Of a stretch of 57,914 nucleotides of DNA, positions 1 through 57,914 are shown one piece after another. The stretch is from positions 1 through 57,914 of the forward strand of contig JAITJD010000011.1 in assembly GCA_031279085.1 (NCBI GenBank). The letters run 5' to 3'. Both the position numbers and the translations under genes were made by a program. The notes under the pieces were generated by a model. It was given only the letters and a program-made list of their open reading frames with translations. It was not told where the DNA came from and did no database searches. The stretch's first letter is position 1; each line of letters starts with the position of its first letter. Origin of the DNA: Rickettsiales bacterium (GTDB lineage: Bacteria > Pseudomonadota > Alphaproteobacteria > Rs-D84).

Positions 1-127
1 GGTCAGGCAAATCATACGATAAATCCGAGCATGAAAAGCGCATGGGTGAAAAATACCGCGCCGCCGCCGCCGCCAAAGCACAAACGACCAAGATAAATTC
101 TAAGATAAATGGAAAGTGAGAATTATG

Positions 128-169
128 TTCAGGCCTTATTAATTCTATCGGAATTAATGGGAGCCTGAA
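128..169. terminator. Nested hairpin between convergent genes (possible bidirectional terminator)
   Basis: Nested inverted repeats: ttcaggc (128-134) pairs with gcctgaa (163-169), and attaattc (138-145) pairs with gaattaat (151-158). It lies between the stop of an edge-truncated plus-strand frame (94-96) and the plsX stop (179). There is no clear U-tract on either strand. Confidence 0.3.
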
Positions 170-178
170 CTTAAACAA

Positions 179-1240
179 CTATACACCGGCGCGAAGTTCT
201 TTCTTTATTTCTGCCAAGCCATGGATAAGTTCTTTAATCCGGTTATTAAAGTCCGAATCTGTCAAGTGAACGGCATATCTGATGGAATTGGCAAAAGCCA
301 GGGCATCGCTGTTGCCATGCGTCTTTACAGCAAACCCGTTTAACCCCAAGAACACGGCGCCGGCATAAGAACGGGGGTCGATTTTATTCTTTAACCTTTT
401 GAAAACATGAACCAGAAAAAACGCGCCGATAATCGCCAGAACGGATTTTTTAAGATTATCCATCAGAACGCGCTTTATCAGCCTGGCCGTGCCCTCCACC
501 GTTTTCAACACTATGTTGCCGGTAAAGCCGTCGGTGACGACAACCTGGACATCTCCGCCCCCGATATCATTGCCTTCTACAAACCCGATGTAATCGTAAG
601 GCAATTTGTCTTTATACTCGTTCAGCAGTTTGTTTAATTTTTGCAGAGTTTCATTGCCCTTGGTGTCTTCTTCGCCGATATTCAAAATGCCGACCTTGGG
701 ATATTTCATATTTCCGGCGACTTCCGCATACACGCTGCCCAGCAGCGCAAAATCGAACAAATTCTCCTCGTCGCACTGAACATTCGCGCCCAGGTCCAGA
801 ATCGCCACGCGCTGGTCGCCGCCGCCAGACGGCAGCATTGTCGTTATGGCGGGGCGGGACACCCCGTCGACGGTTTTCAGCGCCAATTTCGCCAGCGCCA
901 TCAAAACGCCGGTATTGCCCGCGCTGACAACCGCTTCGGCATTGCCGTCGCGGACATCCTTGATCGCCATGTACATAGATGTATTTTGAGCGCTGCGAAT
1001 GACATCGCGAACCTTGTCCGAAGACACGATTTTCTCCGGCGCATGAATTATCTCGCAATTTCGCCTGACCCGCTGGTATTTTCTTAAAAGCGGTTCCAGC
1101 CGCTTTTTATCGCCAAACACGCGAAAAAACACACTGCCTTCCCCGTATTGGAATAAAAATTGATTCATTCCGCCAAACACGGCGGCAGGAGCTTTGTCCC
1201 CCCCCATTGCATCGATAGAGATGATTTTTTTATTAGGCAT
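179..1240 (-). CDS. plsX: Phosphate acyltransferase PlsX
   Basis: 353-aa ORF with PlsX-typical motifs 'ISIDAMGGDKAP' and 'VSAGNTGVLMA'. It sits directly downstream of rpmF, as in the conserved rpmF-plsX arrangement. Confidence 0.93.
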   Translation of the reverse strand: MPNKKIISIDAMGGDKAPAAVFGGMNQFLFQYGEGSVFFRVFGDKKRLEPLLRKYQRVRRNCEIIHAPEKIVSSDKVRDVIRSAQNTSMYMAIKDVRDGNAEAVVSAGNTGVLMALAKLALKTVDGVSRPAITTMLPSGGGDQRVAILDLGANVQCDEENLFDFALLGSVYAEVAGNMKYPKVGILNIGEEDTKGNETLQKLNKLLNEYKDKLPYDYIGFVEGNDIGGGDVQVVVTDGFTGNIVLKTVEGTARLIKRVLMDNLKKSVLAIIGAFFLVHVFKRLKNKIDPRSYAGAVFLGLNGFAVKTHGNSDALAFANSIRYAVHLTDSDFNNRIKELIHGLAEIKKELRAGV

Positions 1241-1309
1241 ATTCGGATTTGAGGCTCAAAGCTTAAAGTTTGAAGAATCTTTTCCGCCTCAAACTTTAAA
1301 TTTCAAACC

Positions 1310-1459
1310 TTATTTTGTCCCGCATGCCGGGCACAGATGGTGCGGACGTTTTTTCTCGCCGCATTTTTTGCAAGTTCCTGCCGGCATCACAGACAAAGCG
1401 TCATGCGCCCTGCGCTGTTTTGTACGAGATTTGCTGGTTTTGCTTTTTGGCACCGCCAT
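1310..1459 (-). CDS. rpmF: 50S ribosomal protein L32
   Basis: 49-codon ORF, below the 60-aa cut-off of the supplied track. Hand translation gives MAVPKSKTSKSRTKQRRAHDALSVMPAGTCKKCGEKKRPHHLCPACGTK. It has the L32 N-terminal signature MAVPK.K.S..R and a CxxC...CxxC zinc ribbon. It is positioned upstream of plsX. Confidence 0.9.
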   Translation of the reverse strand: MAVPKSKTSKSRTKQRRAHDALSVMPAGTCKKCGEKKRPHHLCPACGTK

Positions 1460-1522
1460 TTTGTAATCCTTTTATTTAGATTTGAATATTTTATTAAAAT
1501 TCTCGGATTTTGCAAGATATTT

Positions 1523-1921
1523 TTAATCGCTTATCACCTGCGCGACAAACATTCCATGATTATGCATCAGACCTATGACAGCGCTATGGTCGTCCAAGCC
1601 AAGATAGAACCTGTATCCTTGCTTTTCCAATTCAGAAATCTTGGCGACCTTGTATTCGGCCGTGGTCCCGGGATAATCATGCGGCTTGCAGAAAATTTTT
1701 TTATTTACATCCGGCAGCAGATTGTCCATAAATGCCTCTACTTTTCTTTGCCCTATCGCCCATCGTCCGGTTATGAAAACAATTGTAAAATCGCGGCCCA
1801 AGGACTTTAAGACGCAGAGCATGTTTTCATTCGGCGCCCCGAATTTATCATAATTCGGCAGCGCGAATTTCTTGGTGACCACACCGTCTATATCGCAAAA
1901 AATTGCAGGTATTTCTTTCAT
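1523..1921 (-). CDS. Small HAD-superfamily phosphatase-like protein
   Basis: 132 aa. It has an N-terminal 'FCDIDGVV' DxDG(V/T) motif I and a 'VFITGR' motif II-like segment. The specific function is not recognisable. Confidence 0.55.
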   Translation of the reverse strand: MKEIPAIFCDIDGVVTKKFALPNYDKFGAPNENMLCVLKSLGRDFTIVFITGRWAIGQRKVEAFMDNLLPDVNKKIFCKPHDYPGTTAEYKVAKISELEKQGYRFYLGLDDHSAVIGLMHNHGMFVAQVISD

Positions 1922-1997
1922 TAGTGTCAGTGCAAGTGGCAGGACAGGACGGTGTCAAGATTCAAACTTCCTGACACCGACACTGTCCTAACACTCT

Positions 1998-4900
1998 TTA
2001 AATATCCATCAGCTGCTGCTGGACATCGACTTCGCGCGCCAATTTTTCAGCCGTTTCTTCCGCGCGGGCGATTTCGCGGACACGGCGGACATAAGCGCCT
2101 GTCCCAATCGGTATCAATCTTCCGACAATCAGGTTTTCGTTGATGCCGACCAGCTTGTCCGTAGAGCCGCTGATAGCCGCATCCACCAAGACTTTGGTTG
2201 TCTGCTGGAACGAGGCATTTGAAATGAACGAGCGACTGGTCAGGCTGGCGCGCGTCAGACCCACCAGAACCTGCCCCGCTTCCGCCTTTTTTCCGCCATG
2301 TTTGGCGACGCGCTCATTTTCTTCCTCAAAATCAACGCGGTCGATCACCTGTCCCGCCAAGAATCCGGTGTCGCCGGGGTTTGTAATCTCCAAGCGGCTC
2401 GTCATTTCGCGTATCAGAATCTCAATATGCTTGTCATTAATCGGAACGCCCTGCAAACGGTAAACCTGCTGTATTTGATCCACCATGAATGTCGCCAATG
2501 CTTTCTGTCCCAAGATGCGCAGAATATCCTGCGGCACTGGATCGCCTTCAACCAGCTTTTCCGCTTTCTTTACGACATCTCCGCTGCGGACAAGAAGACT
2601 GGTTCCCTTTGGCACGGCGTATTCAAAAGGCGCCGAACCGTCTTCCGGATCAATTCGGATAATTATTTTTGATTTCGCGTCTTCCAGCTCTATCGTGCCT
2701 TCAATCTCTGCCAGCAACGCCGGATTTGCCGGACGGCGGACTTCCAGCAATTCATTAACGCGAGGCAGACCGCCCGTGATGTCGCCCGTGCGCTTTGTCC
2801 GAACCGGAATGTGCGCCAAGACATCGCCAGCATTCACTTTGTCGCCGTCCGCAACATTCAGCACGGAATACATCGGCAGCAGATATTCCGCAATCTTCTT
2901 GCCGCCCAGCGATACAATATCTCCTTTTTCATCAACCAGAACAACAGCCGGTTTGAGCGCTTTTTTAGTTGATGTCTTCCAGTTGATCACCTTGCGGGAC
3001 ATGATTCCGGTCATGGAATCAACTTCCTCTTGATAAGACACATTCTCAATCAAGTCGCCAAACCTGACTATGCCGTCTTTTTCTGCGATTATAGTGCTGG
3101 AATACGGATCCCATTCCGCAACTTTCGCGCCTTTTTCCACCGCATCGCCGTCATTGACAATCAGCATCGACGCATACGGCAGCTTATGGCTGAACAATTT
3201 TTCGCCTTTTTTGTCCAGCACTGATATCTCGCCATTGCGTGAAAGAACAACCACGCGCCCAATGGAATTCTTAATCGTATTGACATTGGATAGCTTTATT
3301 ACGCCCGCGACCGGCAGCTCTATAAAGTGGTTGTCCACGCCGCCTGATGCCACGCCGCCGACATGGAATGTGCGCAGAGTCAGCTGAGTCCCGGGTTCTC
3401 CGATGGATTGCGCGGCGACTACGCCGACAGGCTCGCCCACATGCACCAAAGTGCTGCGCGACAAGTCCATGCCATAGCATTTAGCGCACAAACCGCCGGA
3501 TTCGCAAGTCAGCACGCTGCGGACATCAACACTTGGCAGTCCGGAATCGTTTATCCGCTTTGCGACGGCCTTTGTGACCAAATCGCCGGTTTTTACAATA
3601 ATTTCCTTGGTGATCGGATGTATCACATCATTTGCAACAGTGCGCCCCAGCACAACATCGCCAAGCGGAACAGACAAAGCGCTGCCCTGATAAACAGGCT
3701 TTGCGGTGATGAACTGCTTGGTTCCGCAATCATGTTCGGTAATGACCGTATTCTGCGCCAAGTCGACCACGCGGCGGGTCAGGTATCCGGCATCCGCAGT
3801 TTTCAGAGCAGTATCCGCCATGCCCTTGCGCGCGCCGTGGGTTGATGTAAAGTATTCGGCCATAGACAAGCCTTCTTTGAAGTTCGATATAATCGGAACC
3901 TCGATAATTTTGCCATCAGGCTTTATCATCATGCCGCGCATGCCGGCCAGCTGCTGAATCTGAGTCTTGGAGCCGCGGGCTTTTGACAATGCCATCATAA
4001 GTATGGAATTCCAATTGTCGCCTTCGGTCTTGCCCAGCGCCGCATAGGCCAGGTCGCCCAGCTTGTCGGTTGTCTTTTGCCACAAGTCAATCAGCTTGTT
4101 GTATCTTTCGCCATGCGAAATCAAGCCGTTTTGATATTGTTCTTCAATTTCCTTCACGCCTTTTTCAGCCGCTTCAATCATCTGCTGCTTTTCTTTCGGG
4201 ACGATAATGTCGTCGAACCCGATTGAAATTCCAGAGCGCGCCGCTTGCTCAAAACCTATATTTTTCAAATCGTCGGCCAGAATAATCATGTCCTTGTCGC
4301 CGCATATTTCATAGGTGGTCGACAAAAGCTTTTTAATTTCGCCCAAAGGCATCACCTTGTTCACCAAATCAAACGGCATGTCGTCATGTTTCGGCAACAA
4401 CTGGCCCAGCATCATGCGGCCGGCGGTGGTATTGTATTTTTTGCCCCTGAAACGCGCGACAATAGGCGTGTGCAAGCTGATGATTCTTTTTTCCAATGCC
4501 AGCCGGATTTCATCCATCGTTGCAAAGCGCGGAGATTTCTCATCATGCTCGCCATTTATCAGCGATATATAGTAAACGCCCAAAACCATATCCTGCGACG
4601 GAACAATCATCGGATCGCCGTTTGCCGGCGCCAGCACATTGTTTGAAGACAGCATCAAAGTGCGCGCTTCCAGCTGCGCTTCCAATGAAATCGGAACATG
4701 AACAGACATGGTGTCGCCGTCAAAGTCCGCATTGAATCCCTTGCATACCAACGGATGCAGGCGAATTGCCTTGCCTTCGATCAAAACCGGTTCAAAAGCC
4801 AGCAATGACAATCTGTGCAAGGTGGGCTGGCGATTCAGCAGCACCGGATGCTGGTATATGACTTTTTCCAAGATTTCCCAAACGATTTCCTCGCCGTTTT

Positions 4901-6107
4901 CCACCATCTTGCGCGCAGTTCTCAATGTATTTGCGTAATCGCCGGCCATCAGTCTGGCGAATACAAAAGGCTTGAACAGTTCCAAAGCCATCGTCTTTGG
5001 CAACCCAACCTGATGCAGTTTTAATGTTGGGCCGGACACGATGACGGAACGGCCGGAGTAATCCACGCGCTTGCCCAGCATATTCAGCCTGAATCGGCCG
5101 GATTTTCCGCGCAGAGAATCAGACAAGGATTTCAGCGGACGCCGGTTCTGCGAAACCATCGGGCGCGACTTGTGCCCGTTGTCAAACAAAGAATCCACCG
5201 CTTCCTGCAACATGCGCTTTTCGTTTCGCACTATGATTTCAGGCGCGTGCATGTCGATGAATTTCTTCAAGCGGTTATTGCGGATAATCACGCGGCGGTA
5301 CAAGTCATTCAGATCAGACGCGGCGATATGGCCGGCATCCAACGGAACCAGCGGGCGCATATCCGGCGGAATGACGGGCAGAACATCGGGCAGCATCCAA
5401 GCGGGCTCCGTTTTTGATTCCAAGAAAGATTCGATCAGCTTCAGCTGCTTGACGATGCCCTTGCGTTTTGTTTCAGACTTTGTTTCGGTCAATTCCGCGC
5501 GCAGCCTGGTGCGTTCGTCGGCTATATCCAGATTTGATATTATGCTGCGGATTCCCTCCGCGCCAATACCGACATGAAACGCGTCGGCGCCAAATTCCTC
5601 TACGGCGGCCTGATATTCGTCCTCGCTGATAACATCATACATTTTCAGGCTGGTCAATCCGGGCTCTGTGACAATATAGGCGTCATAGTATATGACCTGC
5701 TCCAGCTTTTTCTGCGGCATATTGTTCAGCAATGCGGCTATTTTTCCCTCTCTCATAAACCATACATGAGATACGGGCATCGCAAGCTTTATATGTCCCA
5801 TACGGTCGCGTCTGACGGTAGAAGAGCCGACCTCCACACCGCATCGCTCGCAAATAACGCCGCGAAACTTTATGCGCTTGTATTTGCCGCAGGCGCATTC
5901 ATAATCTTTTACCGGGCCAAAAATCTGCTGGCAAAACAAGCCTTCGGATTCCGGCTTCAACGAATGATAATTTATGGTTTCGGGCTTTTTAACCTCGCCA
6001 TGCGACCAAGACAAAATTTCTTCCGGCGACGCGACTGTGATGCGCAATGCGTCAAATTGTTCTTTGGTTTCAATTTGTCCAAATATTTTTTGCAACATGT
6101 TTGTCAT
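1998..6107 (-). CDS. rpoC: DNA-directed RNA polymerase subunit beta-prime
   Basis: The ORF runs 1998-6197. The conserved N-terminus 'MTNMLQKIFG...FDALRITVASPEEI' starts at the ATG at 6107, which is preceded by an AAGGAGC Shine-Dalgarno. The zinc motif 'CACGKYKRIKFRGVICERCGVEV' and the catalytic 'NADFDGD' are present. Confidence 0.97.
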   Translation of the reverse strand: MTNMLQKIFGQIETKEQFDALRITVASPEEILSWSHGEVKKPETINYHSLKPESEGLFCQQIFGPVKDYECACGKYKRIKFRGVICERCGVEVGSSTVRRDRMGHIKLAMPVSHVWFMREGKIAALLNNMPQKKLEQVIYYDAYIVTEPGLTSLKMYDVISEDEYQAAVEEFGADAFHVGIGAEGIRSIISNLDIADERTRLRAELTETKSETKRKGIVKQLKLIESFLESKTEPAWMLPDVLPVIPPDMRPLVPLDAGHIAASDLNDLYRRVIIRNNRLKKFIDMHAPEIIVRNEKRMLQEAVDSLFDNGHKSRPMVSQNRRPLKSLSDSLRGKSGRFRLNMLGKRVDYSGRSVIVSGPTLKLHQVGLPKTMALELFKPFVFARLMAGDYANTLRTARKMVENGEEIVWEILEKVIYQHPVLLNRQPTLHRLSLLAFEPVLIEGKAIRLHPLVCKGFNADFDGDTMSVHVPISLEAQLEARTLMLSSNNVLAPANGDPMIVPSQDMVLGVYYISLINGEHDEKSPRFATMDEIRLALEKRIISLHTPIVARFRGKKYNTTAGRMMLGQLLPKHDDMPFDLVNKVMPLGEIKKLLSTTYEICGDKDMIILADDLKNIGFEQAARSGISIGFDDIIVPKEKQQMIEAAEKGVKEIEEQYQNGLISHGERYNKLIDLWQKTTDKLGDLAYAALGKTEGDNWNSILMMALSKARGSKTQIQQLAGMRGMMIKPDGKIIEVPIISNFKEGLSMAEYFTSTHGARKGMADTALKTADAGYLTRRVVDLAQNTVITEHDCGTKQFITAKPVYQGSALSVPLGDVVLGRTVANDVIHPITKEIIVKTGDLVTKAVAKRINDSGLPSVDVRSVLTCESGGLCAKCYGMDLSRSTLVHVGEPVGVVAAQSIGEPGTQLTLRTFHVGGVASGGVDNHFIELPVAGVIKLSNVNTIKNSIGRVVVLSRNGEISVLDKKGEKLFSHKLPYASMLIVNDGDAVEKGAKVAEWDPYSSTIIAEKDGIVRFGDLIENVSYQEEVDSMTGIMSRKVINWKTSTKKALKPAVVLVDEKGDIVSLGGKKIAEYLLPMYSVLNVADGDKVNAGDVLAHIPVRTKRTGDITGGLPRVNELLEVRRPANPALLAEIEGTIELEDAKSKIIIRIDPEDGSAPFEYAVPKGTSLLVRSGDVVKKAEKLVEGDPVPQDILRILGQKALATFMVDQIQQVYRLQGVPINDKHIEILIREMTSRLEITNPGDTGFLAGQVIDRVDFEEENERVAKHGGKKAEAGQVLVGLTRASLTSRSFISNASFQQTTKVLVDAAISGSTDKLVGINENLIVGRLIPIGTGAYVRRVREIARAEETAEKLAREVDVQQQLMDI

Positions 6108-6189
6108 TTTTGCTCCTTCATCGCAATGGTATTCTGTATTCGGCATCCAGCATGCTATTTTTTGAATACAGCATGCCGAATACCATGCA

Positions 6190-9100
6190 TCAATCAAGTT
6201 TCTTCGGCGTCATCGCCAGGCACAGGCCTTTGAGTTCGCGAACAAGAACATTGAACGCCTCCGGCGTGCCGGTCTGTATGTCGTTGCTTCCGAAAACTAT
6301 TGACTCATACATTTTGCTTCTTCCGGCAATGTCATCAGATTTGACAGTCATCATCTCGCGCAGCAAATGCGCCGCACCGTGCGCTTCCAGCGCCCATACT
6401 TCCATTTCGCCCAACCGTTGGCCGCCATTATGCGCTTTGCCCGACAGCGGCTGCTGGGTAACCAGCGAATAATTTCCGACCGAGCGGGCATGTATCTTTT
6501 CATCAACAAAATGATGAAGCTTCAACATATACATTATTCCGACGGTCACAGGGCGCGCGAATTTCTCGCCCGTCATGCCGTCATATAATGCAAATTGTCC
6601 CGTTTCCGGCAATTTTGCCAGCTTTAGCATTTTGCGTATGTCTTCCAAATTCGCGCCGTTGAATGTTGGCGTCGCCATCGGAACGCCGCTGCTCAGCAGG
6701 GCAGCCGTGCCGCGGATGTCGGTGTCCGTCATTTTGCTTAATTTCTCGGCCGTTTCTTTTCCGTATATCTTGCCCATGACGGAACGCAGATCGTCCGTGA
6801 CGGCGCGCTTTTGCCTGACCTCTTCCAAAACAGCGGAAATTTGCTGTCCCAATGTGTATGCGGCCATTCCCAGATGAGTTTCCAAAATCTGGCCGATATT
6901 CATGCGCGATGGCACGCCCAGCGGATTCAGAACGATATCGACAGGCGTTCCGTCTTCAAGATGCGGCATATCTTCGACCGGCACGACCTTGGACACTATG
7001 CCCTTGTTTCCATGGCGGCCCGCCATTTTATCCCCAGGCTGCAGCTTCATTTTATGAGCGATGTAAACCTTTACTTCTTTCAGCACGCCCGCGCTTAAAG
7101 AATTGCTTTCGGTCGCCTTTGCAACTTCTGCATCCGCTTTTTCGTTCAGACGTTTCAAAGACAGCATAAGCTGTTCGCGAAGCTCGTCAATCTTGCTTTG
7201 CATCTCCTTGCTGCGGACAACAATTTTTTTCATGTCGCTTGGACGGATGCCTTCGAAAACTTCCTCGGTCAATTTTTTTCCTATAAATGGCTTCAAGCTT
7301 CCGGCCCCATTATCTATCACTGCGCCGGCGGCCATCTGATAAACCTGATCGGCAAATCCTTTTTCGATGATTGCGATTTCCTCTTCGCGATCCCTGTTGG
7401 TTTTTTCTATTTTCTGCAGCTCTATCATCTGCGTGCGGTCGTCTTTCTTGACGCCGTGGCGGGTCAGAATATTGACATCTATGACAATTCCTTCCTCGTT
7501 CGGACCGACTTTCAAAGAAGAATCCTTTACATTCAGCGCCTTTTCGCCAAATATGTTGCGCAGCAACGATTCCTCCGGCGTCAGCAAGGTTTCAGATTTG
7601 GGAGAAACGCGCCCGACCAGAATATCGCCCTGCTTCACGCGCGCGCCGATATAGATGACCCCGGTTTCGTCAAGGTTTCTCAGAGCCTCTTCGCCGACAT
7701 TCGGGATATCGCGCGTAAGGCTTTCCGGCCCCAGCTGCGTGTCGCGGACTTTGAATTCCTTTTCAACGATTTTTACAGAAGTGAAAACATCATTGCGGGA
7801 AATCCGTTCAGAAATGACGATGGAATCTTCATAATTATACCCGCGCCAGGGCATGAATGCGACCAAGACATTTTTGCCCAGAGCCAGCTCGCCATAATTC
7901 ATCGAAGACCCATCTGCTATAATGTCGCCGGCCGACACCCGGTCGCCAACTTTTACCAGCGGCTTTTGATGAATCAATGTTTCGCTGTTGGAACGTTCGA
8001 ATTTCTCCAAATTATAAATATCAACGCCGGTCACAACATTGCGGCTGTTCATGCACTTGATGACTATGCGGTTGCCGTCCACCGACTCAACTATTCCGCT
8101 GCGCTTCGCAACCTTGCCGGTTCGGCTGTCGTTGGCGACTTCACGTTCTATTCCGGTACCGACCAACGGAGTGTCGACGCGCAGCAACGGCACGGCCTGG
8201 CACTGCATGTTTGACCCCATAAGGGCGCGGTTCGCGTCATCGTGCTCCACAAAAGGTATCAAGCCGGTCGCAATGGACACAACCTGGCGCGGATCAACGT
8301 CTATCAAGTCGATTTCCTCCGCCGGCACCATGGTAAATTCGCTGTCAACGCGCGCCGTCACAATTTCATCCGCCAGAACGCCGGAAGATGTCGTCGAAGT
8401 ATTTCCCTGGGCTATTTTATGCCCTGTTTCCTCATCAGCGGTCAGATAAACGATTTTGTCGGTAATCTTGCCTTTTTCCACAACATAATAAGGAGTTTCA
8501 ATAAAACCATAGGGATTCACGCGCGCATAAGACGCAAGGTGGTTTATAAGTCCGATGTTCTGGCCTTCGGGCACATTAATCGGACACAGGCGCCCATAGT
8601 GGGTCGGATGAACGTCGCGCACATCTATTCCGGCGCGCTCGCGGTTCAAGCCGCCCGGCCCCAGTGCGGAGATAAGGCGCTTGTGCTCTAATTCCGCCAA
8701 CGGATTATCCGATTTCATAAATTGCGACAACTGCGATGTTCCCAAGAATTCAGAAACCAGCGACATCAAAGGATTTGCATTTATGGTGTCCTGCGGCTGC
8801 ATGTTCGCAATGTTCGGCGAAGACAGATTTTCGCGAACCAGACGCTCAATCCGAACCATTCCGGTGCGGAAATTTTGCTCCAACAGCTCGCCAACCGTGC
8901 GCACGCGGCGATTGGACAGATTGTCTATGTCATCAATGACATCCTTGTGGTCTATGATGTTTGCCAAAGTCTGCAATATGGCGATAAAATCCGATTTGGC
9001 CAGCAGACGCTCGTCCTCTGGTTTTTTGCCGGATTCTATTTTCAGCCTTTTGTTCATCTTAAAGCGGCCGACAGTCGACAAATCGTAATATGCCGGCTCA

Positions 9101-10329
9101 AATCCCTGGCGCATGAATAAATTTATCGCGGCTTCCAAAGTCGGGCGCTCCCCCGGCCTGATGATATTGTAAATTTCCATCAGCGCATCTTCGCGGCTTG
9201 TCGTTTTGTCCGCGACAAGAGTATTGCGGATATGCGCGCCGATCGTCGCATTGTCAATGGAAATTATGGAAATATTTTTGATATTCAGTTTTTCCAAATC
9301 CGCCAGGACTTCTTCGGTTATCTCCGTGCCGGATTTAAACGCGACCTCGTCTTCAATCATCACCGGTTCAAACAAATACTCGCCTATCAAAGATTCCGGA
9401 ATGATTCCGAAAGATTTGGACGCGGATAAAATCTTGGCCAGTTTTTTTGCATTGATTTTATCGCCCTTGGTCGCGATAGCTTTTTTGTCTTTCGGATTCA
9501 AGATATCATAGTTCAAACGATATTTATCCAATCCTTCAAATACCGAGGTTTCGCCTACCCATAAGCCACCGTTAAAAGCCAGCGGAATCTTTTTGTAAAA
9601 CGCCGACAGAATTTCTGTTTCGGACATGCCGCGGATAGACGTCTTGCGCGGGTCGGCCTGCCACTTTTTTTCATCTTCCGCCGACGGCAGACAGCGCAGC
9701 AGCACGGTTGCGGGTATTTTGCGGCGACGGCGGTCTATGCGGATATAAATCACGCCTTTGGCCTCTTCAAAGTCAATCCAGCTGCCGTGCTCAGGAATTA
9801 TTCGCGCCGTATAGGCCGTCTGGCTGCCCGCGATTTTTGATTCTTTGGTGGTTCCGAACACAACGCCTTGGGCGCGGTGCATCTGGGAAACAATGACCCG
9901 TTCGACGCCGGATGCGATAAAGCTTCCGCGCTCGGTCATCAAGGGAACTTCGCCCATGAATATCTCTTGCTCTTTTATATCGCGCAAGGATTTTTTGCCG
10001 TCTTCCGCAACATCCCATAAAATCAACCGCATCTTCAATTTCAGCTTGCTGGAATAAGTCATGTTGCGCAGCATGCACTCTTTCACATTATACACCGGCT
10101 TGTCCAAATTATATTCGACAAATTCCAAATCCGCGACGCCGGCGTAATCTTTTATCGGAAACATTGAAGAAAATACTTTTTGCAGGCCGATGTTTTTGCG
10201 CTGGCCGGGCTCTATGTCAAACTGCAAGAAATCTTTATATGAATTGTATTGAATTTCAACCAAGTCGGGAAGTGGAGCCTCTATAAAACTTTTGCCAAAA
10301 GATTTTCTTAATTTCTGGATAACGGCCAT
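6190..10329 (-). CDS. rpoB: DNA-directed RNA polymerase subunit beta
   Basis: The ORF runs 6190-10392. The likely start is the ATG at 10329 ('MAVIQKLRKSFGK'), preceded by a GGAG-like RBS. Conserved rpoB blocks are present, e.g. 'GDKMAGRHGNKGIVSK' and 'GGQRLGEMEVWALEAHGAAH'. Confidence 0.97.
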   Translation of the reverse strand: MAVIQKLRKSFGKSFIEAPLPDLVEIQYNSYKDFLQFDIEPGQRKNIGLQKVFSSMFPIKDYAGVADLEFVEYNLDKPVYNVKECMLRNMTYSSKLKLKMRLILWDVAEDGKKSLRDIKEQEIFMGEVPLMTERGSFIASGVERVIVSQMHRAQGVVFGTTKESKIAGSQTAYTARIIPEHGSWIDFEEAKGVIYIRIDRRRRKIPATVLLRCLPSAEDEKKWQADPRKTSIRGMSETEILSAFYKKIPLAFNGGLWVGETSVFEGLDKYRLNYDILNPKDKKAIATKGDKINAKKLAKILSASKSFGIIPESLIGEYLFEPVMIEDEVAFKSGTEITEEVLADLEKLNIKNISIISIDNATIGAHIRNTLVADKTTSREDALMEIYNIIRPGERPTLEAAINLFMRQGFEPAYYDLSTVGRFKMNKRLKIESGKKPEDERLLAKSDFIAILQTLANIIDHKDVIDDIDNLSNRRVRTVGELLEQNFRTGMVRIERLVRENLSSPNIANMQPQDTINANPLMSLVSEFLGTSQLSQFMKSDNPLAELEHKRLISALGPGGLNRERAGIDVRDVHPTHYGRLCPINVPEGQNIGLINHLASYARVNPYGFIETPYYVVEKGKITDKIVYLTADEETGHKIAQGNTSTTSSGVLADEIVTARVDSEFTMVPAEEIDLIDVDPRQVVSIATGLIPFVEHDDANRALMGSNMQCQAVPLLRVDTPLVGTGIEREVANDSRTGKVAKRSGIVESVDGNRIVIKCMNSRNVVTGVDIYNLEKFERSNSETLIHQKPLVKVGDRVSAGDIIADGSSMNYGELALGKNVLVAFMPWRGYNYEDSIVISERISRNDVFTSVKIVEKEFKVRDTQLGPESLTRDIPNVGEEALRNLDETGVIYIGARVKQGDILVGRVSPKSETLLTPEESLLRNIFGEKALNVKDSSLKVGPNEEGIVIDVNILTRHGVKKDDRTQMIELQKIEKTNRDREEEIAIIEKGFADQVYQMAAGAVIDNGAGSLKPFIGKKLTEEVFEGIRPSDMKKIVVRSKEMQSKIDELREQLMLSLKRLNEKADAEVAKATESNSLSAGVLKEVKVYIAHKMKLQPGDKMAGRHGNKGIVSKVVPVEDMPHLEDGTPVDIVLNPLGVPSRMNIGQILETHLGMAAYTLGQQISAVLEEVRQKRAVTDDLRSVMGKIYGKETAEKLSKMTDTDIRGTAALLSSGVPMATPTFNGANLEDIRKMLKLAKLPETGQFALYDGMTGEKFARPVTVGIMYMLKLHHFVDEKIHARSVGNYSLVTQQPLSGKAHNGGQRLGEMEVWALEAHGAAHLLREMMTVKSDDIAGRSKMYESIVFGSNDIQTGTPEAFNVLVRELKGLCLAMTPKKLD

Positions 10330-10435
10330 TTTCTTTACTCCTTCGTCGTAAAAACGCGCGATTTGCAAAGCGCAATTATAAAAACTATTCAAGAATTGGA
10401 TTCAGCAATTCTGAAATAGTCCAAGCAATAAAGCA

Positions 10436-10460
10436 CAAAGCGCAGTTTTCATGCGCTTTG
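10436..10460 (-). promoter_or_regulatory. rplL-rpoB intergenic hairpin (attenuator-type partial terminator)
   Basis: A perfect 9-bp stem, caaagcgca (10436-10444) with tgcgctttg (10452-10460), and a 7-nt loop. It lies 20 nt downstream of the rplL stop, and on the minus strand it is followed by a T-containing tract. Its position matches the classical rplL-rpoB attenuator. Confidence 0.5.
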
Positions 10461-10480
10461 CACTTTGCGCGAATTGAAAA

Positions 10481-10843
10481 TTATTTCAATTCCACCTTTG
10501 CGCCGGCAGCTTCCAATGTCGCTTTCAGTTTTTCAGCTTCATCTTTGGCAACCGCTTCTTTCACTGCTTTCGGCGCGCTTTCGACCAAAGCTTTCGCTTC
10601 GCCTAAACCAAGGCCGGTTATGTCTTTCACAGCCTTGATTACAGCCAATTTGTTCGCGCCTACATCAGTCAGGACGACATCAAATTCGCTTTTTTCCTCA
10701 ACGGCCGCAGCCGGGCCCGCCGCTACCGCCACTGCCGCGGCTGCACTGACGCCCCATGTTTCTTCCAATGCCTTGGACAATTCGACTGCTTCCAAGACGC
10801 TCAATTTTGACAATTCTTCAACGATTTTCTGAATATCTGCCAT
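10481..10843 (-). CDS. rplL: 50S ribosomal protein L7/L12
   Basis: 120 aa with the Ala-rich hinge '[18 protein letters not shown]' and the C-terminal domain '[20 protein letters not shown]...AGAKVELK'. Confidence 0.97.
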
Positions 10844-10936
10844 TTTTTCGCTCCTTTATTGCAAACAACTGACAATCACCAGTAAATTTGCTTTTTTATT
10901 TTTCTTATACTCTCAACTGCACAACTAATACGGTTG

Positions 10937-11428
10937 TCAGCTGTTAGCCGTTAGTTTTCCATACTCTGCCGAAACACGTGCCAAACGCGACGCGGGCTCT
11001 ATCAATATGCGCGCGATTGTGCCGCGGATTTCCGACAGCGACGGAAGCTTTGATAATTGCACGACGTCTTCCGCGCCCAGCAGATTCGCATCCATTTTTC
11101 CACCGATAATGGAAAGGTTCGGATGAGCTTCGGCAAACTTTGCCAAAACCTTTGTCACGGCCAGCGCATCGGTTGCAACAGCAACCGCCGTCGGACGTTT
11201 CATCAAATCCGATACAGACGCAAATTCGGTGTCTTTCAACGCCAGCTTCATCAAGCGGTTTTTAACAACCTTGAAAAGAGACACAATCGGGCGCAGCCCG
11301 TTGCGTAATTCTTCTATTTCCTTGACTGTAAGCCCGTGATTTTCTACAACAAAAACACCGTTCGCTTTTTGCAATGAGGACTGTAGATTTGAGATTAAGC
11401 CTGATTTTTCTTCACGTCTCATTTTCAT
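10937..11428 (-). CDS. rplJ: 50S ribosomal protein L10
   Basis: 163 aa, L10-like ('GLTVKEIEELRNGLR'), immediately upstream of rplL. Confidence 0.93.
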   Translation of the reverse strand: MKMRREEKSGLISNLQSSLQKANGVFVVENHGLTVKEIEELRNGLRPIVSLFKVVKNRLMKLALKDTEFASVSDLMKRPTAVAVATDALAVTKVLAKFAEAHPNLSIIGGKMDANLLGAEDVVQLSKLPSLSEIRGTIARILIEPASRLARVSAEYGKLTANS

Positions 11429-11627
11429 CTCCTCGTAAGGCGTAAGACTGAGAGGTTGAGAAGTTTTTCAACTCGCATCTCATGTTTTGCGCTTCACATT
11501 TTGTTCATTTTCCGTCGCGCTTTTCGGCCCGACGGGGCTCTTTCGTGTCCCAAAAGAGCGAAAACTCTTTTGTCTATGATGGGAATTAAGCCGTTTCCGA
11601 CACCATCAGTCTTGGACAGAAATCTTT
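11429..11627 (-). promoter_or_regulatory. rplA-rplJ intergenic region (probable L10 leader / operon boundary)
   Basis: A 199-nt untranslated gap in the position of the L10(L12)4 autoregulatory leader. It contains the hairpin caaaagag-cgaaaa-ctcttttg (about 11551-11572). No covariance model could be run. Confidence 0.35.
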
Positions 11628-12302
11628 TTAATTTACATCCACCTTCAAACCCGGCCCCTGAGTCGTCGCAACCGAGCACCCCAAAATATACTGCCCCTTG
11701 GAAGAAGAAGGTTTCACCTTTTTCAACTGCTCTATCAAAGCCTTGATATTTTCAGCCAATTTGTCAGTTGAAAACGACATTTTGCCGATTCCCGCATGCA
11801 CAATGCCTTTCTTTTCCGCGCGATATTCTATCTGCCCGGCTTTTGCGGTTTTGACAGCATCGACAACATTGTTCGTAACCGTGCCCAATTTCGGATTAGG
11901 CATCAAGCCCTTTGGCCCCAGCACGCGCGCAACCTTTGACATTTTTGGCATTATATCCGGCGTTGCGATCACGCGGTCAAATTCAATAAAGCCACCGGCG
12001 ACTTTTTCAATCAGCTCTTCGCCGCCGACAATTTCCGCGCCGGCTTTTTTGGCTTCATCTTGGCCGTTTTCCGTAAAAACAGCAACGCGGACTTTTTTGC
12101 CGGTGCCGTTTGGCAAAGAAAGCATGCCGCGAATATTCTGGTCGGCTTTTGAAACATCTATGCCCAGACGAACCGCTATTTCCAAGCTTTCATCAAATTT
12201 GGACGAGCAGTATCCGCGCAAAATATCAATCGCTTCGGACAAAGCATAAGTTTTTTCCGTATCCAAAGAGCCCCAAGTTTTTTGTCTTTTTGTGATTTTC
12301 AT
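11628..12302 (-). CDS. rplA: 50S ribosomal protein L1
   Basis: The ORF runs 11628-12338. The conserved start 'MKITKRQK' is at 12302, just after the rplK stop at 12305. The L1 motifs 'DESLEIAVRLGIDVSKADQNIRG' and 'PNPKLGTVT' are present. Confidence 0.95.
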   Translation of the reverse strand: MKITKRQKTWGSLDTEKTYALSEAIDILRGYCSSKFDESLEIAVRLGIDVSKADQNIRGMLSLPNGTGKKVRVAVFTENGQDEAKKAGAEIVGGEELIEKVAGGFIEFDRVIATPDIMPKMSKVARVLGPKGLMPNPKLGTVTNNVVDAVKTAKAGQIEYRAEKKGIVHAGIGKMSFSTDKLAENIKALIEQLKKVKPSSSKGQYILGCSVATTQGPGLKVDVN

Positions 12303-12304
12303 TC

Positions 12305-12736
12305 TTAATCCTCCACCTTTACGCCCATGGAACGACATTGACCTGCAACTATTTTCGCCGCGGCATCAACGGTAGAGCAATTCAAATCCGGCATTTTTTC
12401 TTCCGCGATTTTACGAACCTGATCAGTTTTTATAGTTCCCGCAAATTCACGCCCAGGTTTTTTGGAGCCCGATTTCAGACCCAAAGACTTTTTGATAAAA
12501 TAGGATACGGGCGGCAGCTTCATGATAAATTCAAAACTGCGGTCTGTATAAACCGTGATAATGCATGGAATTGGCATTCCAGGCTCCTTATCAGCAGTCG
12601 CATCATTAAATTGCTTGCAGAATTCAGATATATTGACGCCAGCCGCACCCAAGGCCGGCCCTATCGGCGGCGCCGGATTTGCCTGCTTGGCCGGCACGAC
12701 AAGCTTGACCAAGCTTTTGATTTCTTTTTTTGCCAT
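12305..12736 (-). CDS. rplK: 50S ribosomal protein L11
   Basis: 143 aa with 'VKLVVPAKQANPAPPIGPALGAAGVNI', the canonical L11 N-terminus. Confidence 0.97.
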   Translation of the reverse strand: MAKKEIKSLVKLVVPAKQANPAPPIGPALGAAGVNISEFCKQFNDATADKEPGMPIPCIITVYTDRSFEFIMKLPPVSYFIKKSLGLKSGSKKPGREFAGTIKTDQVRKIAEEKMPDLNCSTVDAAAKIVAGQCRSMGVKVED

Positions 12737-12898
12737 TTTACAACTCCGTTGTAGTTATGAGTCAAGTCATGAGCTATAAGTTGGCCAAAAACCGACTTTT
12801 TATCTCAAAATCCGACTCGTTTAGAGTCTGCGGTGCGATGTTGGCACATCTGCCGCATCTTGCTTGAAACGAAAATACTTTAATATTTTCCGCTTCCC

Positions 12899-12923
12899 GC
12901 AAATTTTGCAAAGCAAAATTTGC
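12899..12923 (-). promoter_or_regulatory. Perfect 11-bp hairpin abutting the nusG stop
   Basis: gcaaattttgc (12899-12909), loop aaa, gcaaaatttgc (12913-12923). No U-tract follows on the minus strand, so this is more likely a processing or attenuation element at the nusG/rplK boundary than a full terminator. Confidence 0.35.
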
Positions 12924-13456
12924 TAAACTTTTTCAACCTGTGAAAATTCCAGGCTAACATTGGTTTCACGGCCGAACACCAAAATGGTCACCGTCATTTT
13001 CTGCTTTAAGTTATCAACTTCGGACACAATCCCGTTAAAGTTCGCAAAAGGCCCGTCGACGACATGAACTTCTTGTCCGACTTCATATTCCTGAACATCA
13101 ATCGCAAAGCTGCCTTCCTCGACCTGTTTTTGCAATCTGCGCGCCTCTTCTTCGCTTACGGCGATCGGCTTGTTTTTCTGACCCAAGAACATCACAACCT
13201 GAGGCATCAGCTTTATCAGAGAGAAAGTCTCGTTATTCATGACCATCTGAACCAGTATATATCCGGGAAAGAATTTCTTGTCATTTTTGACGCGCTTGCC
13301 GGCTTTGATTTCCGTGACTTCGCGCGTGGGAACCAATATTTCGCCAAACAGCGCGTTCAACCGGCGCTTGTCTATCTGCTCGCGCAGGCCGCGCGCGATT
13401 TTATTCTCGCACCCGGTGTGAACATTAACGACAAACCATTGCATTTTGCCTTCCAT
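12923..13456 (-). CDS. nusG: Transcription termination/antitermination factor NusG
   Basis: 177 aa with 'WFVVNVHTGCENK' (NGN domain) and a KOW motif 'GQEVHVVDGPFANFNGIV'. A GAGGAA RBS precedes the ATG at 13456. Confidence 0.95.
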   Translation of the reverse strand: MEGKMQWFVVNVHTGCENKIARGLREQIDKRRLNALFGEILVPTREVTEIKAGKRVKNDKKFFPGYILVQMVMNNETFSLIKLMPQVVMFLGQKNKPIAVSEEEARRLQKQVEEGSFAIDVQEYEVGQEVHVVDGPFANFNGIVSEVDNLKQKMTVTILVFGRETNVSLEFSQVEKV

Positions 13457-13469
13457 CCGCGTTCCTCTA

Positions 13470-13649
13470 TTAGAAAATCCAACCTACGATTGCATTCAGC
13501 ACATTGTCCGTAAAAAAGAAAAACAATGCCGCCAGACCGGAAACAATCAAAATCATTATGCTGGCGCTTACGACTGTATTACGTGATGGCCATATTATTT
13601 TAAACCATTCGATTCGCACTGACTTAATGTATTCTAGCAATTTCTTCAT
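13470..13649 (-). CDS. secE: Preprotein translocase subunit SecE
   Basis: The ORF extends to 13730 (TTG). The 59-aa core starting at the ATG at 13649, 'MKKLLEYIKSVRIEWFKIIWPSRNTVV...' plus a single TM helix, matches short-form SecE. The start is uncertain; alternatives are 13694, 13706 and 13730. Confidence 0.8.
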   Translation of the reverse strand: MKKLLEYIKSVRIEWFKIIWPSRNTVVSASIMILIVSGLAALFFFFTDNVLNAIVGWIF

Positions 13650-13756
13650 AAACAAAATTCCGGTTTTCCATTTATCCGTCCCGCGACGGCCCATACCAAA
13701 GACCATGGCGAGATTTTCAGTTTTCCGCAAGATTTGACGCGCAAATCAAAGAAAAC

Positions 13757-13830
13757 TGGCAGGGGCAGAAGGAATCGAACCCTCATCCGCGGTTTTGGAG
13801 ACCGATATTCTACCGTTGAACTATGCCCCT
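13757..13830 (-). tRNA. trnW: tRNA-Trp (anticodon CCA)
   Basis: The reverse complement reads AGGGGCATAGTTCAACGGTAGAATATCGGTCTCCAAAACCGCGGATGAGGGTTCGATTCCTTCTGCCCCTGCCA. It has a 7-bp acceptor stem AGGGGCA/TGCCCCT, the anticodon loop CT-CCA-AA, a GGTTCGATTCC T-arm and an encoded CCA. Its position upstream of secE is conserved. Confidence 0.93.
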
Positions 13831-14129
13831 AATTATTGTTCACAGCAGACGGAAAATGGCAGACGGCAGACAGGCTTAACCCGTCATCCATCACCAATCT
13901 GCCATTTTTTATTATCTGTATTTTACCAATCAAAACTCTCTTTATATTTATTTAACGTGCGCTAACATAGCACAGTCATCTTAAAAATCAAGCGGAAACT
14001 ATTATAAATCTTTAATTTGGACAGCGCAAGCAAAAAATTCACGGTTCGCAAAATATAAATATTTGGACAAACCGAGCGCCAAAAGCGCGATATCGGGACT
14101 TGCTATATTTGCGAGTTGCATTTTTTCGC

Positions 14130-14159
14130 TTGCGCAGGGACGCACTTTTTTTCTACAAT
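14130..14159 (+). promoter_or_regulatory. Candidate sigma70 promoter of the virB8-10 operon
   Basis: -35 TTGCGC (14130-14135), an 18-nt spacer, and -10 TACAAT (14154-14159), about 18 nt upstream of the GGAGAG RBS and ATG at 14177. Confidence 0.4.
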
Positions 14160-14176
14160 TTCATAACAAAGGAGAG

Positions 14177-14869
14177 ATGCCGCCAGTGTCAGATATTATA
14201 GAACCGCCAGTTTTGCTGTCAAGATTGATGACTTTTGTATTCGCCGCCGTGCTGGTCGTGGTGGTTGTGCTGGTAATAACTCTGACAAAAATGTATCCCT
14301 TGGAAAAGACGCAGATTCTTTTTCTGACGACGCAGCCGCTGGCGAACACGGAAATAAGAATTTCCACCTTTTCGCCCGACAATGAAAATATGGAACTTTA
14401 CAAGCAGGCATTCATCAAGGAATACCTCAATGCCAGAAATGAAATAATCCCGAATGTCGTCGTCATGCAGAAAAAATGGGGAAATGACGAAGAAGGCCGG
14501 GTCAATAGATGGAGCACACCGGAAGTCTATTCACAATTCATGCAAACGCAAATGTGGAAGTCTTATATGGATGAAGCGCCGGACTTTGAATTCTACTGTC
14601 CGGTGGAATTCAACAATATTCTGCCATTCCCGGGCAGGGAAGACACATATATTGTGAAATTCAGATACTTTTGCACAAATACTAATGGACAAGCCGACAA
14701 TAAAGATTCTACAATTGTAAAGGACTTTACAATAGTAATCAGGCTGGAGCTGGATAATATTGTAAAATGGACGGATCGCCTGCATAATCCCTTGGGCATT
14801 CGCGTCGCCGAATATTCGGTGGAGTCCGACGGCGGCGACCCGTTGGAATTTAATTGGGCTTTAAATTAG
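14177..14869 (+). CDS. virB8: Type IV secretion system protein VirB8-like
   Basis: The ORF runs 14063-14869. The ATG at 14177 has an AAAGGAGAG RBS. The protein is bitopic, with a short N-terminus and the TM helix 'LMTFVFAAVLVVVVVLVITL'. A periplasmic domain follows with VirB8-like blocks ('MYPLEKTQILFLTT', 'YKQAFIKEYLNARNEI', 'YIVKFRYF'). It sits directly upstream of virB9 and virB10. Confidence 0.7.
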   Translation: MPPVSDIIEPPVLLSRLMTFVFAAVLVVVVVLVITLTKMYPLEKTQILFLTTQPLANTEIRISTFSPDNENMELYKQAFIKEYLNARNEIIPNVVVMQKKWGNDEEGRVNRWSTPEVYSQFMQTQMWKSYMDEAPDFEFYCPVEFNNILPFPGREDTYIVKFRYFCTNTNGQADNKDSTIVKDFTIVIRLELDNIVKWTDRLHNPLGIRVAEYSVESDGGDPLEFNWALN

Positions 14870-14896
14870 GTTTTAAAAGGCAAAAAAGGACAAAAT

Positions 14897-16372
14897 ATGA
14901 ACAATGTATCAAGATTATTTGACAAAGCCTTTATTTTATGCGCAATATGTTTTATGCTTTGCGCATTCTCCGCAAATGCAGAGGGGATTCAAGAAGCTTG
15001 GGATAATCCAAATGCAAACATGGCGACCGGCAGCATAAAGCCGGGGTACGCCCAGCTGACATGGTCTCAAGGCAGTGTTCTGCCAATCAAGCTGCGCAAC
15101 GGAATGGTCACTATGATAAATCTGCCGGCTGGCGAGCAAATACAAGACGGAACAGTCGGCGAAGAGAATTTGTTTAAATTTGAATTGCAGCAAAACGGCC
15201 AGTCCATGTTCATCTCGCCGACCGGAAGCAACTACGGCGCCGATACGAACATGATTGTAACCGGAAAATCCGGAAACAAGTACATATTTTATCTGCGCAG
15301 CGAGCCCGCGAATTCCAGCGAGATAACATACTCCCAAGTTGATGTGGTGTTGGACGGAAACAACGTCATTCCCAGCGCTTCCGGCAACAGCGCCGCCAGC
15401 ACCGGCATGGGCTCTATTTTCAAAAAGGCGGCGGCCGGAACTTCTGTCATCGGCGTCGACGGGGAAGACTATGGGTGGATAAAGTCAATGAAAATCGATC
15501 CGTCCGAATTCCGCTTTGACTTGGATATTTTCGTTCCGAACCCGGACGATTATGTAATCGCGCCCGAACGCGTGTGGCGCGACAGAATCTTCACATACAT
15601 AGACTTTGGCGACAAGGTCATCGCAATGACCCAGCGGCCCGTTGTGTCCCTGCTGGTCGAAGGGGGCGAATCGCCTGTCGGATTCCGCACGGACGGCGAA
15701 AACGGACGGCTGCTTATTATAGAAGCCGTGGGCGATATGGTTCTGCGTTCCGGGCAGAGAATAGTCTGCATCAAAAAACGCGGCAAGCCTTTCCTGATTG
15801 CCGACACCGCCAGCGTGATGGCGCTGGCCGAAGCAAATGTCGCGCAGAGCATGATGTCCAGCCAGTCTCTGAACAATGTCGCTTATTATGGCCAGCCGGC
15901 AGCGATGGCGGCAAATACTCAGAATTACGCGGGAATGCAGGCTGCTTCATTAACCATGGCGTCCGCTGGCGCGGCTTACGGCTCCTCGGGAATAAACATG
16001 CTTCCGACTGAAAGAAACACTGCCGGCGCATATCTGCCGCAGATCAATATTCCGCTGATCAGCAGCAATCAAGCCGGCGTCGCCGTAGAGTTGAAATCGG
16101 ATACATCTGTAAAGGCTTTGAATGATTATTGGACAAGCCTGCTGGCAAAATTCAGCGGAGAAGACGGCAAAGGATTGTTGACGCCTTATATGAATATGGT
16201 GTTTTTCGCCGTTGACGAGCAAGGCGTCGGCGACCTGGGTTCAGAATCGGCAACCGCGCGGCTGTACCGCCTGAGAATCGGCCCGCTGCAAGACATCGAC
16301 ACCGCGCAGACGTTATGCGACAAGATGTTGAAATTCTCCGGCGCCAGCTGCAATGTCGTAAGAATACAATAA
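14897..16372 (+). CDS. virB9: Type IV secretion system protein VirB9/CagX-like with C-terminal SPOR-like domain
   Basis: 491 aa with the signal peptide 'LCAFSANAEG'. The VirB9 N-domain ('VTMINLPAGEQIQ...MFISPTG...TNMIVTGKSGNKYIFYLRS') and C-domain ('IAPERVWRDRIFTYIDFGD...PVVSLLVEGGESPVGFR...LRSGQRIVCI') are present. After about aa 297 there is a low-complexity linker. Residues 393-491 look like a SPOR fold ('LYRLRIGPLQDIDTAQTLCDKMLKFSGASCNVVRIQ'). Confidence 0.85.
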   Translation: MNNVSRLFDKAFILCAICFMLCAFSANAEGIQEAWDNPNANMATGSIKPGYAQLTWSQGSVLPIKLRNGMVTMINLPAGEQIQDGTVGEENLFKFELQQNGQSMFISPTGSNYGADTNMIVTGKSGNKYIFYLRSEPANSSEITYSQVDVVLDGNNVIPSASGNSAASTGMGSIFKKAAAGTSVIGVDGEDYGWIKSMKIDPSEFRFDLDIFVPNPDDYVIAPERVWRDRIFTYIDFGDKVIAMTQRPVVSLLVEGGESPVGFRTDGENGRLLIIEAVGDMVLRSGQRIVCIKKRGKPFLIADTASVMALAEANVAQSMMSSQSLNNVAYYGQPAAMAANTQNYAGMQAASLTMASAGAAYGSSGINMLPTERNTAGAYLPQINIPLISSNQAGVAVELKSDTSVKALNDYWTSLLAKFSGEDGKGLLTPYMNMVFFAVDEQGVGDLGSESATARLYRLRIGPLQDIDTAQTLCDKMLKFSGASCNVVRIQ

Positions 16373-16385
16373 AAGCATCGGGATA

Positions 16386-18731
16386 ATGAAATCGCTGAAA
16401 GAATCTTTCACTGAATTGAGAAAATCAACGCCAAAGCATGCCCAATGGTTGTTGCTGGCCGCTGCTTTTATCGTCGTTCTTATATTGCTTAGCCTTATTT
16501 TTAAAGGAAAGTCCAAACAAGATGTTGGCGTTTTAAGTGATGCGGCGCCCGTTTTGAATATTGAGCCCCAATCTTTGGATTGGTCTTCAACCACAATCGG
16601 TCAGACAAAAAAACAGGAGTTTGTCATTTCTTCAAACCTTCCTGTGAAAATCAAAGATATTCGCTTGCAAAAAGAAGCGCCGGGATTAAAAAAGCCGCTG
16701 ACAACCTGCAAGACGATATCGCAAATTGACAAGAACGTGCCCTGCACAATAACCATGGAATACTCGCCCGATCAGGTTCAGGATAATACCGCAATATCCC
16801 TGTTTGTCGATTGGATTGACCGGCGCGACATTGCGCGGTCTGATACAATGACTTATACAGAAAAGATTGTAATTTCTATCGGTGCCGTTGAAAAAGTCAA
16901 ATCAGAACCTGTTCCGCCGCCAAAGCCGGAACCCGAACCGGAGCCTGAACCAGATCCGATATCCGACCCCCTGCCGGCGCCGAAGATAAAGCCAGAACCG
17001 GATCCAAAACCTATTCCTGAACCAAAACCTGAACCAAAGCCCGCGCCAGAACAGGATTCGAAATCTTGCTTTGATTTCGCGTTTCCAGGATATAACGCGT
17101 CCGGCCAGCAAATCGGCTGGATACGTCCGCAACATGGCGAGTATGTGTTTCATCCTTTTGCAGACAAGAAATGCGCTTCGCCGACAGGAATATATAATCC
17201 TGACAACGGAATAATCTCAGACATCAATAACCCGTCCAAAAAGATAGGAACAGATGCGGAGCATATCGGATACGGCGCCATAACAAGCGGAACTATCCCG
17301 CAGCTTTCAAACAGCGCCAAGCCACGCGCCATGAACAAGGCGCTGCAACTGGATTCCGAGCAAATAAAAACTCAGACATACACTGGTTTCCACAAGTTGT
17401 TAGACGCGCCAAAACCTGAAAAGCTTTTTACATCTTCCGGTGAAACGGTGGTTTCCAGCAAACCTTATGATCGTTCGTTCCTTTTGCGCCAGTACAAGCC
17501 TATCCCTGCGACAATCGTATCGGAAATCCGCGCGGACCTTCAAACTTTGAATGATAAGAACGGGCTGCCTGTGACGGCAACGGTCGACCGCAATGTATAC
17601 TCCGACAATGGCCGCAATATTATAATCCCGACCGGAACAATGATATTGGGTTATGTTACCGGCGATATTCCCGGCCCATATAAAACAATCGGACGAATGC
17701 ATATTAAATGGTATCAATTTATTCGTCCCGATGGGGTTGAATTCAATTTTGGCACTATGGATAAGCATCCGTTTTCCGCCGATAGCCAAGGGCGCGCCGG
17801 CGTTCCCGGACACGGCAGCAGCGATTATTTAGAGCAATTCGTCATGCCGCTGCTGACGGCGGTCGTGCCGGCGGCGGTAAATATGATCGCGCCAATTGCG
17901 GACAAGTTCGTAAATCAGATTGATTTGGACAATAACACGGTGACGCAAAGCGGACAGGTTCGTTCTTCGGAATTGGCGAAGCAAGAAGTCATCACAACTT
18001 GGAACAAGATTGCAAACAAATTGATGGTCGATATGATGGACAATACTGTGCCGCCTTTTTCCATTGCCGCCGGCACCCGCATTACTGTTTTTTCACCTGT
18101 TGATCTGCTGGTTACATGCGGTGTTCAAGGTGATAATACTAAAGCATGCGCGATCCAGGCATATAGTGAAGAAACGCGCTTTGATATTAGTAGTCGCGAC
18201 GAAGTAACCCAAGCCAAGGAAGCCGAAAATATTGGCAGTATGAGTGGACAAGTGCGTTCGTTCAATTTGGAGCCATACTGCACAAATGATGTAAAAACTG
18301 GCAACAAAACTGTCGACGAGTCAAAAGCAAAAGAAATACAAGAGGCAGGCCTTGATTATCGCACGGTTTTATTCTACTGCCAGTCCCTAAACTATCAGGC
18401 AATCAACACTGCAAAGCAAAATGCAGTGTTTCAGAACCAGCAGCAAACCAGCATGACAACCACAAACGCAAGCGGCGAGAAAGTCCAAATGACCATTGGC
18501 TCTGAAGACTATAATAAAAATGTTCTGGGGCTTGAATACAAAGACGACGGCACTATAAAGAATCCATTCCAAAAAGAAGCCGCGCCTGTTGCGACAGGCA
18601 TTACCTGCGAAGACGGCACGAAGCCGGATCCAAACGGCTGTTGTACTGGTGAAACTTATACCGATATGGGCGAAGATGGCTTTAATTGTTGTCCCGCCGG
18701 CAGCGGCGATTGCTTTCCGCCAATACTATAA
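16386..18731 (+). CDS. virB10: Type IV secretion system protein VirB10/TrbI-like, extended
   Basis: 781 aa. It has an N-terminal TM helix (aa 20-39), a Pro-rich spacer 'PVPPPKPEPEPEPEPDP...PEPKPEPKPAPE' (aa 173-222), and a TrbI core. The core reads 'IPATIVSEIRADL...LPVTATVDRNVYSDNGRNIIIPTGTMILGYV...GRMHIKWYQFIRPDGVEF...DSQGRAGVPGH' (aa about 365-576). There are also extra N-proximal and C-terminal regions. Confidence 0.88.
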   Translation: MKSLKESFTELRKSTPKHAQWLLLAAAFIVVLILLSLIFKGKSKQDVGVLSDAAPVLNIEPQSLDWSSTTIGQTKKQEFVISSNLPVKIKDIRLQKEAPGLKKPLTTCKTISQIDKNVPCTITMEYSPDQVQDNTAISLFVDWIDRRDIARSDTMTYTEKIVISIGAVEKVKSEPVPPPKPEPEPEPEPDPISDPLPAPKIKPEPDPKPIPEPKPEPKPAPEQDSKSCFDFAFPGYNASGQQIGWIRPQHGEYVFHPFADKKCASPTGIYNPDNGIISDINNPSKKIGTDAEHIGYGAITSGTIPQLSNSAKPRAMNKALQLDSEQIKTQTYTGFHKLLDAPKPEKLFTSSGETVVSSKPYDRSFLLRQYKPIPATIVSEIRADLQTLNDKNGLPVTATVDRNVYSDNGRNIIIPTGTMILGYVTGDIPGPYKTIGRMHIKWYQFIRPDGVEFNFGTMDKHPFSADSQGRAGVPGHGSSDYLEQFVMPLLTAVVPAAVNMIAPIADKFVNQIDLDNNTVTQSGQVRSSELAKQEVITTWNKIANKLMVDMMDNTVPPFSIAAGTRITVFSPVDLLVTCGVQGDNTKACAIQAYSEETRFDISSRDEVTQAKEAENIGSMSGQVRSFNLEPYCTNDVKTGNKTVDESKAKEIQEAGLDYRTVLFYCQSLNYQAINTAKQNAVFQNQQQTSMTTTNASGEKVQMTIGSEDYNKNVLGLEYKDDGTIKNPFQKEAAPVATGITCEDGTKPDPNGCCTGETYTDMGEDGFNCCPAGSGDCFPPIL

Positions 18732-18998
18732 ATAGGCGGGAGATAAGAGGTAATAAGGCGGCAAGTTGTGTTATTTATCAATCCCGTTTTATGCTTCTAA
18801 ACTCTTACTTCTAACCTTTTATTTCCTGCCTCTTACCTTTTTTATGATTCGGCACCTAATAATAAAAAATGCCTAACGAATCGGAAATATGATAATAGCT
18901 TCAACTTCGAGTTGTAGCATTGTACATATTCTAATTATTCTTCTATAAAACCTTCAACGAAATTTAATAAATTACACATCTTACAAGGAGAAAATATC

Positions 18999-19346
18999 AT
19001 GGTTGCACAAACACTGAAAACAAATTTGAACGTCGTAAAATTTCAAAATGGCGAGCAGTTGTGGTTTTGGTTTTTACATTCAAAAAAAGTTCAAAATGGT
19101 TTTAAAATAAAAAGCTTTTCGAATCAAAAATATGCATGCGAGCTGCTGGACCTAGAAATTTTAATCACCAAGCTATATCTTTCCGGTCAGATAAGCGACG
19201 AGCAGCTTGCGGTCATGAAAGAATTCGGAGACAAGCAGCGCGCGCCGCGTCAGCATGTATGGAACGAAAACCGCAAGGCGGCGGTTTGGAATTCCGCAAT
19301 GCAGACTCTGGAATCCGCCGCCAGAAACAAGGAATGGATAGAATAA
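18999..19346 (+). CDS. Hypothetical protein (115 aa), no recognisable family
   Basis: A strong AAGGAG RBS lies 8 nt upstream of the ATG. The protein is soluble, with no signal peptide, and follows a 267-nt AT-rich spacer after virB10. Confidence 0.55.
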   Translation: MVAQTLKTNLNVVKFQNGEQLWFWFLHSKKVQNGFKIKSFSNQKYACELLDLEILITKLYLSGQISDEQLAVMKEFGDKQRAPRQHVWNENRKAAVWNSAMQTLESAARNKEWIE

Positions 19347-19735
19347 ACTTACCGACGCAAAATGCTGTCAGAGGCAACGGACTAATTTTCATGCTTATTG
19401 GATTCACATCAAAATCATCAAAAATCCTGCCAAGAATATTATGCAAGAATTTCCGCCATTGCATCGTTCTTTTCAACAACAGGCGGCGCGGATATATTCT
19501 TGCACAAATCGCCTTGGACGGAGTGCGGCTTGTCCCGATCGGCGCGCATGAAATAAAAAAACTGCAATCGGCCGGCTGGATATTCGTAAAATCAAACCCG
19601 AAGAAAAGCCGCGGCCGCCCGATGGTTCCAAACTTTCTAACATGCGTCGGATTTGCCAAGCGAGCTTTGGGAATCAATAAACCATTCATCTGGACGCCCG
19701 ACCAACTTTATAAATATTTAAATAATAGAAAATAA
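19334..19735 (+). CDS. Hypothetical protein (133 aa), basic, possible DNA-binding
   Basis: The ATG at 19334 overlaps the end of the previous ORF by 13 nt. It contains the AT-hook-like 'KKSRGRP'. The RBS is weak, and the longer 19136 start would overlap the previous gene heavily. Confidence 0.35.
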   Translation: MDRINLPTQNAVRGNGLIFMLIGFTSKSSKILPRILCKNFRHCIVLFNNRRRGYILAQIALDGVRLVPIGAHEIKKLQSAGWIFVKSNPKKSRGRPMVPNFLTCVGFAKRALGINKPFIWTPDQLYKYLNNRK

Positions 19736-19762
19736 AAAAACAGCTGCGGCAAAAGCCGCAGC
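19733..19762 (-). terminator. Rho-independent terminator of yidC
   Basis: The stem is gctgcggc (19743-19750) with gccgcagc (19755-19762) and a 4-nt loop. On the minus strand it is followed by TGTTTTTTT (19742-19734). It lies 38 nt after the yidC stop. Confidence 0.75.
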
Positions 19763-19799
19763 GCGTTTACAAATTAATCTCACAATGAATTTTTGCAAT

Positions 19800-21404
19800 T
19801 TATTTATTGCTCATTTTTTTTATAAAGTACATCTGGCCTATGCCGAACAGGTTTGATACCGTCCAATACAGAACCAAGCCCGCCGGCATCCATACGAACA
19901 TTATCGTGAATATGAACGGCAGCCATTTCATAATCTTTTGCGTCTGAGCCATCGGATCATCGGAATCCGCCGCAGGCGCGCTGCCCTGCAATTTCTGCTG
20001 CCACCACATTGTCGCGCCCATGATTATCGGCAGAATGAAAAACGGGTCCATGACAGCCAAGTCTGAAATCCACAAAAATCCTGCCTGGCGCATCGGAACG
20101 GAAATCAGCAGCGCCTTGTACAGCGCAAAGAATATCGGTATCTGCAACAGCATCGGCAGGCAGCCCGACATCGGCGAAGTCTTGTGGGTTTGGTACAGCT
20201 TCATCAGCTCCATCTGCATGCGCGCCTTGTCATTGGCGTAAAGCTTTTGAATTCTGCGCATTTCCGGCTGCATTTTCTGCATCGCCGCCATAGATGTATA
20301 AGATTTTCTGGTCAGCGGCCACATCAGCACGCGCAGAACGATAGTCAGCAGAATAATCGCCAGGCCGTAATTCATAACCAGCCCGTGAATGGCGTTCAGC
20401 CCCCATAACATCGGACGCGCCAAGAACCAGAACCAGCCGTAATCCATTGTCTGATTAATTCCAGGAATCGATGCGGCGGCAGCGGCCAGTATTGATTGGT
20501 CGCGCGGGCCCGCAAAGATTCTTGTTTCTATTTCAACCGATTTTCCGGCGCCGACCTGAACCGGCGCCGCGCTGGCATCGGCTTGATAACGGTCGTCCGA
20601 TTTCTTTATGCGGATTGTCTGGTCCGGCGCGCTTAGCGCGGCGATAGTTTCCCAATATTGATCCGCAAATCCTGCAAAACCGTTTGTCGTCTGATAAATA
20701 TGCGCTTTCTTTTCAAGGTCCTTCCAATCTTCGCGCTCAATCTCGGAATTAGCATAAGCGATTCCGCCGGTGGCGACCGCCGCATTGCTTTCGCCGCCAG
20801 CGCGGACGATTCGCGCGTAAGGCGTGAAAGAAACATCCCGCTTGCCGGTGTTCCTGATTGTGTCGCGCACATTAATCACATAATTTTCAGCCGTGATTTC
20901 GCGACTGAATTCAATGCCGTCGGCATTTTTGAAAGCCATAAGCTTTCGATTGTAATTCTCGTTGTAATTCACTGGCGCGTTCCAATCAGTGCCAATGTTC
21001 GGGGCGGTCGTTCCATTCGCAATCAGACCGATTTCTATGAACTCTGTCCCGCCGCCGCAAAGCAGACATACTTCTTCTTTGGAATCTTTGCTCTGCTTGT
21101 AGTTTGCCAGCCGCAGGCTTTCAATCCTAATTCCGCGAACCGTGCCCTGAATAAGCGAATCCTTTGCCTCAAACATTCCGACAGGTATGTTCGGTATTTC
21201 GCCCGATTGGACGATATCCGCTTTCTGGCCGTTGTCGTCTGTTTTGCCGCTTGGCGCAAACCAAGACGAAAACAGCCACCAAGACAGCAGAAATATTATC
21301 AGCCACCAGAAAAAACTTGAAAATTTAGAAGTTTTTTTTTCGGAACTTTGCCTGCCCGACAGCCATTGATTAAAACCTGACTTTTTATCCAAATATCGAA
21401 CCAT
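19800..21404 (-). CDS. yidC: Membrane protein insertase YidC
   Basis: 534 aa with an N-terminal TM helix, a large periplasmic domain, and the conserved C-terminal core 'MQKMQPEMRRIQKLY...GCLPMLLQIPIFFALY'. Confidence 0.95.
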   Translation of the reverse strand: MVRYLDKKSGFNQWLSGRQSSEKKTSKFSSFFWWLIIFLLSWWLFSSWFAPSGKTDDNGQKADIVQSGEIPNIPVGMFEAKDSLIQGTVRGIRIESLRLANYKQSKDSKEEVCLLCGGGTEFIEIGLIANGTTAPNIGTDWNAPVNYNENYNRKLMAFKNADGIEFSREITAENYVINVRDTIRNTGKRDVSFTPYARIVRAGGESNAAVATGGIAYANSEIEREDWKDLEKKAHIYQTTNGFAGFADQYWETIAALSAPDQTIRIKKSDDRYQADASAAPVQVGAGKSVEIETRIFAGPRDQSILAAAAASIPGINQTMDYGWFWFLARPMLWGLNAIHGLVMNYGLAIILLTIVLRVLMWPLTRKSYTSMAAMQKMQPEMRRIQKLYANDKARMQMELMKLYQTHKTSPMSGCLPMLLQIPIFFALYKALLISVPMRQAGFLWISDLAVMDPFFILPIIMGATMWWQQKLQGSAPAADSDDPMAQTQKIMKWLPFIFTIMFVWMPAGLVLYWTVSNLFGIGQMYFIKKMSNK

Positions 21405-21724
21405 TATCTTCCCCCTCTTCCCGTAAACATTGTGCGAAAAATTCTGCTTTTGTCTGCGGGTTTACTTTCCGACCGTTTAGCATTTATATCTTCGGCTGAT
21501 TGTTTTGATGCCTTTTGTGAACCGATAAGCTCGAATTTTTTTAGAAGATGCCTGATATATATGAAATCCAGAACACCCGCCAAGCCTATAAATCCGGCCA
21601 GCGACAAATGATTGGATATAGGCCCCGGAACATTATCCGTCATCAGCAAATAAGACCCGTCGACTATAAATACGGACAGAAAAACAACCAGTATGGATTC
21701 CAACGAAGTTTCCAATTTATTCAT
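21404..21724 (-). CDS. Small two-TM membrane protein, unknown function
   Basis: 106 aa with two hydrophobic helices and a basic tail. It overlaps the lspA stop by 8 nt and shares one nt with the yidC start, consistent with translational coupling. Confidence 0.5.
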   Translation of the reverse strand: MNKLETSLESILVVFLSVFIVDGSYLLMTDNVPGPISNHLSLAGFIGLAGVLDFIYIRHLLKKFELIGSQKASKQSAEDINAKRSESKPADKSRIFRTMFTGRGGR

Positions 21725-22235
21725 TTTTATTCCTTTTTTTTACAAACAACAGAATCAAATACAACCCGACGCCGGCGCAAATGCAGATATCCGCGACATT
21801 GAAAGCGGGCCAATGCCAGCCGTTCACATGAAAGTCCAGAAAATCTATGACCGCGCCAAATCTTATGCGGTCTATCAAATTGCCCAGCGCGCCGCCGATA
21901 ATCAAAGCAAGGGGCCACCTTTCATTGCTTTTGGCGCGCGCAAATAAATAATGAGCCAGAAATCCGATTATAATCCCCGTGATGACTACTATTATCATCG
22001 GAGCCGCTTCGCCGACAGAACGGAACAATGAAAAAGACGATCCCGGATTCCAAGTAAACACGATATTAAAGAAATCCGTGATCTGAGCCATCATATAAGG
22101 CACCGGCACCAGATCCCATGCATTGCCATATAATGGAACGGAGCCGGTCAGCAGATAAAGGAACAGCCCCTTGGTTGCTTGATCCAGCAGAGCCGCGCCG
22201 ATAACAATGGTCAATATTCCGAGAATTTTTTTCAT
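21717..22235 (-). CDS. lspA: Lipoprotein signal peptidase (signal peptidase II)
   Basis: The ORF extends to 22280. The likely start is 'MKKILGILTIVIGAALLDQATKG' at 22235. The catalytic-region motifs 'GGALGNLIDR' and 'FNVADICI' are present. Confidence 0.92.
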   Translation of the reverse strand: MKKILGILTIVIGAALLDQATKGLFLYLLTGSVPLYGNAWDLVPVPYMMAQITDFFNIVFTWNPGSSFSLFRSVGEAAPMIIVVITGIIIGFLAHYLFARAKSNERWPLALIIGGALGNLIDRIRFGAVIDFLDFHVNGWHWPAFNVADICICAGVGLYLILLFVKKRNKNE

Positions 22236-22291
22236 ATCTTGTGAAAGATAGCACGGCGAAAAACATTTTTCAACAGGCAAATAAAAACTTG

Positions 22292-23965
22292 TTATTTATA
22301 ATATTCTTCGCGGATTTCGGACAGTATTTGCTCTATTTTGCCTTCCGAAACGCCTATATTGGCCAGCACGCTCTGCCCCAGCATGAATGAAGATTCTACC
22401 GTTTCAGGCAGGGCTTCGATGGCGCCTTCGCTTATCAATGTTTTTGTTTCCTCCATATTGCGCGCGCGCGCAAATATTTTTACACGCGGCGCGATGGCGC
22501 GAATGGCGCGAATTGTGCTTTTGGCGACCCAGGCATTATCCAAAGCAATCACAACCGCGCGCGTTCTGCGCGGAGCAAGTCCAAAATCCCGCAGAATATC
22601 CGTATTGTTTGTATCGCCATAGTATACATTGAATCCTTTCTCGCGCCCCGTCATTACTACATCTACATTAAAATCTATTGCGGCATACGGGATTTTCTGC
22701 GATTCCAGCATTTGCGCTATTATCTGGCCGACGCGCCCAAAGCCGCAGATTATGACTTCCGGCTTTTTATCCGCAGCGACTTCTATTTTTTTCGATTTTA
22801 CATTCCGAAATAATTTTCCCGATTTTTGCAGCCCGTCGAAAATGCTAAGCAGCACAGGAGTGAACATTATTGAAAGAACTATTATCGCCGTCAGAATCTC
22901 ACTATGGCTGAACGGTATCGCCTCTATGCCGCTGGATTTCAAAGTTTGCAATATCAGCAGTCCGAACTCGCCGCCCTGCGCCAGAATCAGCGCTATTAAA
23001 AAGGCATCTCTGGACTTTATATTCCTTACGCGCGCGACTATGTAAATCGCCGCAAACTTTATGCTGATAAGCGCGACAACCCCGAACAATACTATGGCCC
23101 AGTTGCTCAAAAGCATTTTCAAGTCCAAACCCATGCCCAGCGCAATAAAGAAAAAAGCCAGGAATAATGTAGCGTACGGAGAAATTTCCGCCTTGACCTG
23201 ATGCCGGTAAATGGTTTCAGACAGCAGCATGCCCGCTAGAAAAGCGCCCAGCGCCGGCGGCAAGCCTATGATATCCAGCACAACGGCCAAAAGAACTATG
23301 CCCAGCAGCACGGCCATCAGCAAAGCCTCTTTGGATTTCAGTTTTGTGACAGCGCGCATCAGCGGATTCAAAACCAGGCGGCCGACAACGACAACGCATA
23401 ACAACAAGCCGACCGACATCACCAAAACATCAATCACATTGGCGCCCAGATTTATCGACTTGCCAGCAAACACGGGCAGCATGGCCAGCAACGGAATCGA
23501 CAGCAAGTCTTGGAACAGCAATATTGAAAACGACTGTCGCCCGAGATTTGTTTGCAATTCATTCCTGTCGGCCAGTATCTGCAAGTCCGTCGAGGTGCTC
23601 GACATCGCAAGCAGCAGCGATACCATGACCATTCCCATGATTGTCCAAGGTGTGATGCCGAATAAAATCGGAAACAGCATTATGGCAACCATCAGGACTT
23701 GCGCCGCGCCAAAGCCGAATATGTTGCGCTTCATCTGCCACAGCCGTTTTATATTCAGCTCCAACCCGATGGTGAACCACAGAAACATTATGCCGACTTC
23801 GCCAAGAAAGTGCCATATTTCAGTCAGTTCGAACAGCTTTAATCCATAAGGGCCGGAAATCACGCCAGCCAGCAGAAACGCAAGCAAAGTGCCGATTCTG
23901 ACCAATCGCAGCATAAAAACCAAAACAAAAGCAATTCCAAAGAATATAAGTATTGATATTTCCAT
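22292..23965 (-). CDS. Kef-type monovalent cation:proton antiporter (CPA2) with TrkA-N domain
   Basis: 557 aa with about 12 TM helices, followed by a Rossmann motif 'VIICGFGRVGQIIAQML' (KTN/TrkA-N). Confidence 0.88.
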   Translation of the reverse strand: MEISILIFFGIAFVLVFMLRLVRIGTLLAFLLAGVISGPYGLKLFELTEIWHFLGEVGIMFLWFTIGLELNIKRLWQMKRNIFGFGAAQVLMVAIMLFPILFGITPWTIMGMVMVSLLLAMSSTSTDLQILADRNELQTNLGRQSFSILLFQDLLSIPLLAMLPVFAGKSINLGANVIDVLVMSVGLLLCVVVVGRLVLNPLMRAVTKLKSKEALLMAVLLGIVLLAVVLDIIGLPPALGAFLAGMLLSETIYRHQVKAEISPYATLFLAFFFIALGMGLDLKMLLSNWAIVLFGVVALISIKFAAIYIVARVRNIKSRDAFLIALILAQGGEFGLLILQTLKSSGIEAIPFSHSEILTAIIVLSIMFTPVLLSIFDGLQKSGKLFRNVKSKKIEVAADKKPEVIICGFGRVGQIIAQMLESQKIPYAAIDFNVDVVMTGREKGFNVYYGDTNNTDILRDFGLAPRRTRAVVIALDNAWVAKSTIRAIRAIAPRVKIFARARNMEETKTLISEGAIEALPETVESSFMLGQSVLANIGVSEGKIEQILSEIREEYYK

Positions 23966-24067
23966 CTTCTCTCTCTTGCGCGGATTTCGTTTCTATATTA
24001 TATCAAAACCGCAAATAAATAAACATAGGATTTTTAGCGAATAATTTCTTTTGAAATAATTAGTTTT

Positions 24068-24934
24068 TCATAATCCGGCCGCCGAAAGCCGCAACGCCAA
24101 TTCCTGAAATTTTTCCGGCGACAGCTCTTCCGCGCGCTCCGTTCCGGCCAGGCCGAATTTCGCCCAATCTATGCCCGGAATGATTCCGCGTATCATTTTG
24201 CGCCGCTGGCCGAAAAGCTTTGCGGTAAGGCGCCCGACTTTTTCAAGATTGGAAATCGGAGATTCCGATTTAGGAATTATCTGCACAACCGCGCTTTGCA
24301 CCTTTGGCGGCGGCACAAAAGCGGTATTGGGAACATTGAACAAAATCCTGGCGTCCGCGACCAGCGAAGTTAAGACTGCCAGACGCCCGTATTGCTTGTC
24401 CCCGACTTTTGCAACTATGCGCATCGCAACTTCGCGCTGGAACATCAATGTCATGGAAGAAACAGAAGATGCAATATGCAGCCATTTAATCAGCAATTCT
24501 GTTCCGATATTATACGGCAAGTTGGAGCATATCGCGATTTTATCATCATTGCCGATTCCCAATTCATCATTTCCAATTTTCAGGGCGTCGCCAAATATGA
24601 TTCGCATTCTGCCGTTTGCGGCATTTGCAATCTTTTCCAGAATCTCTGCCGCCGCCTTATCTTTTTCAATCACAATAAGTCTTTTCGCGCCGGCCGCCAG
24701 CAGGGCGCGCGTCAAGCCGCCTGGCCCGGGCCCGACTTCCACGACAGCGGATTTTTCAATATCGGGAACACTGCGGGCGATTCTGCCCGTCAGATTCAGG
24801 TCAAACAGAAAATTCTGGCCCAGGGACTTTTTAGGCTCCAATCCGGCCTGGCGCATCATTTCCGATACAGGCGGCAAAAATGCAAGAGCCGGACATGACT
24901 CAGACGCCATGTCATTATCCGCGATTTTTTTCAT
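24068..24934 (-). CDS. rsmA: 16S rRNA (adenine1518/1519-N6)-dimethyltransferase
   Basis: 288 aa with 'KKSLGQNFLFD' and the SAM motif 'VVEVGPGPGGLT'. Confidence 0.94.
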   Translation of the reverse strand: MKKIADNDMASESCPALAFLPPVSEMMRQAGLEPKKSLGQNFLFDLNLTGRIARSVPDIEKSAVVEVGPGPGGLTRALLAAGAKRLIVIEKDKAAAEILEKIANAANGRMRIIFGDALKIGNDELGIGNDDKIAICSNLPYNIGTELLIKWLHIASSVSSMTLMFQREVAMRIVAKVGDKQYGRLAVLTSLVADARILFNVPNTAFVPPPKVQSAVVQIIPKSESPISNLEKVGRLTAKLFGQRRKMIRGIIPGIDWAKFGLAGTERAEELSPEKFQELALRLSAAGL

Positions 24935-25527
24935 ATTTTCGCCCTTCTTCCGAACGCAAGGCTGAGCGTTCCGTCATCCAAATAATCCAAATCGCCGCCC
25001 AGCGGCACGCCAGAGGCCAGCTCTGAAAACACGATTTTATCGGAATTTCCTATCACAGACATTACATAATGCTGGGTTGTTTTTCCCTCGACGGTATTTG
25101 GCAAGACAAAGATTATTTCTGAAATATTTTCGTCTTTGACGCGCTTTGGCAGGCTCGCGATGTTCAAATCATCGGGCGTTATTCCGCTGATGCCGGATAT
25201 CTGGCCGCCCAATATATGATATCTTCCGCGAAAAACGCCGGATTTTTCCATTGTCCAGACATCGCCCAAATCGCGTGCTATGCACAGCTGGCCATTTGCG
25301 CGTGATTCGTCAAGACAGAACTCGCAAAGCGCGGAATTGTTTGTCAAAACACCGCATATCGGGCATGGAGCGATTGTCAGGGCCGCATCGGACAATGCGC
25401 CGGCCAGCGCGGCCGCGCGGCCGGTTTTGTCTTGCAGCAGCGCCAAGACTATGCGCTGGGCGGCGCGGCCGCCAACGCGCGGCAGCTTTGCAAATTGTTT
25501 GATAAGCTTTTCTATTTTTGAATTCAT
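24931..25527 (-). CDS. recR: Recombination protein RecR
   Basis: 198 aa with the HhH 'LPRVGGRAAQR', the C4 zinc finger 'CPICGVL...CEFC', and a Toprim domain. Confidence 0.95.
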   Translation of the reverse strand: MNSKIEKLIKQFAKLPRVGGRAAQRIVLALLQDKTGRAAALAGALSDAALTIAPCPICGVLTNNSALCEFCLDESRANGQLCIARDLGDVWTMEKSGVFRGRYHILGGQISGISGITPDDLNIASLPKRVKDENISEIIFVLPNTVEGKTTQHYVMSVIGNSDKIVFSELASGVPLGGDLDYLDDGTLSLAFGRRAKI

Positions 25528-25567
25528 TCTTCAAACCATAACCAATCAAGCGCGAATCCGCGCATTA

Positions 25568-26698
25568 TTAATGGAACACAAAACAATCCTGATTTTGCGC
25601 CTGAAATTTGCCGCAGGCCGTTTGCGCCGCGATTTCAGACAAGCCGTTGCTGCGCACGCGGTACATGCCGCCCGGCGCCTGCTCTATATCAGCTTTTACG
25701 CCCAGCAGATTGCGAACTCTGGCAGTCTGAGCCTGCGCGGCGGACATGGACGAAAACGCGCCGAACTGAACACCGGCGGAGCCACGAGCCACAAGTTGCG
25801 CGGCATCGGCTGATGAAGAACCGCCCTGCGATTTTTTAATATTCGCGCTTTGCGCTTTGAACTCCGAGCTCTGCTTTGCCGGACTATGCCCGACCAGCGC
25901 AAATCCTTTATCCAGCATTTTCTCTGATACTGCCGCGCGCACATCCTTATTGTCCGCGCCCAAGACCACGCTTATCAATCTATTGTCTCCGCGGCGGGCG
26001 GTCGCCACCAAAGAGTACTTTGACTTGTTCGTATAGCCGGTCTTCATGCCATCGCAGCCCGGATAAGCGCCCAGCAAGCGGTTTCCATTCGAATATGTCT
26101 TGCCGTTGTAAGTCCAGGATTTTATCCCGAAATATTTCCAATGCTGCGGAAAATGCTTGTAAACAGCCATGGACAGCAAAGCAATGTCGCGCGCGCACGA
26201 CAGCTGATCGTCATTCGGCAGACCGGACGAATTTTCAAAATTGGTTTTCGACAGCCCGATTTCAGTCGCGACCTGGGTCATCAATGACGCAAAATTTCCT
26301 TCTTTTCCGCCTTTTAGATTTTCCGCCAGAACGCGCGCGACATCATTCGCGCTATGCACGGCCAGAGCCTTTATCGCATCCTCCACCTTGATTTTGCTGC
26401 CCGCTTTCAATCCCAGCTTGACCGGCGACGCGTTTGCCGCGCTTTCGGAAACTATCAGATAATCGTCCAGATGCAGCCTGCCGTGCTCCAGCGCGTCGAA
26501 TGTCAGATACAATGTCATTATCTTCGTCAGAGAAGCCGGATAATTCAAATCGCTGGCGTTTTCCTGATGCAGAATCTGCCCTGTTTCCATATCCGCGACC
26601 AGCGCCGCGCGGTATCCGGCGGCAAACCCGCAATGAATAAAGAACAATGAGCAAAAAATAAAAAATAAAGAAATCTTCGCCATAGGCAGATGATACAA
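25568..26698 (-). CDS. D-alanyl-D-alanine carboxypeptidase (PBP5/6 class) with C-terminal SPOR domain
   Basis: 376 aa with a signal peptide and the motifs SxxK 'ASLTKIM', SxN 'HSANDVA' and KTG 'KTGYT'. The C-terminus 'GVQFGAFSSMSAAQAQ...MYRVRSNGLSEIAAQTACGKFQAQNQDCFVF' is SPOR-like. The start is possibly the MAKISLFF at 26683. Confidence 0.88.
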   Translation of the reverse strand: MYHLPMAKISLFFIFCSLFFIHCGFAAGYRAALVADMETGQILHQENASDLNYPASLTKIMTLYLTFDALEHGRLHLDDYLIVSESAANASPVKLGLKAGSKIKVEDAIKALAVHSANDVARVLAENLKGGKEGNFASLMTQVATEIGLSKTNFENSSGLPNDDQLSCARDIALLSMAVYKHFPQHWKYFGIKSWTYNGKTYSNGNRLLGAYPGCDGMKTGYTNKSKYSLVATARRGDNRLISVVLGADNKDVRAAVSEKMLDKGFALVGHSPAKQSSEFKAQSANIKKSQGGSSSADAAQLVARGSAGVQFGAFSSMSAAQAQTARVRNLLGVKADIEQAPGGMYRVRSNGLSEIAAQTACGKFQAQNQDCFVFH

Positions 26699-26725
26699 AA
26701 AAAACTATAAAACGGTCAATAGATA

Positions 26726-26760
26726 ATAAAAGCCCCGCGCGAATGCGCGGCGCTTTTTTT
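26726..26760 (-). terminator. Rho-independent terminator after pyk
   Basis: On the minus strand: GCGCCGCGC-ATTC-GCGCGGGGC (26753-26732, one mismatch), followed by TTTTATTAT. An A-run upstream makes it potentially bidirectional. Confidence 0.65.
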
Positions 26761-26777
26761 CTGTTTTCGATTATTCA

Positions 26778-28148
26778 TCAATCTATCTTGCGCAGTGATA
26801 TTTTTTCTTCGTCGACTATCACCAGCCTGCCGTGGCTTATGCTTAAACTGCGCGCGGCATTGAAGGCGTCCCTTTGCCCGAACAGCCGCGCGTCGCACAA
26901 TGGAAAAACGCCGCGCGACAGGCACAGCTGGTTTGCAATCACATCTTCGTTGCAGACGGCGATTATCGGAATATCCGGCCGGCGGCATGAAATCTGCGTC
27001 GTCGCGACCGCATCTCTTGCAAAAACGACTATGGCGGAAGCCTTGTTCAGATAAGCCATAGACGCAACCGAACGCGACCAGTCGTTTTCCGGAATATTCT
27101 CAACACGCGACCAATCATACGGATTGTCTATGGCGTCCTGATCGGAATAAGTCAATATTTTCGCCATTGTTTCGACGACTTTCACCGGATTGTCGCCGAT
27201 AGTCGTCTCTTCGGAAGTCATCGTCGAATCCGCGCGCAGGTACGCGGAATTCGCGACATCGGTGATTTCGGCGCGCGTCGGAAATTCCGCATGCACCATG
27301 CTGCCCAGCATTTGCGTTGCAACTATCACTGGCTTGTTCATCTTGCGGCATTCGCGTATTATGTGGCGCCCTATGGCCGGCACTTGCTCAAAAGGCACCT
27401 CAACCGCCAGATCGCCGCGCGCAATCATTATCGCATCCGCCGCCGCGGCTATTTCGGTTATTTTGTCGACGGCATTGCGGCGCTCTATCTTTGCCATTAT
27501 TTTCACCGGATGCGCTGTTTTTGATGTTATGAAGTCGCGCACTTCATACATGTCTTCGGGCTTTTGCACAAACGAAACCGCAATCCAGTCCGGATTTTTA
27601 GTCAAAACATATTCCAAATCATCGCGGTCTTTGGGCGTCAGCACCGAAGACTCGACTTCCGTATCCGGTATGTTGAATCCGCGCCTGGACCAGATTTCAT
27701 CGCCGCGGACAACAACAGTCTCGATGGAATCCGCCGATATTTTTTCAACTTTCAGCTCTATTTTTCCATCATTCAGCAGCACTCGGTCGCCGATTTTCAG
27801 CGATTTCATCACATCTATATCCGGCAGCTGAACGCGCTGGGAATTTCCGGGCGCCGAATTATTGTCCAGCACGAATTTCTGTCCCGCGGCAAGCGGATAT
27901 TTGTTTTCCGTTTCAAAATTTCCGATTCTGTGCTTTGGCCCCTGCAAATCGGCCAGAATGGCGACAGGCCGCCCCAAATCTTTTGAAATCTTGCGTATCA
28001 GGTCTATTTTCTTACCCTGGGCGTCAAAAACATCATGGCTGAAATTCAATCGGCACACATCAACGCCGGCCTCTATCATTTTTACCAGGATTTTCTCGCT
28101 TTCGCTGTTCGGCCCGATGGACGACACTATTTTTGTAAATTTTTTCAT
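26778..28148 (-). CDS. pyk: Pyruvate kinase
   Basis: 456 aa with 'TKIVSSIGPNSES...GVDVCRLNFSHD' and 'MIARGDLAVEVP'. Confidence 0.94.
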   Translation of the reverse strand: MKKFTKIVSSIGPNSESEKILVKMIEAGVDVCRLNFSHDVFDAQGKKIDLIRKISKDLGRPVAILADLQGPKHRIGNFETENKYPLAAGQKFVLDNNSAPGNSQRVQLPDIDVMKSLKIGDRVLLNDGKIELKVEKISADSIETVVVRGDEIWSRRGFNIPDTEVESSVLTPKDRDDLEYVLTKNPDWIAVSFVQKPEDMYEVRDFITSKTAHPVKIMAKIERRNAVDKITEIAAAADAIMIARGDLAVEVPFEQVPAIGRHIIRECRKMNKPVIVATQMLGSMVHAEFPTRAEITDVANSAYLRADSTMTSEETTIGDNPVKVVETMAKILTYSDQDAIDNPYDWSRVENIPENDWSRSVASMAYLNKASAIVVFARDAVATTQISCRRPDIPIIAVCNEDVIANQLCLSRGVFPLCDARLFGQRDAFNAARSLSISHGRLVIVDEEKISLRKID

Positions 28149-28217
28149 ATTTGTTTTCCTTGATTTTTGCGCGGACTAATATATCATACATTTTACACTA
28201 AACAAGGGGAAAAGATA

Positions 28218-28466
28218 ATGAAAAACTCAAACCACGGCACCATTGACAACAAGCAGCTGATTTCGATTATCGAAAAGATTGAAAAGCTGAACGAAGACAC
28301 CGCAAATATCGCGGCCGATATCAAAGAAATTTATTCAGAAGCCAAAAGCGCCGGATTCGACCCGAAATATATCCGCCAGATGATACGTCTGCGCAAATTG
28401 GATCCGGACGAGCTGGACGAAACCGATGAACTGACAAAAATGTACAGGGACGCGCTGGGAATTTAA
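28218..28466 (+). CDS. gapR: GapR-like nucleoid-associated protein (DUF2312/UPF0335)
   Basis: The ORF starts at 28167 but the ATG at 28218 has a GGGGAAAAG RBS. The 82-aa protein 'LISIIEKIEKLNEDTANIAADIKEIYSEAKSAGFDPKYIRQMIRLRKLD' closely matches the alphaproteobacterial DUF2312 consensus. Confidence 0.85.
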   Translation: MKNSNHGTIDNKQLISIIEKIEKLNEDTANIAADIKEIYSEAKSAGFDPKYIRQMIRLRKLDPDELDETDELTKMYRDALGI

Positions 28467-28469
28467 GGT

Positions 28470-28784
28470 TTGAAGAACTTTACCAAAACTGTTGAGAATT
28501 TTACCTGCCTGCATTGCGGGGCGAATGTTGTCGGCACAGGATACACAAACCATTGCCCGAAATGCTTGTGGTCGCGTGATGTCGATATAAATCCCGGCGA
28601 CCGCGCCGGCAAGTGCGGCGGAATGATGCGGCCTGTTTCGGCGACATCGGAAAGGGGGCGCATCATAATCACCCACAGATGTGAGAAATGCGGCAAAATC
28701 AAACGCCAGCGCGTCAGCGACGATGATGATCATGATGCGATAATCGCCCTTTCCGCAAATCCTGATTTTATTTTCGGTAAATAA
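28470..28784 (+). CDS. RNHCP-domain zinc-ribbon protein
   Basis: 104 aa with a TTG start. It has 'FTCLHCGANV...GYTNHCPKCLWSRDVDINPGDRAGKCGGMM', the RNHCP domain pattern, and a second CxxC. Confidence 0.75.
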   Translation: MKNFTKTVENFTCLHCGANVVGTGYTNHCPKCLWSRDVDINPGDRAGKCGGMMRPVSATSERGRIIITHRCEKCGKIKRQRVSDDDDHDAIIALSANPDFIFGK

Positions 28785-30353
28785 TCATTTCTTCTTGGCG
28801 GCCGCGATAAAAGCGTTGAACAAAGGGTGGCCGTCGTACGGATTGCTTTGGAATTCGGGGTGAAACTGGCCGGCTATAAAAAAGGGGTGATCTGTCAGCT
28901 CTATGATTTCCGGCAGCTTTCCATCAGGCGACATTCCTGAAACAATCATGCCGTTTTTTTCCAAAATATCGCGGTATCTGATTTGCAGCTCGTACCGGTG
29001 CCGGTGCCGTTCGGAAATCTCTGGCGCGACGTAAATCTTTTCCGCCAAAGTTCCGGTTTTTATAATGCACGGATACGCGCCCAGACGCAATGTTCCGCCC
29101 ATGTCGGCGCGATCATGTCCGGGCATTATGTCTATCAGGGGTTCTTTGCAGCCTTTGTCAAATTCCGTGGAGTCCGCGGCCAGCCCGCACGCATTGCGCG
29201 CAAACTCTATCGCGGCAACCTGCATGCCCAGACAGATTCCAAGATACGGGATTTTGTTTTTCCGCGCATAACCGGCGGCCGTGATTTTGCCATCAACGCC
29301 GCGCGCGCCGAAACCGCCGGGCACCAATATTCCGTCAAAGCCCGACAAATCGGATTCCGATATTTTTTCGGCATCGCATTTTTTGATTTTGACATGGACA
29401 TTATTTTGAATGCCCGCGTGAAACAAAGCCTCGAACAAAGATTTGTAGGCGTCGGGCACATGGAAATATTTGCCGACAACGCCTATTGTGATTTCCGGCA
29501 AAGAATCGGACAAATAGCTTTCTATCCTGTCAAACCGCGACATGTCGCCGGACGATTTTTCCATTCCGAAATGTTCGGCGATTATGCCGAACACATTCTG
29601 TTTCTCATACACATTTGGAATTTTATAGATATTATCAACATCAAGCCCGCTGATAACATTCCGCGCGGGCAAGTTGCAGAACATGCCTATTTTTTTGCGC
29701 TCTTCCTCTTCCAACAGCCTGTGAGCCCGAACTATCAGCATATCCGCCTGGATTCCGTTTTCCAGCAACGCGCGCGCCGACATCTGCGTAGGCTTGGTTT
29801 TTAATTCGCCGCTTTTTTCCAAATACGGCGCCAATGTCAGATGAACGAACATGACATTGCGGCGGCCCATATCGTTTGCGAACTGGCGGATTGATTCCAG
29901 AAATATCTTTCCTTCGATATCGCCGACTGTCCCGCCGATTTCGCATATTACAAAGTCCGCGTCAACAGGCCTGCCTATGTATTCTTTTATCTTGTCGCTG
30001 ATATGCGGAATCATTTGAACGGTGGCGCCGAGATAATCGCCGCGCCGTTCGGCATTCAGCACATCCCAGTAAATGCGGCCGCCCGACACCGAATCATTTC
30101 TGGAAAGCCGCGCGCTAAGGAATCTTTCGTAATATCCCAAATCCAAGTCTGTTTCAAACCCGTCGTTGGTGACATATACCTCGCCATGCTGGAACGGCGA
30201 CATCGTTCCCGGATCCACATTCAGATAAGGATCGAATTTCCGCGCATGCACCGAATATCCGCGGGATTGAAGAAGAGCGCCGATGCCGGCCAACGCAACG
30301 CCTTTACCCAAGCTTGAAACCACGCCCCCAGTTATGAAAATATATTTCGCCAT
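28785..30353 (-). CDS. pyrG: CTP synthase
   Basis: 522 aa with 'KYIFITGGVVSSLGKGV' and the glutaminase 'GICLGMQ' and 'HRHRYE' motifs. Confidence 0.96.
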   Translation of the reverse strand: MAKYIFITGGVVSSLGKGVALAGIGALLQSRGYSVHARKFDPYLNVDPGTMSPFQHGEVYVTNDGFETDLDLGYYERFLSARLSRNDSVSGGRIYWDVLNAERRGDYLGATVQMIPHISDKIKEYIGRPVDADFVICEIGGTVGDIEGKIFLESIRQFANDMGRRNVMFVHLTLAPYLEKSGELKTKPTQMSARALLENGIQADMLIVRAHRLLEEEERKKIGMFCNLPARNVISGLDVDNIYKIPNVYEKQNVFGIIAEHFGMEKSSGDMSRFDRIESYLSDSLPEITIGVVGKYFHVPDAYKSLFEALFHAGIQNNVHVKIKKCDAEKISESDLSGFDGILVPGGFGARGVDGKITAAGYARKNKIPYLGICLGMQVAAIEFARNACGLAADSTEFDKGCKEPLIDIMPGHDRADMGGTLRLGAYPCIIKTGTLAEKIYVAPEISERHRHRYELQIRYRDILEKNGMIVSGMSPDGKLPEIIELTDHPFFIAGQFHPEFQSNPYDGHPLFNAFIAAAKKK

Positions 30354-30405
30354 AAGTCCATGTCCTTATGGACTTTCATCATACAATATTTTAACATTCC
30401 AATCA

Positions 30406-32337
30406 ATGAGAGATTTTCTTGAACAATTGTTTCACAATTCATTTCTATGGTCGCCGTTGGCGATGGCGATCGGGGCCGCTTTATATTTTTCCATGCCGAC
30501 GGAACCGGCGGTGTCGTATCCATGGCTGATTGCTGGATTGGCGGCGGCAATCCTGATATTTAGAAGAACCGACATAATCATCGCATCGGCTTTGCTGTTT
30601 ATTTTCGGATTCGCGTATGCGGCGGGATTCGCAAGGCTGACGGATACTCCGCAGCTATCGCATAATTTGCGAAACATTCAGATCTCCGGAATTGTGCAAG
30701 ATATAGACTACACCGATGGAAAAACGCGAATATTTTTAAAAACATCCGACATCGCGGCGGGTAAAACAGCCGTGGTCAGACTGTCCGCCGCAGAAGACAA
30801 GCCAGTTCCGCGAATAGGCGAAACGATAAAGGCGCGCGTGTTTCTGTTCAGGCCTTCGGGCCCCTTTGCGCCGGAATCTTTTGATTATGCGCGCTGGGCA
30901 TATTTTAACAAGATATCCGCAACGGGATATTTGACCGATTATGAAATTATTTCCGAATCGCGGACATCCGGCATAAACTCTTTGCGGAATTACATGCGCG
31001 GCAAGACAAATTCGTTTTTATCCGACGCTCTGGTTTTGGGCTATAAGAATGCTGTGCCGAAAGACGAAGCAAAAATTTGGACTGCGTCCGGCATAGGGCA
31101 TGTATGGTCAATCAGCGGATTTCACATGACACTGGTGTCGGGCTGGCTGTTTCTGCTGTTTTATACGATTTTCAGATTAATTCCCGCAATCACCCGCCGA
31201 ATCCCGGCAAAGTATCCGGCAATGGCTTGCGCATGGGCGGGCCTGGCTTTTTATCTTTTGATTTCAGGCCTTGATGTCGCGACTATCCGCGCGTTTTTGA
31301 TGACCACATTGATATTCGCCGCATTTATTTTCGGACGGAATGTTTTTTCATTGCGCAATATATGCATTGTTTTCTTCGCTGTTTTTCTGATAAATCCGCA
31401 CTATGTTATGCAGCCGGGATTTCAGCTGTCTTTTTCCGCGATATTCGGTCTGGCTTGGTTTTTCAAAAAGGGCTGGCGCGGGAAAACGACATTTTGGCAG
31501 AAACTGCTGAATATTGCGAAAGCCGCCATAATGACATCGATAATCGCAAGCCTCTTCACGGCGCCTTTTGTCGCGTATCATTTTAATTCTCTGCCGATAT
31601 ATTCGCTGGTCGGGAATTTGGTTCTGCTGCCGGTATTTTCCTTTGCCGTCATGCCGCTGGTAATGCTGGGGACAATAAGCGCGCTGTTCGGCTTTACACT
31701 TCCGCTGGATTGGTCGGCTGATATTTACGAGTTTGCGCTGGCGGTTGCGAATAAAATCGCGGGGCTTCCGTACGCGCAGATACAGCTGCCGGCAATATCG
31801 GGAGGTGCTTTGCTACTGCTTGCGACAGGACTGGCTTGCCTGATGTTCATAGAAAGCCGCCGGCGAATAAATATAATGATGTTTTGCATTTTTACAGCTT
31901 TGGGCATCGCGGCGGTCGCATTTCAGAAAAAGCCTTTATTTTACGCCACATCCGATCACGAGCTGGTCGCGTTCGTCCATGACGGAAAATTAGAATTCAA
32001 TAAAACCAGATCGGCCAATCATTATTTTGCTTTCGATTCCTGGAAGCTGCTGAATTTTGAAAAAATTGAAACCGGAAACAAAAGACGCAAATGCGACGCG
32101 GGACTTTGCATTTACACAACCAAGAACTGGACCGCGGCTTATGTTCAGAAATATGTTCCGCTGTCGAAAAACATCGCAAGTCTTTGCGCTGATTCGAAAA
32201 TAGATTTTATAATTTCTTATTATGAAATCACCGCGCCAAAATGCGATTATAAAATCCTGCGCGGCGGATTCGTGATATATGAATCAGGAAGAATCAAATA
32301 CACTCCGTACAATCGTGGGTGGCATATTCCGCGCTGA
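30406..32337 (+). CDS. comEC: ComEC/Rec2-family competence channel protein (no metallo-beta-lactamase domain)
   Basis: The ORF starts at 30283, where it overlaps pyrG. The ATG at 30406, 'MRDFLEQLF', is more plausible. The protein is multi-TM with 'GIGHVWSISGFHMTLVSG'. The C-terminus lacks an HxHxDH motif. Confidence 0.8.
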   Translation: MRDFLEQLFHNSFLWSPLAMAIGAALYFSMPTEPAVSYPWLIAGLAAAILIFRRTDIIIASALLFIFGFAYAAGFARLTDTPQLSHNLRNIQISGIVQDIDYTDGKTRIFLKTSDIAAGKTAVVRLSAAEDKPVPRIGETIKARVFLFRPSGPFAPESFDYARWAYFNKISATGYLTDYEIISESRTSGINSLRNYMRGKTNSFLSDALVLGYKNAVPKDEAKIWTASGIGHVWSISGFHMTLVSGWLFLLFYTIFRLIPAITRRIPAKYPAMACAWAGLAFYLLISGLDVATIRAFLMTTLIFAAFIFGRNVFSLRNICIVFFAVFLINPHYVMQPGFQLSFSAIFGLAWFFKKGWRGKTTFWQKLLNIAKAAIMTSIIASLFTAPFVAYHFNSLPIYSLVGNLVLLPVFSFAVMPLVMLGTISALFGFTLPLDWSADIYEFALAVANKIAGLPYAQIQLPAISGGALLLLATGLACLMFIESRRRINIMMFCIFTALGIAAVAFQKKPLFYATSDHELVAFVHDGKLEFNKTRSANHYFAFDSWKLLNFEKIETGNKRRKCDAGLCIYTTKNWTAAYVQKYVPLSKNIASLCADSKIDFIISYYEITAPKCDYKILRGGFVIYESGRIKYTPYNRGWHIPR

Positions 32338-33118
32338 TGAAATACAGGCCGGCCGCAGGCGCGGTCGGGCCGGCCGCGGCGCGGCTTTGGGCGGCAAATA
32401 TCCGGTCTATATCAAACGGCTTGCCCAATCCGATTTCAACAATGGTTCCTACCATATTGCGCACCTGGTGATGCAGGAAAGAACGCGCCGAAAAATCGAT
32501 TGCGATAAGGCGGGAGGTTTGAAGTTTGAGGTTCGTACTTTCCACTTCAACTTTATCCAATGTCTTGACCGGCGATTTCGCCTGGCATTCTGACGCGCGA
32601 AAGCTGGTGAAATCATGATTGCCGACCAGACGGGCGGCCGCAGCGCGCATTTTTTCAATATCCAATTCGCGCGGAATCCACCACACTTTGCCCCTGTACA
32701 ATACGGCCGGCGCGCCGCGATTCAGAATTATGTATCTGTAATTGCGCCGAATGCATGAAAAACGCGCATGAAAATCATCGGAAACTTCTTCGCAATCCAG
32801 CACCGCGACAGGCGCATTTTCCTGCTGCAAATAAAAGTTTATCGCGCGCATGACGGTTTGGCAAGAGGGCGCAGGCGGGTTATCAGTTATAAGTTTCCGC
32901 GCTTTGCGCCCGTCGGGCCCTATATCAAAGTGAGCGACCATTCCCAGCGCGTGAACGCCCGCATCGGTGCGGCCGGCCGCAACTATATCCGCATGCTGGC
33001 CGCTGAATTTAAATATCGCATCTTTCAGCAATGACTGCACGGAATCGCCTTGGATATTATCCTGCCAGCCAATCAAATTCGTCCCGTCGTATTCAAGAGT
33101 CAATTTATACCGCGACAT
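32294..33118 (-). CDS. truA: tRNA pseudouridine(38-40) synthase
   Basis: 274 aa with 'YKLTLEYDGTNLIGWQ' and the catalytic 'AAGRTDAGVHA'. Confidence 0.94.
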   Translation of the reverse strand: MSRYKLTLEYDGTNLIGWQDNIQGDSVQSLLKDAIFKFSGQHADIVAAGRTDAGVHALGMVAHFDIGPDGRKARKLITDNPPAPSCQTVMRAINFYLQQENAPVAVLDCEEVSDDFHARFSCIRRNYRYIILNRGAPAVLYRGKVWWIPRELDIEKMRAAAARLVGNHDFTSFRASECQAKSPVKTLDKVEVESTNLKLQTSRLIAIDFSARSFLHHQVRNMVGTIVEIGLGKPFDIDRIFAAQSRAAAGPTAPAAGLYFISAEYATHDCTECI

Positions 33119-33920
33119 TGTGAAAACCGACCGCCTTTATCCATTGATGCCCGTTTATAAAATCACGCCAAGCCATCGGCTTTTTGCCGGCCGGCTGCAC
33201 GCGGATGATTTCCAGCGCTCCGTCATCGCGCATTTTTGTTTCCAATATTTTTACATCGATTCCGCCGATTTCAGTCCGCCCCCCTATGCCGCGCACTTGG
33301 TTATGTATTTCGCGCGGGCTCTTGTTCCAGTCTATTATCATATCCGCAGAAGTGAATTTTTTAGAAAATGTGGGCCGACCGACCTGCGGGCTTGGCGGAA
33401 ACATCGCCGGATTTTTCAAATACTCGCTCAACATATCCGCGGCGATTTTTGAAACTTTGACTTCCAATTCGGCATTTGTTTCATTTTCGCCGATTTTTAT
33501 TTTTCGCGTCATGCAGATGTCGCCCGCGTCCAGTTCTGGCGTCATCTTTACCAGGCAGACGCCCGTTTCCGAATCGCCGTTCACTATCGCGGACAGCATC
33601 GGAGACGGCCCGCGGTATTCGGGCAGCAGGCTGGGGTGAATATTCAGGCACGGCGCGGAATCCAAAACATTGCCGCGCAATATCACGCCATAAGAAGCCA
33701 CAATCACATAATCGGGCTTGTGATTGTATTCGCTTATGTTTGTAAAAACGGGAATGCCGCGATTTTCGGCCCAGATGTGCGCCGGCGATTTTCGCGGCGC
33801 CATCTTTCGCCCGGCCGGCTTCGGAGCGCGGGTAAAGACGGCGACAACATTATGTTCGCCCGCAATTCTGTCAAAAACCGGAACCACCCAGCCGCTGGTT
33901 CCCATCAGAACCAGATTCAT
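33105..33920 (-). CDS. fmt: Methionyl-tRNA formyltransferase (short form)
   Basis: 271 aa with 'NIHPSLLPEYRGPSP'. It is coupled to def by a 4-nt overlap. Confidence 0.9.
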   Translation of the reverse strand: MNLVLMGTSGWVVPVFDRIAGEHNVVAVFTRAPKPAGRKMAPRKSPAHIWAENRGIPVFTNISEYNHKPDYVIVASYGVILRGNVLDSAPCLNIHPSLLPEYRGPSPMLSAIVNGDSETGVCLVKMTPELDAGDICMTRKIKIGENETNAELEVKVSKIAADMLSEYLKNPAMFPPSPQVGRPTFSKKFTSADMIIDWNKSPREIHNQVRGIGGRTEIGGIDVKILETKMRDDGALEIIRVQPAGKKPMAWRDFINGHQWIKAVGFHNVAV

Positions 33921-34423
33921 TTGCGCTTCCTTACTTTTCTCATCAGCATTTCGCGGCGCAGCGGCGACAAGTAGTCTATAAACAATATGCCGTCCAAATG
34001 ATCTATTTCATGCTGGACAATGCGCGCCGCCAAGCCGGACATTTTTGCGCGGTTTTCGCGGCCGGAATCGTCCGCCCATTCGACTTCGACCGTTTCTGGC
34101 CGGCTGACATTGGCATAGACCGGCATGTTGTCGGAATCGACAACCGACAGGCATCCCTCTTCCATGACGCATGTTTTTTCGCCGCGCGACATTATGCGCG
34201 GATTTATCATTTTGAATATTTCCTTTGTGTCGGGATTCATCATAACCAGGAATCTTTGCAAAATTCCGACCTGGGGCGCGGCCAGACCAACCCCGTTTTG
34301 ATTATTCATGATTTCAACCATTTTATCCAAAATATTTTGGATTTCAGATGTAATCTCCGACACCTGCGCGCATTTCTCGCGCAGTATCAAATCGCCGCAA
34401 AGTTTTATTTGTAATTCGCTCAT
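33917..34423 (-). CDS. def: Peptide deformylase
   Basis: 168 aa with 'GVGLAAPQVG', 'EEGCLSV' and 'QHEIDHLDG'. Confidence 0.96.
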   Translation of the reverse strand: MSELQIKLCGDLILREKCAQVSEITSEIQNILDKMVEIMNNQNGVGLAAPQVGILQRFLVMMNPDTKEIFKMINPRIMSRGEKTCVMEEGCLSVVDSDNMPVYANVSRPETVEVEWADDSGRENRAKMSGLAARIVQHEIDHLDGILFIDYLSPLRREMLMRKVRKRK

Positions 34424-34455
34424 ATCGGTCTATAATCTTAGCAAAGGAATTCAAA

Positions 34456-35346
34456 ATGACAAGTTTTTTAGCAATTGCATTGATATCGGTCTTAATTATT
34501 ATGGTCGGCGCGCTTTTAATGCGCAAACCGGTCGCGCCGGATTTGTCCGGACTGCGCGAAGATAACGCGCGCCTGCGCGAGCGATTGGCCGAGCGGCTGG
34601 GAGTACTGGCGCAAAACGCGGCCGAATTGAAAAACATCAGCGGCGATATTTCCAATTTCAAAAATGTGCTTATGGGAAACAAGCAGGCGCGCGGCAGCTT
34701 TGGCGAACGCCAGCTGGAAGACCTGGTCGCCGACATAATGCCCCCAGAGACTTACGAATTTCAAAACGTTTTGGAAAACGGGGTTCGACCGGATTGCATT
34801 ATAAAGCTGCCCTATCCCCCCGGCGACATGATAATAGACAGTAAATTTCCGCTGGAAAGCTATGCCAGAATGGACGCCGATCCGACGGCCAAGAAACAAT
34901 TTGAGCTGGATGTCAGAAAACATGTCGACGCGATTGCCGAAAAGTATATAATCCCGGGCAAAACGGCCGAAGCCGCGATGATGTTCATCGCGTCCGAATC
35001 AATTTTCGAAACATTGCACCGCGAATTCCCCGCAACGATAGATTACGCCGCGCGAAGAAAAGTGTTCATCGTGTCGCCGGCCACACTGTGGGCGACACTG
35101 AACACTATCCGCGCCGTGTTAAGCGACATAAAAATCAAGCGCGTCGCCGCGCAGATAAAAAAGGAGCTTGACTTGCTGCTATCGGATTTGACACGGCTGG
35201 CCGACCGCGCCGCAAAAGTGGAAAATCATTTCAAAATGACCGAAACCGATTTGGAAGAATTGAAGACTTCCATCAGAAAAATAAGCCCGCGCGCGGAAAA
35301 ACTTCGGGATTTGGAGTTCGGAGAAGACGGCGAAGCCTCAAAATAA
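34456..35346 (+). CDS. rmuC: DNA recombination protein RmuC (short)
   Basis: 296 aa with an N-terminal TM helix, a coiled coil, and the nuclease-like core 'RPDCIIKLPYPPGDMIIDSKFPLESY'. Confidence 0.85.
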   Translation: MTSFLAIALISVLIIMVGALLMRKPVAPDLSGLREDNARLRERLAERLGVLAQNAAELKNISGDISNFKNVLMGNKQARGSFGERQLEDLVADIMPPETYEFQNVLENGVRPDCIIKLPYPPGDMIIDSKFPLESYARMDADPTAKKQFELDVRKHVDAIAEKYIIPGKTAEAAMMFIASESIFETLHREFPATIDYAARRKVFIVSPATLWATLNTIRAVLSDIKIKRVAAQIKKELDLLLSDLTRLADRAAKVENHFKMTETDLEELKTSIRKISPRAEKLRDLEFGEDGEASK

Positions 35347-35347
35347 T

Positions 35348-35944
35348 TTATCTAATCCCGCCCGTTTTCGGATTTATCCATATCTGTTCTTTGGCAAGAC
35401 TCATAATCGGCAGGTCGGATTTGCTGTCTGAATAAGCCCTGGCCAGATTCGGAAGAATTTTGTTTTTCTTCGCCCATTCGTCCATGCCTACGACCTTGTT
35501 TGCGCCCCAGCAGAAAAATTCATATTCCCAAGGGCGCAGCGGATTCATCTTTGAGCATATAACCGCGTCAAACTTTATGTCTTTGACCAATTCCGGAATC
35601 AAATAATCGGGCCCTGCCGATATTAAAAGAACCTTGCGCCCTTTTTTTCTTTCTGCCGCCACTTGCTCCTTCGACCACCCGAATCGTTCTAGTTTGTGCT
35701 GTTTTATAAAACCTGGCGCGAATTTTTCAACCATTTCAGCGGTCAGGAATCCGCGCATTTTCTGACGCCACCAAACCCCGCGCCGATTAAGCATCTTCGC
35801 GACCAAGGCAACGCCGATCAACGGCAGAAAAAGCCACGGGCGGGCCGAATGCGCAAAGCAGTATTTGCCAAACATCATATTCGCGTCCTTGGCGGACAAA
35901 GTCCCGTCAAAATCAAACACAACCACATCAAATTTGCTTAACAT
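35348..35944 (-). CDS. HAD-IB family hydrolase
   Basis: 198 aa with 'VVFDFDGTL' motif I and 'YSDSKSDLP' motif IV-like. Its start overlaps the stop of the RND pump gene by 17 nt. Confidence 0.7.
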   Translation of the reverse strand: MLSKFDVVVFDFDGTLSAKDANMMFGKYCFAHSARPWLFLPLIGVALVAKMLNRRGVWWRQKMRGFLTAEMVEKFAPGFIKQHKLERFGWSKEQVAAERKKGRKVLLISAGPDYLIPELVKDIKFDAVICSKMNPLRPWEYEFFCWGANKVVGMDEWAKKNKILPNLARAYSDSKSDLPIMSLAKEQIWINPKTGGIR

Positions 35945-38900
35945 TTTTTTCCTTTCGCGTTCCTTTTATAGCAGAACGTATCCGCTCCATCAATGTAAAT
36001 ATAGCCGGCGTCAGCAGGAATGTCAAAACCAGGCTGGCCAGCATTCCGCCGACCATGACTGCGGCCATCGATGACTTCATTCCGTCCTGGCTCCATAGCT
36101 GCGGCATCATGCCGGCGATTATCGCAATGGATGTCATCATTATCATTGACTTTTTATCAATAAATTCCGCCCACAGCGCCGATGACGAATCTTCGCCTTT
36201 TGATATTCTGGCCACGGCGGGCTCTAAAATCAATATGTTATTGTTGACCACCAGTCCGACCAGCATGACGAATGCCAGCATCGCCGCGACATTCACGGAC
36301 GCGCCGACCAAAAACAGCATCGCGAACACGCCGATGAAACTGGTTATTATTGATGTCGCGATTGTAAGCGGATGCGTCAATGAATTCAATATCGCGGCCA
36401 GCAGCATGAATGTCAGAATCGTAGCCAGCAGGAATGCGGCGGATATTTCCCCCGTCGTTTCGGATTGGATTTCGGACATTCCGCCGAAATTCGCGCCATA
36501 TCCGGACTCCCAATTAATCGCCGCCAGTTTTTCCTCTATTTTCTGCTGAACGGGGCCTATGGTGGATTTTCCTATGGCGATGTTTATCTCAGTTATCCTG
36601 TGCTTGTCCAGCCTGCGGATATCCGGCGTAGCGCGGACATTCGCAACGGCGCCCAGCTCTGACATTGAAACCAGCCCTTTTTGAGAATTAAGGTATATGT
36701 TTTCAAAAATATCATGATTTTTAAACGGGCGCGCGAATTCCAAAATAATCGGATACTCCTTGCCGTTTTCTTTGTATTTGTATGAATCATTGCCGAACAA
36801 AGCCGTGCGAAGCGTCAAGCCGGCGTAAGAATTTTTCACGCCCCAAAAATTCATTTTTTCCTGGTCTGGAATGAATTTCATCTCATATCCGGGCTCTTGC
36901 TGCGCCAGAACAGCGCTTTGCACTTCGGGTATTTCGTTGACAAGCCGCACGATTTGCCTTGCATACATATTGCGCTTGTCATCGTCCATTCCGCTGACAT
37001 TCAGCACAATATCGGCGCTGATTGCGGCGCCGGAAGAGTTTTCTCCGACATGCATCTGAATTTCCGCATCGGGAATCTCAGACAAGCGCGGCAATATTTT
37101 CTGCGCCAGCATTTTATCCGACAGCTTGCGTTCCGATTCATCGACCAATTCCAATTTTATAAATATGTTTTGCAGTCCGCGCTCGCCTATTTTTACAGAA
37201 ATTGTTTTGATTTCCGGAAATTCGCGCAGCTTGTCTTCCGCCTGCCGCGCGATGGATTCGGATTTTTTGTAAGTGCTGCCCATCGGCGCGCGGATTGAGA
37301 TTGAAATCTCGTTGGTATAAGTGCTGGGCGCGAATTCATTCCCTACGAAATTCAGCAGCAGCGCAGAAACAAACATCGCCGCCACAGCCATGCCGACAAC
37401 ACGCCATGGATGCCTGCATTGATAGTCGAACCATTTGCGAAAACGCGGCATGGATTCTTTTTTCTGCGGCGCGGGACTTTTTTTCTTTTTCGAAAGGCGC
37501 AGAAACCGGCCTATCATCATGGGCGTGAGAGTAAACGAAAACAGCAATGACAGCAATGTCACATAAACGACCGTCATTCCGAACTGCATCATGAACTGTC
37601 CCGCGATTCCGCCCATAAAAGCCAGCGGCAGAAATACGACCACATTCGTGCCGACGCCCGCAAGAATCGGAATCACGACTTTTTTGGTGCCGTCTATCGC
37701 GGCCTGCGGCGGTTCTTTGCCCGCGGCCATTTCTTGCAGCGCCGCCTCTATCAATATTATAGCGTTCGACACCAAAGTGCCAAGAGCCGACGAATAAGCC
37801 AGCAAAGTCATCATGTTGATAGTAAATCCGCTTTTTTCCATAAAGAAAAAGCCGGCGATTAAAGACGACGGAATCACCACGGCGGCGATAATGGTGGAGT
37901 GCCAATTTCCGGTAAATGCCAAAAGAACCAGAATCGTAAAGATAATTCCCAGAACAATGCCCCGAATAGTGCTTTGCGTTTCAGCCGAAACCGATATCGA
38001 CGAGTCCGAAATAATCTTCATGCTGGCGCCGGGGAAACGAGATTCAAGGTCTTTTTGAAAATCCGGCATATTTTTGCGCAGGGCATCGGATATTCTTATG
38101 CTGTTTCCATCAGAGGCTTTTACAACAGACGCGATGACGACATCTTTGGAATCATACCTTGCGCCGGTTTCCGCGTCGCGGGACGAATCAAGAACATCGG
38201 CTATTTCATGAAGCGCAAAGTTTCTGCCCTCGCCCGTCACTATGCGCAGGTTTTTAATATCATCGATGGATTGAAATTCGCCGATAAAACGCACATTTGA
38301 CGAATCTGTGCCGGCTTCGATTTTCCCGCCCGGCACATTCAGATTCTTGGCGCCTAGTCCGGATACTATGTCCATTACGGCGACGCCGTTGGCAGCCATT
38401 AATTCAGGATTCATAAAAATTCGAACCGCGCGCGATTCCCCGCCGAACGCCGACACATTCGCAATGCCGGGCAATGCGGTTATCCTGTTGGACAGAATAT
38501 CCTTTACATATTCTTCCAAATCGCGGGGATCGGCGCCTTGCAGAACAATATCGACCACGGACTGCTGCAAGGGATTCAGCTTTTCAACAACGGGCTGTTT
38601 CAAATCATCTGGAAATTCAGATGAAATCGCGTCCAACTTGGCTTTGATTTCCGACGCCTTGTCATTAACGTTCACGCCCAAATTAAATTCGGCCATCACC
38701 AAGCCCGCATTTTCAAATGCCTGCGAATTGATTTTCTTTAATCCCGCGATTTCCGATATGCTGTCTTCGGCCTTTTTTATGACCTGTGTTTCGATTTCCG
38801 CCGGCGACGCGCCAGGATAAGCAAAAGTCGCGGTAACCATTGGAAAATCCATGGACGGCGTGCGCTCTACATTCATTTTCGGAAAAGACACCATGCCCAA

Positions 38901-38963
38901 AACCACCCAGAATAATACGAACATCAATGTGGTTATCGGCCTGCGTACAAAAAAGCTCAACAT
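35928..38963 (-). CDS. RND-family efflux transporter (AcrB/HAE1-like)
   Basis: 1011 aa with the N-terminus 'FFVRRPITTLMFVLFWVVLGMVSFPKMNVERTPSMDFP', 12 TM helices and two large periplasmic loops. Confidence 0.92.
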   Translation of the reverse strand: MLSFFVRRPITTLMFVLFWVVLGMVSFPKMNVERTPSMDFPMVTATFAYPGASPAEIETQVIKKAEDSISEIAGLKKINSQAFENAGLVMAEFNLGVNVNDKASEIKAKLDAISSEFPDDLKQPVVEKLNPLQQSVVDIVLQGADPRDLEEYVKDILSNRITALPGIANVSAFGGESRAVRIFMNPELMAANGVAVMDIVSGLGAKNLNVPGGKIEAGTDSSNVRFIGEFQSIDDIKNLRIVTGEGRNFALHEIADVLDSSRDAETGARYDSKDVVIASVVKASDGNSIRISDALRKNMPDFQKDLESRFPGASMKIISDSSISVSAETQSTIRGIVLGIIFTILVLLAFTGNWHSTIIAAVVIPSSLIAGFFFMEKSGFTINMMTLLAYSSALGTLVSNAIILIEAALQEMAAGKEPPQAAIDGTKKVVIPILAGVGTNVVVFLPLAFMGGIAGQFMMQFGMTVVYVTLLSLLFSFTLTPMMIGRFLRLSKKKKSPAPQKKESMPRFRKWFDYQCRHPWRVVGMAVAAMFVSALLLNFVGNEFAPSTYTNEISISIRAPMGSTYKKSESIARQAEDKLREFPEIKTISVKIGERGLQNIFIKLELVDESERKLSDKMLAQKILPRLSEIPDAEIQMHVGENSSGAAISADIVLNVSGMDDDKRNMYARQIVRLVNEIPEVQSAVLAQQEPGYEMKFIPDQEKMNFWGVKNSYAGLTLRTALFGNDSYKYKENGKEYPIILEFARPFKNHDIFENIYLNSQKGLVSMSELGAVANVRATPDIRRLDKHRITEINIAIGKSTIGPVQQKIEEKLAAINWESGYGANFGGMSEIQSETTGEISAAFLLATILTFMLLAAILNSLTHPLTIATSIITSFIGVFAMLFLVGASVNVAAMLAFVMLVGLVVNNNILILEPAVARISKGEDSSSALWAEFIDKKSMIMMTSIAIIAGMMPQLWSQDGMKSSMAAVMVGGMLASLVLTFLLTPAIFTLMERIRSAIKGTRKEKNVKQI

Positions 38964-38966
38964 TTT

Positions 38967-39539
38967 TTACTCCTTGAATGAGGCGACTTTTATTTTGTCG
39001 CCCTCATCTAGTTTTGAAAGAACAACCAGGTCGCCGTCAGCCAGCCCTTTGGACACAAGCGCGAATTCGGAATCCTGGGCTTTGACCTCAACGGCTCGTT
39101 TGCGCGCGACTCCGCCGTCCGATACCATCAGATGGCCGTCGGTTATCGCATAAACGGGCACAAAGAAGCCCGACATGGCATATTCCGCATAACCCAAGCC
39201 ATCGGCGGCGCCTTTGGTTTTTATCAGGTGCATTCCTGAATCCAAGTCTATTTCCGGCGAAACATAAGTTATTTTCCCTTCGCCGATTTTCTGTCCCGCG
39301 CTAAATTTGTGAACGCGCGCGCCGGATACAAACGCGCGGTTTGCCTTTATAAACAAAGGCTCTTTCAACACATCTGTTTTTCTGCGCACGTTCATCAGCA
39401 TCGACGGCTTGCCCTGTTGAGCCGAAACGCGGGTTGCGTTAAAGATTTGGCGGCTGTTTTCAGAGCCTATGGACGCGAACCTGAACGCAATCCAGCCGAC
39501 AACTGCAACAGCTATCAATATATAAGCTATTTTTTTCAT
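38967..39539 (-). CDS. Truncated-architecture RND periplasmic adaptor (MFP)
   Basis: The ATG at 39539 ('MKKIAYILIAVAVV') has a GAGGAA RBS. The ORF track start at 39557 is TTG. At about 190 aa it has only beta-barrel/lipoyl-like segments ('GKITYVSPEIDLDSG', 'VPVYAITDGHLMV', 'GLADGDLVV'), which is too short for an alpha-hairpin. It sits between tolC and the RND pump gene. Confidence 0.65.
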   Translation of the reverse strand: MKKIAYILIAVAVVGWIAFRFASIGSENSRQIFNATRVSAQQGKPSMLMNVRRKTDVLKEPLFIKANRAFVSGARVHKFSAGQKIGEGKITYVSPEIDLDSGMHLIKTKGAADGLGYAEYAMSGFFVPVYAITDGHLMVSDGGVARKRAVEVKAQDSEFALVSKGLADGDLVVLSKLDEGDKIKVASFKE

Positions 39540-39546
39540 TTGTTCC

Positions 39547-40872
39547 TCACTCGCCAACCATTAATTTTCTTACTGATTCCGCCGACATCAAAATGTTGTA
39601 TTTAGTGTTCAGCAAAGCCATGTCCAGCTGCGACAAGGCCGCCGATACCTCGGCCAGCTCTATTGCCGAAGTCTGCCCGGCCGCAAACCGGTCGCGCGAT
39701 ATGTCATAAGCTTTCCGCGCCAGATTTTTGGCATTTTCCAAGTTCGCCAAATTGCCTCGCAAATGCTGGTGTTTTTTGACGGCGGTTTCGTATTCTTCCG
39801 TCTTCATCTTTTTGGATTTGTCCAAGTCCTGGCGCACGGCGATAGCATTAATTGCTTCCATCGTGGCGTTGGCGCTGTTCAGGCCGCCGTTAAAAATCGG
39901 AACTTGCAAAGCCAATCCCCAATACGCGGATTGAGAGCCTTTCTTGTCAAACATGCCGTCAATGCTGTCGCCCATCGCTATGTAATTATAAGACGCCGTT
40001 GCGGCCAGAGTCGGATAATTTCCGGCGCGCTTGGAAGATGCATTGGACTCGTGCATTCTGACCTGAGCATCCAAAATATCCCATTCCGGATTGGATGTCA
40101 GCTTGCCGGCGTCAATCGGCGAGAAAGTCTTTGGAATTTCATCGGTCAGATTCAATTCCTCTTCCGCATCTATTCCGGCCAATATTTTCAGCATTCTGTG
40201 CGCGGTATCTCTATTGAATTTCGCGTCGGACAAATTGATTTCCTTGGCCGCTATGTCCGATTCTATCTTTACCAAATTAGCGCGGCTGGCGCGTCCGGCG
40301 GACGCCAGCTGCTTTCTGGCGGACACCGCGTCAGATAAAGACTTTTCATAAATTTCAACAATCCCGTCCGTCATTTTGGCCGTCCAGTATATATTTGCGG
40401 CGGCATAGCGGACTTCGCGGCGCGTCAGATCCAATCCGGATTCCGAAGCCTTTACCGCAGATTTCACGGCGTCCACCGCGTTTCCTATTTTGCCAAAGGT
40501 GTAAATCGGCTGTGAAAGACTAAGGCCCGCCATAAATATATTGTCCGGAAATTCAATGCGCCCGATTTGCTGTCCCAATGCGCTGCTTATGATTCCGCCC
40601 AATGACGGCGGCAAATCAACGCCCATGGGTTTTGACGGGTTTTCGATATTCACAAGATTCATATAGCTGGCGGTTCCCTCTAATTTAAACCACCTGTTTG
40701 CATTCACGGCATCCAGCTGAGCATCGGCTTTTTTCAAATTGGCATCAGCTTTTTTTATGTCCCAAGATTCCGACATTATCTTATCCACGGCCATTTCCAG
40801 CGACAAGTCCAACGCAAAAGAATTCTGTATAAAGAAACCAAGGCACAATATGCCTGTTAAAACTGCGCGCAT
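39547..40872 (-). CDS. tolC: TolC-family outer membrane efflux protein
   Basis: 441 aa with a signal peptide and the two-repeat OEP architecture ('LSLEMAVDKIMSES', 'ANRWFKLEGTASY', 'YPTLAATASYNY'). Confidence 0.88.
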   Translation of the reverse strand: MRAVLTGILCLGFFIQNSFALDLSLEMAVDKIMSESWDIKKADANLKKADAQLDAVNANRWFKLEGTASYMNLVNIENPSKPMGVDLPPSLGGIISSALGQQIGRIEFPDNIFMAGLSLSQPIYTFGKIGNAVDAVKSAVKASESGLDLTRREVRYAAANIYWTAKMTDGIVEIYEKSLSDAVSARKQLASAGRASRANLVKIESDIAAKEINLSDAKFNRDTAHRMLKILAGIDAEEELNLTDEIPKTFSPIDAGKLTSNPEWDILDAQVRMHESNASSKRAGNYPTLAATASYNYIAMGDSIDGMFDKKGSQSAYWGLALQVPIFNGGLNSANATMEAINAIAVRQDLDKSKKMKTEEYETAVKKHQHLRGNLANLENAKNLARKAYDISRDRFAAGQTSAIELAEVSAALSQLDMALLNTKYNILMSAESVRKLMVGE

Positions 40873-40874
40873 TG

Positions 40875-41339
40875 TTAATTCTCCATATTCTTTAAAATTT
40901 TATTTATATTTCTCAGCGACTGCGTAAGCTTTGCCTCGTCTTCTCGACTGACATCGCCGAATAAAGCCTCTATATATTCGCGAAAGCTTTCCATTGCCTT
41001 GCCGGCAAATTCCGCGCCTTTGGGCGTTATCGAATACCAAGTATTGCGGCGGTCTTCTTTATCTGTGTCGCGGGAAACCAATCCGTCTTTTTCCAGCTTG
41101 CGAAACATTGCGCATAAACTGGCCGCCGACACAGCTTCGCGACAAGCGATATCTTTTAATTTGGCCCGGCCGCAGATATGCAGGCGAACCAGAACCGCCA
41201 ATTGCTGGCGCGGATATGCATGAGCGCTGGCAAGATTAAATTTTATTTTGTCCGCCAGCCTGCTCAGGATTAAAATATTTTCTTCCATCAGGCGAACGAA
41301 TTCCTTGCGGGGCATTATTAATTCCTTTTTAAATTCCAA
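40875..41339 (-). CDS. MarR-family transcriptional regulator
   Basis: 154 aa with the winged-HTH 'LVRLHICGRAKLKDIACREAVSAASLCAMFRKLEKDGLVSRDTDKEDRRN'. It is the first gene of the efflux operon. The start may be the ATG 24 nt downstream. Confidence 0.88.
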   Translation of the reverse strand: MEFKKELIMPRKEFVRLMEENILILSRLADKIKFNLASAHAYPRQQLAVLVRLHICGRAKLKDIACREAVSAASLCAMFRKLEKDGLVSRDTDKEDRRNTWYSITPKGAEFAGKAMESFREYIEALFGDVSREDEAKLTQSLRNINKILKNMEN

Positions 41340-41425
41340 ATATAATAATCATTAAAAAATTTAACGAATTCTAAGCCCTAAAAAATACCAATGCAAGGAA
41401 AAAATTCATGATTTTGCCAGAATGA

Positions 41426-42109
41426 TTAATTTTGAATACATGCCATAAAGGCATCATGCGCAATCAGCTCGTCCGCATGCGGGGCAAATTCGCGGCGCGG
41501 AAAGCTTTGCCCGATTTTCGGATGATTCTGCATTGCCAAGTGCTGTTCTTCAATTATATCCTTGATATCGCGCGCGGGGGCGATGTTTTCTAATTCCAAA
41601 TACACTTTCGCCAGAATATTCGCGTCAATCAAGGCGCCGTGCGCGTCGCTGCGCGTCGCCAATGAAACGCCGAACCAATTCGCCAAGGCGTCCAAGGTGT
41701 ATGATTTCGGCCCGAATACCCTGTTGCGCGCGATTACTATGGAATCCAGCTGACGTTCGCGCGGAATCTGCGGCAGCCCCAGCTGCAATAATTCATAGTT
41801 CATAAAGGGAAAGTCAAAATCTATGCCGTTATGCGCGACAATCTGCGCATCGCCTATAAAATCCAGAAATTTCCCGGCAACTGCGGCAATTTTCGGCTTA
41901 TCCTCCAAAAACTCGTTCGACAGTTTGTGAACCATGTAAGAATCGGGCGGTATTATTTTGCCATCAGGGTTGATGTATTCATGAAAAGAATTTTCCGTTA
42001 TTTTGCCGTCTATCAGCTCTACCGCGCCGATTTCTATAACTCTGTCGCCGCGCGCATAATCAAAACCGGTGGTTTCAATGTCAAAGCAAATTATTCGTTT
42101 CATTTCCAA
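41426..42109 (-). CDS. dnaQ: DNA polymerase III epsilon subunit (3'-5' exonuclease)
   Basis: 227 aa with ExoI 'ICFDIETTG', ExoII 'AHNGIDFDFPF' and ExoIII 'HGALIDANILAKVY'. It uses a TTG start. Confidence 0.93.
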   Translation of the reverse strand: MEMKRIICFDIETTGFDYARGDRVIEIGAVELIDGKITENSFHEYINPDGKIIPPDSYMVHKLSNEFLEDKPKIAAVAGKFLDFIGDAQIVAHNGIDFDFPFMNYELLQLGLPQIPRERQLDSIVIARNRVFGPKSYTLDALANWFGVSLATRSDAHGALIDANILAKVYLELENIAPARDIKDIIEEQHLAMQNHPKIGQSFPRREFAPHADELIAHDAFMACIQN

Positions 42110-42117
42110 ACCTTTTT

Positions 42118-44199
42118 ATGTATTATAACGGCATGTCTAATCCAACGCTAGGAAATCTTAATTTAAAGCAATGCGAAGCTGTCGATGCGATAATAAGCGG
42201 CGGGCCGGTTCTTATTCTTGCCGGCGCCGGAACCGGAAAAACGACAACTTTGATCGCATGCGCCGCATCAGTGCTGGAATCAAAAGGAATCGAAGACTGG
42301 CAGATAGTGGTTTTGACATTCACCAACAAAGCGGCAAAGGAAATAAAAGACCGGATTTTTCGCACAAACGCCAGGAATTTATCATGGGCCGGCACTTTTC
42401 ATTCCGTGTGCCTGCGAATTCTGCGAAGACATTATGCGGATGCCGGATTATGCAGGGATTTTCTAATATTTGGAGAAAATGAGCAGAAAAACATTCTTAA
42501 AACTGTAATTCTTGCACTGGGAATGGACATCAAAGAACAAAAACCGTCGGATTGGGTTGAAAAAATTTCCAGATACAAAGATATGGCGACCGCAGATGAA
42601 ATGCCGCCCGTGTTCAACAAAATTTACGCCGCGTACAATAGCGAGCTGGAACGACTGGGCGGAATCGACTTTGCCGACATTATCAACCGGACTGTCTATT
42701 TGTTTTCGGCGCGGCCGGACATACTCGAAAAATACCAGCGGCAGTTCAAATATGTTTTAGTTGACGAGTATCAGGACACAAATGCAGTTCAGAACCGCTT
42801 GTTAAAAATGCTCGCGGCCGGGCATGGAAACATATGCTGCGTCGGCGACGACGATCAGTCCATCTACTCTTGGCGCGGCGCGGAAATCAAAAACATACTG
42901 AACTTTCCCAACGAATATCCGAATGCGAAAGTCATTCGCCTTGAAGAAAATTATCGCTCGACAGGAAATATATTAGGCGCGGCGAATTCCTTGATAAAAA
43001 ACAATGCCCAGCGCCTGGGCAAGGATTTGCATTCGAATCTTGGCGACGGGGATAAAGTAAAATTGCTGGAACTTTGCGAATACGGCGATGTCGCGCGATT
43101 AGAAGCAAAGAAAATCGCCGACGAAATAGAATCAAGCGGAAAGCCGCTTTCCGATTTTGCAATTCTAATCCGCAGCGGCTCCCTATCGCGCCCATTAGAG
43201 GAAGAATTGGCTAAACGGCAGATTTCGCACCGCTTGATCGGCGCGATGAAATTTTATGACAGAGCTGAAATCCGCGATGTCATCGCTTACGCGCGCCTTT
43301 TGTGTTTTCCTTTCGACGACTTGTCTTTCAAGCGAATCATCGGCAGCCCAAAACGCGGAATCGGCGACGCCACGATAAATTTGCTGGAAGAATATGCAAG
43401 AAAAAACAAGCTATCTTTGCTTGACGCGCTGAAAAACTTCTCTTTAAAGCCCAAACAGTCGGAAGCCGCGAAAGAATTCTTGGATTTATTCAATTTTGAT
43501 TGGCGGAATATGCCCACAAAAGATGCCGTTCTGCAACTGCTGGATAAATCCGGTTATCTTAAAATGTGGAAAGAATCGAAAGACTTGGACAAGGACGACA
43601 GACTGCGAAACATTTATGACTTGGCGGATAATGTCATCGCTAATTTTGACAGCCTGCCCGAATTTTTGGAACAGGCCGCTTTGATGACATCAGACGATGA
43701 GCGCGATGTCAGCGAAAACTCTGTTTCCATCATGACGATTCATGCGGCCAAGGGGTTGGAATTCGACACGGTGTTTCTGCCCGCATGGCAGGACGGAATT
43801 TTTCCGCACAGGCAATCCATAGATGAAGGCAATATAGAAGAGGAAAGGCGCCTTGCGTATGTGGCTATAACCCGCGCAAAACGGCATTGCTTTATTTTCT
43901 ATGGCGCGCGCGCGCAATTCGGAGAGCTTTATTATAAGCCCAGCAGATTCATAGATGAAATCGACCGGCGGTTTGTTTCAAAATGCGGCGCCATGGCGTC
44001 TGTCGTCCGCGGATTTGAAAAGAAAAAGGAATCCGCCCGCCTGCGTAATTCGCATTCCATTGTCGGCAAATTGGCTTCGCATTCGGAAATGGGCAAAGGC
44101 GTTGTCATAGAAGACGGCGGCGACATATTGACCATCGCTTTTCGGGACAGGGGCATAAAGAAAGTCGACCGCCGATTCGTTGCAATGGAATCAGATTAG
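42118..44199 (+). CDS. uvrD: UvrD/Rep-family ATP-dependent DNA helicase
   Basis: 693 aa with Walker A 'AGAGTGKTT', 'VDEYQDTN', 'VGDDDQSIYSWRGA' and 'AKGLEFDTVF'. An alternative ATG is at 42133. Confidence 0.93.
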   Translation: MYYNGMSNPTLGNLNLKQCEAVDAIISGGPVLILAGAGTGKTTTLIACAASVLESKGIEDWQIVVLTFTNKAAKEIKDRIFRTNARNLSWAGTFHSVCLRILRRHYADAGLCRDFLIFGENEQKNILKTVILALGMDIKEQKPSDWVEKISRYKDMATADEMPPVFNKIYAAYNSELERLGGIDFADIINRTVYLFSARPDILEKYQRQFKYVLVDEYQDTNAVQNRLLKMLAAGHGNICCVGDDDQSIYSWRGAEIKNILNFPNEYPNAKVIRLEENYRSTGNILGAANSLIKNNAQRLGKDLHSNLGDGDKVKLLELCEYGDVARLEAKKIADEIESSGKPLSDFAILIRSGSLSRPLEEELAKRQISHRLIGAMKFYDRAEIRDVIAYARLLCFPFDDLSFKRIIGSPKRGIGDATINLLEEYARKNKLSLLDALKNFSLKPKQSEAAKEFLDLFNFDWRNMPTKDAVLQLLDKSGYLKMWKESKDLDKDDRLRNIYDLADNVIANFDSLPEFLEQAALMTSDDERDVSENSVSIMTIHAAKGLEFDTVFLPAWQDGIFPHRQSIDEGNIEEERRLAYVAITRAKRHCFIFYGARAQFGELYYKPSRFIDEIDRRFVSKCGAMASVVRGFEKKKESARLRNSHSIVGKLASHSEMGKGVVIEDGGDILTIAFRDRGIKKVDRRFVAMESD

Positions 44200-44204
44200 G
44201 TTGT

Positions 44205-44230
44205 CCGCCGTTCCGGCGGCTTATTTTTTT
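44205..44230 (+). terminator. Rho-independent terminator of uvrD (shared convergent gap)
   Basis: ccgccg (44205-44210), loop ttc, cggcgg (44214-44219), followed by CTTATTTTTTT. The T-tract overlaps the 3' end of the minus-strand gene 44221-45588. Confidence 0.6.
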
Positions 44231-45588
44231 CTGATGATTTTCCACCAATTTTTTGCGGTGCCGGTCGTTTTGCCCCAGATTTTCTTAATGTCGCCGCCAA
44301 CCTGTTTACCAAAGCTTTCATCTATGCTGCCGCCGAGCTTTTTTGCAATCTCGCCGGCCTTGGTTGCAAGATAGGCGACCAGGCAGCCCACAATCAGGGT
44401 TATCATAAAGCCGTCGTTTTTCAATGTCGGCACTTGCGCCGCCAAGTTTGAATCCACAACGCCCGACAGTATCGCCGCGCACAGCGCGATGACTATTGAC
44501 AGCGACACGAAATAAATCGCCGACTGAATAAATTTCTGAATTTGCGCCGAAAGAGACTGCGTCTTGAATAATTCAAAAAACTGATTGAATATTTTTCCCG
44601 CGTATCCGTCATAGCTTGTCTTGCCACCGCCGCCGCCGAATGCATCAATCGGCGCGCCGAACATTCCGTCCGACTGATTATCCTGGCCGCCAAAAACTTG
44701 CGCGATCGCGGTAAAGGGCAGCATAATGATAACCAAAAACAAGTCCGCAATCACACCCAGCGCCGTCAATGCGAACTTCCACATATTGTAAATGAATATC
44801 ACCACAAAGACCGCGCCGGCCACGAATGTCAGCGCGCTGGTGCCGATGCCGGCCAGCATCCATTTCCAACCGGCGGCGACCGCAGTGGAAAAGAATCCCG
44901 ACAGGCGCGTCGTAAGGCACAACAAATCTGCGGTTTGCGCGGAATTTACAAACGCGTCATTGGTATGCGCGACCGCGGTGTATTTGTGTATGGCCGCGCA
45001 GGTGTCCGGCAGAATCGCGCCGCTGGCGGCGGACACAGAATTCAATATCAAATCGGACAGTTCTGTTCCGATTGACAGAATCGGCCCCATAATCCACATA
45101 AATAATTGCGCGGGCCCCTGCTCTATTACAAGAATCCATACTGTTGCAAGCACCAGCTTTTTGACGATAGCCTCCAATTGTTCTCTGACTTTTTTCTTGC
45201 CGCGAATCATTTGGTATGATTCCATCATTATCCAGAACGCCAGCATGACGATTATGAATACGCTGATAAATCTGACCAGCGATTTTTCCAAGACTTGACC
45301 GACATAGGACAACGCGCCGATAAACGCGCGGCCGACGCGCGCCTCTATCGGAACATAGTCTTTCACCAAAACATTTTGCTGAAATTCTGATTGAAATGAT
45401 TTTATGTCTTCGGTCAGCCCGTTCACAAACAAAGTCTGATTCTGTTCGGTCATCCATGTTCCAAAGTTGCCGATGTCGGCGTTTGTCGCGGCGAACGAGC
45501 CGCAGCAAAAACCGGCAAAAAGCGCGCAGCAGGCGGCTGTCATAGCCGCTTTTCTTATTTTTAATAAAAATTTATTAATTGCATTCAT
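44221..45588 (-). CDS. Polytopic membrane protein, paralog P1 (VirB6/TrbL-like architecture)
   Basis: 455 aa with the signal peptide 'CCGSFAATNA' and a periplasmic loop carrying a Cys pair. The TM block contains 'WKFALTALGVIADLFLVIIMLPFTAIAQVF'. The basic tail is 'KKIWGKTTGTAKNWWKIIRKK'. It is the last gene of a 4-gene operon. Confidence 0.6.
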   Translation of the reverse strand: MNAINKFLLKIRKAAMTAACCALFAGFCCGSFAATNADIGNFGTWMTEQNQTLFVNGLTEDIKSFQSEFQQNVLVKDYVPIEARVGRAFIGALSYVGQVLEKSLVRFISVFIIVMLAFWIMMESYQMIRGKKKVREQLEAIVKKLVLATVWILVIEQGPAQLFMWIMGPILSIGTELSDLILNSVSAASGAILPDTCAAIHKYTAVAHTNDAFVNSAQTADLLCLTTRLSGFFSTAVAAGWKWMLAGIGTSALTFVAGAVFVVIFIYNMWKFALTALGVIADLFLVIIMLPFTAIAQVFGGQDNQSDGMFGAPIDAFGGGGGKTSYDGYAGKIFNQFFELFKTQSLSAQIQKFIQSAIYFVSLSIVIALCAAILSGVVDSNLAAQVPTLKNDGFMITLIVGCLVAYLATKAGEIAKKLGGSIDESFGKQVGGDIKKIWGKTTGTAKNWWKIIRKK

Positions 45589-45597
45589 GCTCGCCCG

Positions 45598-47037
45598 CTA
45601 CTTTTCTCCCATTCCTTTCGTAGCCATTTCGCCAATTTTCTTTGGTATGTTCCATACTGTCTGTCCAAGTCCTTTGAGCCATCCGCCAAAGTCAAAGGAT
45701 TCTTCTTCGTCTTTGCCCAGCATTTCGTCAATCTTTGGCGACACCGCATAGTAATACACCAGGAATATGCCCAGCATCAGCATCAAGAATTCCCATCCGT
45801 TCTTCATAAAGTCAAATGCGCCGGGATATTTGCGCTCCACTTCCGCGCGGCTGGCGGTAAAGCAGTTTTGGAATATTGTCTTATCCATCTCGCCGGCGGC
45901 GGATGCGACTTTTTCGCATTTGGAAAATACCGCCATTACGGACAAGGTTTTCGCATCCTGAGTATTGGCGGTTTCGTACATCAATGGAGGCAGGATTGAA
46001 TTGTATCCGTCCTGCGGCCCGGGGAAATATTCGTCGGCGGCAAATGACACGGTCGCGTAGATTATCAGTATTTTCAATGTTATCGCGACAATGCGGACTG
46101 CGGACTTTACCAGCATGTTGATAGAATTCGTCACAATGCCCGACACCAGCGGCCAGACTGTTTCAAAAGCCCCCGCAGCAATAATCAGCGGCAGAAATAT
46201 TATCAGGAACACAAGCTTGAAAATAACAGACAATACTTGGAAAAACAGATTGAACCCGATAATCAGAAACATTATGACCAGCGCAAGGCCTGAAATCCAA
46301 GTAAAGGTGCCGCCGCCCATGTCCATCCATGAATAATTCATCAATGCAAAGCCGCCGGCCGCGCCGGCCAGCATGACCGCGTTCAGATTTCCCATAACGC
46401 ACATGAATGGCTTTAACACCGGATTCAAAATATCATTGTTTTTTTCGGAAGTCCCGCATTGGGCGGAATTGGCGATTCCCGTCGCGGCCATGGATAATTC
46501 GGCCCCGACAAACATGACAGGCGCGATTGTGATATTAGTCACCGCCCGCAGAGCGCTGGTGCCGCCGAACCCAAGCGCGCCCAGCAGCGCGCCGGCCAGC
46601 ATTATGCGCGCGGCCTGCTTCCATACTTTGTCAAACCAGGACCCGAATTCCAGCTTCCTTTCGCCCGCGTCCAGATTTGCATTTTTCTTGGACACTTCGT
46701 AAAAATGCTGCGCGGCGCTTATGAACAAAAAAACTCCGAATCCGATTGCCATCAAAAGCCAGATATTTTTAACCATTGCGACCCAAAAGCTTTCCGCAGC
46801 GGTTCCGATGACGGCAAACAGCTTTTCAATATAGACGCACAGAAAGCATCCGTTCGCAGTGGCTATATCGCCGCCTTGGACGCCGATGGCGGATAAAAAC
46901 TTGTCCAGGCTTGTATATGTTATGCTGTCGCCGCTAATTGACGAAGACAAATACCAAATGCCGATACCCAGGGCTATTCCGCCCATAATCCATTTTATGG
47001 CAATCATAATCAGTTTGGCTTTTAACATAGGCATCAA
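45598..47037 (-). CDS. Polytopic membrane protein, paralog P2 (VirB6/TrbL-like architecture)
   Basis: 479 aa with an N-terminal TM helix and the CxxC 'NGCFLCVYIEKLF'. The Cys-pair loop is 'SAQCGT...PFMCVMG'. The TM core contains 'LVFLIIFLPLIIAAGAF'. The tail is 'GWLKGLGQTVWNIPKKIGE'. Confidence 0.6.
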   Translation of the reverse strand: MMPMLKAKLIMIAIKWIMGGIALGIGIWYLSSSISGDSITYTSLDKFLSAIGVQGGDIATANGCFLCVYIEKLFAVIGTAAESFWVAMVKNIWLLMAIGFGVFLFISAAQHFYEVSKKNANLDAGERKLEFGSWFDKVWKQAARIMLAGALLGALGFGGTSALRAVTNITIAPVMFVGAELSMAATGIANSAQCGTSEKNNDILNPVLKPFMCVMGNLNAVMLAGAAGGFALMNYSWMDMGGGTFTWISGLALVIMFLIIGFNLFFQVLSVIFKLVFLIIFLPLIIAAGAFETVWPLVSGIVTNSINMLVKSAVRIVAITLKILIIYATVSFAADEYFPGPQDGYNSILPPLMYETANTQDAKTLSVMAVFSKCEKVASAAGEMDKTIFQNCFTASRAEVERKYPGAFDFMKNGWEFLMLMLGIFLVYYYAVSPKIDEMLGKDEEESFDFGGWLKGLGQTVWNIPKKIGEMATKGMGEK

Positions 47038-47094
47038 GCTAGCTGGTATTCAGCGGCAAACATCAAGCATCAAATGCCTGCCGCTTTATGTTCG

Positions 47095-48336
47095 CTAAGT
47101 TTTTTTCTCCTCCCCTTTTTTATCACCTTCTTTTTTCTCCCCTTCTTTTTTTTCTTCTTCTTTTTTCTCTCCGCCGGATATTATTGTTTTTCCGGCGTTT
47201 TTGACGGTTGTTAGCACAATCCCAGTCAGTTTCAGCGCATTTTCGCCCATCTCTTCGCTCAATTTGTTATTTTCCTGAACATCAAAGGCTGACATTACCA
47301 TTTTTGTAACCTCGCCGATTTGGGAAGCCAGAAACTCCGCTACATATATCAAGACAAAGCAGCTGCCGATTGTCAAGGCTTCAAGCTTATCGTCGCTTAA
47401 CGCCACATCGAAAATCTCACCGCTGGTTATCTTGTTCATAAGTTCAGCCGTATCAGCGTCAGGGTCTGAGAAGAACTTTGCAATGATACCAATTATGACG
47501 GTATATGTCAAAACCGCCGATGCCAGCGATACGATCGCGTTGACGACACTCTTGAACTGACCCGCGCCCAAGTCGCCGCCCAGCTTTTTCACCCAGTCGG
47601 GCGCTTCGGAATTCTTGAATGCGAACATTGCCAATGACAATGGGAAAAAGAACGCGAAGAAAGTCATCGCCACTATCACGTCCACAAAATAAAAGCAGAA
47701 CTTGATGAATATCTTGAAAAATCCGTAAAGCAGGTAAAGCCCGACAAAGAACATCAATATGTGCTTTATCAGCGCGCCGATTCCCAGCAGCGCGCTTAAT
47801 GAGAAAGCTTCGTCCATAATCGCGATCCCCAGCTCCATGTATGATTGGAACTGCGTGATGGTAGTCTTCATCAGCAGTATGATTTTATCCCGCAGCGCTG
47901 GTCTGTAAAATCCGTCGTCGCTCATTGCCTCCGGCTGATACGGGATTTTTTCCTCGACCGTATCGCTGTCTATTTTTATCATGCTTTGCGTATAGGTCAA
48001 TGTTATGTCCGCGACGGGCTCGAATGTAATGGTCGTTATAAATCTGGGCAACGCCACCCCCATCCCCAGCAGCGCGAACACAAATAAGGAATTTATCAGC
48101 ACCGGCTTTATATATTTCTGATACATCGGGTCTTTGGCGCCGGTGCTGATATTTTTCCAAACCGCATACAGAATATAGAACGCCAGAATCAGGCAGAATA
48201 TCAGAATGCAGAACAGCGAAAATTGGCGGTACAAAGCCGCCGCCGCCGCGGATATCACTTGGAACAGTCGGTCAAATACCGGACAGCCCCAGCACTTCAT
48301 CGAAGAATCAATCAAAGAATTCATCCATCCGTTCAT
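47095..48336 (-). CDS. Polytopic membrane protein, paralog P3 (VirB6/TrbL-like architecture), K/E-rich tail
   Basis: 413 aa with the CxxC 'KCWGCPVFDRLF' at aa 15-18 and the TM core 'MTFFAFFFPLSLAMFAF'. The C-terminus 'EKKEEEKKEGEKKEGDKKGEEKKT' is encoded by an A-rich tract that includes an A8 run. Its start overlaps the P4 stop (ATGA). Confidence 0.6.
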   Translation of the reverse strand: MNGWMNSLIDSSMKCWGCPVFDRLFQVISAAAAALYRQFSLFCILIFCLILAFYILYAVWKNISTGAKDPMYQKYIKPVLINSLFVFALLGMGVALPRFITTITFEPVADITLTYTQSMIKIDSDTVEEKIPYQPEAMSDDGFYRPALRDKIILLMKTTITQFQSYMELGIAIMDEAFSLSALLGIGALIKHILMFFVGLYLLYGFFKIFIKFCFYFVDVIVAMTFFAFFFPLSLAMFAFKNSEAPDWVKKLGGDLGAGQFKSVVNAIVSLASAVLTYTVIIGIIAKFFSDPDADTAELMNKITSGEIFDVALSDDKLEALTIGSCFVLIYVAEFLASQIGEVTKMVMSAFDVQENNKLSEEMGENALKLTGIVLTTVKNAGKTIISGGEKKEEEKKEGEKKEGDKKGEEKKT

Positions 48337-49604
48337 TTTTTCTTAAACCATCCCGTAGCGGTTTTGATTTTTTTGCCAAAATCTTTGGCGCCCTTCCAAG
48401 TTGTTTTAATATCGCCAGTCGCTTTCTTGTGCAGGGCGTCCATATTTTCGCCCGTGTATTTTTTCAGCTGTTCGCGCGTTAGATCGAATATTCTGGTCAT
48501 CAGATAAAATGTCAGGATTGTCGAAAGCCACAGGATTGAATGCTGGCCGAATCCCATGGCGCTGTTTGCGACCTGCGGAACATTGCTGGCGGCAGAGCCG
48601 CCCGCCGCCACGACAAAGACCGAGCTGTTCCATTGAAACAGCGCCTTGATGATGGCGATGTTTATCGCCAGTATGAACGCGCATGCGATCATCGTTATCA
48701 CCAGTTTTTGCAGCGCCTTGATTATTCCGTCAAAAGCGGGCCATAAATCCAGCCACTTGTCGGGATTTTTCGGCTTGGCGACCCACATCAGGACTTGAAA
48801 AGGATATAATACCAGCGCCATTCCGAAATTGAATATCCCCTGGATAATCAATAATGCCATGAAAAAGTTGCTGGATACGAAAGACACGACCAGCAGTATA
48901 CCGGTCAACAGATTCAGAAAATCTTCGCCGCCGCGCGGAATTAAAGTCATCAAACCAAGCAGGCCTTTGTTTACGAACTCAAAGCCGCGCTTGATAATCT
49001 GATTGTTCGCATGCGACAAGGTTGCCACCGGCTGCACTAGAAAATTACAACCTTCGGCAGAAATCCAGCCTTTTTCGATAATCCCCGTCGGACATTCAGG
49101 ATTTTTCGGCCTGCCCGAAGGCATGTTGATGCTTTTGATTATGCTTTCGGTATACAACGCGCCGACTTGCAGGAACGGGTCGACAATCCATTTTGTTACA
49201 TAAACGGGCTTTACCTGTAAAAGAATCGTCGCGGCGATTATTGCGCGAATGGCCGGTTTCAGCATATTCTGGGCGATGTCCATTCCTTTGGCTTTGCCCT
49301 CCCACATTTCGCCGCCGCCCGAAAATCCGAAAAAATTCAGCCAGTTTTGCGGAAAATACATCTTGACCAAGTACAAGCCCATCGACACGCCCAAAAATCC
49401 CCAAATAAGTATGTAAATGATTCCATCGCCTCCGCCCACAAAAAAATCATAAACGCCCGTCGCCACCCCCATCAAAGCGTCCAGCGCTATCGGAACGAAC
49501 GGCGCCAGGTTAAGGCTATCCACAATTCCCCATTCGGCAAACGCCGGCGTGGCCAGCGCAAAAGAACAAAGAGCAAAAAGAAAAGAACAGAAAAACTTAT
49601 TCAT
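48333..49604 (-). CDS. Polytopic membrane protein, paralog P4 (VirB6/TrbL-like architecture)
   Basis: 423 aa with the signal peptide 'ALATPAFAEW' and the Cys-pair loop 'PECPTG...AEGCNF'. The TM core contains 'GMALVLYPFQVLMWVA'. The tail is 'TTWKGAKDFGKKIKTATGWFKKK'. It is the first gene of the minus-strand operon. Confidence 0.6.
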   Translation of the reverse strand: MNKFFCSFLFALCSFALATPAFAEWGIVDSLNLAPFVPIALDALMGVATGVYDFFVGGGDGIIYILIWGFLGVSMGLYLVKMYFPQNWLNFFGFSGGGEMWEGKAKGMDIAQNMLKPAIRAIIAATILLQVKPVYVTKWIVDPFLQVGALYTESIIKSINMPSGRPKNPECPTGIIEKGWISAEGCNFLVQPVATLSHANNQIIKRGFEFVNKGLLGLMTLIPRGGEDFLNLLTGILLVVSFVSSNFFMALLIIQGIFNFGMALVLYPFQVLMWVAKPKNPDKWLDLWPAFDGIIKALQKLVITMIACAFILAINIAIIKALFQWNSSVFVVAAGGSAASNVPQVANSAMGFGQHSILWLSTILTFYLMTRIFDLTREQLKKYTGENMDALHKKATGDIKTTWKGAKDFGKKIKTATGWFKKK

Positions 49605-49613
49605 CGCTCTATT

Positions 49614-49651
49614 ATTATATCATAAAAAGAGTCGTGATTTTATGATATAAT
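49614..49651. promoter_or_regulatory. Perfect 14-bp inverted repeat forming back-to-back extended -10 promoter elements
   Basis: attatatcataaaa (49614-49627), a 10-nt spacer, then ttttatgatataat (49638-49651). Each arm reads TGATATAAT (TGnTATAAT) pointing outward, toward P4 on the minus strand and P5 on the plus strand. Confidence 0.55.
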
Positions 49652-49702
49652 AGCAAAAACAAACCTCGTTATGCCCGCGCAAGTCGGTCAGAAGGACAAA
49701 AT

Positions 49703-50992
49703 GTGAACCGATTGAAAAAATTTTGGATAGTCTTTCTTTCCTTTCTGCCTTTTGCGGCCGGAGCGGTTGCCCCGCTGGTTGTCGGCGGAATCGCGGGCCT
49801 GGGCGTTATAGCCGGCTTTTCAATATACCGTTCCGTCGCGCCGGTCAATATGGCCGACGCGCTGTCGTTTTTTTCCAGCTGCTGGTCCTGCCAGATGTTT
49901 TCCGATATCATGGCCACTATGTCGGGCTTGCTGCCGCGCGTGTATAGCGCCATAGGACAGGCCACGATTCCAATATGCATAGGTCTGACCGCCGTATGGT
50001 TTGCATGGCGCCTGCTGTCCGGATATCTGGGCATAAACAAAATTGAAGAGCCATGGGCAATAGCGGGCGGATTCGGAACGCACATAATAAAACTGGGGTT
50101 TATCGTGGCATTGCTGGCTTTTCCCTTGCCGCGATTATTGACCAATGTCGTCATAGAGCCGGTCTTTAATGTCGGTCTGTCGCTTAACCGAGCGGTGGCT
50201 TCAGATAAAACTTTTGCAGAGTGCGTGGTTGCAACCGCAATCGACGAGACGGTTTCAATCGATAAGGCGGCCGCATCAGATGGAGCATTTTCGCCAAAAT
50301 TGCGGTATAACCTGACTTGCGAGCTGGCCGGAATCCATCAGATGACGGGGCTTGGAATGACCGTTGGCTGGACAATGCTGAACATGGCTTTTAATTCCAA
50401 GTACATGCACAAGCTTATATGGAATATTCCGATATTTCCGAATGTTCCGATATTCTTTGCGGGGCTGCTGATATTGGTTTTGTTCTTCTTCGCATTGCTG
50501 CCGGTGCCGATCTACTTATTAGAGGTATTCATAACCCTGTCCATGGATTTGATAATGCTGCCGCTGATGTTGCTGGGCTGGCTTTTCAAAGACTGGAAAA
50601 TTGCGGATTGGGGCGGAAAAACCGTCAAGGGAATCATCGATGATGTCGTGAAGAATACGGTCGGAATCGCGCTGATCGGGGTTTTCATATCCTTTTCCGT
50701 GATATTTCTTAATTCCGTGTTCGAAAAATGGCCGGGCGCATCATATTTGAAAGCGGCGCTGGAAAGCAACAAATCGGAAATCTTGATGGACGGATTGCTT
50801 ATGAACAACGACAGTTTGATAACCATCGTCTTGATGGGACTGTTCATCGCGATGTTTATGAGCATGATACCCGCGCTGGTAAAGACTTTGTTCGCGATAG
50901 AAATTCCGCAAAGCTTTTACGAAAATACAAAAAAGAACCTGAATATCGTATGGGGGAATATGAAAAAATGGTACGAATCTATAAAAAAATAA
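49703..50992 (+). CDS. Polytopic membrane protein, paralog P5 (VirB6/TrbL-like architecture)
   Basis: 429 aa with a GTG start 6 nt after a GAAGGA RBS. It has the CxxC 'SSCWSCQMFSDIM' and the Cys-pair loop 'FAECVV...NLTCEL'. The TM core contains 'LIMLPLMLLGWLF'. The tail is 'NIVWGNMKKWYESIKK'. It is divergent from P4. Confidence 0.6.
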   Translation: MNRLKKFWIVFLSFLPFAAGAVAPLVVGGIAGLGVIAGFSIYRSVAPVNMADALSFFSSCWSCQMFSDIMATMSGLLPRVYSAIGQATIPICIGLTAVWFAWRLLSGYLGINKIEEPWAIAGGFGTHIIKLGFIVALLAFPLPRLLTNVVIEPVFNVGLSLNRAVASDKTFAECVVATAIDETVSIDKAAASDGAFSPKLRYNLTCELAGIHQMTGLGMTVGWTMLNMAFNSKYMHKLIWNIPIFPNVPIFFAGLLILVLFFFALLPVPIYLLEVFITLSMDLIMLPLMLLGWLFKDWKIADWGGKTVKGIIDDVVKNTVGIALIGVFISFSVIFLNSVFEKWPGASYLKAALESNKSEILMDGLLMNNDSLITIVLMGLFIAMFMSMIPALVKTLFAIEIPQSFYENTKKNLNIVWGNMKKWYESIKK

Positions 50993-51060
50993 AAAATCAA
51001 GAGTTTTATTTAACGAAGGTGTCTTTTATGAGCCTGCCGAATCTGATATAATTCATATCA

Positions 51061-51570
51061 ATGAAAGCAAATCCTATTCTTTACTGGCCGCGAAAAGAAG
51101 GCGACAACTCTGAATATCAACTGGCGCGCAAGGTCATAAGCGCCAAATCAGGCGTTATGCCCCAAGTCGTCGCGGAAGATGTCGACATTGCCGAATTGAT
51201 TTTAAAAAATCCAGACAATGTCCTGTATTATCCGGTTTTTTGCGAATCCTCCGGCTGGTGGGGCGAACTGTTGAACGGCGATGCGGTCGTCACCAATAAA
51301 CTGATAATTTCCCCTGAATGTCAGCTGATGGTCATTGAAAACAAAAATAAAGCGAATCAAAAGGGACAGAATCACCTGCTGGCGGCGGAAATATACCCGG
51401 CCAGCGGATTTTTCAAGAAAATGAATTCGGGCGTCGCCATCGTGTCTGATATGCTGGCGACAGACGCTGGAACAATATTGGCGCTGTTTTCCGGAAAAAA
51501 TCAAAATCAGTTTGTAAATATCCTGGAATCCACAGGCAATTTTTATTTGGGCTGTATAGGAAGGTATTGA
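51061..51570 (+). CDS. Hypothetical soluble protein (169 aa)
   Basis: A clean ATG ORF with no TM helix or signal peptide and no recognisable motif. It lies 68 nt downstream of P5 on the same strand. Confidence 0.5.
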   Translation: MKANPILYWPRKEGDNSEYQLARKVISAKSGVMPQVVAEDVDIAELILKNPDNVLYYPVFCESSGWWGELLNGDAVVTNKLIISPECQLMVIENKNKANQKGQNHLLAAEIYPASGFFKKMNSGVAIVSDMLATDAGTILALFSGKNQNQFVNILESTGNFYLGCIGRY

Positions 51571-51620
51571 TAGTAAGTAAATAGTCGGGGGACAGGGGAC
51601 GGTTTATAATAAGCTTTCTC

Positions 51621-51648
51621 TTGCTTTTCCAAAAAATCCAAGTATAAT
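51621..51648 (+). promoter_or_regulatory. Candidate sigma70 promoter of rpmE
   Basis: -35 TTGCTT (51621-51626), a 16-nt spacer, and -10 TATAAT (51643-51648), about 30 nt upstream of the rpmE ATG. Confidence 0.55.
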
Positions 51649-51679
51649 CACACCCCGAACAAGGCAAAAAGGCATAGCT

Positions 51680-51889
51680 ATGAAAAAAGGAATTCATCCC
51701 GCATATCATGAAATAAATGTCACCATGACAGACGGAAAAACTGTAAAAATGTATTCTTCGGTAAAAAAAGATTTGGTTTTGTCCACGGACAATTTGAATC
51801 ATTCCGCATGGACCGGCCAGCGCGCCGCCGTCGACAGGGGCCAGCGCGCCGCCGACTTTAAAAAGAAATTCGACGGATTTAAGTTTTAA
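51680..51889 (+). CDS. rpmE: 50S ribosomal protein L31 (non-zinc form)
   Basis: 69 aa with 'MKKGIHPAYHEINVTMTDG...HSAWTG...FKKKF'. It has no CxxC pairs. Confidence 0.93.
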   Translation: MKKGIHPAYHEINVTMTDGKTVKMYSSVKKDLVLSTDNLNHSAWTGQRAAVDRGQRAADFKKKFDGFKF

Positions 51890-51894
51890 TGCAT

Positions 51895-51924
51895 GACGGC
51901 GGATGTAAAACCACATCCGCCGTC
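51895..51924 (+). terminator. Strong hairpin after rpmE (terminator/attenuator, weak U-tract)
   Basis: A perfect 12-bp stem, gacggcggatgt (51895-51906) with acatccgccgtc (51913-51924), and a 6-nt loop. The downstream sequence is only weakly T-rich. Confidence 0.5.
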
Positions 51925-51935
51925 TGCCGCTTGCT

Positions 51936-52658
51936 ATGGAAAAACTGATAAAAGGCTCTTTGGAATTAAACAAGATGTTCGCCGCATTGCAGCGGACGGC
52001 CGTCTTTCTGCGCCGCGATTTCGGAGAACTGGAAAACTTGCAGCAATCTTTGCGCGGCGCGCGGGACTTTGTTAAAAAAGCATCCGCGCACATAGAGGAA
52101 AGCATTTTATCCGACCTGCTGCTGGTCCGCCCGTCGGCCGGCCTTTTGACGCAGCATATCACGAAAGCCGGCGACGGCCGTGATGAATTTGTTTTGGCTT
52201 TGTCCGGCGCCGCCAATTTTGTGCGGTCAAATCCGCGTTTCGCCATATCGCTTGCGCTAAGGTCTGTGGGCGAGACAAAGATTGCTCTGATTTACACTCC
52301 CGTTGGCGAAAAATTATATTATGCCGAAAAGGACAGCGGCGCGTATTTGTTTTCCGCGTATCATTCCGCGAAAATAAAAGTATCGAACATATCTGACGCA
52401 AAAGATCTGACAGTCGGGTTTGGCGACGCCGCGCTTATCGTCGATCACCCATCGCTTGCGCGCGTCGCGCGTTTGAGCGGCTGTCCCGCATTGGATCTGG
52501 CATGGGTTGCGGCCGGCAAATTCGACGCTTATGTTTCCGACCCGCTGGATTATGCCGAAATCGCCGCCGGCGAGCTGCTGATTAAAGAAGCGGGCGGCAC
52601 AATTTCAATGGAATCCATGCTGGTCGCCACAAACGGCAAAGTTTTAATTGAAAAATGA
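51936..52658 (+). CDS. Inositol-monophosphatase-fold (SuhB-like) protein, catalytic motif degenerate
   Basis: 240 aa. The C-terminal 'LDYAEIAAGELLIKEAGG' matches the IMPase WD.AAG...EAGG block. The position of the 'DPiDGTtNF' motif instead reads 'LALSGAANF'. Confidence 0.7.
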   Translation: MEKLIKGSLELNKMFAALQRTAVFLRRDFGELENLQQSLRGARDFVKKASAHIEESILSDLLLVRPSAGLLTQHITKAGDGRDEFVLALSGAANFVRSNPRFAISLALRSVGETKIALIYTPVGEKLYYAEKDSGAYLFSAYHSAKIKVSNISDAKDLTVGFGDAALIVDHPSLARVARLSGCPALDLAWVAAGKFDAYVSDPLDYAEIAAGELLIKEAGGTISMESMLVATNGKVLIEK

Positions 52659-52739
52659 AGAAAGAATAAAAAAGGCATGCAAAGCGCCTGTTTTTCATTA
52701 TGATGTTTTTTCTTCATTCTTTACAAATCGGTTTTGCGA

Positions 52740-54782
52740 ATGAAGCTTAAAAAGACTTTTCATATTGTAATCGGCGCGATATTTTGGTGCATGGTCGCCG
52801 GCATGGCGGCTCTGGCCGCATTGATTCTTGTTTACGGAAACAAACTGCCGGATTATAAAAGCTTGGCGGAATACGCCCCGCCGGTGGCGACCCGGCTTTA
52901 TGCGTCCGACGGCAGCCTGCTGATAGAATACGCCCAGGAACGTCGCGTGTTCATAGATTTTGCGGATATTCCGGAACAATTGGCAAATGCCTTCATTGCG
53001 GCCGAAGACCAGAATTTCTGGACTCACCCCGGCATCGACATGCAGGGAATATTGCGCGCTTCCATGAATAATTTCATGCGTCTTCTGGGATTTAACAAAC
53101 GGTTTACGGGCGCTTCCACGATAACCCAGCAGGTCGCGAAGAATTTCTTTCTGACATCTGACAGAACACTATCGCGCAAAATCAAGGAAGCTATTTTAGC
53201 CTTGAAGCTGGAAAGAAGTTTTTCCAAAAAGCATATAATGACATTATATCTGAATCAAATATTCTTGGGGGCGCGCGCCTATGGCGTGGGATCGGCCGCC
53301 CTGATGTATTTCAACAAGCCCGTTTCGGAATTGACTTTATCAGAATCCGCTTTTCTGGCGTCGCTGCCCAAGGCGCCGAATAATCGCGACGCGGCGATGG
53401 AACGCAGAAATTATGTCTTGAAAAGAATGGTTGCAGAGAAATACATAAGCCGCGCGGAAGCTGACGCGGCCATGGCGGAGCCTTTGGATATCAACAGCGG
53501 ATTCACCGCGCAGATGGAAGACGACTTTCAATACTTCGCCGAAGATGTGCGGCGCCAGCTGCTGGACAGCATGGGCAGGGAAGTTCTTTATAACGGCGGC
53601 CTGTATATCAAGACGACGATATCGCCAAGCTTTCAGCGCGCCGCCAGCGCGGCCTTGAACAAGGCATTGGATGCATACAGCGCGTCAAGAAATGAAAAAT
53701 TGCAAGGCGCGATTATCGCGATGAATCCTCACACGGGGCGCATTCTGGCCATGGCGGGCGGCCGCTCTTTTTACGAAAGCTCTTTCAATCGCGCGACTCA
53801 GGCTATGCGCCAAATCGGCAGCACGATAAAGCCGTTCGTTTATCTGGCCGCGCTGGAGCGCGGCATGTCCCCCGAAGCTCTGCTGCTGGACGCGCCGATC
53901 GTGGGCTGGAAGGAAGACGATACGTTATGGAAGCCGGAAAATTATGACAAAAAGTTTTTAGGCAGCATTCCATTGCGCCTGTCTTTGGAAACATCGCGCA
54001 ATGTTCCCACAGTCCGGCTTGTGGATCAAATCGGCGTTCGAAATGCCGTCGAAGCCGCCCAGCGCTTTGGCGTTTATCCCGAAGATTTGCGGAATATGAA
54101 CTTGTCGCTGGCGCTTGGGTCTGGCGAAACGACATTGGAAAAATTGGTTTTGGGGTATTCGGCTTTCATCAACGGCGGACATTTGATAAAATCAAAAATA
54201 GTCGATTATATCGAAGACAGATACGGCCGCGTCGTTTCATCAAAGAATATTCCAGACCCGACGGAATGGAGCCATGATTTGACTCCGCCTGTCATAGAAT
54301 TGAATTCAGAGCCTTTGTCGGATCCGCAAAGCTTGTATCAAATTGTGTCGATTTTGCAGGGCACTGTGGAAAGGGGCACGGGAAAGCAGGCGCGGGTGCC
54401 GGGGCATACCATCGCCGGAAAGACGGGCACGACAAACGAAGTGAAAGATGTTTGGTTTGTCGGGTTTTCTAAAAATCTGATAGCCGGCGTTTACCTCGGA
54501 TATGACAATCCAAAGCCGCTGGGCGCCGGCGCGGGAAGCCATATTGCGGCGACAGTGTTCTCGGACTTTATGAAAGTCGCTTTGGCGGATGAGAAAAACC
54601 AGCCTTTTGCGGTTCCGGACGGAATGTCGTTTGTACGCGTCAACCGCCGCAGCGGGATTGCAGCGTCCCATGATTCCGACGGGACGATAATAACCGAAGT
54701 CTTCAAGGCGGGACAGGAACCAAATCCTGCGCCGAATGCGCGGGAATCTTCTGGAAATCCGGTAATCGGCGAAGTCTTTTGA
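52740..54782 (+). CDS. mrcA: Penicillin-binding protein 1A (bifunctional transglycosylase/transpeptidase)
   Basis: The ORF track starts at the TTG at 52734; the ATG is at 52740. It has the GT51 motifs 'AAEDQNFWTHPGID' and 'GASTITQQVAKN', and the TP motifs 'STIKP' and 'KTGTTN'. Confidence 0.93.
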   Translation: MKLKKTFHIVIGAIFWCMVAGMAALAALILVYGNKLPDYKSLAEYAPPVATRLYASDGSLLIEYAQERRVFIDFADIPEQLANAFIAAEDQNFWTHPGIDMQGILRASMNNFMRLLGFNKRFTGASTITQQVAKNFFLTSDRTLSRKIKEAILALKLERSFSKKHIMTLYLNQIFLGARAYGVGSAALMYFNKPVSELTLSESAFLASLPKAPNNRDAAMERRNYVLKRMVAEKYISRAEADAAMAEPLDINSGFTAQMEDDFQYFAEDVRRQLLDSMGREVLYNGGLYIKTTISPSFQRAASAALNKALDAYSASRNEKLQGAIIAMNPHTGRILAMAGGRSFYESSFNRATQAMRQIGSTIKPFVYLAALERGMSPEALLLDAPIVGWKEDDTLWKPENYDKKFLGSIPLRLSLETSRNVPTVRLVDQIGVRNAVEAAQRFGVYPEDLRNMNLSLALGSGETTLEKLVLGYSAFINGGHLIKSKIVDYIEDRYGRVVSSKNIPDPTEWSHDLTPPVIELNSEPLSDPQSLYQIVSILQGTVERGTGKQARVPGHTIAGKTGTTNEVKDVWFVGFSKNLIAGVYLGYDNPKPLGAGAGSHIAATVFSDFMKVALADEKNQPFAVPDGMSFVRVNRRSGIAASHDSDGTIITEVFKAGQEPNPAPNARESSGNPVIGEVF

Positions 54783-54807
54783 TTTTTAACTCTTGGTATG
54801 GTATAAT
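54779..54807 (+). promoter_or_regulatory. Candidate sigma70 promoter with extended -10 upstream of the MliC-like gene
   Basis: -35 TTGATT (54779-54784), a 17-nt spacer, and TGgTATAAT with its -10 at 54802-54807. An AAAGGAG RBS follows before the ATG at 54839. Confidence 0.55.
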
Positions 54808-54838
54808 CATATCGAATTAAAAATTAAAGGAGAAAAAA

Positions 54839-55129
54839 ATGAAGAAATTAATATTTTGCCTGATTGCCGCGACAACTCTGGCTGCCTGTAAAAGCCCTGA
54901 CAAGCCCATGAAGTGCGGCGAATACGAGGTTTTTGTTTCCGTGTCTGAAAATGGAGATTATTTAAAGGCGGTCATCAACGGCGACAATGTCGTGTTGGAA
55001 AACAAAGTATCCGCATCCGGCGCGCGCTATGTCGGCGTTTTGAACGATACGGAGGTTACTCTTTGGAGCAAGGGCCAGGATTGGATGCTGATTATTAATG
55101 GCGACCAACCGATTGATTGCGTAAGATAA
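54839..55129 (+). CDS. MliC-like lipoprotein (putative c-type lysozyme inhibitor)
   Basis: 96 aa with the lipobox 'TLAAC'. It also has 'SASGARYVG...VTLWSKGQDWMLII...DC', which resembles the MliC fold signature. Confidence 0.55.
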   Translation: MKKLIFCLIAATTLAACKSPDKPMKCGEYEVFVSVSENGDYLKAVINGDNVVLENKVSASGARYVGVLNDTEVTLWSKGQDWMLIINGDQPIDCVR

Positions 55130-55148
55130 CAGAAACACAAGGTTTTTT

Positions 55149-56237
55149 ATGATAACCGATTTTATATCAGTTCAAGGATTAGATGTTTTAAGCAGCGGCT
55201 GGATGCAGTTTGCAGCCGCATTTGGATTGTCTTTTCTGATAATGGCATGTTTTGGCGGCGCGTTTGTCAAGGCAATGCGCCGCTGGCAGAAAAAAGGCCA
55301 GCCGATTAGCGAAAATGTTCCAAAAAATCACCTGGAAAAAATAGGAACGCCCACCATGGGCGGAATCCTGATTCTGGCCGCTGTTTTCATTTCCAGCATG
55401 CTGTTTATGAATCTGTCTAATCCGACCGGTTGGATTGCGCTGCTGTCTTTGGCCATATTCGGCGCAATCGGCTTTGCGGACGATTATAAAAAGGTGCGCG
55501 GCCAATCCAAAAAGGCCTCAAACGGCTTGTCGGCGCGACTGCGGCTGGTATTGGCGGGCCTGGGCGTCATATTGCTGGCATATTTGATAAACAAGACGAT
55601 GCCGTCTTATATTCCGGACTTGTCCGTCGCCCTGCCATTTGGAATAATCCTGCCGCTGGGAATTTTTTATTATGTGTTCGCTTATTTTGTCATAACCGGC
55701 AGCGCGAACGCCGCGAACATTTCAGACGGATTGGACGGAATGCTGTCCAAGCTTTACATGCCTGTTTTAATCGTGCTGGTTGTTGCGCTATACGGCGCGA
55801 CGCGAACCGGATTTATGGATACGATGCTTTTCTTGCCGGCGGCCGACGGCCTGTATCCGGTTCTGGGGGCTGTTTTTGGCGCGGTTTTGGGATTTTTATG
55901 GTTTAATTCGAAACCGGCGTCGATATTCATGGGCGATGTCGGATCTCTGGCTTTGGGCGGATTCATGGGAACGGTCGCAATGCTTTTAAAGTCGGAAATA
56001 ATCATGGGCGTGGCCGCGGGAATGATGGTTTTGATATTGCTGTCTTCTTTTGTTCAAACAACAGTTTTTAAAATCGCAAGAAAAATATGCGGAACCGGCC
56101 GGCGAGTATTTAAAATGGCGCCGCTGCACCATCATTTTGAGCTCTGCGGTTGGCCGGAGACAAAGATAGTTGAACGGTTTTTCATAATATCGGTATTGTT
56201 TTCAGGCCTGGCGCTGGCTCTGTTGAAGTTTGCATAA
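55149..56237 (+). CDS. mraY: Phospho-N-acetylmuramoyl-pentapeptide transferase
   Basis: 362 aa with 'TPTMGGILIL', 'GFADDYKK', 'NAANISDGLDG' and 'APLHHHFE'. Confidence 0.96.
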   Translation: MITDFISVQGLDVLSSGWMQFAAAFGLSFLIMACFGGAFVKAMRRWQKKGQPISENVPKNHLEKIGTPTMGGILILAAVFISSMLFMNLSNPTGWIALLSLAIFGAIGFADDYKKVRGQSKKASNGLSARLRLVLAGLGVILLAYLINKTMPSYIPDLSVALPFGIILPLGIFYYVFAYFVITGSANAANISDGLDGMLSKLYMPVLIVLVVALYGATRTGFMDTMLFLPAADGLYPVLGAVFGAVLGFLWFNSKPASIFMGDVGSLALGGFMGTVAMLLKSEIIMGVAAGMMVLILLSSFVQTTVFKIARKICGTGRRVFKMAPLHHHFELCGWPETKIVERFFIISVLFSGLALALLKFA

Positions 56238-56362
56238 AATATTTGTGTCGGCCTCAGAAGTTATTTCGCATGATGTCGGCGCGTCTTCTTCCTTTATTAT
56301 CCAGCTTAACAGATTCAGATATCACCTGCCTACCGCCGAGCACAGCGAGCCTAGCAACTCTT

Positions 56363-56377
56363 GTGGGATTTGTGGTT
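56363..56377 (+). repeat. Solo right-end remnant of the multi-hairpin repeat unit
   Basis: gtgggatttgtggtt matches the right termini gggggatttctggtt and gggggatttgtggtt of the two full units. It is followed by the same 'aggggttggca' spacer start. Confidence 0.5.
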
Positions 56378-56435
56378 AGGGGTTGGCAGTTATTAATTGT
56401 TAGTTAAAAAATGTAAATTAATCTTTCTTATGATT

Positions 56436-56665
56436 AACCAAAAATCTCCCCGCTTTTCCGGCAAGCAAGCTTGCTCGGAAAACCTCCCCTCTTTATCAAG
56501 AGGGGCTTATCGCGGGTTCAATCTTTGTGCCCCTCTTTATCAAGAGGGGCAACCAAGCTCAAAACCTGGCGCAAGAATTCGGTCTTGGATTAGTCCCCCT
56601 TGGTAAAGGGGGACAGAAATTGTTAACGGCTTTGCCGTTTACAATTTCTTGGGGGATTTCTGGTT
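56436..56665 (+). repeat. Multi-hairpin palindromic repeat unit, copy 1 (MITE-like, about 230 bp)
   Basis: It is bounded by imperfect terminal inverted repeats: aaccaaaaatctcccc (56436-56451) and gggggatttctggtt (56651-56665). Internal hairpins include cccctctt-tatc-aagagggg twice (56486-56505 and 56530-56549). The others are gtccccctt-ggt-aaagggggac and agaaattgttaacggc-ttt-gccgtttacaatttct. Confidence 0.7.
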
Positions 56666-56753
56666 AGGGGTTGGCATTAATAATTATATTTTGGATTTAT
56701 GGGTAAAGATTGGCACTAATAGAATTTATGGTTTAAGTTTTTAGATGTTAATT

Positions 56754-56939
56754 AACCAAAAATCTCCCCGAAAAGCTGGGGCGGCAAAGCCGCCAAGCTT
56801 TTCTCCCCTCTTTATCAAGAGGGGCAACCAAGTTCAAAACCTGGCGCAAGAATTTGGTCTTGGATTGTCCCCTTTGGTAAAGGGGGACAGAAATTGTAAT
56901 CGGCTTTGCCGTTTACAATTTCTTGGGGGATTTGTGGTT
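56754..56939 (+). repeat. Multi-hairpin palindromic repeat unit, copy 2 (about 186 bp)
   Basis: It has the same termini (56754-56769 and 56925-56939) and the same order of hairpins, with cccctctttatcaagagggg at 56805-56824. It lacks the duplicated second hairpin of copy 1. The flanking spacer 'ttggca.taataattatattttggattt' is also repeated after both copies. Confidence 0.7.
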
Positions 56940-56983
56940 GAAGATTGGCACTAATAATTATATTTTGGATTTTTGGTTGCCGG

Positions 56984-57913
56984 TCAGGACCCAAGTGCAG
57001 AAAACAAAGCGGTCCGGAAGGCAGTGAAACCCTGAGCGTAATAAGCGCAGTAGCCAGCGCAACCACTCTTGCAGTCGGCCGCTGCGCTGCCATGGCGGTT
57101 GGTGTGCACGAAACGTGACGACGACGCAACGGCTGTGCCATTGATACTATGTATCTTGCAATAGCAATATCTGCCCGCCGCAGATGTCGCGGGCGAACAA
57201 TTGGAACAGGCCTGGACGGCGGGTGAAGAATACGAGCCACTCCCCAATGTCGAAGAACAATAGCCACCCACCACGAATGATGACACCGTTTCGCCGCCCG
57301 CACTGCCGCCACTGCAGCCGCTGACTGTATTTTCATTCACATTTTTTGTTTCAGTATAGGCCGTGCAGCCGGTCGGGCTAGTTCCGCTGCTGATGATAGT
57401 TGAAATGCAGCTGGCGCTGGCCGTGCCTTGATTCTGCGCCTTATAGCCGCTGTTGCAGGTCACGGTTTTGGCAACGCCGCTGGTGCTGCATGCGCTCCAT
57501 GTCGCGCAAGTAAGGCCCGCCGTATTGTCAGCCGCGTTCGTGCAGGCCGCAGACCGTGTCTGAGTCCCCCCGTTCGTCGCGTACACGCACGTGCCGTTGC
57601 TGACCGTGCAGCCCGTCGGGGTGCATGATTGGCTGGTGCTGCAGCCGGTCGCGCAGTAGGTGCAGACATTCACGTTCTTGTAGTATTGCGCCGCGCAGCT
57701 GGTCAATACGCATGCGCTGGACGGAGTCTGTGTTTGATTTACATTGCCGGATACCGCATAAGACCCGCTGATGTCCGATGTAGCGCATGCCCGCGCGCAA
57801 TCAGTTTCTGCCGTTGCGCCGGTGCCGGCGGTATAATATCCAGCAGCGCAGGCCGTCGCGTTGTTCGTGCCCTCGGGGCAATAGCTGCCCACAGGGCAGA
57901 CATCGCAGCTCAC
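56984..57913 (-). CDS. Cysteine/Thr/Ser/Gly-rich secreted-type repeat protein, C-terminal part (5' end outside window)
   Basis: The open frame runs to the window edge. About 29 Cys occur in 309 aa, in recurring C-x2-C / C-x(3-8)-G-(Y/S)-Y-C patterns ('CDVCPVGSYCPEG', 'CAAGYYTAG', 'CTYCATGC'). Leu, Lys and Glu are almost absent. Local GC is clearly higher than in the rest of the window. Confidence 0.55.
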   Translation of the reverse strand: MSCDVCPVGSYCPEGTNNATACAAGYYTAGTGATAETDCARACATSDISGSYAVSGNVNQTQTPSSACVLTSCAAQYYKNVNVCTYCATGCSTSQSCTPTGCTVSNGTCVYATNGGTQTRSAACTNAADNTAGLTCATWSACSTSGVAKTVTCNSGYKAQNQGTASASCISTIISSGTSPTGCTAYTETKNVNENTVSGCSGGSAGGETVSSFVVGGYCSSTLGSGSYSSPAVQACSNCSPATSAAGRYCYCKIHSINGTAVASSSRFVHTNRHGSAAADCKSGCAGYCAYYAQGFTAFRTALFSALGS

Positions 57914-57914
57914 A

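What the first reader, a model, noticed from the sequence alone, without database searches (positions are those of the whole stretch)
14130..18731. Orphan virB8-virB9-virB10 core operon wedged against tRNA-Trp/secE, without virB11 or virD4
Three tightly packed genes (gaps of 27 and 13 nt) encode clear VirB8-, VirB9- and VirB10-family proteins. They form the trans-envelope core of a P-type T4SS.

In rvh-type and most VirB systems, virB10 is followed by virB11 and virD4. Here it is followed by a 267-nt AT-rich gap and two small orphan ORFs, then by convergent yidC. No ATPase, pilin (VirB2), VirB3/4/5/7 or relaxase is present anywhere in the 58 kb.

The only other T4SS-like genes are the five VirB6-like paralogs, 25 kb away. 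The operon is divergent from the highly expressed tRNA-Trp-secE-nusG-rplKAJL-rpoBC block.

This points to an extremely dispersed or reduced T4SS, or to a repurposed VirB8/9/10 envelope-spanning scaffold.
Basis: partly seen in the sequence, partly recalled or inferred. Interest (0 to 1): 0.68.

Follow-up and report, generated by a model that had tools for sequence, protein, structure and literature searches.

The report
Dispersed type IV secretion core module
Three adjacent genes encode the envelope-spanning core of a type IV secretion-type machine, kept at the same chromosomal spot in all 80 sampled species of a tiny-genome gut bacterial order (Rs-D84); its channel genes lie 25 kb away and its motor ATPases have not been located.

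Summary
Window 14186-18731 (+) carries tightly packed VirB8-, VirB9- and VirB10-family genes, all above Pfam gathering cut-offs. They sit between tRNA-Trp/secE and convergent yidC. No VirB2/3/4/5/11/VirD4 homolog is found in the 58 kb.

The contig belongs to order Rs-D84 (relatives of Candidatus Enterousia, genomes about 0.7-1 Mb). The same gene order occurs in 80 of 80 related species. All reading frames are intact, and VirB9 is about as conserved as RecR (median 72% identity).

The architecture is unusual. VirB9 carries a C-terminal SPOR-like domain. VirB10 carries an Ig/ASH-like domain, 14 invariant cysteines and a conserved six-cysteine tail.

The five paralogs at 44.2-51.0 kb are very divergent VirB6/TrbL proteins, shown only by profile-profile bridging. 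The two "orphan" ORFs downstream are conserved genes.

Sister lineages have contiguous rvh-like or conjugative T4SSs with virB4 and virB11. A targeted VirB4 search found only those lineages. It should have detected anything at least about 35% identical.

Most likely this is the core of a dispersed T4SS with rvh/ComB-like organisation and an unlocated, divergent ATPase. An ATPase-less conduit is not excluded. No whole-genome inventory could be run.

The parts
13757..13830 (-). tRNA-Trp (CCA). Start of the divergent secE-nusG-rplKAJL-rpoBC block (context).
   Evidence: ARAGORN. Rfam tRNA, 63.3 bits.
14186..14869 (+). VirB8-like protein, 227 aa from GTG 14186. Alternative start ATG 14177; longest ORF from TTG 14063. 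One N-terminal transmembrane helix, then a periplasmic VirB8 domain.
   Evidence: Pfam PF04335, 9.8e-11, above cut-off. Conserved start and RBS. Hydropathy. Present in 80 of 80 loci, median 46% identity.
14897..16372 (+). VirB9-like protein, 491 aa. Signal peptide aa 1-30. VirB9 N-terminal domain aa 31-155 (14987-15361). VirB9 C-terminal domain aa 200-298 (15494-15790). Disordered Q/A/M-rich linker. C-terminal SPOR-like domain aa 391-491 (16067-16369).
   Evidence: Pfam CagX, 3.4e-22. AlphaFold2 pLDDT 90-98 in the two VirB9 domains and mostly 84-95 in the C-terminal domain, which has a low-confidence loop at aa 444-448. Foldseek to TrwF/VirB9 8rt6_B at E 7e-17, and to 2ofq with TM 0.81. SPOR PF05036: 18 bits here, and 19 of 92 relatives at E<=0.01. 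Median 72% identity over 80 species.
16386..18731 (+). VirB10-like protein, 781 aa. Transmembrane helix aa 21-40 (16446-16505). Ig/ASH-like domain aa 53-136 (16542-16793). Pro-rich linker aa 171-224 (16896-17057). Conserved Cys-bearing block aa 221-300 (17046-17285). TrbI barrel with antenna helices aa 361-577 (17466-18116). Extension aa 578-740. Conserved six-cysteine tail aa 741-781 (18606-18728).
   Evidence: Pfam TrbI, 2.4e-17. Profile versus PDB: ComB10 2bhv at 2.8e-18 over aa 365-591, ungapped through the antenna. ASH or Cep192_D4 hits in 8 and 6 of 52 relatives. Per-block conservation, with all 14 Cys invariant or nearly so in 74 sequences. Intact in all 80 loci.
18999..19346 (+). Conserved small basic protein (115 aa, pI 9.3) with its own RBS (AAGGAG). 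No known family.
   Evidence: Found in 69 of 80 loci at 51-66% identity. No Pfam or PDB match. Absent from sister T4SS loci.
19391..19735 (+). Second conserved small basic protein (114 aa, pI 11.1). It is the C-terminal part of the mechanical ORF 19136-19735. No known family.
   Evidence: Found in 66 of 80 loci. No Pfam or PDB match. Absent from sister T4SS loci.
44221..49604 (-). Four tandem polytopic membrane paralogs (455, 479, 413 and 423 aa). Very divergent VirB6/TrbL-superfamily proteins.
   Evidence: 5-7 hydrophobic segments. No direct Pfam, NCBIfam or PDB hit. Related to the L103 tandem family by phmmer down to 8.5e-15 for the fifth paralog. L103 family versus plasmid VirB6: hhalign 97.8%, E 1e-12. 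Paralogs plus L103: 96.5%. Paralogs alone: 19%. Same synteny in L101 and L102.
49703..50992 (+). Fifth VirB6/TrbL-like paralog (429 aa), divergent from the other four.
   Evidence: Evidence as for the other four paralogs. 926 homolog clusters; the 120 best-scoring are 68-77% identical, and the few that carry a source name are called 'hypothetical protein'.
30283..32337 (+). ComEC (inner-membrane DNA channel). Possible partner if the system imports DNA; this is inference only.
   Evidence: Pfam Competence PF03772, 3.7e-51, plus DUF4131.

Best explanation
The three genes encode the envelope-spanning scaffold of a chromosomal, vertically inherited type IV secretion-type machine. The machine is fixed in the order Rs-D84 and its genes are scattered, as in the Rickettsiales rvh and H. 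pylori ComB systems.

**Proposed working**
- VirB10 is anchored in the inner membrane by its helix (aa 21-40). It crosses the periplasm through an Ig-like domain and a proline-rich linker. Its TrbI barrel with antenna helices forms the outer-membrane pore together with the VirB9 C-terminal domain.
- VirB9 forms the periplasmic ring. Its extra SPOR-like domain ties the complex to peptidoglycan.
- VirB8 nucleates the inner-membrane part.
- The five VirB6-like proteins encoded 25 kb away supply the inner-membrane channel.

**Shown**
- Family membership and folds.
- Domain architecture.
- Conservation and fixed position.
- Remote VirB6 homology of the paralogs.

**Inferred**
- That the proteins assemble together.
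- That a VirB4-type ATPase encoded elsewhere, and too divergent for my search, powers the machine.
- The cargo. The gene content seen so far lacks virB11 and virD4 at the locus and includes ComEC. It fits a ComB-type import mode at least as well as effector export.
For: - **Family and fold.** Pfam hits are above cut-off for all three proteins. The VirB9 model matches TrwF, X. citri VirB9, DotH and CagX. The VirB10 profile matches ComB10, CagY, TrwE and VirB10.
- **Fixed position.** The order rpoB...secE | virB8-9-10-orf115-orf2 | yidC-lspA-kefB-ksgA-recR is conserved; the left-hand junction (secE/nusG next to virB8) is visible in 77 of the 80 Rs-D84 species loci and yidC downstream in 53, contig ends accounting for most of the rest.
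- **No decay.** All reading frames are intact.
- **Conservation.** Median identity is 72% for VirB9, against 72% for RecR and 56% for YidC.
- **Second locus.** The five paralogs link to VirB6 by hhalign (96.5-97.8%). The fifth paralog is 68-77% identical to its 120 best-scoring homologs; conservation of the other four was not measured beyond two relatives (48-64%). At least two T4SS loci therefore already exist in this genome.
- **Origin.** Related VirB9 proteins (36-47% identity) sit in complete rvh-like or conjugative T4SSs. The module therefore derives from a full system.
- **Precedents for scattered chromosomal T4SS genes.** ComB is one (PMC7366825). Rickettsiales rvh is another, from established knowledge.
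Against: - No VirB4, VirB11, VirD4, VirB2 or VirB3 was found in the 58-kb window, in about 1.45 Mb of related loci, or in L101-L104.
- A database search with the VirB4 of a related system gave only 179 hits at E<=1e-10. The 120 listed were 53-61% identical to the query. All five sampled groups lie next to a Tcp-like pilus cluster. Four of them are contiguous with their own virB8; their own virB9 is also visible in three, the fourth locus ending inside virB8.
- A VirB4 that is 36% identical shares 21 five-residue words with that query, so it should have been caught.
- VirB9 in Rs-D84 has more than 1,600 clusters. A co-inherited VirB4 of ordinary divergence is therefore missing from most Rs-D84 genomes.
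- No experimental data exist.
Confidence: 0.55

Rival explanations
1. ATPase-less conduit. Rs-D84 has lost VirB4, VirB11 and VirD4. It keeps only VirB6x5, VirB8, VirB9 and VirB10 as a trans-envelope channel. The channel would be passive or driven through VirB10 as a TonB-like energy sensor. It would take up DNA, nucleotides or other metabolites that the reduced genome cannot make.
For: - Both T4SS loci lack the ATPase genes that flank their counterparts in relatives. virB4 lies upstream of the post-VirB4 genes and virB11 lies after virB10 in L087, L089-L100 and L105.
- The VirB4 search found no Rs-D84-type protein, although it should detect 35% identity or more.
- VirB9 and VirB10 show new, strongly conserved additions, which suggests a changed job: the SPOR-like domain, the cysteine-rich tail and invariant cysteines.
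- Published work reports that Rs-D84 lacks standard transporters and nucleotide and amino-acid synthesis (PMC12306168).
Against: - No functional T4SS-type machine without VirB4 is known (established knowledge).
- Rs-D84 VirB8, VirB10 and the VirB6-like proteins are much more diverged from relatives than VirB9 is: 21-29% identity against 45%. A VirB4 below about 30% identity would have escaped the word-based search.
- Only about 8% of a genome was inspected.
Confidence: 0.22
2. ComB-type DNA-import machine. This is a functional reading and is compatible with the best explanation. The VirB6/8/9/10 set brings double-stranded DNA across the outer membrane. ComEC then moves it into the cytoplasm. 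The DNA serves transformation or nucleotide scavenging.
For: - The locus ends in virB8-9-10 without virB11 or virD4, as the comB6-comB10 operon does. ComB is also split into two operons and works with ComEC (PMC7366825).
- ComEC is encoded in the window.
- The best solved-structure match of the VirB10 profile is H. pylori ComB10, at 2.8e-18 against 2e-8 for TrwE.
- JGI names some orthologs ComB9.
- Rs-D84 reportedly lacks nucleotide synthesis, and no type IV pili were reported for it (PMC12306168).
Against: - ComB needs ComB4, ComB2 and ComB3, and none was found.
- NCBIfam scores do not prefer ComB10 (56.6 bits) over VirB10 (64.2 bits).
- The closest plasmid VirB10s are rhizobial, at about 30% identity.
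- The nearest relatives carry virB11.
- ComEC is widespread in bacteria that are not known to be competent.
Confidence: 0.3
3. Spare duplicate set. The triad would be a redundant copy of genes from a complete virB locus elsewhere in the same genome, like the extra virB8, virB9 and virB4 copies of Rickettsiales.
For: - Duplicated virB8 genes occur in the sister lineages.
- The whole genome was not inspected.
Against: - The VirB4 search found no sister-type complete locus attributable to Rs-D84.
- VirB9 here is among the most conserved proteins of the region, which is not expected of a spare copy.
- The 50%-identity representative search showed the Rs-D84 VirB9 type collapsing into very few clusters. 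Other types lie in clearly different genomic contexts.
Confidence: 0.06
4. Decaying remnant, or cargo of an integrated mobile element.
For: The T4SS gene set at this locus is incomplete.
Against: - The ORFs are intact in 80 of 80 species, with invariant cysteines and long invariant runs.
- The position between housekeeping genes is fixed.
- No relaxase, integrase or repeats were seen. G+C is 44-52%, typical of the 48.5% window.
Confidence: 0.02

Closest known systems
Rickettsiales vir homolog (rvh) T4SS
   Same: - Chromosomal, vertically inherited P-type T4SS in reduced-genome Alphaproteobacteria.
- Genes scattered over several loci.
- A tandem array of several VirB6-like paralogs.
- No VirB1 or VirB5 seen.
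- The nearest relatives of the VirB9 here (L082, L087, L089-L100) have the rvh-like order virB8, small ORF, virB8, virB9, virB10, virB11.
   Different: - In rvh, virB11 and virD4 follow virB10, and virB3-virB4 precede the virB6 array. Neither is so here.
- There is no duplicated virB8 or virB9 at this locus, and no recognisable VirB7.
- VirB9 carries a SPOR-like domain.
- The VirB6-like proteins are short (413-479 aa) and not detectable with Pfam TrbL.
Helicobacter pylori ComB DNA-uptake T4SS
   Same: - Chromosomal and split into separate operons.
- One operon ends in B8-B9-B10.
- No VirB11, VirD4, VirB1 or VirB5.
- ComEC is encoded elsewhere in the genome.
- ComB10 is the best solved-structure match of the VirB10 profile.
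   Different: - comB6 and comB7 sit directly upstream of comB8, and there is a single VirB6.
- A comB2-comB3-comB4 operon exists. No counterpart was found here.
- ComB9 has no SPOR domain.
- The host is an epsilonproteobacterium, so any likeness would be convergent in organisation, not shown ancestry.
Canonical VirB/VirD4 systems (A. tumefaciens VirB, R388 Trw, pKM101 Tra; MPF_T)
   Same: - VirB8, VirB9 and VirB10 families and folds.
- VirB10 layout: transmembrane helix, proline-rich linker, then barrel with antenna.
- Gene order B8-B9-B10.
   Different: - Those systems are one contiguous operon with VirB1-B11 and VirD4, and are usually mobile.
- Sequence identity to them is only 20-30%.
- Scores fall far below the NCBIfam equivalog cut-offs.
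Uncultured gut alphaproteobacterial T4SS next to a Tcp-like pilus cluster (loci L087, L089-L100, L105)
   Same: - VirB9 is 44-46% identical over its two core domains.
- A long VirB9 with a C-terminal extension is shared with L082, L084, L086 and L087.
- Gut metagenome origin.
   Different: - Contiguous trbC-virB3-virB4, a run of three to six unknown genes (four in L089-L092 and L097-L100, five in L087, six in L105), then virB8, small ORF and virB8, followed where the locus reaches that far by virB9; a giant VirB10 (2653 aa) and virB11 are seen only in L087.
- In one lineage (L093-L096) the system is also split after the VirB4 block.

Membership tests
VirB8 (PF04335) | Profile match above the curated cut-off | tested here: met
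   42.3 bits against cut-off 23.2, E 9.8e-11, covering profile positions 18-211 of 213.
VirB8 (PF04335) | Bitopic layout: short N-terminus, one transmembrane helix, periplasmic domain | tested here: met
   A single hydrophobic segment lies near the N-terminus of the 227-aa protein.
VirB9/TrbG/CagX (PF03524) | Profile match above the curated cut-off | tested here: met
   79.7 bits against cut-off 34.2. All 92 relatives match.
VirB9/TrbG/CagX (PF03524) | Two beta-sandwich domains (N-terminal and C-terminal) as in solved core complexes | tested here: met
   The AlphaFold2 domains have pLDDT 90-98. Foldseek: 8rt6_B at 7e-17, 6gyb_B at 8e-17, N-terminal domain versus 7o3t_B with TM 0.79, C-terminal domain versus 2ofq with TM 0.81.
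VirB9 equivalog (NCBIfam TIGR02781) | Score above the equivalog cut-off | tested here: not met
   52.8 bits against cut-off 217.7. The protein is a divergent family member, not an equivalog.
VirB10/TrbI (PF03743) | Profile match above the curated cut-off | tested here: met
   63.8 bits against cut-off 35. All 52 relatives match.
VirB10/TrbI (PF03743) | N-terminal transmembrane helix, proline-rich linker, and C-terminal barrel with a helix-loop-helix antenna | tested here: met
   Transmembrane helix at aa 21-39 and a hydrophobic helix at aa 486-504. Pro-rich stretch at aa 171-224. The alignment to ComB10 2bhv has only small gaps (2-7 residues) through the antenna region. No 3-D model of VirB10 could be made.
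VirB10 and ComB10 equivalogs (NCBIfam NF038091, NF038092) | Score above the equivalog cut-off | tested here: not met
   64.2 bits against 220, and 56.6 bits against 300.
SPOR domain (PF05036), on VirB9 | Profile match above the curated cut-off | tested here: inconclusive
   The window protein scores 18.0 bits against cut-off 21 (E 0.0036). Of 92 relatives, 19 match at E<=0.01, best 2.4e-5. Nine of 120 orthologs carry a precomputed hit.
SPOR domain (PF05036), on VirB9 | Beta-alpha-beta-beta-alpha-beta fold of about 70-100 residues | tested here: met
   The model for aa 394-490 shows that order of elements plus one extra short helix (aa 429-434) between the first helix and the second strand; pLDDT is 84-95 apart from a low-confidence loop at aa 444-448. 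Peptidoglycan binding was not tested.
TrbL/VirB6 (PF04610), five paralogs | Direct profile match | tested here: not met
   No hit for any window paralog or its orthologs in L101 and L102. hhalign of the paralogs alone against seven plasmid VirB6 proteins gives probability 19%, P 1e-3.
TrbL/VirB6 (PF04610), five paralogs | Homology through intermediates (profile-profile) | tested here: met
   The fifth paralog (49703-50992) matches the L103 family by phmmer at 8.5e-15, over the TrbL-matching region. L103 proteins hit TrbL at 1.1e-5. L103 family versus VirB6: hhalign 97.8%, E 1e-12. Paralogs plus L103: 96.5%, E 9e-10.
Complete T4SS (any type) | A VirB4-family ATPase in the same genome | tested here: inconclusive
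   Absent from the window, the 80 loci and L101-L104. A database search found only sister-lineage VirB4s. The search is sensitive to about 35% identity or more. No whole Rs-D84 genome could be read.
Rickettsiales rvh | virB11 and virD4 directly after virB10; virB3-virB4 before the virB6 array | tested here: not met
   virB10 is followed by two small unknown genes and yidC. The paralog array is flanked by uvrD and by a 169-aa unknown gene plus suhB.
Rickettsiales rvh | Several tandem VirB6 paralogs; scattered chromosomal loci | tested here: met
   Five paralogs lie 25 kb from virB8-10.
ComB DNA-uptake T4SS | No VirB11 or VirD4; an operon ending in B8-B9-B10; ComEC in the genome | tested here: met
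   Met at locus level only. ComB organisation is taken from PMC7366825.
ComB DNA-uptake T4SS | ComB2, ComB3 and ComB4 present; DNA import shown | not testable with these tools
   None was found in the sequence available. Function needs experiment.

The most novel reading that the evidence does not exclude
Rs-D84 bacteria run a type IV secretion-derived envelope channel with no dedicated ATPase at all. It would consist of five VirB6-like proteins, VirB8, a peptidoglycan-anchored VirB9 and a VirB10 with a disulfide-knotted tail. It would be a housekeeping-grade import route for DNA, nucleotides or other building blocks taken from the gut or from partner cells. That would make it the first T4SS-type machine that works without VirB4.
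Probability: 0.2. Interest if true: 0.85.

Novelty: new variant of a known kind. Interest (0 to 1): 0.5.

Why it matters
Rs-D84/Enterousia are widespread gut bacteria with genomes below 1 Mb. They lack pathways for amino acids, nucleotides and lipids, and they lack standard transporters (PMC12306168). How they obtain building blocks is an open question.

A T4SS-type envelope machine that is as conserved as their housekeeping genes is a concrete candidate for that interface. It could act by import (ComB-like, with ComEC) or by contact with partner cells. No paper in the searchable library mentions a T4SS in this order, or a VirB9-SPOR fusion.

If complete genomes turn out to lack VirB4, the rule that every T4SS needs VirB4 would have its first exception. 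If VirB4 is found, the case becomes a third example of a dispersed chromosomal T4SS, with new accessory domains. That would be useful for T4SS evolution but not surprising.

Tried and rejected
- **Direct VirB6 assignment of the paralogs.** Pfam, NCBIfam, PDB sequence profiles and hhalign against a single VirB6 all gave nothing. Only bridging through L103 worked.
- **Whole-genome T4SS inventory.** The single genome-collection scan went to synteny, and no tool fetches other regions of a contig.
- **VirB4 search with the L088 VirB4.** It returned only sister-lineage proteins. Cluster names gave no taxonomy beyond "Alphaproteobacteria bacterium".
- **AlphaFold2 of VirB9 with only close orthologs.** The model failed (pLDDT 45.6). 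A diverse alignment fixed it.
- **Function of the two small ORFs.** There is no Pfam or PDB hit and no homolog in sister T4SS loci.
- **Structured RNA in the gaps.** Rfam found only the tRNA.
- **Perfect sigma-70 consensus on the minus strand at 14222-14195.** It is not conserved in relatives, so it was treated as chance.
- **Similarity of the paralogs to the post-VirB4 genes of sister loci.** None was found.
- **Literature.** The Begmatov 2023 Enterousia paper is not held. PMC12306168 has no held supplements.
- **Sample of origin of the window.** It is not on record.

Full report
**What is there.** The region holds three co-directional, tightly packed ORFs on the + strand. All three pass Pfam gathering cut-offs:
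- VirB8 (PF04335): E 9.8e-11.
- VirB9/CagX (PF03524): E 3.4e-22.
- VirB10/TrbI (PF03743): E 2.4e-17.

A 267-nt gap of 31.8% G+C follows. Upstream and divergent lie tRNA-Trp, secE, nusG and the ribosomal-protein/rpoBC block. Downstream and convergent lie yidC and lspA.

Comparison with 40 relatives shows a conserved GTG/TTG start four residues before an (I/V)EPP motif. In the window this start is GTG 14186, preceded by GGAGAG. VirB8 is then a normal-sized 227-aa bitopic protein.

**Whose genome.** VirB9 homologs number at least 1,677 clusters at 90% identity. All listed ones are 70-80% identical and come from gut, rumen or termite MAGs. They are labelled Alphaproteobacteria, "Rickettsiales" or Candidatus Enterousia. 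Enterousia belongs to the GTDB order Rs-D84. Its genomes are 0.67-1.6 Mb. They lack synthesis of amino acids, nucleotides and lipids, lack respiration and lack standard transporters. A partner-dependent life has been proposed (PMC12306168). That paper and the other eleven that mention Rs-D84 say nothing about a T4SS.

**Conservation.** In the 80 species-level loci the order is rpoB...rplKA-nusG-secE | virB8-virB9-virB10-orf115-orf2 | yidC-lspA-kefB-ksgA-recR. It is conserved wherever the contig reaches, apart from 0.4-3 kb insertions before yidC in about ten loci and a few loci where yidC is not found downstream.

Median identity to the window:

| Protein | Median identity |
|---|---|
| VirB9 | 72% |
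| VirB10 | 51% |
| VirB8 | 46% |
| orf115 | 58% |
| RpoB | 85% |
| RecR | 72% |
| SecE | 70% |
| KsgA | 67% |
| YidC | 56% |

All 80 virB10 genes are intact; two are cut only by contig ends. VirB9 has invariant runs tens of residues long. This rules out a decaying remnant or recent mobile cargo. It shows strong purifying selection.

**Architecture.** With a diverse alignment, AlphaFold2 gives three confident VirB9 domains.
- Residues 31-155 and 200-298 match the VirB9 N- and C-terminal domains of R388 TrwF, X. citri VirB9, DotH, CagX and pKM101 TraO. Foldseek E-values go down to 7e-17, and single-domain TM-scores are about 0.8.
- Residues 391-490 form a beta-alpha-beta-beta-alpha-beta unit with one extra short helix. 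The window protein scores just under the SPOR cut-off (18 against 21 bits), and 19 of 92 relatives hit SPOR.
- No paper in the library combines VirB9 with a SPOR domain.

VirB10 (781 aa) has the following parts:
- a transmembrane helix at aa 21-40;
- an Ig/ASH-like domain at aa 53-136;
- a proline-rich linker;
- a conserved block with two cysteines at aa 221-300;
- the TrbI barrel at aa 361-577, which aligns with only small gaps to H. pylori ComB10 through the antenna helices;
- a roughly 200-residue extension ending in a 77%-conserved tail with six invariant cysteines.

All 14 cysteines are invariant or nearly so in 74 species.

Only the barrel resembles plasmid VirB10s, at about 30% identity. 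All three proteins fall far below the NCBIfam equivalog cut-offs.

**The downstream ORFs.** ORF 18999-19346 and ORF 19391-19735 recur in 69 and 66 of the 80 loci. The second is the conserved part of the mechanical ORF 19136-19735. Both proteins are basic (pI 9.3 and 11.1) and lack hydrophobic segments. They have no Pfam or PDB relative and do not occur in sister T4SS loci. The first has its own AAGGAG ribosome-binding site. No strong terminator follows virB10. Whether these genes belong to the system is unknown.

**The five paralogs.** They are polytopic membrane proteins with 5-7 hydrophobic segments and 17-23% identity to the first paralog in the five-way alignment. The 120 best-scoring homologs of the fifth paralog are 68-77% identical to it. 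The same synteny is seen in two more relatives. No direct search recognises them.

A distant metagenomic locus (L103/L104) carries four tandem homologs.
- Two of them hit Pfam TrbL/VirB6 at 1.1e-5 and 4e-4.
- phmmer links the fifth paralog (49703-50992) to them at 8.5e-15 and 5.5e-8, across the TrbL-matching region.
- hhalign against an alignment of seven plasmid VirB6 proteins gives 97.8% (E 1e-12) for the L103 family, 96.5% (E 9e-10) for L103 plus the Rs-D84 paralogs, and 19% (P 1e-3) for the Rs-D84 paralogs alone.

I accept them as very divergent VirB6-superfamily proteins, with about 85% confidence. The genome therefore already has two separate T4SS loci, with a tandem VirB6 array like the Rickettsiales rvh system.

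**Relatives outside Rs-D84.** A search of 1.84 billion 50%-identity representatives found only 468 related clusters. Their gene contexts are as follows.

| Locus | VirB9 identity (full-length BLASTP unless noted) | Context |
|---|---|---|
| L084/L085 | 43% (47% in the representative search) | rpsB-tsf, then virB8-virB9-virB10 and a 135-aa gene; a second "orphan" triad in another housekeeping setting |
| L086 | 38% (44% in the representative search) | virB9-virB10 alone |
| L082 | 37% (40% in the representative search) | rvh-like: virB8, small ORF, virB8, virB9, giant virB10, virB11 |
| L087 | 36% (44% over the core domains) | rvh-like: virB8, small ORF, virB8, virB9, giant virB10, virB11 |
| L088 | 45% (core domains only) | full conjugative-type set with VirD4 and a relaxase-like helicase |
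| L083 | 35% (core domains only) | full conjugative-type set with VirD4 and a relaxase |

The Rs-D84 module therefore descends from complete systems in which virB11 follows virB10.

**The missing ATPases.** No VirB2, 3, 4, 5, 11 or VirD4 is detectable in the window, the 80 loci (about 1.45 Mb, mostly the same region) or L101-L104. Agrobacterium and sister-lineage queries were both used.

A database search with the L088 VirB4 found only 179 proteins at E<=1e-10. The 120 listed are 53-61% identical to the query. Five sampled groups all lie beside a Tcp-like pilus cluster. Four are contiguous with their own virB8, and their own 528-556-aa virB9 is visible in three. In one lineage (L093-L096) the VirB4 block is instead followed by fur and dut. 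None shows Rs-D84 features.

Word counting gives the sensitivity of that search. A VirB4 that is 36% identical shares 21 five-residue words with the query. One that is 25% identical shares 4. Anything at least about 35% identical should therefore have been collected. Rs-D84 would be expected to contribute hundreds of clusters.

The caveat is that Rs-D84 VirB8 (21-24%) and VirB10 (27-33%) are far more diverged from relatives than VirB9 is (45%). The VirB6-like proteins are diverged beyond phmmer reach. A VirB4 near 25-30% identity cannot be excluded. I could not read any whole Rs-D84 genome.

**Interpretation.** A functional, strongly constrained T4SS-type scaffold is shown. The position of its motor, or its absence, is not.

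I weigh the universality of VirB4 against the negative search, and I count the demonstrated dispersal of the VirB6 genes. On that basis I put about 0.55 on a dispersed T4SS with an unlocated, divergent ATPase, and about 0.2 on a truly ATPase-less conduit.

As to cargo, the visible gene set matches the H. pylori ComB import system (PMC7366825) at least as well as an export system. The visible set has no virB11 or virD4 at the locus and has split loci. ComEC lies at 30283-32337, and ComB10 is the best solved-structure match. The organism's nucleotide auxotrophy makes DNA import plausible. This step is inference. NCBIfam scores do not favour ComB10 over VirB10.

**Novelty.** Scattered chromosomal T4SS genes and B8-B9-B10 operons without virB11 or virD4 are both known, in rvh and ComB. 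Four things are new relative to the searchable literature:
- the host order;
- the order-wide fixed position between the secE and yidC blocks;
- the VirB9-SPOR fusion;
- the VirB10 additions.

I rate the finding a new variant of a known kind. It has a modest chance of being something much stranger.

Noticed in passing
window 25568-26698 (-): A D-Ala-D-Ala carboxypeptidase (Peptidase_S11) carries a C-terminal SPOR domain (E 4.3e-7). It is a second SPOR-bearing envelope protein in the same 58 kb.
   Followed up: no
L006 (OZ246409.1), L007 (CAZNTZ010000017.1), L037 (CAVGNU010000001.1): These records are titled 'uncultured Muribaculaceae' or 'Bacteroides fragilis'. All three carry Rs-D84-type virB8-10 with 73-78% VirB9 identity; the flanking Rs-D84 synteny was checked for L006, while L007 shows only the three virB genes. 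The taxonomic labels look wrong. OZ246409.1 is a 716,531-bp 'chromosome' and may be a near-complete Rs-D84 genome.
   Followed up: partly
L084 7581-12257 and L085 (GCA_016735385.1, GCA_016735395.1): A second 'orphan' triad occurs in a 35% G+C alphaproteobacterial MAG: virB8, virB9 (463 aa), virB10 (733 aa), then a 135-aa gene. It lies directly after rpsB-tsf, a different housekeeping context from the window.
   Followed up: partly
L089-L100, L105: In a sister gut alphaproteobacterial lineage, the T4SS (trbC-virB3-virB4...) lies back-to-back with a Tcp-like type IVb pilus cluster in every one of the five VirB4 groups sampled (TcpQ, secretin, PilO-like, T2SSE). In L093-L096 the VirB4 block is followed by fur and dut instead of virB8-virB9, so the T4SS is split there too.
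   Followed up: partly
L103 1750-10811; L104: A tandem array of four VirB6-like genes (854, 432, 745 and 969 aa). The last is fused to an N-terminal M23 peptidase domain. A double-HTH regulator follows.
   Followed up: partly
L087 11608-19569; L082 11452-21429: Giant proteins occupy the VirB10 position in rvh-like relatives. In L087 it is a single 2653-aa protein, and in L082 a 1563-aa and a 1749-aa protein. The TrbI barrel lies near the C-terminus of the 2653-aa and 1749-aa proteins.
   Followed up: no
window 14195-14222 (-): A perfect sigma-70 consensus (TTGACA, 16 nt, TATAAT; 12 of 12) lies on the minus strand inside the first codons of virB8 and points toward tRNA-Trp/secE. It is not conserved in the 80 relatives, most of which score 6-8 of 12.
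   Followed up: yes
window 35928-41339 (-): An AcrB-type pump, a 196-aa protein with no Pfam match where a membrane-fusion protein would be expected, a TolC-like OEP and a MarR regulator form one cluster. This is notable in a genome said to lack standard transporters.
   Followed up: no
window 13470-22280: The T4SS core lies between genes for membrane-protein biogenesis: secE on one side and yidC plus lspA on the other. This holds in the 53 of 80 related species loci where yidC is found downstream; whether it means anything is unknown.
   Followed up: no
window 51061-51570 (+): A 169-aa protein with no family match lies next to the fifth VirB6-like paralog. It is conserved in L101 and L102 at 58% and 50% identity.
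   Followed up: no

What the first reader, a model, noticed from the sequence alone, without database searches (positions are those of the whole stretch)
44221..50992. Array of five paralogous polytopic membrane proteins (four tandem, one divergent): VirB6/TrbL-like, with no ATPase, pilin or VirB3/4 partner nearby
Five ORFs encode proteins of 413-479 aa with one shared layout.
- Four are on the minus strand: 44221-45588, 45598-47037, 47095-48336 and 48333-49604. Their gaps of 9, 57 and -4 nt indicate one operon.
- The fifth, 49703-50992, is divergent on the plus strand.

Shared features seen in the translations:
1. An N-terminal signal or anchor segment.
2. A loop of about 100-150 aa that carries a spaced Cys pair in four of the five. 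These are P1 'DTCAAIH...LLCLTT', P2 'SAQCGT...PFMCVMG', P4 'PECPTG...AEGCNF' and P5 'FAECVV...NLTCEL'.
3. A dense TM block with a common hydrophobic-Pro core. The cores are 'LFLVIIMLPFTAIAQVF', 'LVFLIIFLPLIIAAGAF', 'MTFFAFFFPLSLAMFAF', 'GMALVLYPFQVLMWVA' and 'LIMLPLMLLGWLF'.
4. A short Lys/Trp-rich tail: 'KKIWGKTTGTAKNWWKIIRKK', 'TTWKGAKDFGKKIKTATGWFKKK', 'NIVWGNMKKWYESIKK' or 'GWLKGLGQTVWNIPKKIGE'. P3 has a K/E tail instead.

This is the general architecture of TrbL/VirB6 inner-membrane T4SS subunits. Tandem proliferation of VirB6 paralogs is a hallmark of the Rickettsiales vir-homolog (rvh) T4SS.

This array differs from that picture in three ways. The proteins are much smaller than rvh VirB6 proteins. 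The array is not preceded by virB3-virB4 and is flanked by uvrD and rpmE. It also has its own palindromic control region.

It is therefore either a miniaturised, dispersed rvh-type apparatus or a distinct, undescribed membrane-protein system.
Basis: partly seen in the sequence, partly recalled or inferred. Interest (0 to 1): 0.82.

Follow-up and report, generated by a model that had tools for sequence, protein, structure and literature searches.

The report
Five divergent VirB6 secretion-channel paralogs
Five neighbouring membrane-protein genes in a tiny-genome gut bacterium (Candidatus Enterousia) are unrecognisably diverged copies of VirB6, the inner-membrane base of a type IV secretion machine, which points to a contact-dependent secretion apparatus in a lineage thought to live off other cells.

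Summary
Five ORFs of 413-479 aa sit at the stated coordinates: four tandem on the minus strand and one divergent. They are distant paralogs under purifying selection (dN/dS 0.08-0.21). All 74 related species loci with enough flanking sequence keep them in identical order.

Pfam, NCBIfam and PHROGs give no TrbL/VirB6 hit. Three independent lines still place them in the VirB6/TrbL superfamily:
- Their profile reaches 984 cluster representatives, and TrbL is the only recurrent Pfam family among those (8 of 103, two above the gathering score, on the same TM block).
- A direct profile-profile comparison with canonical VirB6 gives P = 4.4e-5 and aligns the invariant Pro.
- AlphaFold models of P1 and P5 each retrieve R388 TrwI/VirB6 chains as top PDB hits (probability 0.99-1.00).

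virB8-virB9-virB10 lie 25 kb away in the window. A VirD4-like coupling protein occurs near the array in three relatives. VirB4, VirB11, VirB2 and VirB3 were not found and could not be searched genome-wide.

The host is Candidatus Enterousia (order Rs-D84), not Rickettsiales proper. The rvh-type virB3-virB4-virB6 synteny is absent. This is a new variant of a known kind. Five copies matching the pentameric VirB6 stalk base is an untested lead.

The parts
44221..45588 (-). P1: VirB6-like paralog, 455 aa. Last gene of the four-gene operon. It is the only paralog that lacks the post-TM Trp.
   Evidence: ORF. AF2 model has pLDDT 81.6 and pTM 0.72. Its top four Foldseek PDB hits are TrwI/VirB6 chains, probability 0.75-1.00. 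Orthologs are 48-69% identical and all unnamed. Cys197/Cys224 are conserved.
45598..47037 (-). P2: VirB6-like paralog, 479 aa, with CxxC (C64/C67) and a loop Cys pair (C194/C213).
   Evidence: ORF. hhalign to the P1 family gives 88% over 296 columns. Cys conservation. Retained in all complete loci.
47095..48336 (-). P3: VirB6-like paralog, 413 aa, with a K/E-rich tail and CxxC (C15/C18) but no loop Cys pair.
   Evidence: ORF. P3-P5 give E about 1e-13 over the full length. hhalign gives 95%.
48333..49604 (-). P4: VirB6-like paralog, 423 aa, first gene of the operon, with a cleavable-looking signal peptide (…TPAFA/EWG).
   Evidence: ORF. hhalign to the P1 family gives 93% over 284 columns. C171/C186 are conserved.
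49605..49702 (.). Divergent promoter region. It holds a perfect 15-nt inverted repeat (49613-49627 / 49638-49652), and each arm reads TGATATAAT (extended -10) toward its gene.
   Evidence: Sequence and inverted repeat. The minus-strand TGnTAnAAT element is present in 86 of 87 loci, and a plus-strand element is conserved in the alignment. Start codons lie about 8-10 nt downstream in most relatives.
49703..50992 (+). P5: VirB6-like paralog, 429 aa, divergent, GTG start. It is the most conserved of the five.
   Evidence: ORF. More than 900 orthologs at about 68-77% identity. AF2 model has pLDDT 63.7. Its top five Foldseek PDB hits are all TrwI/VirB6 chains with probability 1.00.
51061..51570 (+). 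P6: conserved 169-aa soluble ORF immediately downstream of P5. Whether it belongs to the system is uncertain.
   Evidence: Syntenic in every relative examined. 70-73% identity. dN/dS about 0.11. No Pfam, NCBIfam, PHROGs or PDB match.
14063..14869 (+). virB8 homolog.
   Evidence: Pfam VirB8, E = 9.8e-11, 42.3 bits, above the gathering score. Syntenic in relatives.
14897..16372 (+). virB9 (CagX/TrbG) homolog.
   Evidence: Pfam CagX, E = 3.4e-22. NCBIfam VirB9 scores 52.8 bits, far below the 217.7 cutoff, so it is highly diverged.
16386..18731 (+). virB10 (TrbI) homolog, 781 aa, with a Pro-rich linker and a Cys-rich C-terminal tail.
   Evidence: Pfam TrbI, E = 2.4e-17. NCBIfam T4SS_VirB10 scores 64 bits against a 220 cutoff. 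14 metagenomic relatives at 43-60% identity share the same synteny.
44205..44219 (.). GC-rich hairpin between the convergent uvrD and P1 genes, terminator-like.
   Evidence: Consensus scan reports a 6-bp all-GC stem followed by a T-run. This is a pattern match only.

Best explanation
The five genes encode highly diverged members of the VirB6/TrbL family. VirB6 is the polytopic inner-membrane protein that forms the base of the T4SS stalk and channel.

They belong to a chromosomal, dispersed type IV secretion system of Candidatus Enterousia (order Rs-D84), an uncultured gut alphaproteobacterium with a genome under 1 Mb. The same 58-kb window also encodes VirB8, VirB9 and VirB10.

Likely working (inferred):
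- The four-gene operon and the divergent fifth gene are co-expressed from back-to-back extended -10 promoters.
- The products insert into the inner membrane, with a disulfide-stabilised periplasmic loop.
- They assemble into the stalk base under the VirB8 arches and VirB9/VirB10 core, probably as a mixed oligomer of paralogs.
- A VirD4-type coupling ATPase feeds substrates through the machine into a partner or host cell, or a pilus-like contact structure is built on it.

Shown: paralogy, purifying selection, strict retention of all five, VirB6 fold and remote homology, and presence of virB8/9/10. Inferred: co-assembly, substrate, and the existence of VirB4/VirB11 elsewhere in the genome.
For: - Pfam TrbL detects the controls (VirB6 at 3e-15, TrwI at 5e-50). 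It is also the only recurrent Pfam family among the family's distant members: 8 of 103.
- P0362 (28.6 bits) and P0373 (26.5 bits) exceed the 25.9-bit gathering score. Both matches fall on TrbL positions about 76-190, the same TM block matched by the window-derived profile at E about 1e-17 to 1e-18 against 1.8 billion proteins.
- A family profile of 135 sequences against a canonical VirB6 profile of 122 PF04610 proteins gives hhalign score 42.1 and P=4.4e-5. The invariant 'LPF' Pro aligns on TrwI P181 'GPLF'. Reversed-profile controls score 18.7 and 19.5.
- The AF2 P1 model (pLDDT 81.6) has TrwI/VirB6 chains as PDB ranks 1-4. The AF2 P5 model has them as ranks 1-5, at probability 1.00 and TM-score to target 0.44-0.52. 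The next hits have probability 0.44 or less.
- Four of the five paralogs keep a Trp 11-16 residues after the conserved Pro, as VirB6 and TrwI do (sequence). That Trp is functionally important in A. tumefaciens VirB6 (PMC7648143).
- virB8, virB9 and virB10 lie at 14063-18731. They are just as diverged from the reference models.
- T4CP-like proteins of about 750 aa lie 2-7 kb from P5 in L083, L055 and L074. They have an N-terminal TM segment, the Walker A-like motif APPGTGKT and the Walker B motif IDEM.
- dN/dS is 0.08-0.21. All five paralogs occur in identical order in 74 of 74 complete loci.
- The host lineage is predicted to depend on other cells (PMC12306168).
Against: - No direct Pfam, NCBIfam or PHROGs hit for any of the five, even at E<=1.
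- The family HMM does not reach TrwI in PDB sequences.
- Foldseek E-values are modest (0.013-0.4), with RMSD of 7.5-14.5 A.
- The hhalign probability is only 69% and the alignment covers 96 columns.
- No VirB4, VirB11, VirB2, VirB3, VirB5 or VirB7 was found in the window or in about 2 Mb of related loci. Without VirB4 a T4SS could not work.
- The array is not adjacent to any other T4SS gene.
- P1 lacks the conserved Trp.
Confidence: 0.8

Rival explanations
1. The paralogs are alternative VirB6 subunits that form separate homopentamers, or are swapped between conditions, hosts or substrates. This is how Rickettsiales VirB6 copies are usually described. They would not be obligate partners in one hetero-oligomer.
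For: The literature calls rvh VirB6 copies 'presumably functionally redundant' and their role 'a mystery'. Anaplasmataceae and Wolbachia have four copies, not five. L094 shows only two members on a 7-kb contig.
Against: Redundant copies are usually lost in genomes under 1 Mb. Here all five are kept in every complete locus of 74 species, with dN/dS of 0.21 or lower. The paralogs are only about 20% identical, and each is individually conserved. Independent arrays in L092 and L095 also hold exactly five.
Confidence: 0.3
2. The apparatus is a ComB-like DNA-uptake T4SS. It would bring DNA into the periplasm for ComEC to import, feeding a cell that cannot make nucleotides.
For: comEC is in the window at 30283-32337. 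VirB10 also hits NCBIfam ComB10 at E = 2.2e-15, nearly as well as VirB10. The lineage lacks nucleotide biosynthesis (PMC12306168).
Against: The ComB10 hit is sub-threshold and weaker than the VirB10 hit. A VirD4-type coupling protein, typical of export systems and absent from ComB systems, occurs in relatives. No described ComB system has multicopy VirB6 (my knowledge, not tested here).
Confidence: 0.1
3. This is a distinct, non-T4SS membrane-protein system, such as a transporter or envelope-maintenance complex. Its long hydrophobic helices would only superficially resemble VirB6.
For: No curated profile recognises the proteins. P3 has a sub-threshold EI24/CysZ hit (22.5 bits against a cutoff of 32). 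The array is never adjacent to other T4SS genes in about 90 loci. Arrays in L092, L093 and L095 also lack T4SS neighbours.
Against: Two independent models pick TrwI/VirB6 specifically out of about 350,000 PDB chains, while generic helical membrane proteins score probability below 0.3. The link through TrbL-positive intermediates, and the aligned invariant Pro, are sequence-based and independent of fold.
Confidence: 0.07
4. The ORFs are decaying remnants of a lost T4SS, or chance hydrophobic ORFs.
For: No ATPase genes were found in the window.
Against: dN/dS is 0.08-0.21, reading frames are intact, and synteny is identical in 74 species. Invariant motif residues and Cys pairs are conserved.
Confidence: 0.01

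Closest known systems
Canonical VirB6/TrbL (A. tumefaciens VirB6; R388 TrwI, PDB 7o3v/8rt9/8rtd)
   Same: - All-helical polytopic fold with several long hydrophobic helices.
- Best and specific structural match for both models.
- Conserved Pro-x(11-18)-Trp core after the TM block, aligned by hhalign.
- Encoded in a genome that also has virB8/9/10.
   Different: - 413-479 aa rather than 295-342 aa.
- Not detectable by Pfam PF04610.
- Five very divergent copies instead of one.
- Extra N-terminal region with CxxC and a disulfide-bearing loop.
- Not in a virB operon, with no adjacent virB5, virB7 or virB4.
Rickettsiales vir homolog (rvh) T4SS VirB6 arrays (RvhB6a-e; Anaplasma VirB6-1 to -4)
   Same: - Tandem multicopy VirB6: 5 in Rickettsiaceae and 4 in Anaplasmataceae (PMC7648143).
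- T4SS genes dispersed in several chromosomal islets.
- Reduced-genome alphaproteobacterium that depends on other cells.
- Paralog similarity is restricted to the central TM block.
   Different: - The array is not preceded by virB3-virB4, a synteny described as common to the order.
- The proteins are far smaller than the 600 to over 4000 aa of the rvh copies.
- One copy is divergently transcribed.
- The organism belongs to GTDB order Rs-D84, not Rickettsiales.
- Duplication of VirB4/B8/B9 and absence of VirB5 could not be tested.
Unannotated VirB6-like arrays in other alphaproteobacterial MAGs (L092, L093, L095)
   Same: - Same sequence family, with family-HMM E-values of 1e-14 to 1e-65.
- Five tandem copies in L092 and L095.
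- No adjacent VirB4.
- Chromosomal housekeeping flanks.
   Different: - Larger proteins (405-980 aa) with N-terminal extensions.
- A small 2-TM ORF of 67-91 aa accompanies the array.
- One member is fused to an M23 peptidase and RHS repeats.
- Some reach Pfam TrbL directly.

Membership tests
VirB6/TrbL (Pfam PF04610) | Match to the curated TrbL profile at or above the gathering score (25.9 bits) | tested here: not met
   None of the five hits at E<=1. Controls VirB6 (57 bits) and TrwI (170.7 bits) pass.
VirB6/TrbL (Pfam PF04610) | Homology to bona fide members, shown through intermediates or profile-profile comparison | tested here: met
   The window-derived profile reaches P0362 and P0373 at E about 2e-18 and 2e-17. 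Both pass the TrbL gathering score on the same region. TrbL is the only recurrent family, in 8 of 103 members. hhalign against a canonical profile gives P=4.4e-5 and probability 69%; reversed controls give E about 0.1.
VirB6/TrbL (Pfam PF04610) | VirB6 fold: bundle of long, mostly hydrophobic alpha-helices as in TrwI | tested here: met
   For the P1 and P5 AF2 models, the top 4 and top 5 PDB hits are TrwI chains, with probability 0.75-1.00 and TM-score to target 0.39-0.52. The TrwI structure was released in 2022; by my recollection (not checked here) that post-dates AF2's training structures, which would rule out memorisation.
VirB6/TrbL (Pfam PF04610) | Conserved Trp in the loop following the central TM helices | tested here: met
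   Present in P2, P3, P4 and P5 and near-invariant in the alignment (W312 column). Absent in P1 and its orthologs.
VirB6/TrbL (Pfam PF04610) | Encoded together with other T4SS core genes | tested here: inconclusive
   virB8/9/10 are in the same window but 25 kb away. The array is never adjacent to them in about 90 loci. A T4CP lies 2-7 kb away in 3 relatives only.
Rickettsiales rvh T4SS | Multicopy (4-5) tandem VirB6 | tested here: met
   Five copies, conserved in 74 of 74 complete loci.
Rickettsiales rvh T4SS | virB3-virB4-virB6(n) operon synteny | tested here: not met
   The array is flanked by uvrD and by P6/rpmE. No VirB3 or VirB4 is present in the window or within 10 kb in any relative. 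The feature is described in PMC7648143.
Rickettsiales rvh T4SS | Duplicated VirB4, VirB8 and VirB9, and no VirB5 (hallmarks listed in PMC11077975) | not testable with these tools
   Only one virB8 and one virB9 are seen in the 58-kb window. No whole genome of the clade could be scanned.
Rickettsiales rvh T4SS | Large VirB6 paralogs with long extensions (about 600 to over 1000 aa) | tested here: not met
   413-479 aa. More distant family members in L092, L093 and L095 are 405-980 aa.
Rickettsiales rvh T4SS | Host organism within order Rickettsiales | tested here: not met
   Relatives are titled Candidatus Enterousia, which GTDB places in order Rs-D84 (PMC12306168). Some NCBI records are loosely titled 'Rickettsiales bacterium'. 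No phylogeny was made here.

The most novel reading that the evidence does not exclude
The five paralogs are the five non-identical protomers of one hetero-pentameric VirB6 stalk base, with one gene per position of the C5 ring seen in R388. That would explain three things: exactly five copies are kept without exception in a genome under 1 Mb, independent arrays in other alphaproteobacterial MAGs also hold five, and Rickettsiaceae carry five RvhB6. It would make the long-unexplained VirB6 proliferation of rvh-type systems a case of subunit differentiation within a ring.
Probability: 0.3. Interest if true: 0.75.

Novelty: new variant of a known kind. Interest (0 to 1): 0.55.

Why it matters
- It assigns a function class to a large protein family. 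The family has 984 clusters at 50% identity, and every member looked up that carries a source name is called 'hypothetical protein' in public databases.
- It shows that Candidatus Enterousia / Rs-D84 carries a type IV secretion apparatus with an rvh-like VirB6 expansion. These are abundant gut bacteria with genomes under 1 Mb, proposed to live off other cells by unknown means. The genomic description of the lineage that was searched does not mention secretion.
- This gives a concrete candidate machine for the postulated partner dependence.
- It extends multicopy VirB6, regarded as a Rickettsiales signature, to another order.
- It offers a compact five-gene system in which to test whether VirB6 paralogs build a hetero-pentameric stalk.

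Tried and rejected
- Direct Pfam, NCBIfam and PHROGs scans of the five proteins found nothing.
- phmmer or a family HMM against PDB sequences found no TrwI.
- hhalign of family profiles against single VirB6 or TrwI sequences, or of thin six-sequence profiles against the canonical profile, was not significant.
- tblastn with pTi and R388 T4SS proteins was too insensitive. It missed even the window's own VirB8/9/10.
- The 770-aa ORF heading the L092 array was tested as VirB4. It is another family member, not an ATPase.
- The 426-aa 'VirB11' hits in L053 and L059 are RarA/MgsA.
- The 844-aa and 323-aa ORFs next to the L074 T4CP are MutS and TruB.
- Extra ORFs beside virB8-10 in metagenomic relatives are not T4SS genes, and L099 looks chimeric.
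- The T4CP candidate gave no PDB sequence hit at E<=0.01. Its assignment rests on phmmer against TraG/TrwB plus motifs.
- A column-shuffle control for hhalign failed to parse and is not used.
- The 199-aa ORF at 19136-19735 looks spurious. The overlapping 115-aa ORF is the conserved one.
- The palindrome as a dedicated operator is rejected as the primary reading, because only the two -10-like boxes are conserved.


Full report
**Observation**

- Hydropathy shows an N-terminal hydrophobic segment, a less hydrophobic stretch of 100-150 residues, and a dense TM block in each.
- Pairwise similarity is low. Only P3-P5 (E about 1e-13) and P1-P4 (1e-5 to 1e-7) are clear by BLASTP or phmmer.
- With orthologs from five related contigs, profile-profile comparison links all five. 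P1-P4 give 93%, P1-P2 88%, P1-P5 89% and P3-P5 95%, over 175-322 collinear columns.
- A 30-sequence alignment shows residues invariant across all families: a loop Pro, two Gly, a Phe and a Pro in the TM block. A Trp just after the block is near-invariant.
P2, P3 and P5 also share a conserved N-terminal CxxC.

**Reality of the genes**

- P5 has more than 900 database relatives at about 68-77% identity, and P1 has 420 at 48-69%. All are unnamed, and none has a meaningful Pfam domain.
- The arrangement uvrD | P1 P2 P3 P4 (minus) | P5 (plus) | 169-aa ORF | rpmE | suhB | PBP1 recurs in every relative fetched.
- Of 80 species-representative genomes, 74 carry P1- P2- P3- P4- P5+ with no extra or missing copy. 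The other six are truncated by contig ends.
- dN/dS against the closest relative is 0.08-0.21 for all five.
- In relatives the four minus-strand genes abut or overlap by 1-4 nt, as expected for one operon.

**Organism**

The related genomes are titled Candidatus Enterousia or uncultured gut Alphaproteobacteria. Closed chromosomes are 0.72-0.96 Mb.

The literature places Enterousia in GTDB order Rs-D84. It describes genomes under 1 Mb that lack most biosynthesis, upper glycolysis and respiration. [quoted passage not shown] The word 'secretion' does not occur in that paper (PMC12306168).

**Identity: what failed**

- Pfam, NCBIfam and PHROGs give no TrbL/VirB6 match for any of the five, even at E<=1. 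Pfam TrbL does detect A. tumefaciens VirB6 (3e-15) and R388 TrwI (5e-50).
- Sequence or HMM searches of PDB chains do not reach TrwI.
- Profiles against single reference sequences are not significant.

**Identity: what succeeded**

1. *Transitive homology.* An exhaustive HMM search of 1.84 billion cluster representatives, using a profile of the five window proteins plus P5 orthologs, found 984 representatives at E<=1e-3.
   - When 103 of the listed members were scanned against Pfam, TrbL was the only family hit by more than one member: 8 members, best E = 1.5e-6.
   - Individually, P0362 (28.6 bits) and P0373 (26.5 bits) exceed the 25.9-bit gathering score. P0349, P0345 and P0323 fall just below it.
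   - Each match is on TrbL positions about 76-190. That is the same TM block these proteins align to my profile with, at E about 1e-17 to 1e-18.
2. *Direct profile-profile test.* A 135-sequence family profile was compared with a canonical profile built from TrwI, VirB6 and 120 PF04610 proteins.
   - hhalign gives score 42.1, P=4.4e-5 and probability 69% over 96 columns.
   - The family's invariant 'LPF' Pro is placed on TrwI P181 ('GPLF'), and the alignment runs through the last helices.
   - Reversed-profile controls score 18.7 and 19.5.
3. *Fold.* The AlphaFold2 model of P1 has pLDDT 81.6 and pTM 0.72. The model of P5 has pLDDT 63.7.
   - Each was searched against about 350,000 PDB chains.
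   - For P1, ranks 1-4 are TrwI/VirB6 chains of the R388 T4SS. For P5, ranks 1-5 are.
   - Foldseek probability is 0.75-1.00 and TM-score to target is 0.39-0.52. Unrelated helical proteins follow at probability 0.44 or less, mostly below 0.25.

Four of the five paralogs keep a Trp 11-16 residues after the conserved Pro, as VirB6 and TrwI do at +18. That Trp matters for VirB6 function in A. tumefaciens (PMC7648143). I conclude that these are very diverged VirB6-family proteins.

**Context**

- The window also encodes VirB8 (14063-14869), VirB9/CagX (14897-16372) and VirB10/TrbI (16386-18731).
- These three are also far below NCBIfam cutoffs, so the whole apparatus is fast-evolving. That explains the Pfam failure for the VirB6 copies.
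- Their locus (nusG | virB8-9-10 | a conserved 115-aa ORF | yidC) is syntenic in 14 metagenomic relatives.
- No ORF in the window can be VirB4, VirB11 or VirD4. Every ORF of at least 600 aa is otherwise assigned.
- A phmmer screen used pTi and R388 T4SS proteins against 13,216 ORFs from the window and about 2 Mb of related loci. It found, besides the VirB10 controls, only a protein of about 750 aa in three Enterousia species (L083, L055, L074).
  - It has an N-terminal membrane anchor and a Walker A-like APPGTGKT.
  - Its 'IDEM' aligns on the TraG Walker B, and its QDLHQ aligns on TraG QSLGQ.
  - It is a VirD4/TraG-type coupling protein, and it lies 2-7 kb from P5 in those genomes.
- Other candidates were housekeeping genes: RarA, MutS and TruB.
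- Whether VirB4, VirB11, VirB2 and VirB3 exist elsewhere in the genome could not be tested with the tools available.

**The 'palindromic control region'**

- The 98-nt P4|P5 spacer holds a perfect 15-nt inverted repeat with a 10-nt spacer. Read toward its gene, each arm contains TGATATAAT, a perfect extended -10 box.
- Across 87 loci the minus-strand box is present in 86. The alignment shows a second conserved box on the plus strand. The full palindrome occurs in a minority of loci.
- In most relatives the start codons lie only about 8-10 nt downstream of the boxes. This suggests leaderless or near-leaderless divergent transcripts.
- The window's P5 has an extra leader of about 45 nt with an AAGGA Shine-Dalgarno sequence and a GTG start.
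- The symmetry is therefore most simply two back-to-back promoters. A regulator site is not excluded.

**Comparison with known systems**

- Multicopy tandem VirB6 is a hallmark of the Rickettsiales rvh T4SS. The other hallmarks are duplicated VirB4/B8/B9 and no VirB5 (PMC11077975).
- There the paralogs (4 in Anaplasmataceae, 5 in Rickettsiaceae) follow virB3-virB4 in one operon, a synteny described as common to the order (PMC7648143). Their function is called 'a mystery'.
- The Enterousia array shares the copy number, the dispersal of T4SS genes and the reduced-genome, partner-dependent setting.
- It fails the virB3-virB4 synteny, its proteins are much smaller, and the organism is in another order.
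- The same family forms arrays in other alphaproteobacterial MAGs: five tandem members in L092 and in L095, and five or six in L093. These also lack an adjacent VirB4 and are accompanied by a small 2-TM ORF.
- Every family member looked up that carries a source name is called 'hypothetical protein'.

**Mechanistic lead**

In the R388 structure, the stalk base is a pentamer of VirB6, each subunit made of seven long, mostly hydrophobic helices (PMC9259494). Five individually conserved, never-lost paralogs at about 20% mutual identity, in a genome under 1 Mb, recur as five in independent arrays and in Rickettsiaceae. That fits a hetero-pentamer with one gene per ring position. The four-copy Anaplasmataceae show that five is not universal. 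I found no paper in the searchable library that links VirB6 paralogs to a (hetero)pentamer.

**Verdict**

The VirB6/TrbL-like reading is supported by remote homology and by fold, though not by direct profile hits. The system is best described as a new, compact variant of the multicopy-VirB6 (rvh-like) T4SS theme, in a lineage where no T4SS was mentioned in the genomic description searched. Completeness of the machine is the main open point.

Noticed in passing
L083:12960-15221(-), L055:4002-6287(-), L074:17352-19607(-): VirD4/TraG-like type IV coupling protein of about 750 aa. It has an N-terminal TM segment, the Walker A-like motif APPGTGKT and the Walker B motif IDEM. In three Enterousia species it sits just after suhB, 2-7 kb from P5. 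It is absent from the corresponding place in the window.
   Followed up: partly
window 51061-51570 (+): Conserved 169-aa soluble ORF immediately downstream of P5 in every relative (70-73% identity, dN/dS about 0.11). It has no match in Pfam, NCBIfam, PHROGs or PDB sequences. It may be a cytoplasmic partner of the array or an unrelated gene.
   Followed up: partly
window 18999-19346 (+): A 115-aa ORF directly downstream of virB10 is conserved at about 55% identity in metagenomic relatives and has no family match. The overlapping 199-aa ORF at 19136-19735 looks spurious.
   Followed up: partly
window 49605-49702 and the equivalent spacer in 87 loci: The divergent extended -10 boxes sit only about 8-10 nt from the start codons in most relatives, which implies leaderless or near-leaderless mRNAs for P4 and P5. 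In the window, P5 has gained a leader of about 45 nt with a Shine-Dalgarno sequence and a GTG start.
   Followed up: partly
L001:2-1783, L004:1-1854, L007:3-1835, L008:3-1811 and about 46 other loci (+ strand, upstream of dnaQ): A large protein (over 590 aa visible, running off the locus) that is very Cys-rich, with EGF-like C-x-C-x-x-G repeats at its C-terminus. It occurs in 50 relatives. The window lacks it and has a marR-tolC-acrA-acrB efflux cluster (35928-41339) there instead. It could be a surface adhesin or a secreted substrate.
   Followed up: no
L093:10001-12943 (P0373, 980 aa): A distant family member fuses the VirB6-like domain with an N-terminal M23 peptidase (a peptidoglycan hydrolase) and C-terminal RHS repeats. 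This hints at cell-wall breaching or an antibacterial role for some of these systems.
   Followed up: no
L092:4967-5227, L095:7780-8055, L093:4783-4986: Small 67-91 aa ORFs, each with two TM helices and a charged tail, sit at the head of or inside the distant VirB6-like arrays. They are VirB3-like in size and topology but have no Pfam hit. The window has no equivalent next to its array.
   Followed up: partly
window 16386-18731 (VirB10): VirB10 is unusually long at 781 aa. It has a (PEPK)n Pro-rich linker at about residues 171-224 and a Cys-rich C-terminal tail (…CEDGTKPDPNGCCTGETYTDMGEDGFNCCPAGSGDCFPPIL).
   Followed up: no
L006:4439-4816 and 15284-15652: In a termite-gut relative, a 125-aa 23S_rRNA_IVP/bAvd-type four-helix-bundle gene is inserted between the P3 and P4 orthologs, and a second copy lies downstream. 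It is the only interruption of the array seen.
   Followed up: no
window 30283-32337 (+): A ComEC competence channel gene lies in the same window as the T4SS genes. This is relevant to the DNA-uptake rival hypothesis.
   Followed up: no
L099:1-7100: This contig joins a truncated Enterousia-type virB10 to chemotaxis (MCP) and flagellar (FliD) genes, which the clade is reported to lack. It is probably an assembly chimera.
   Followed up: no
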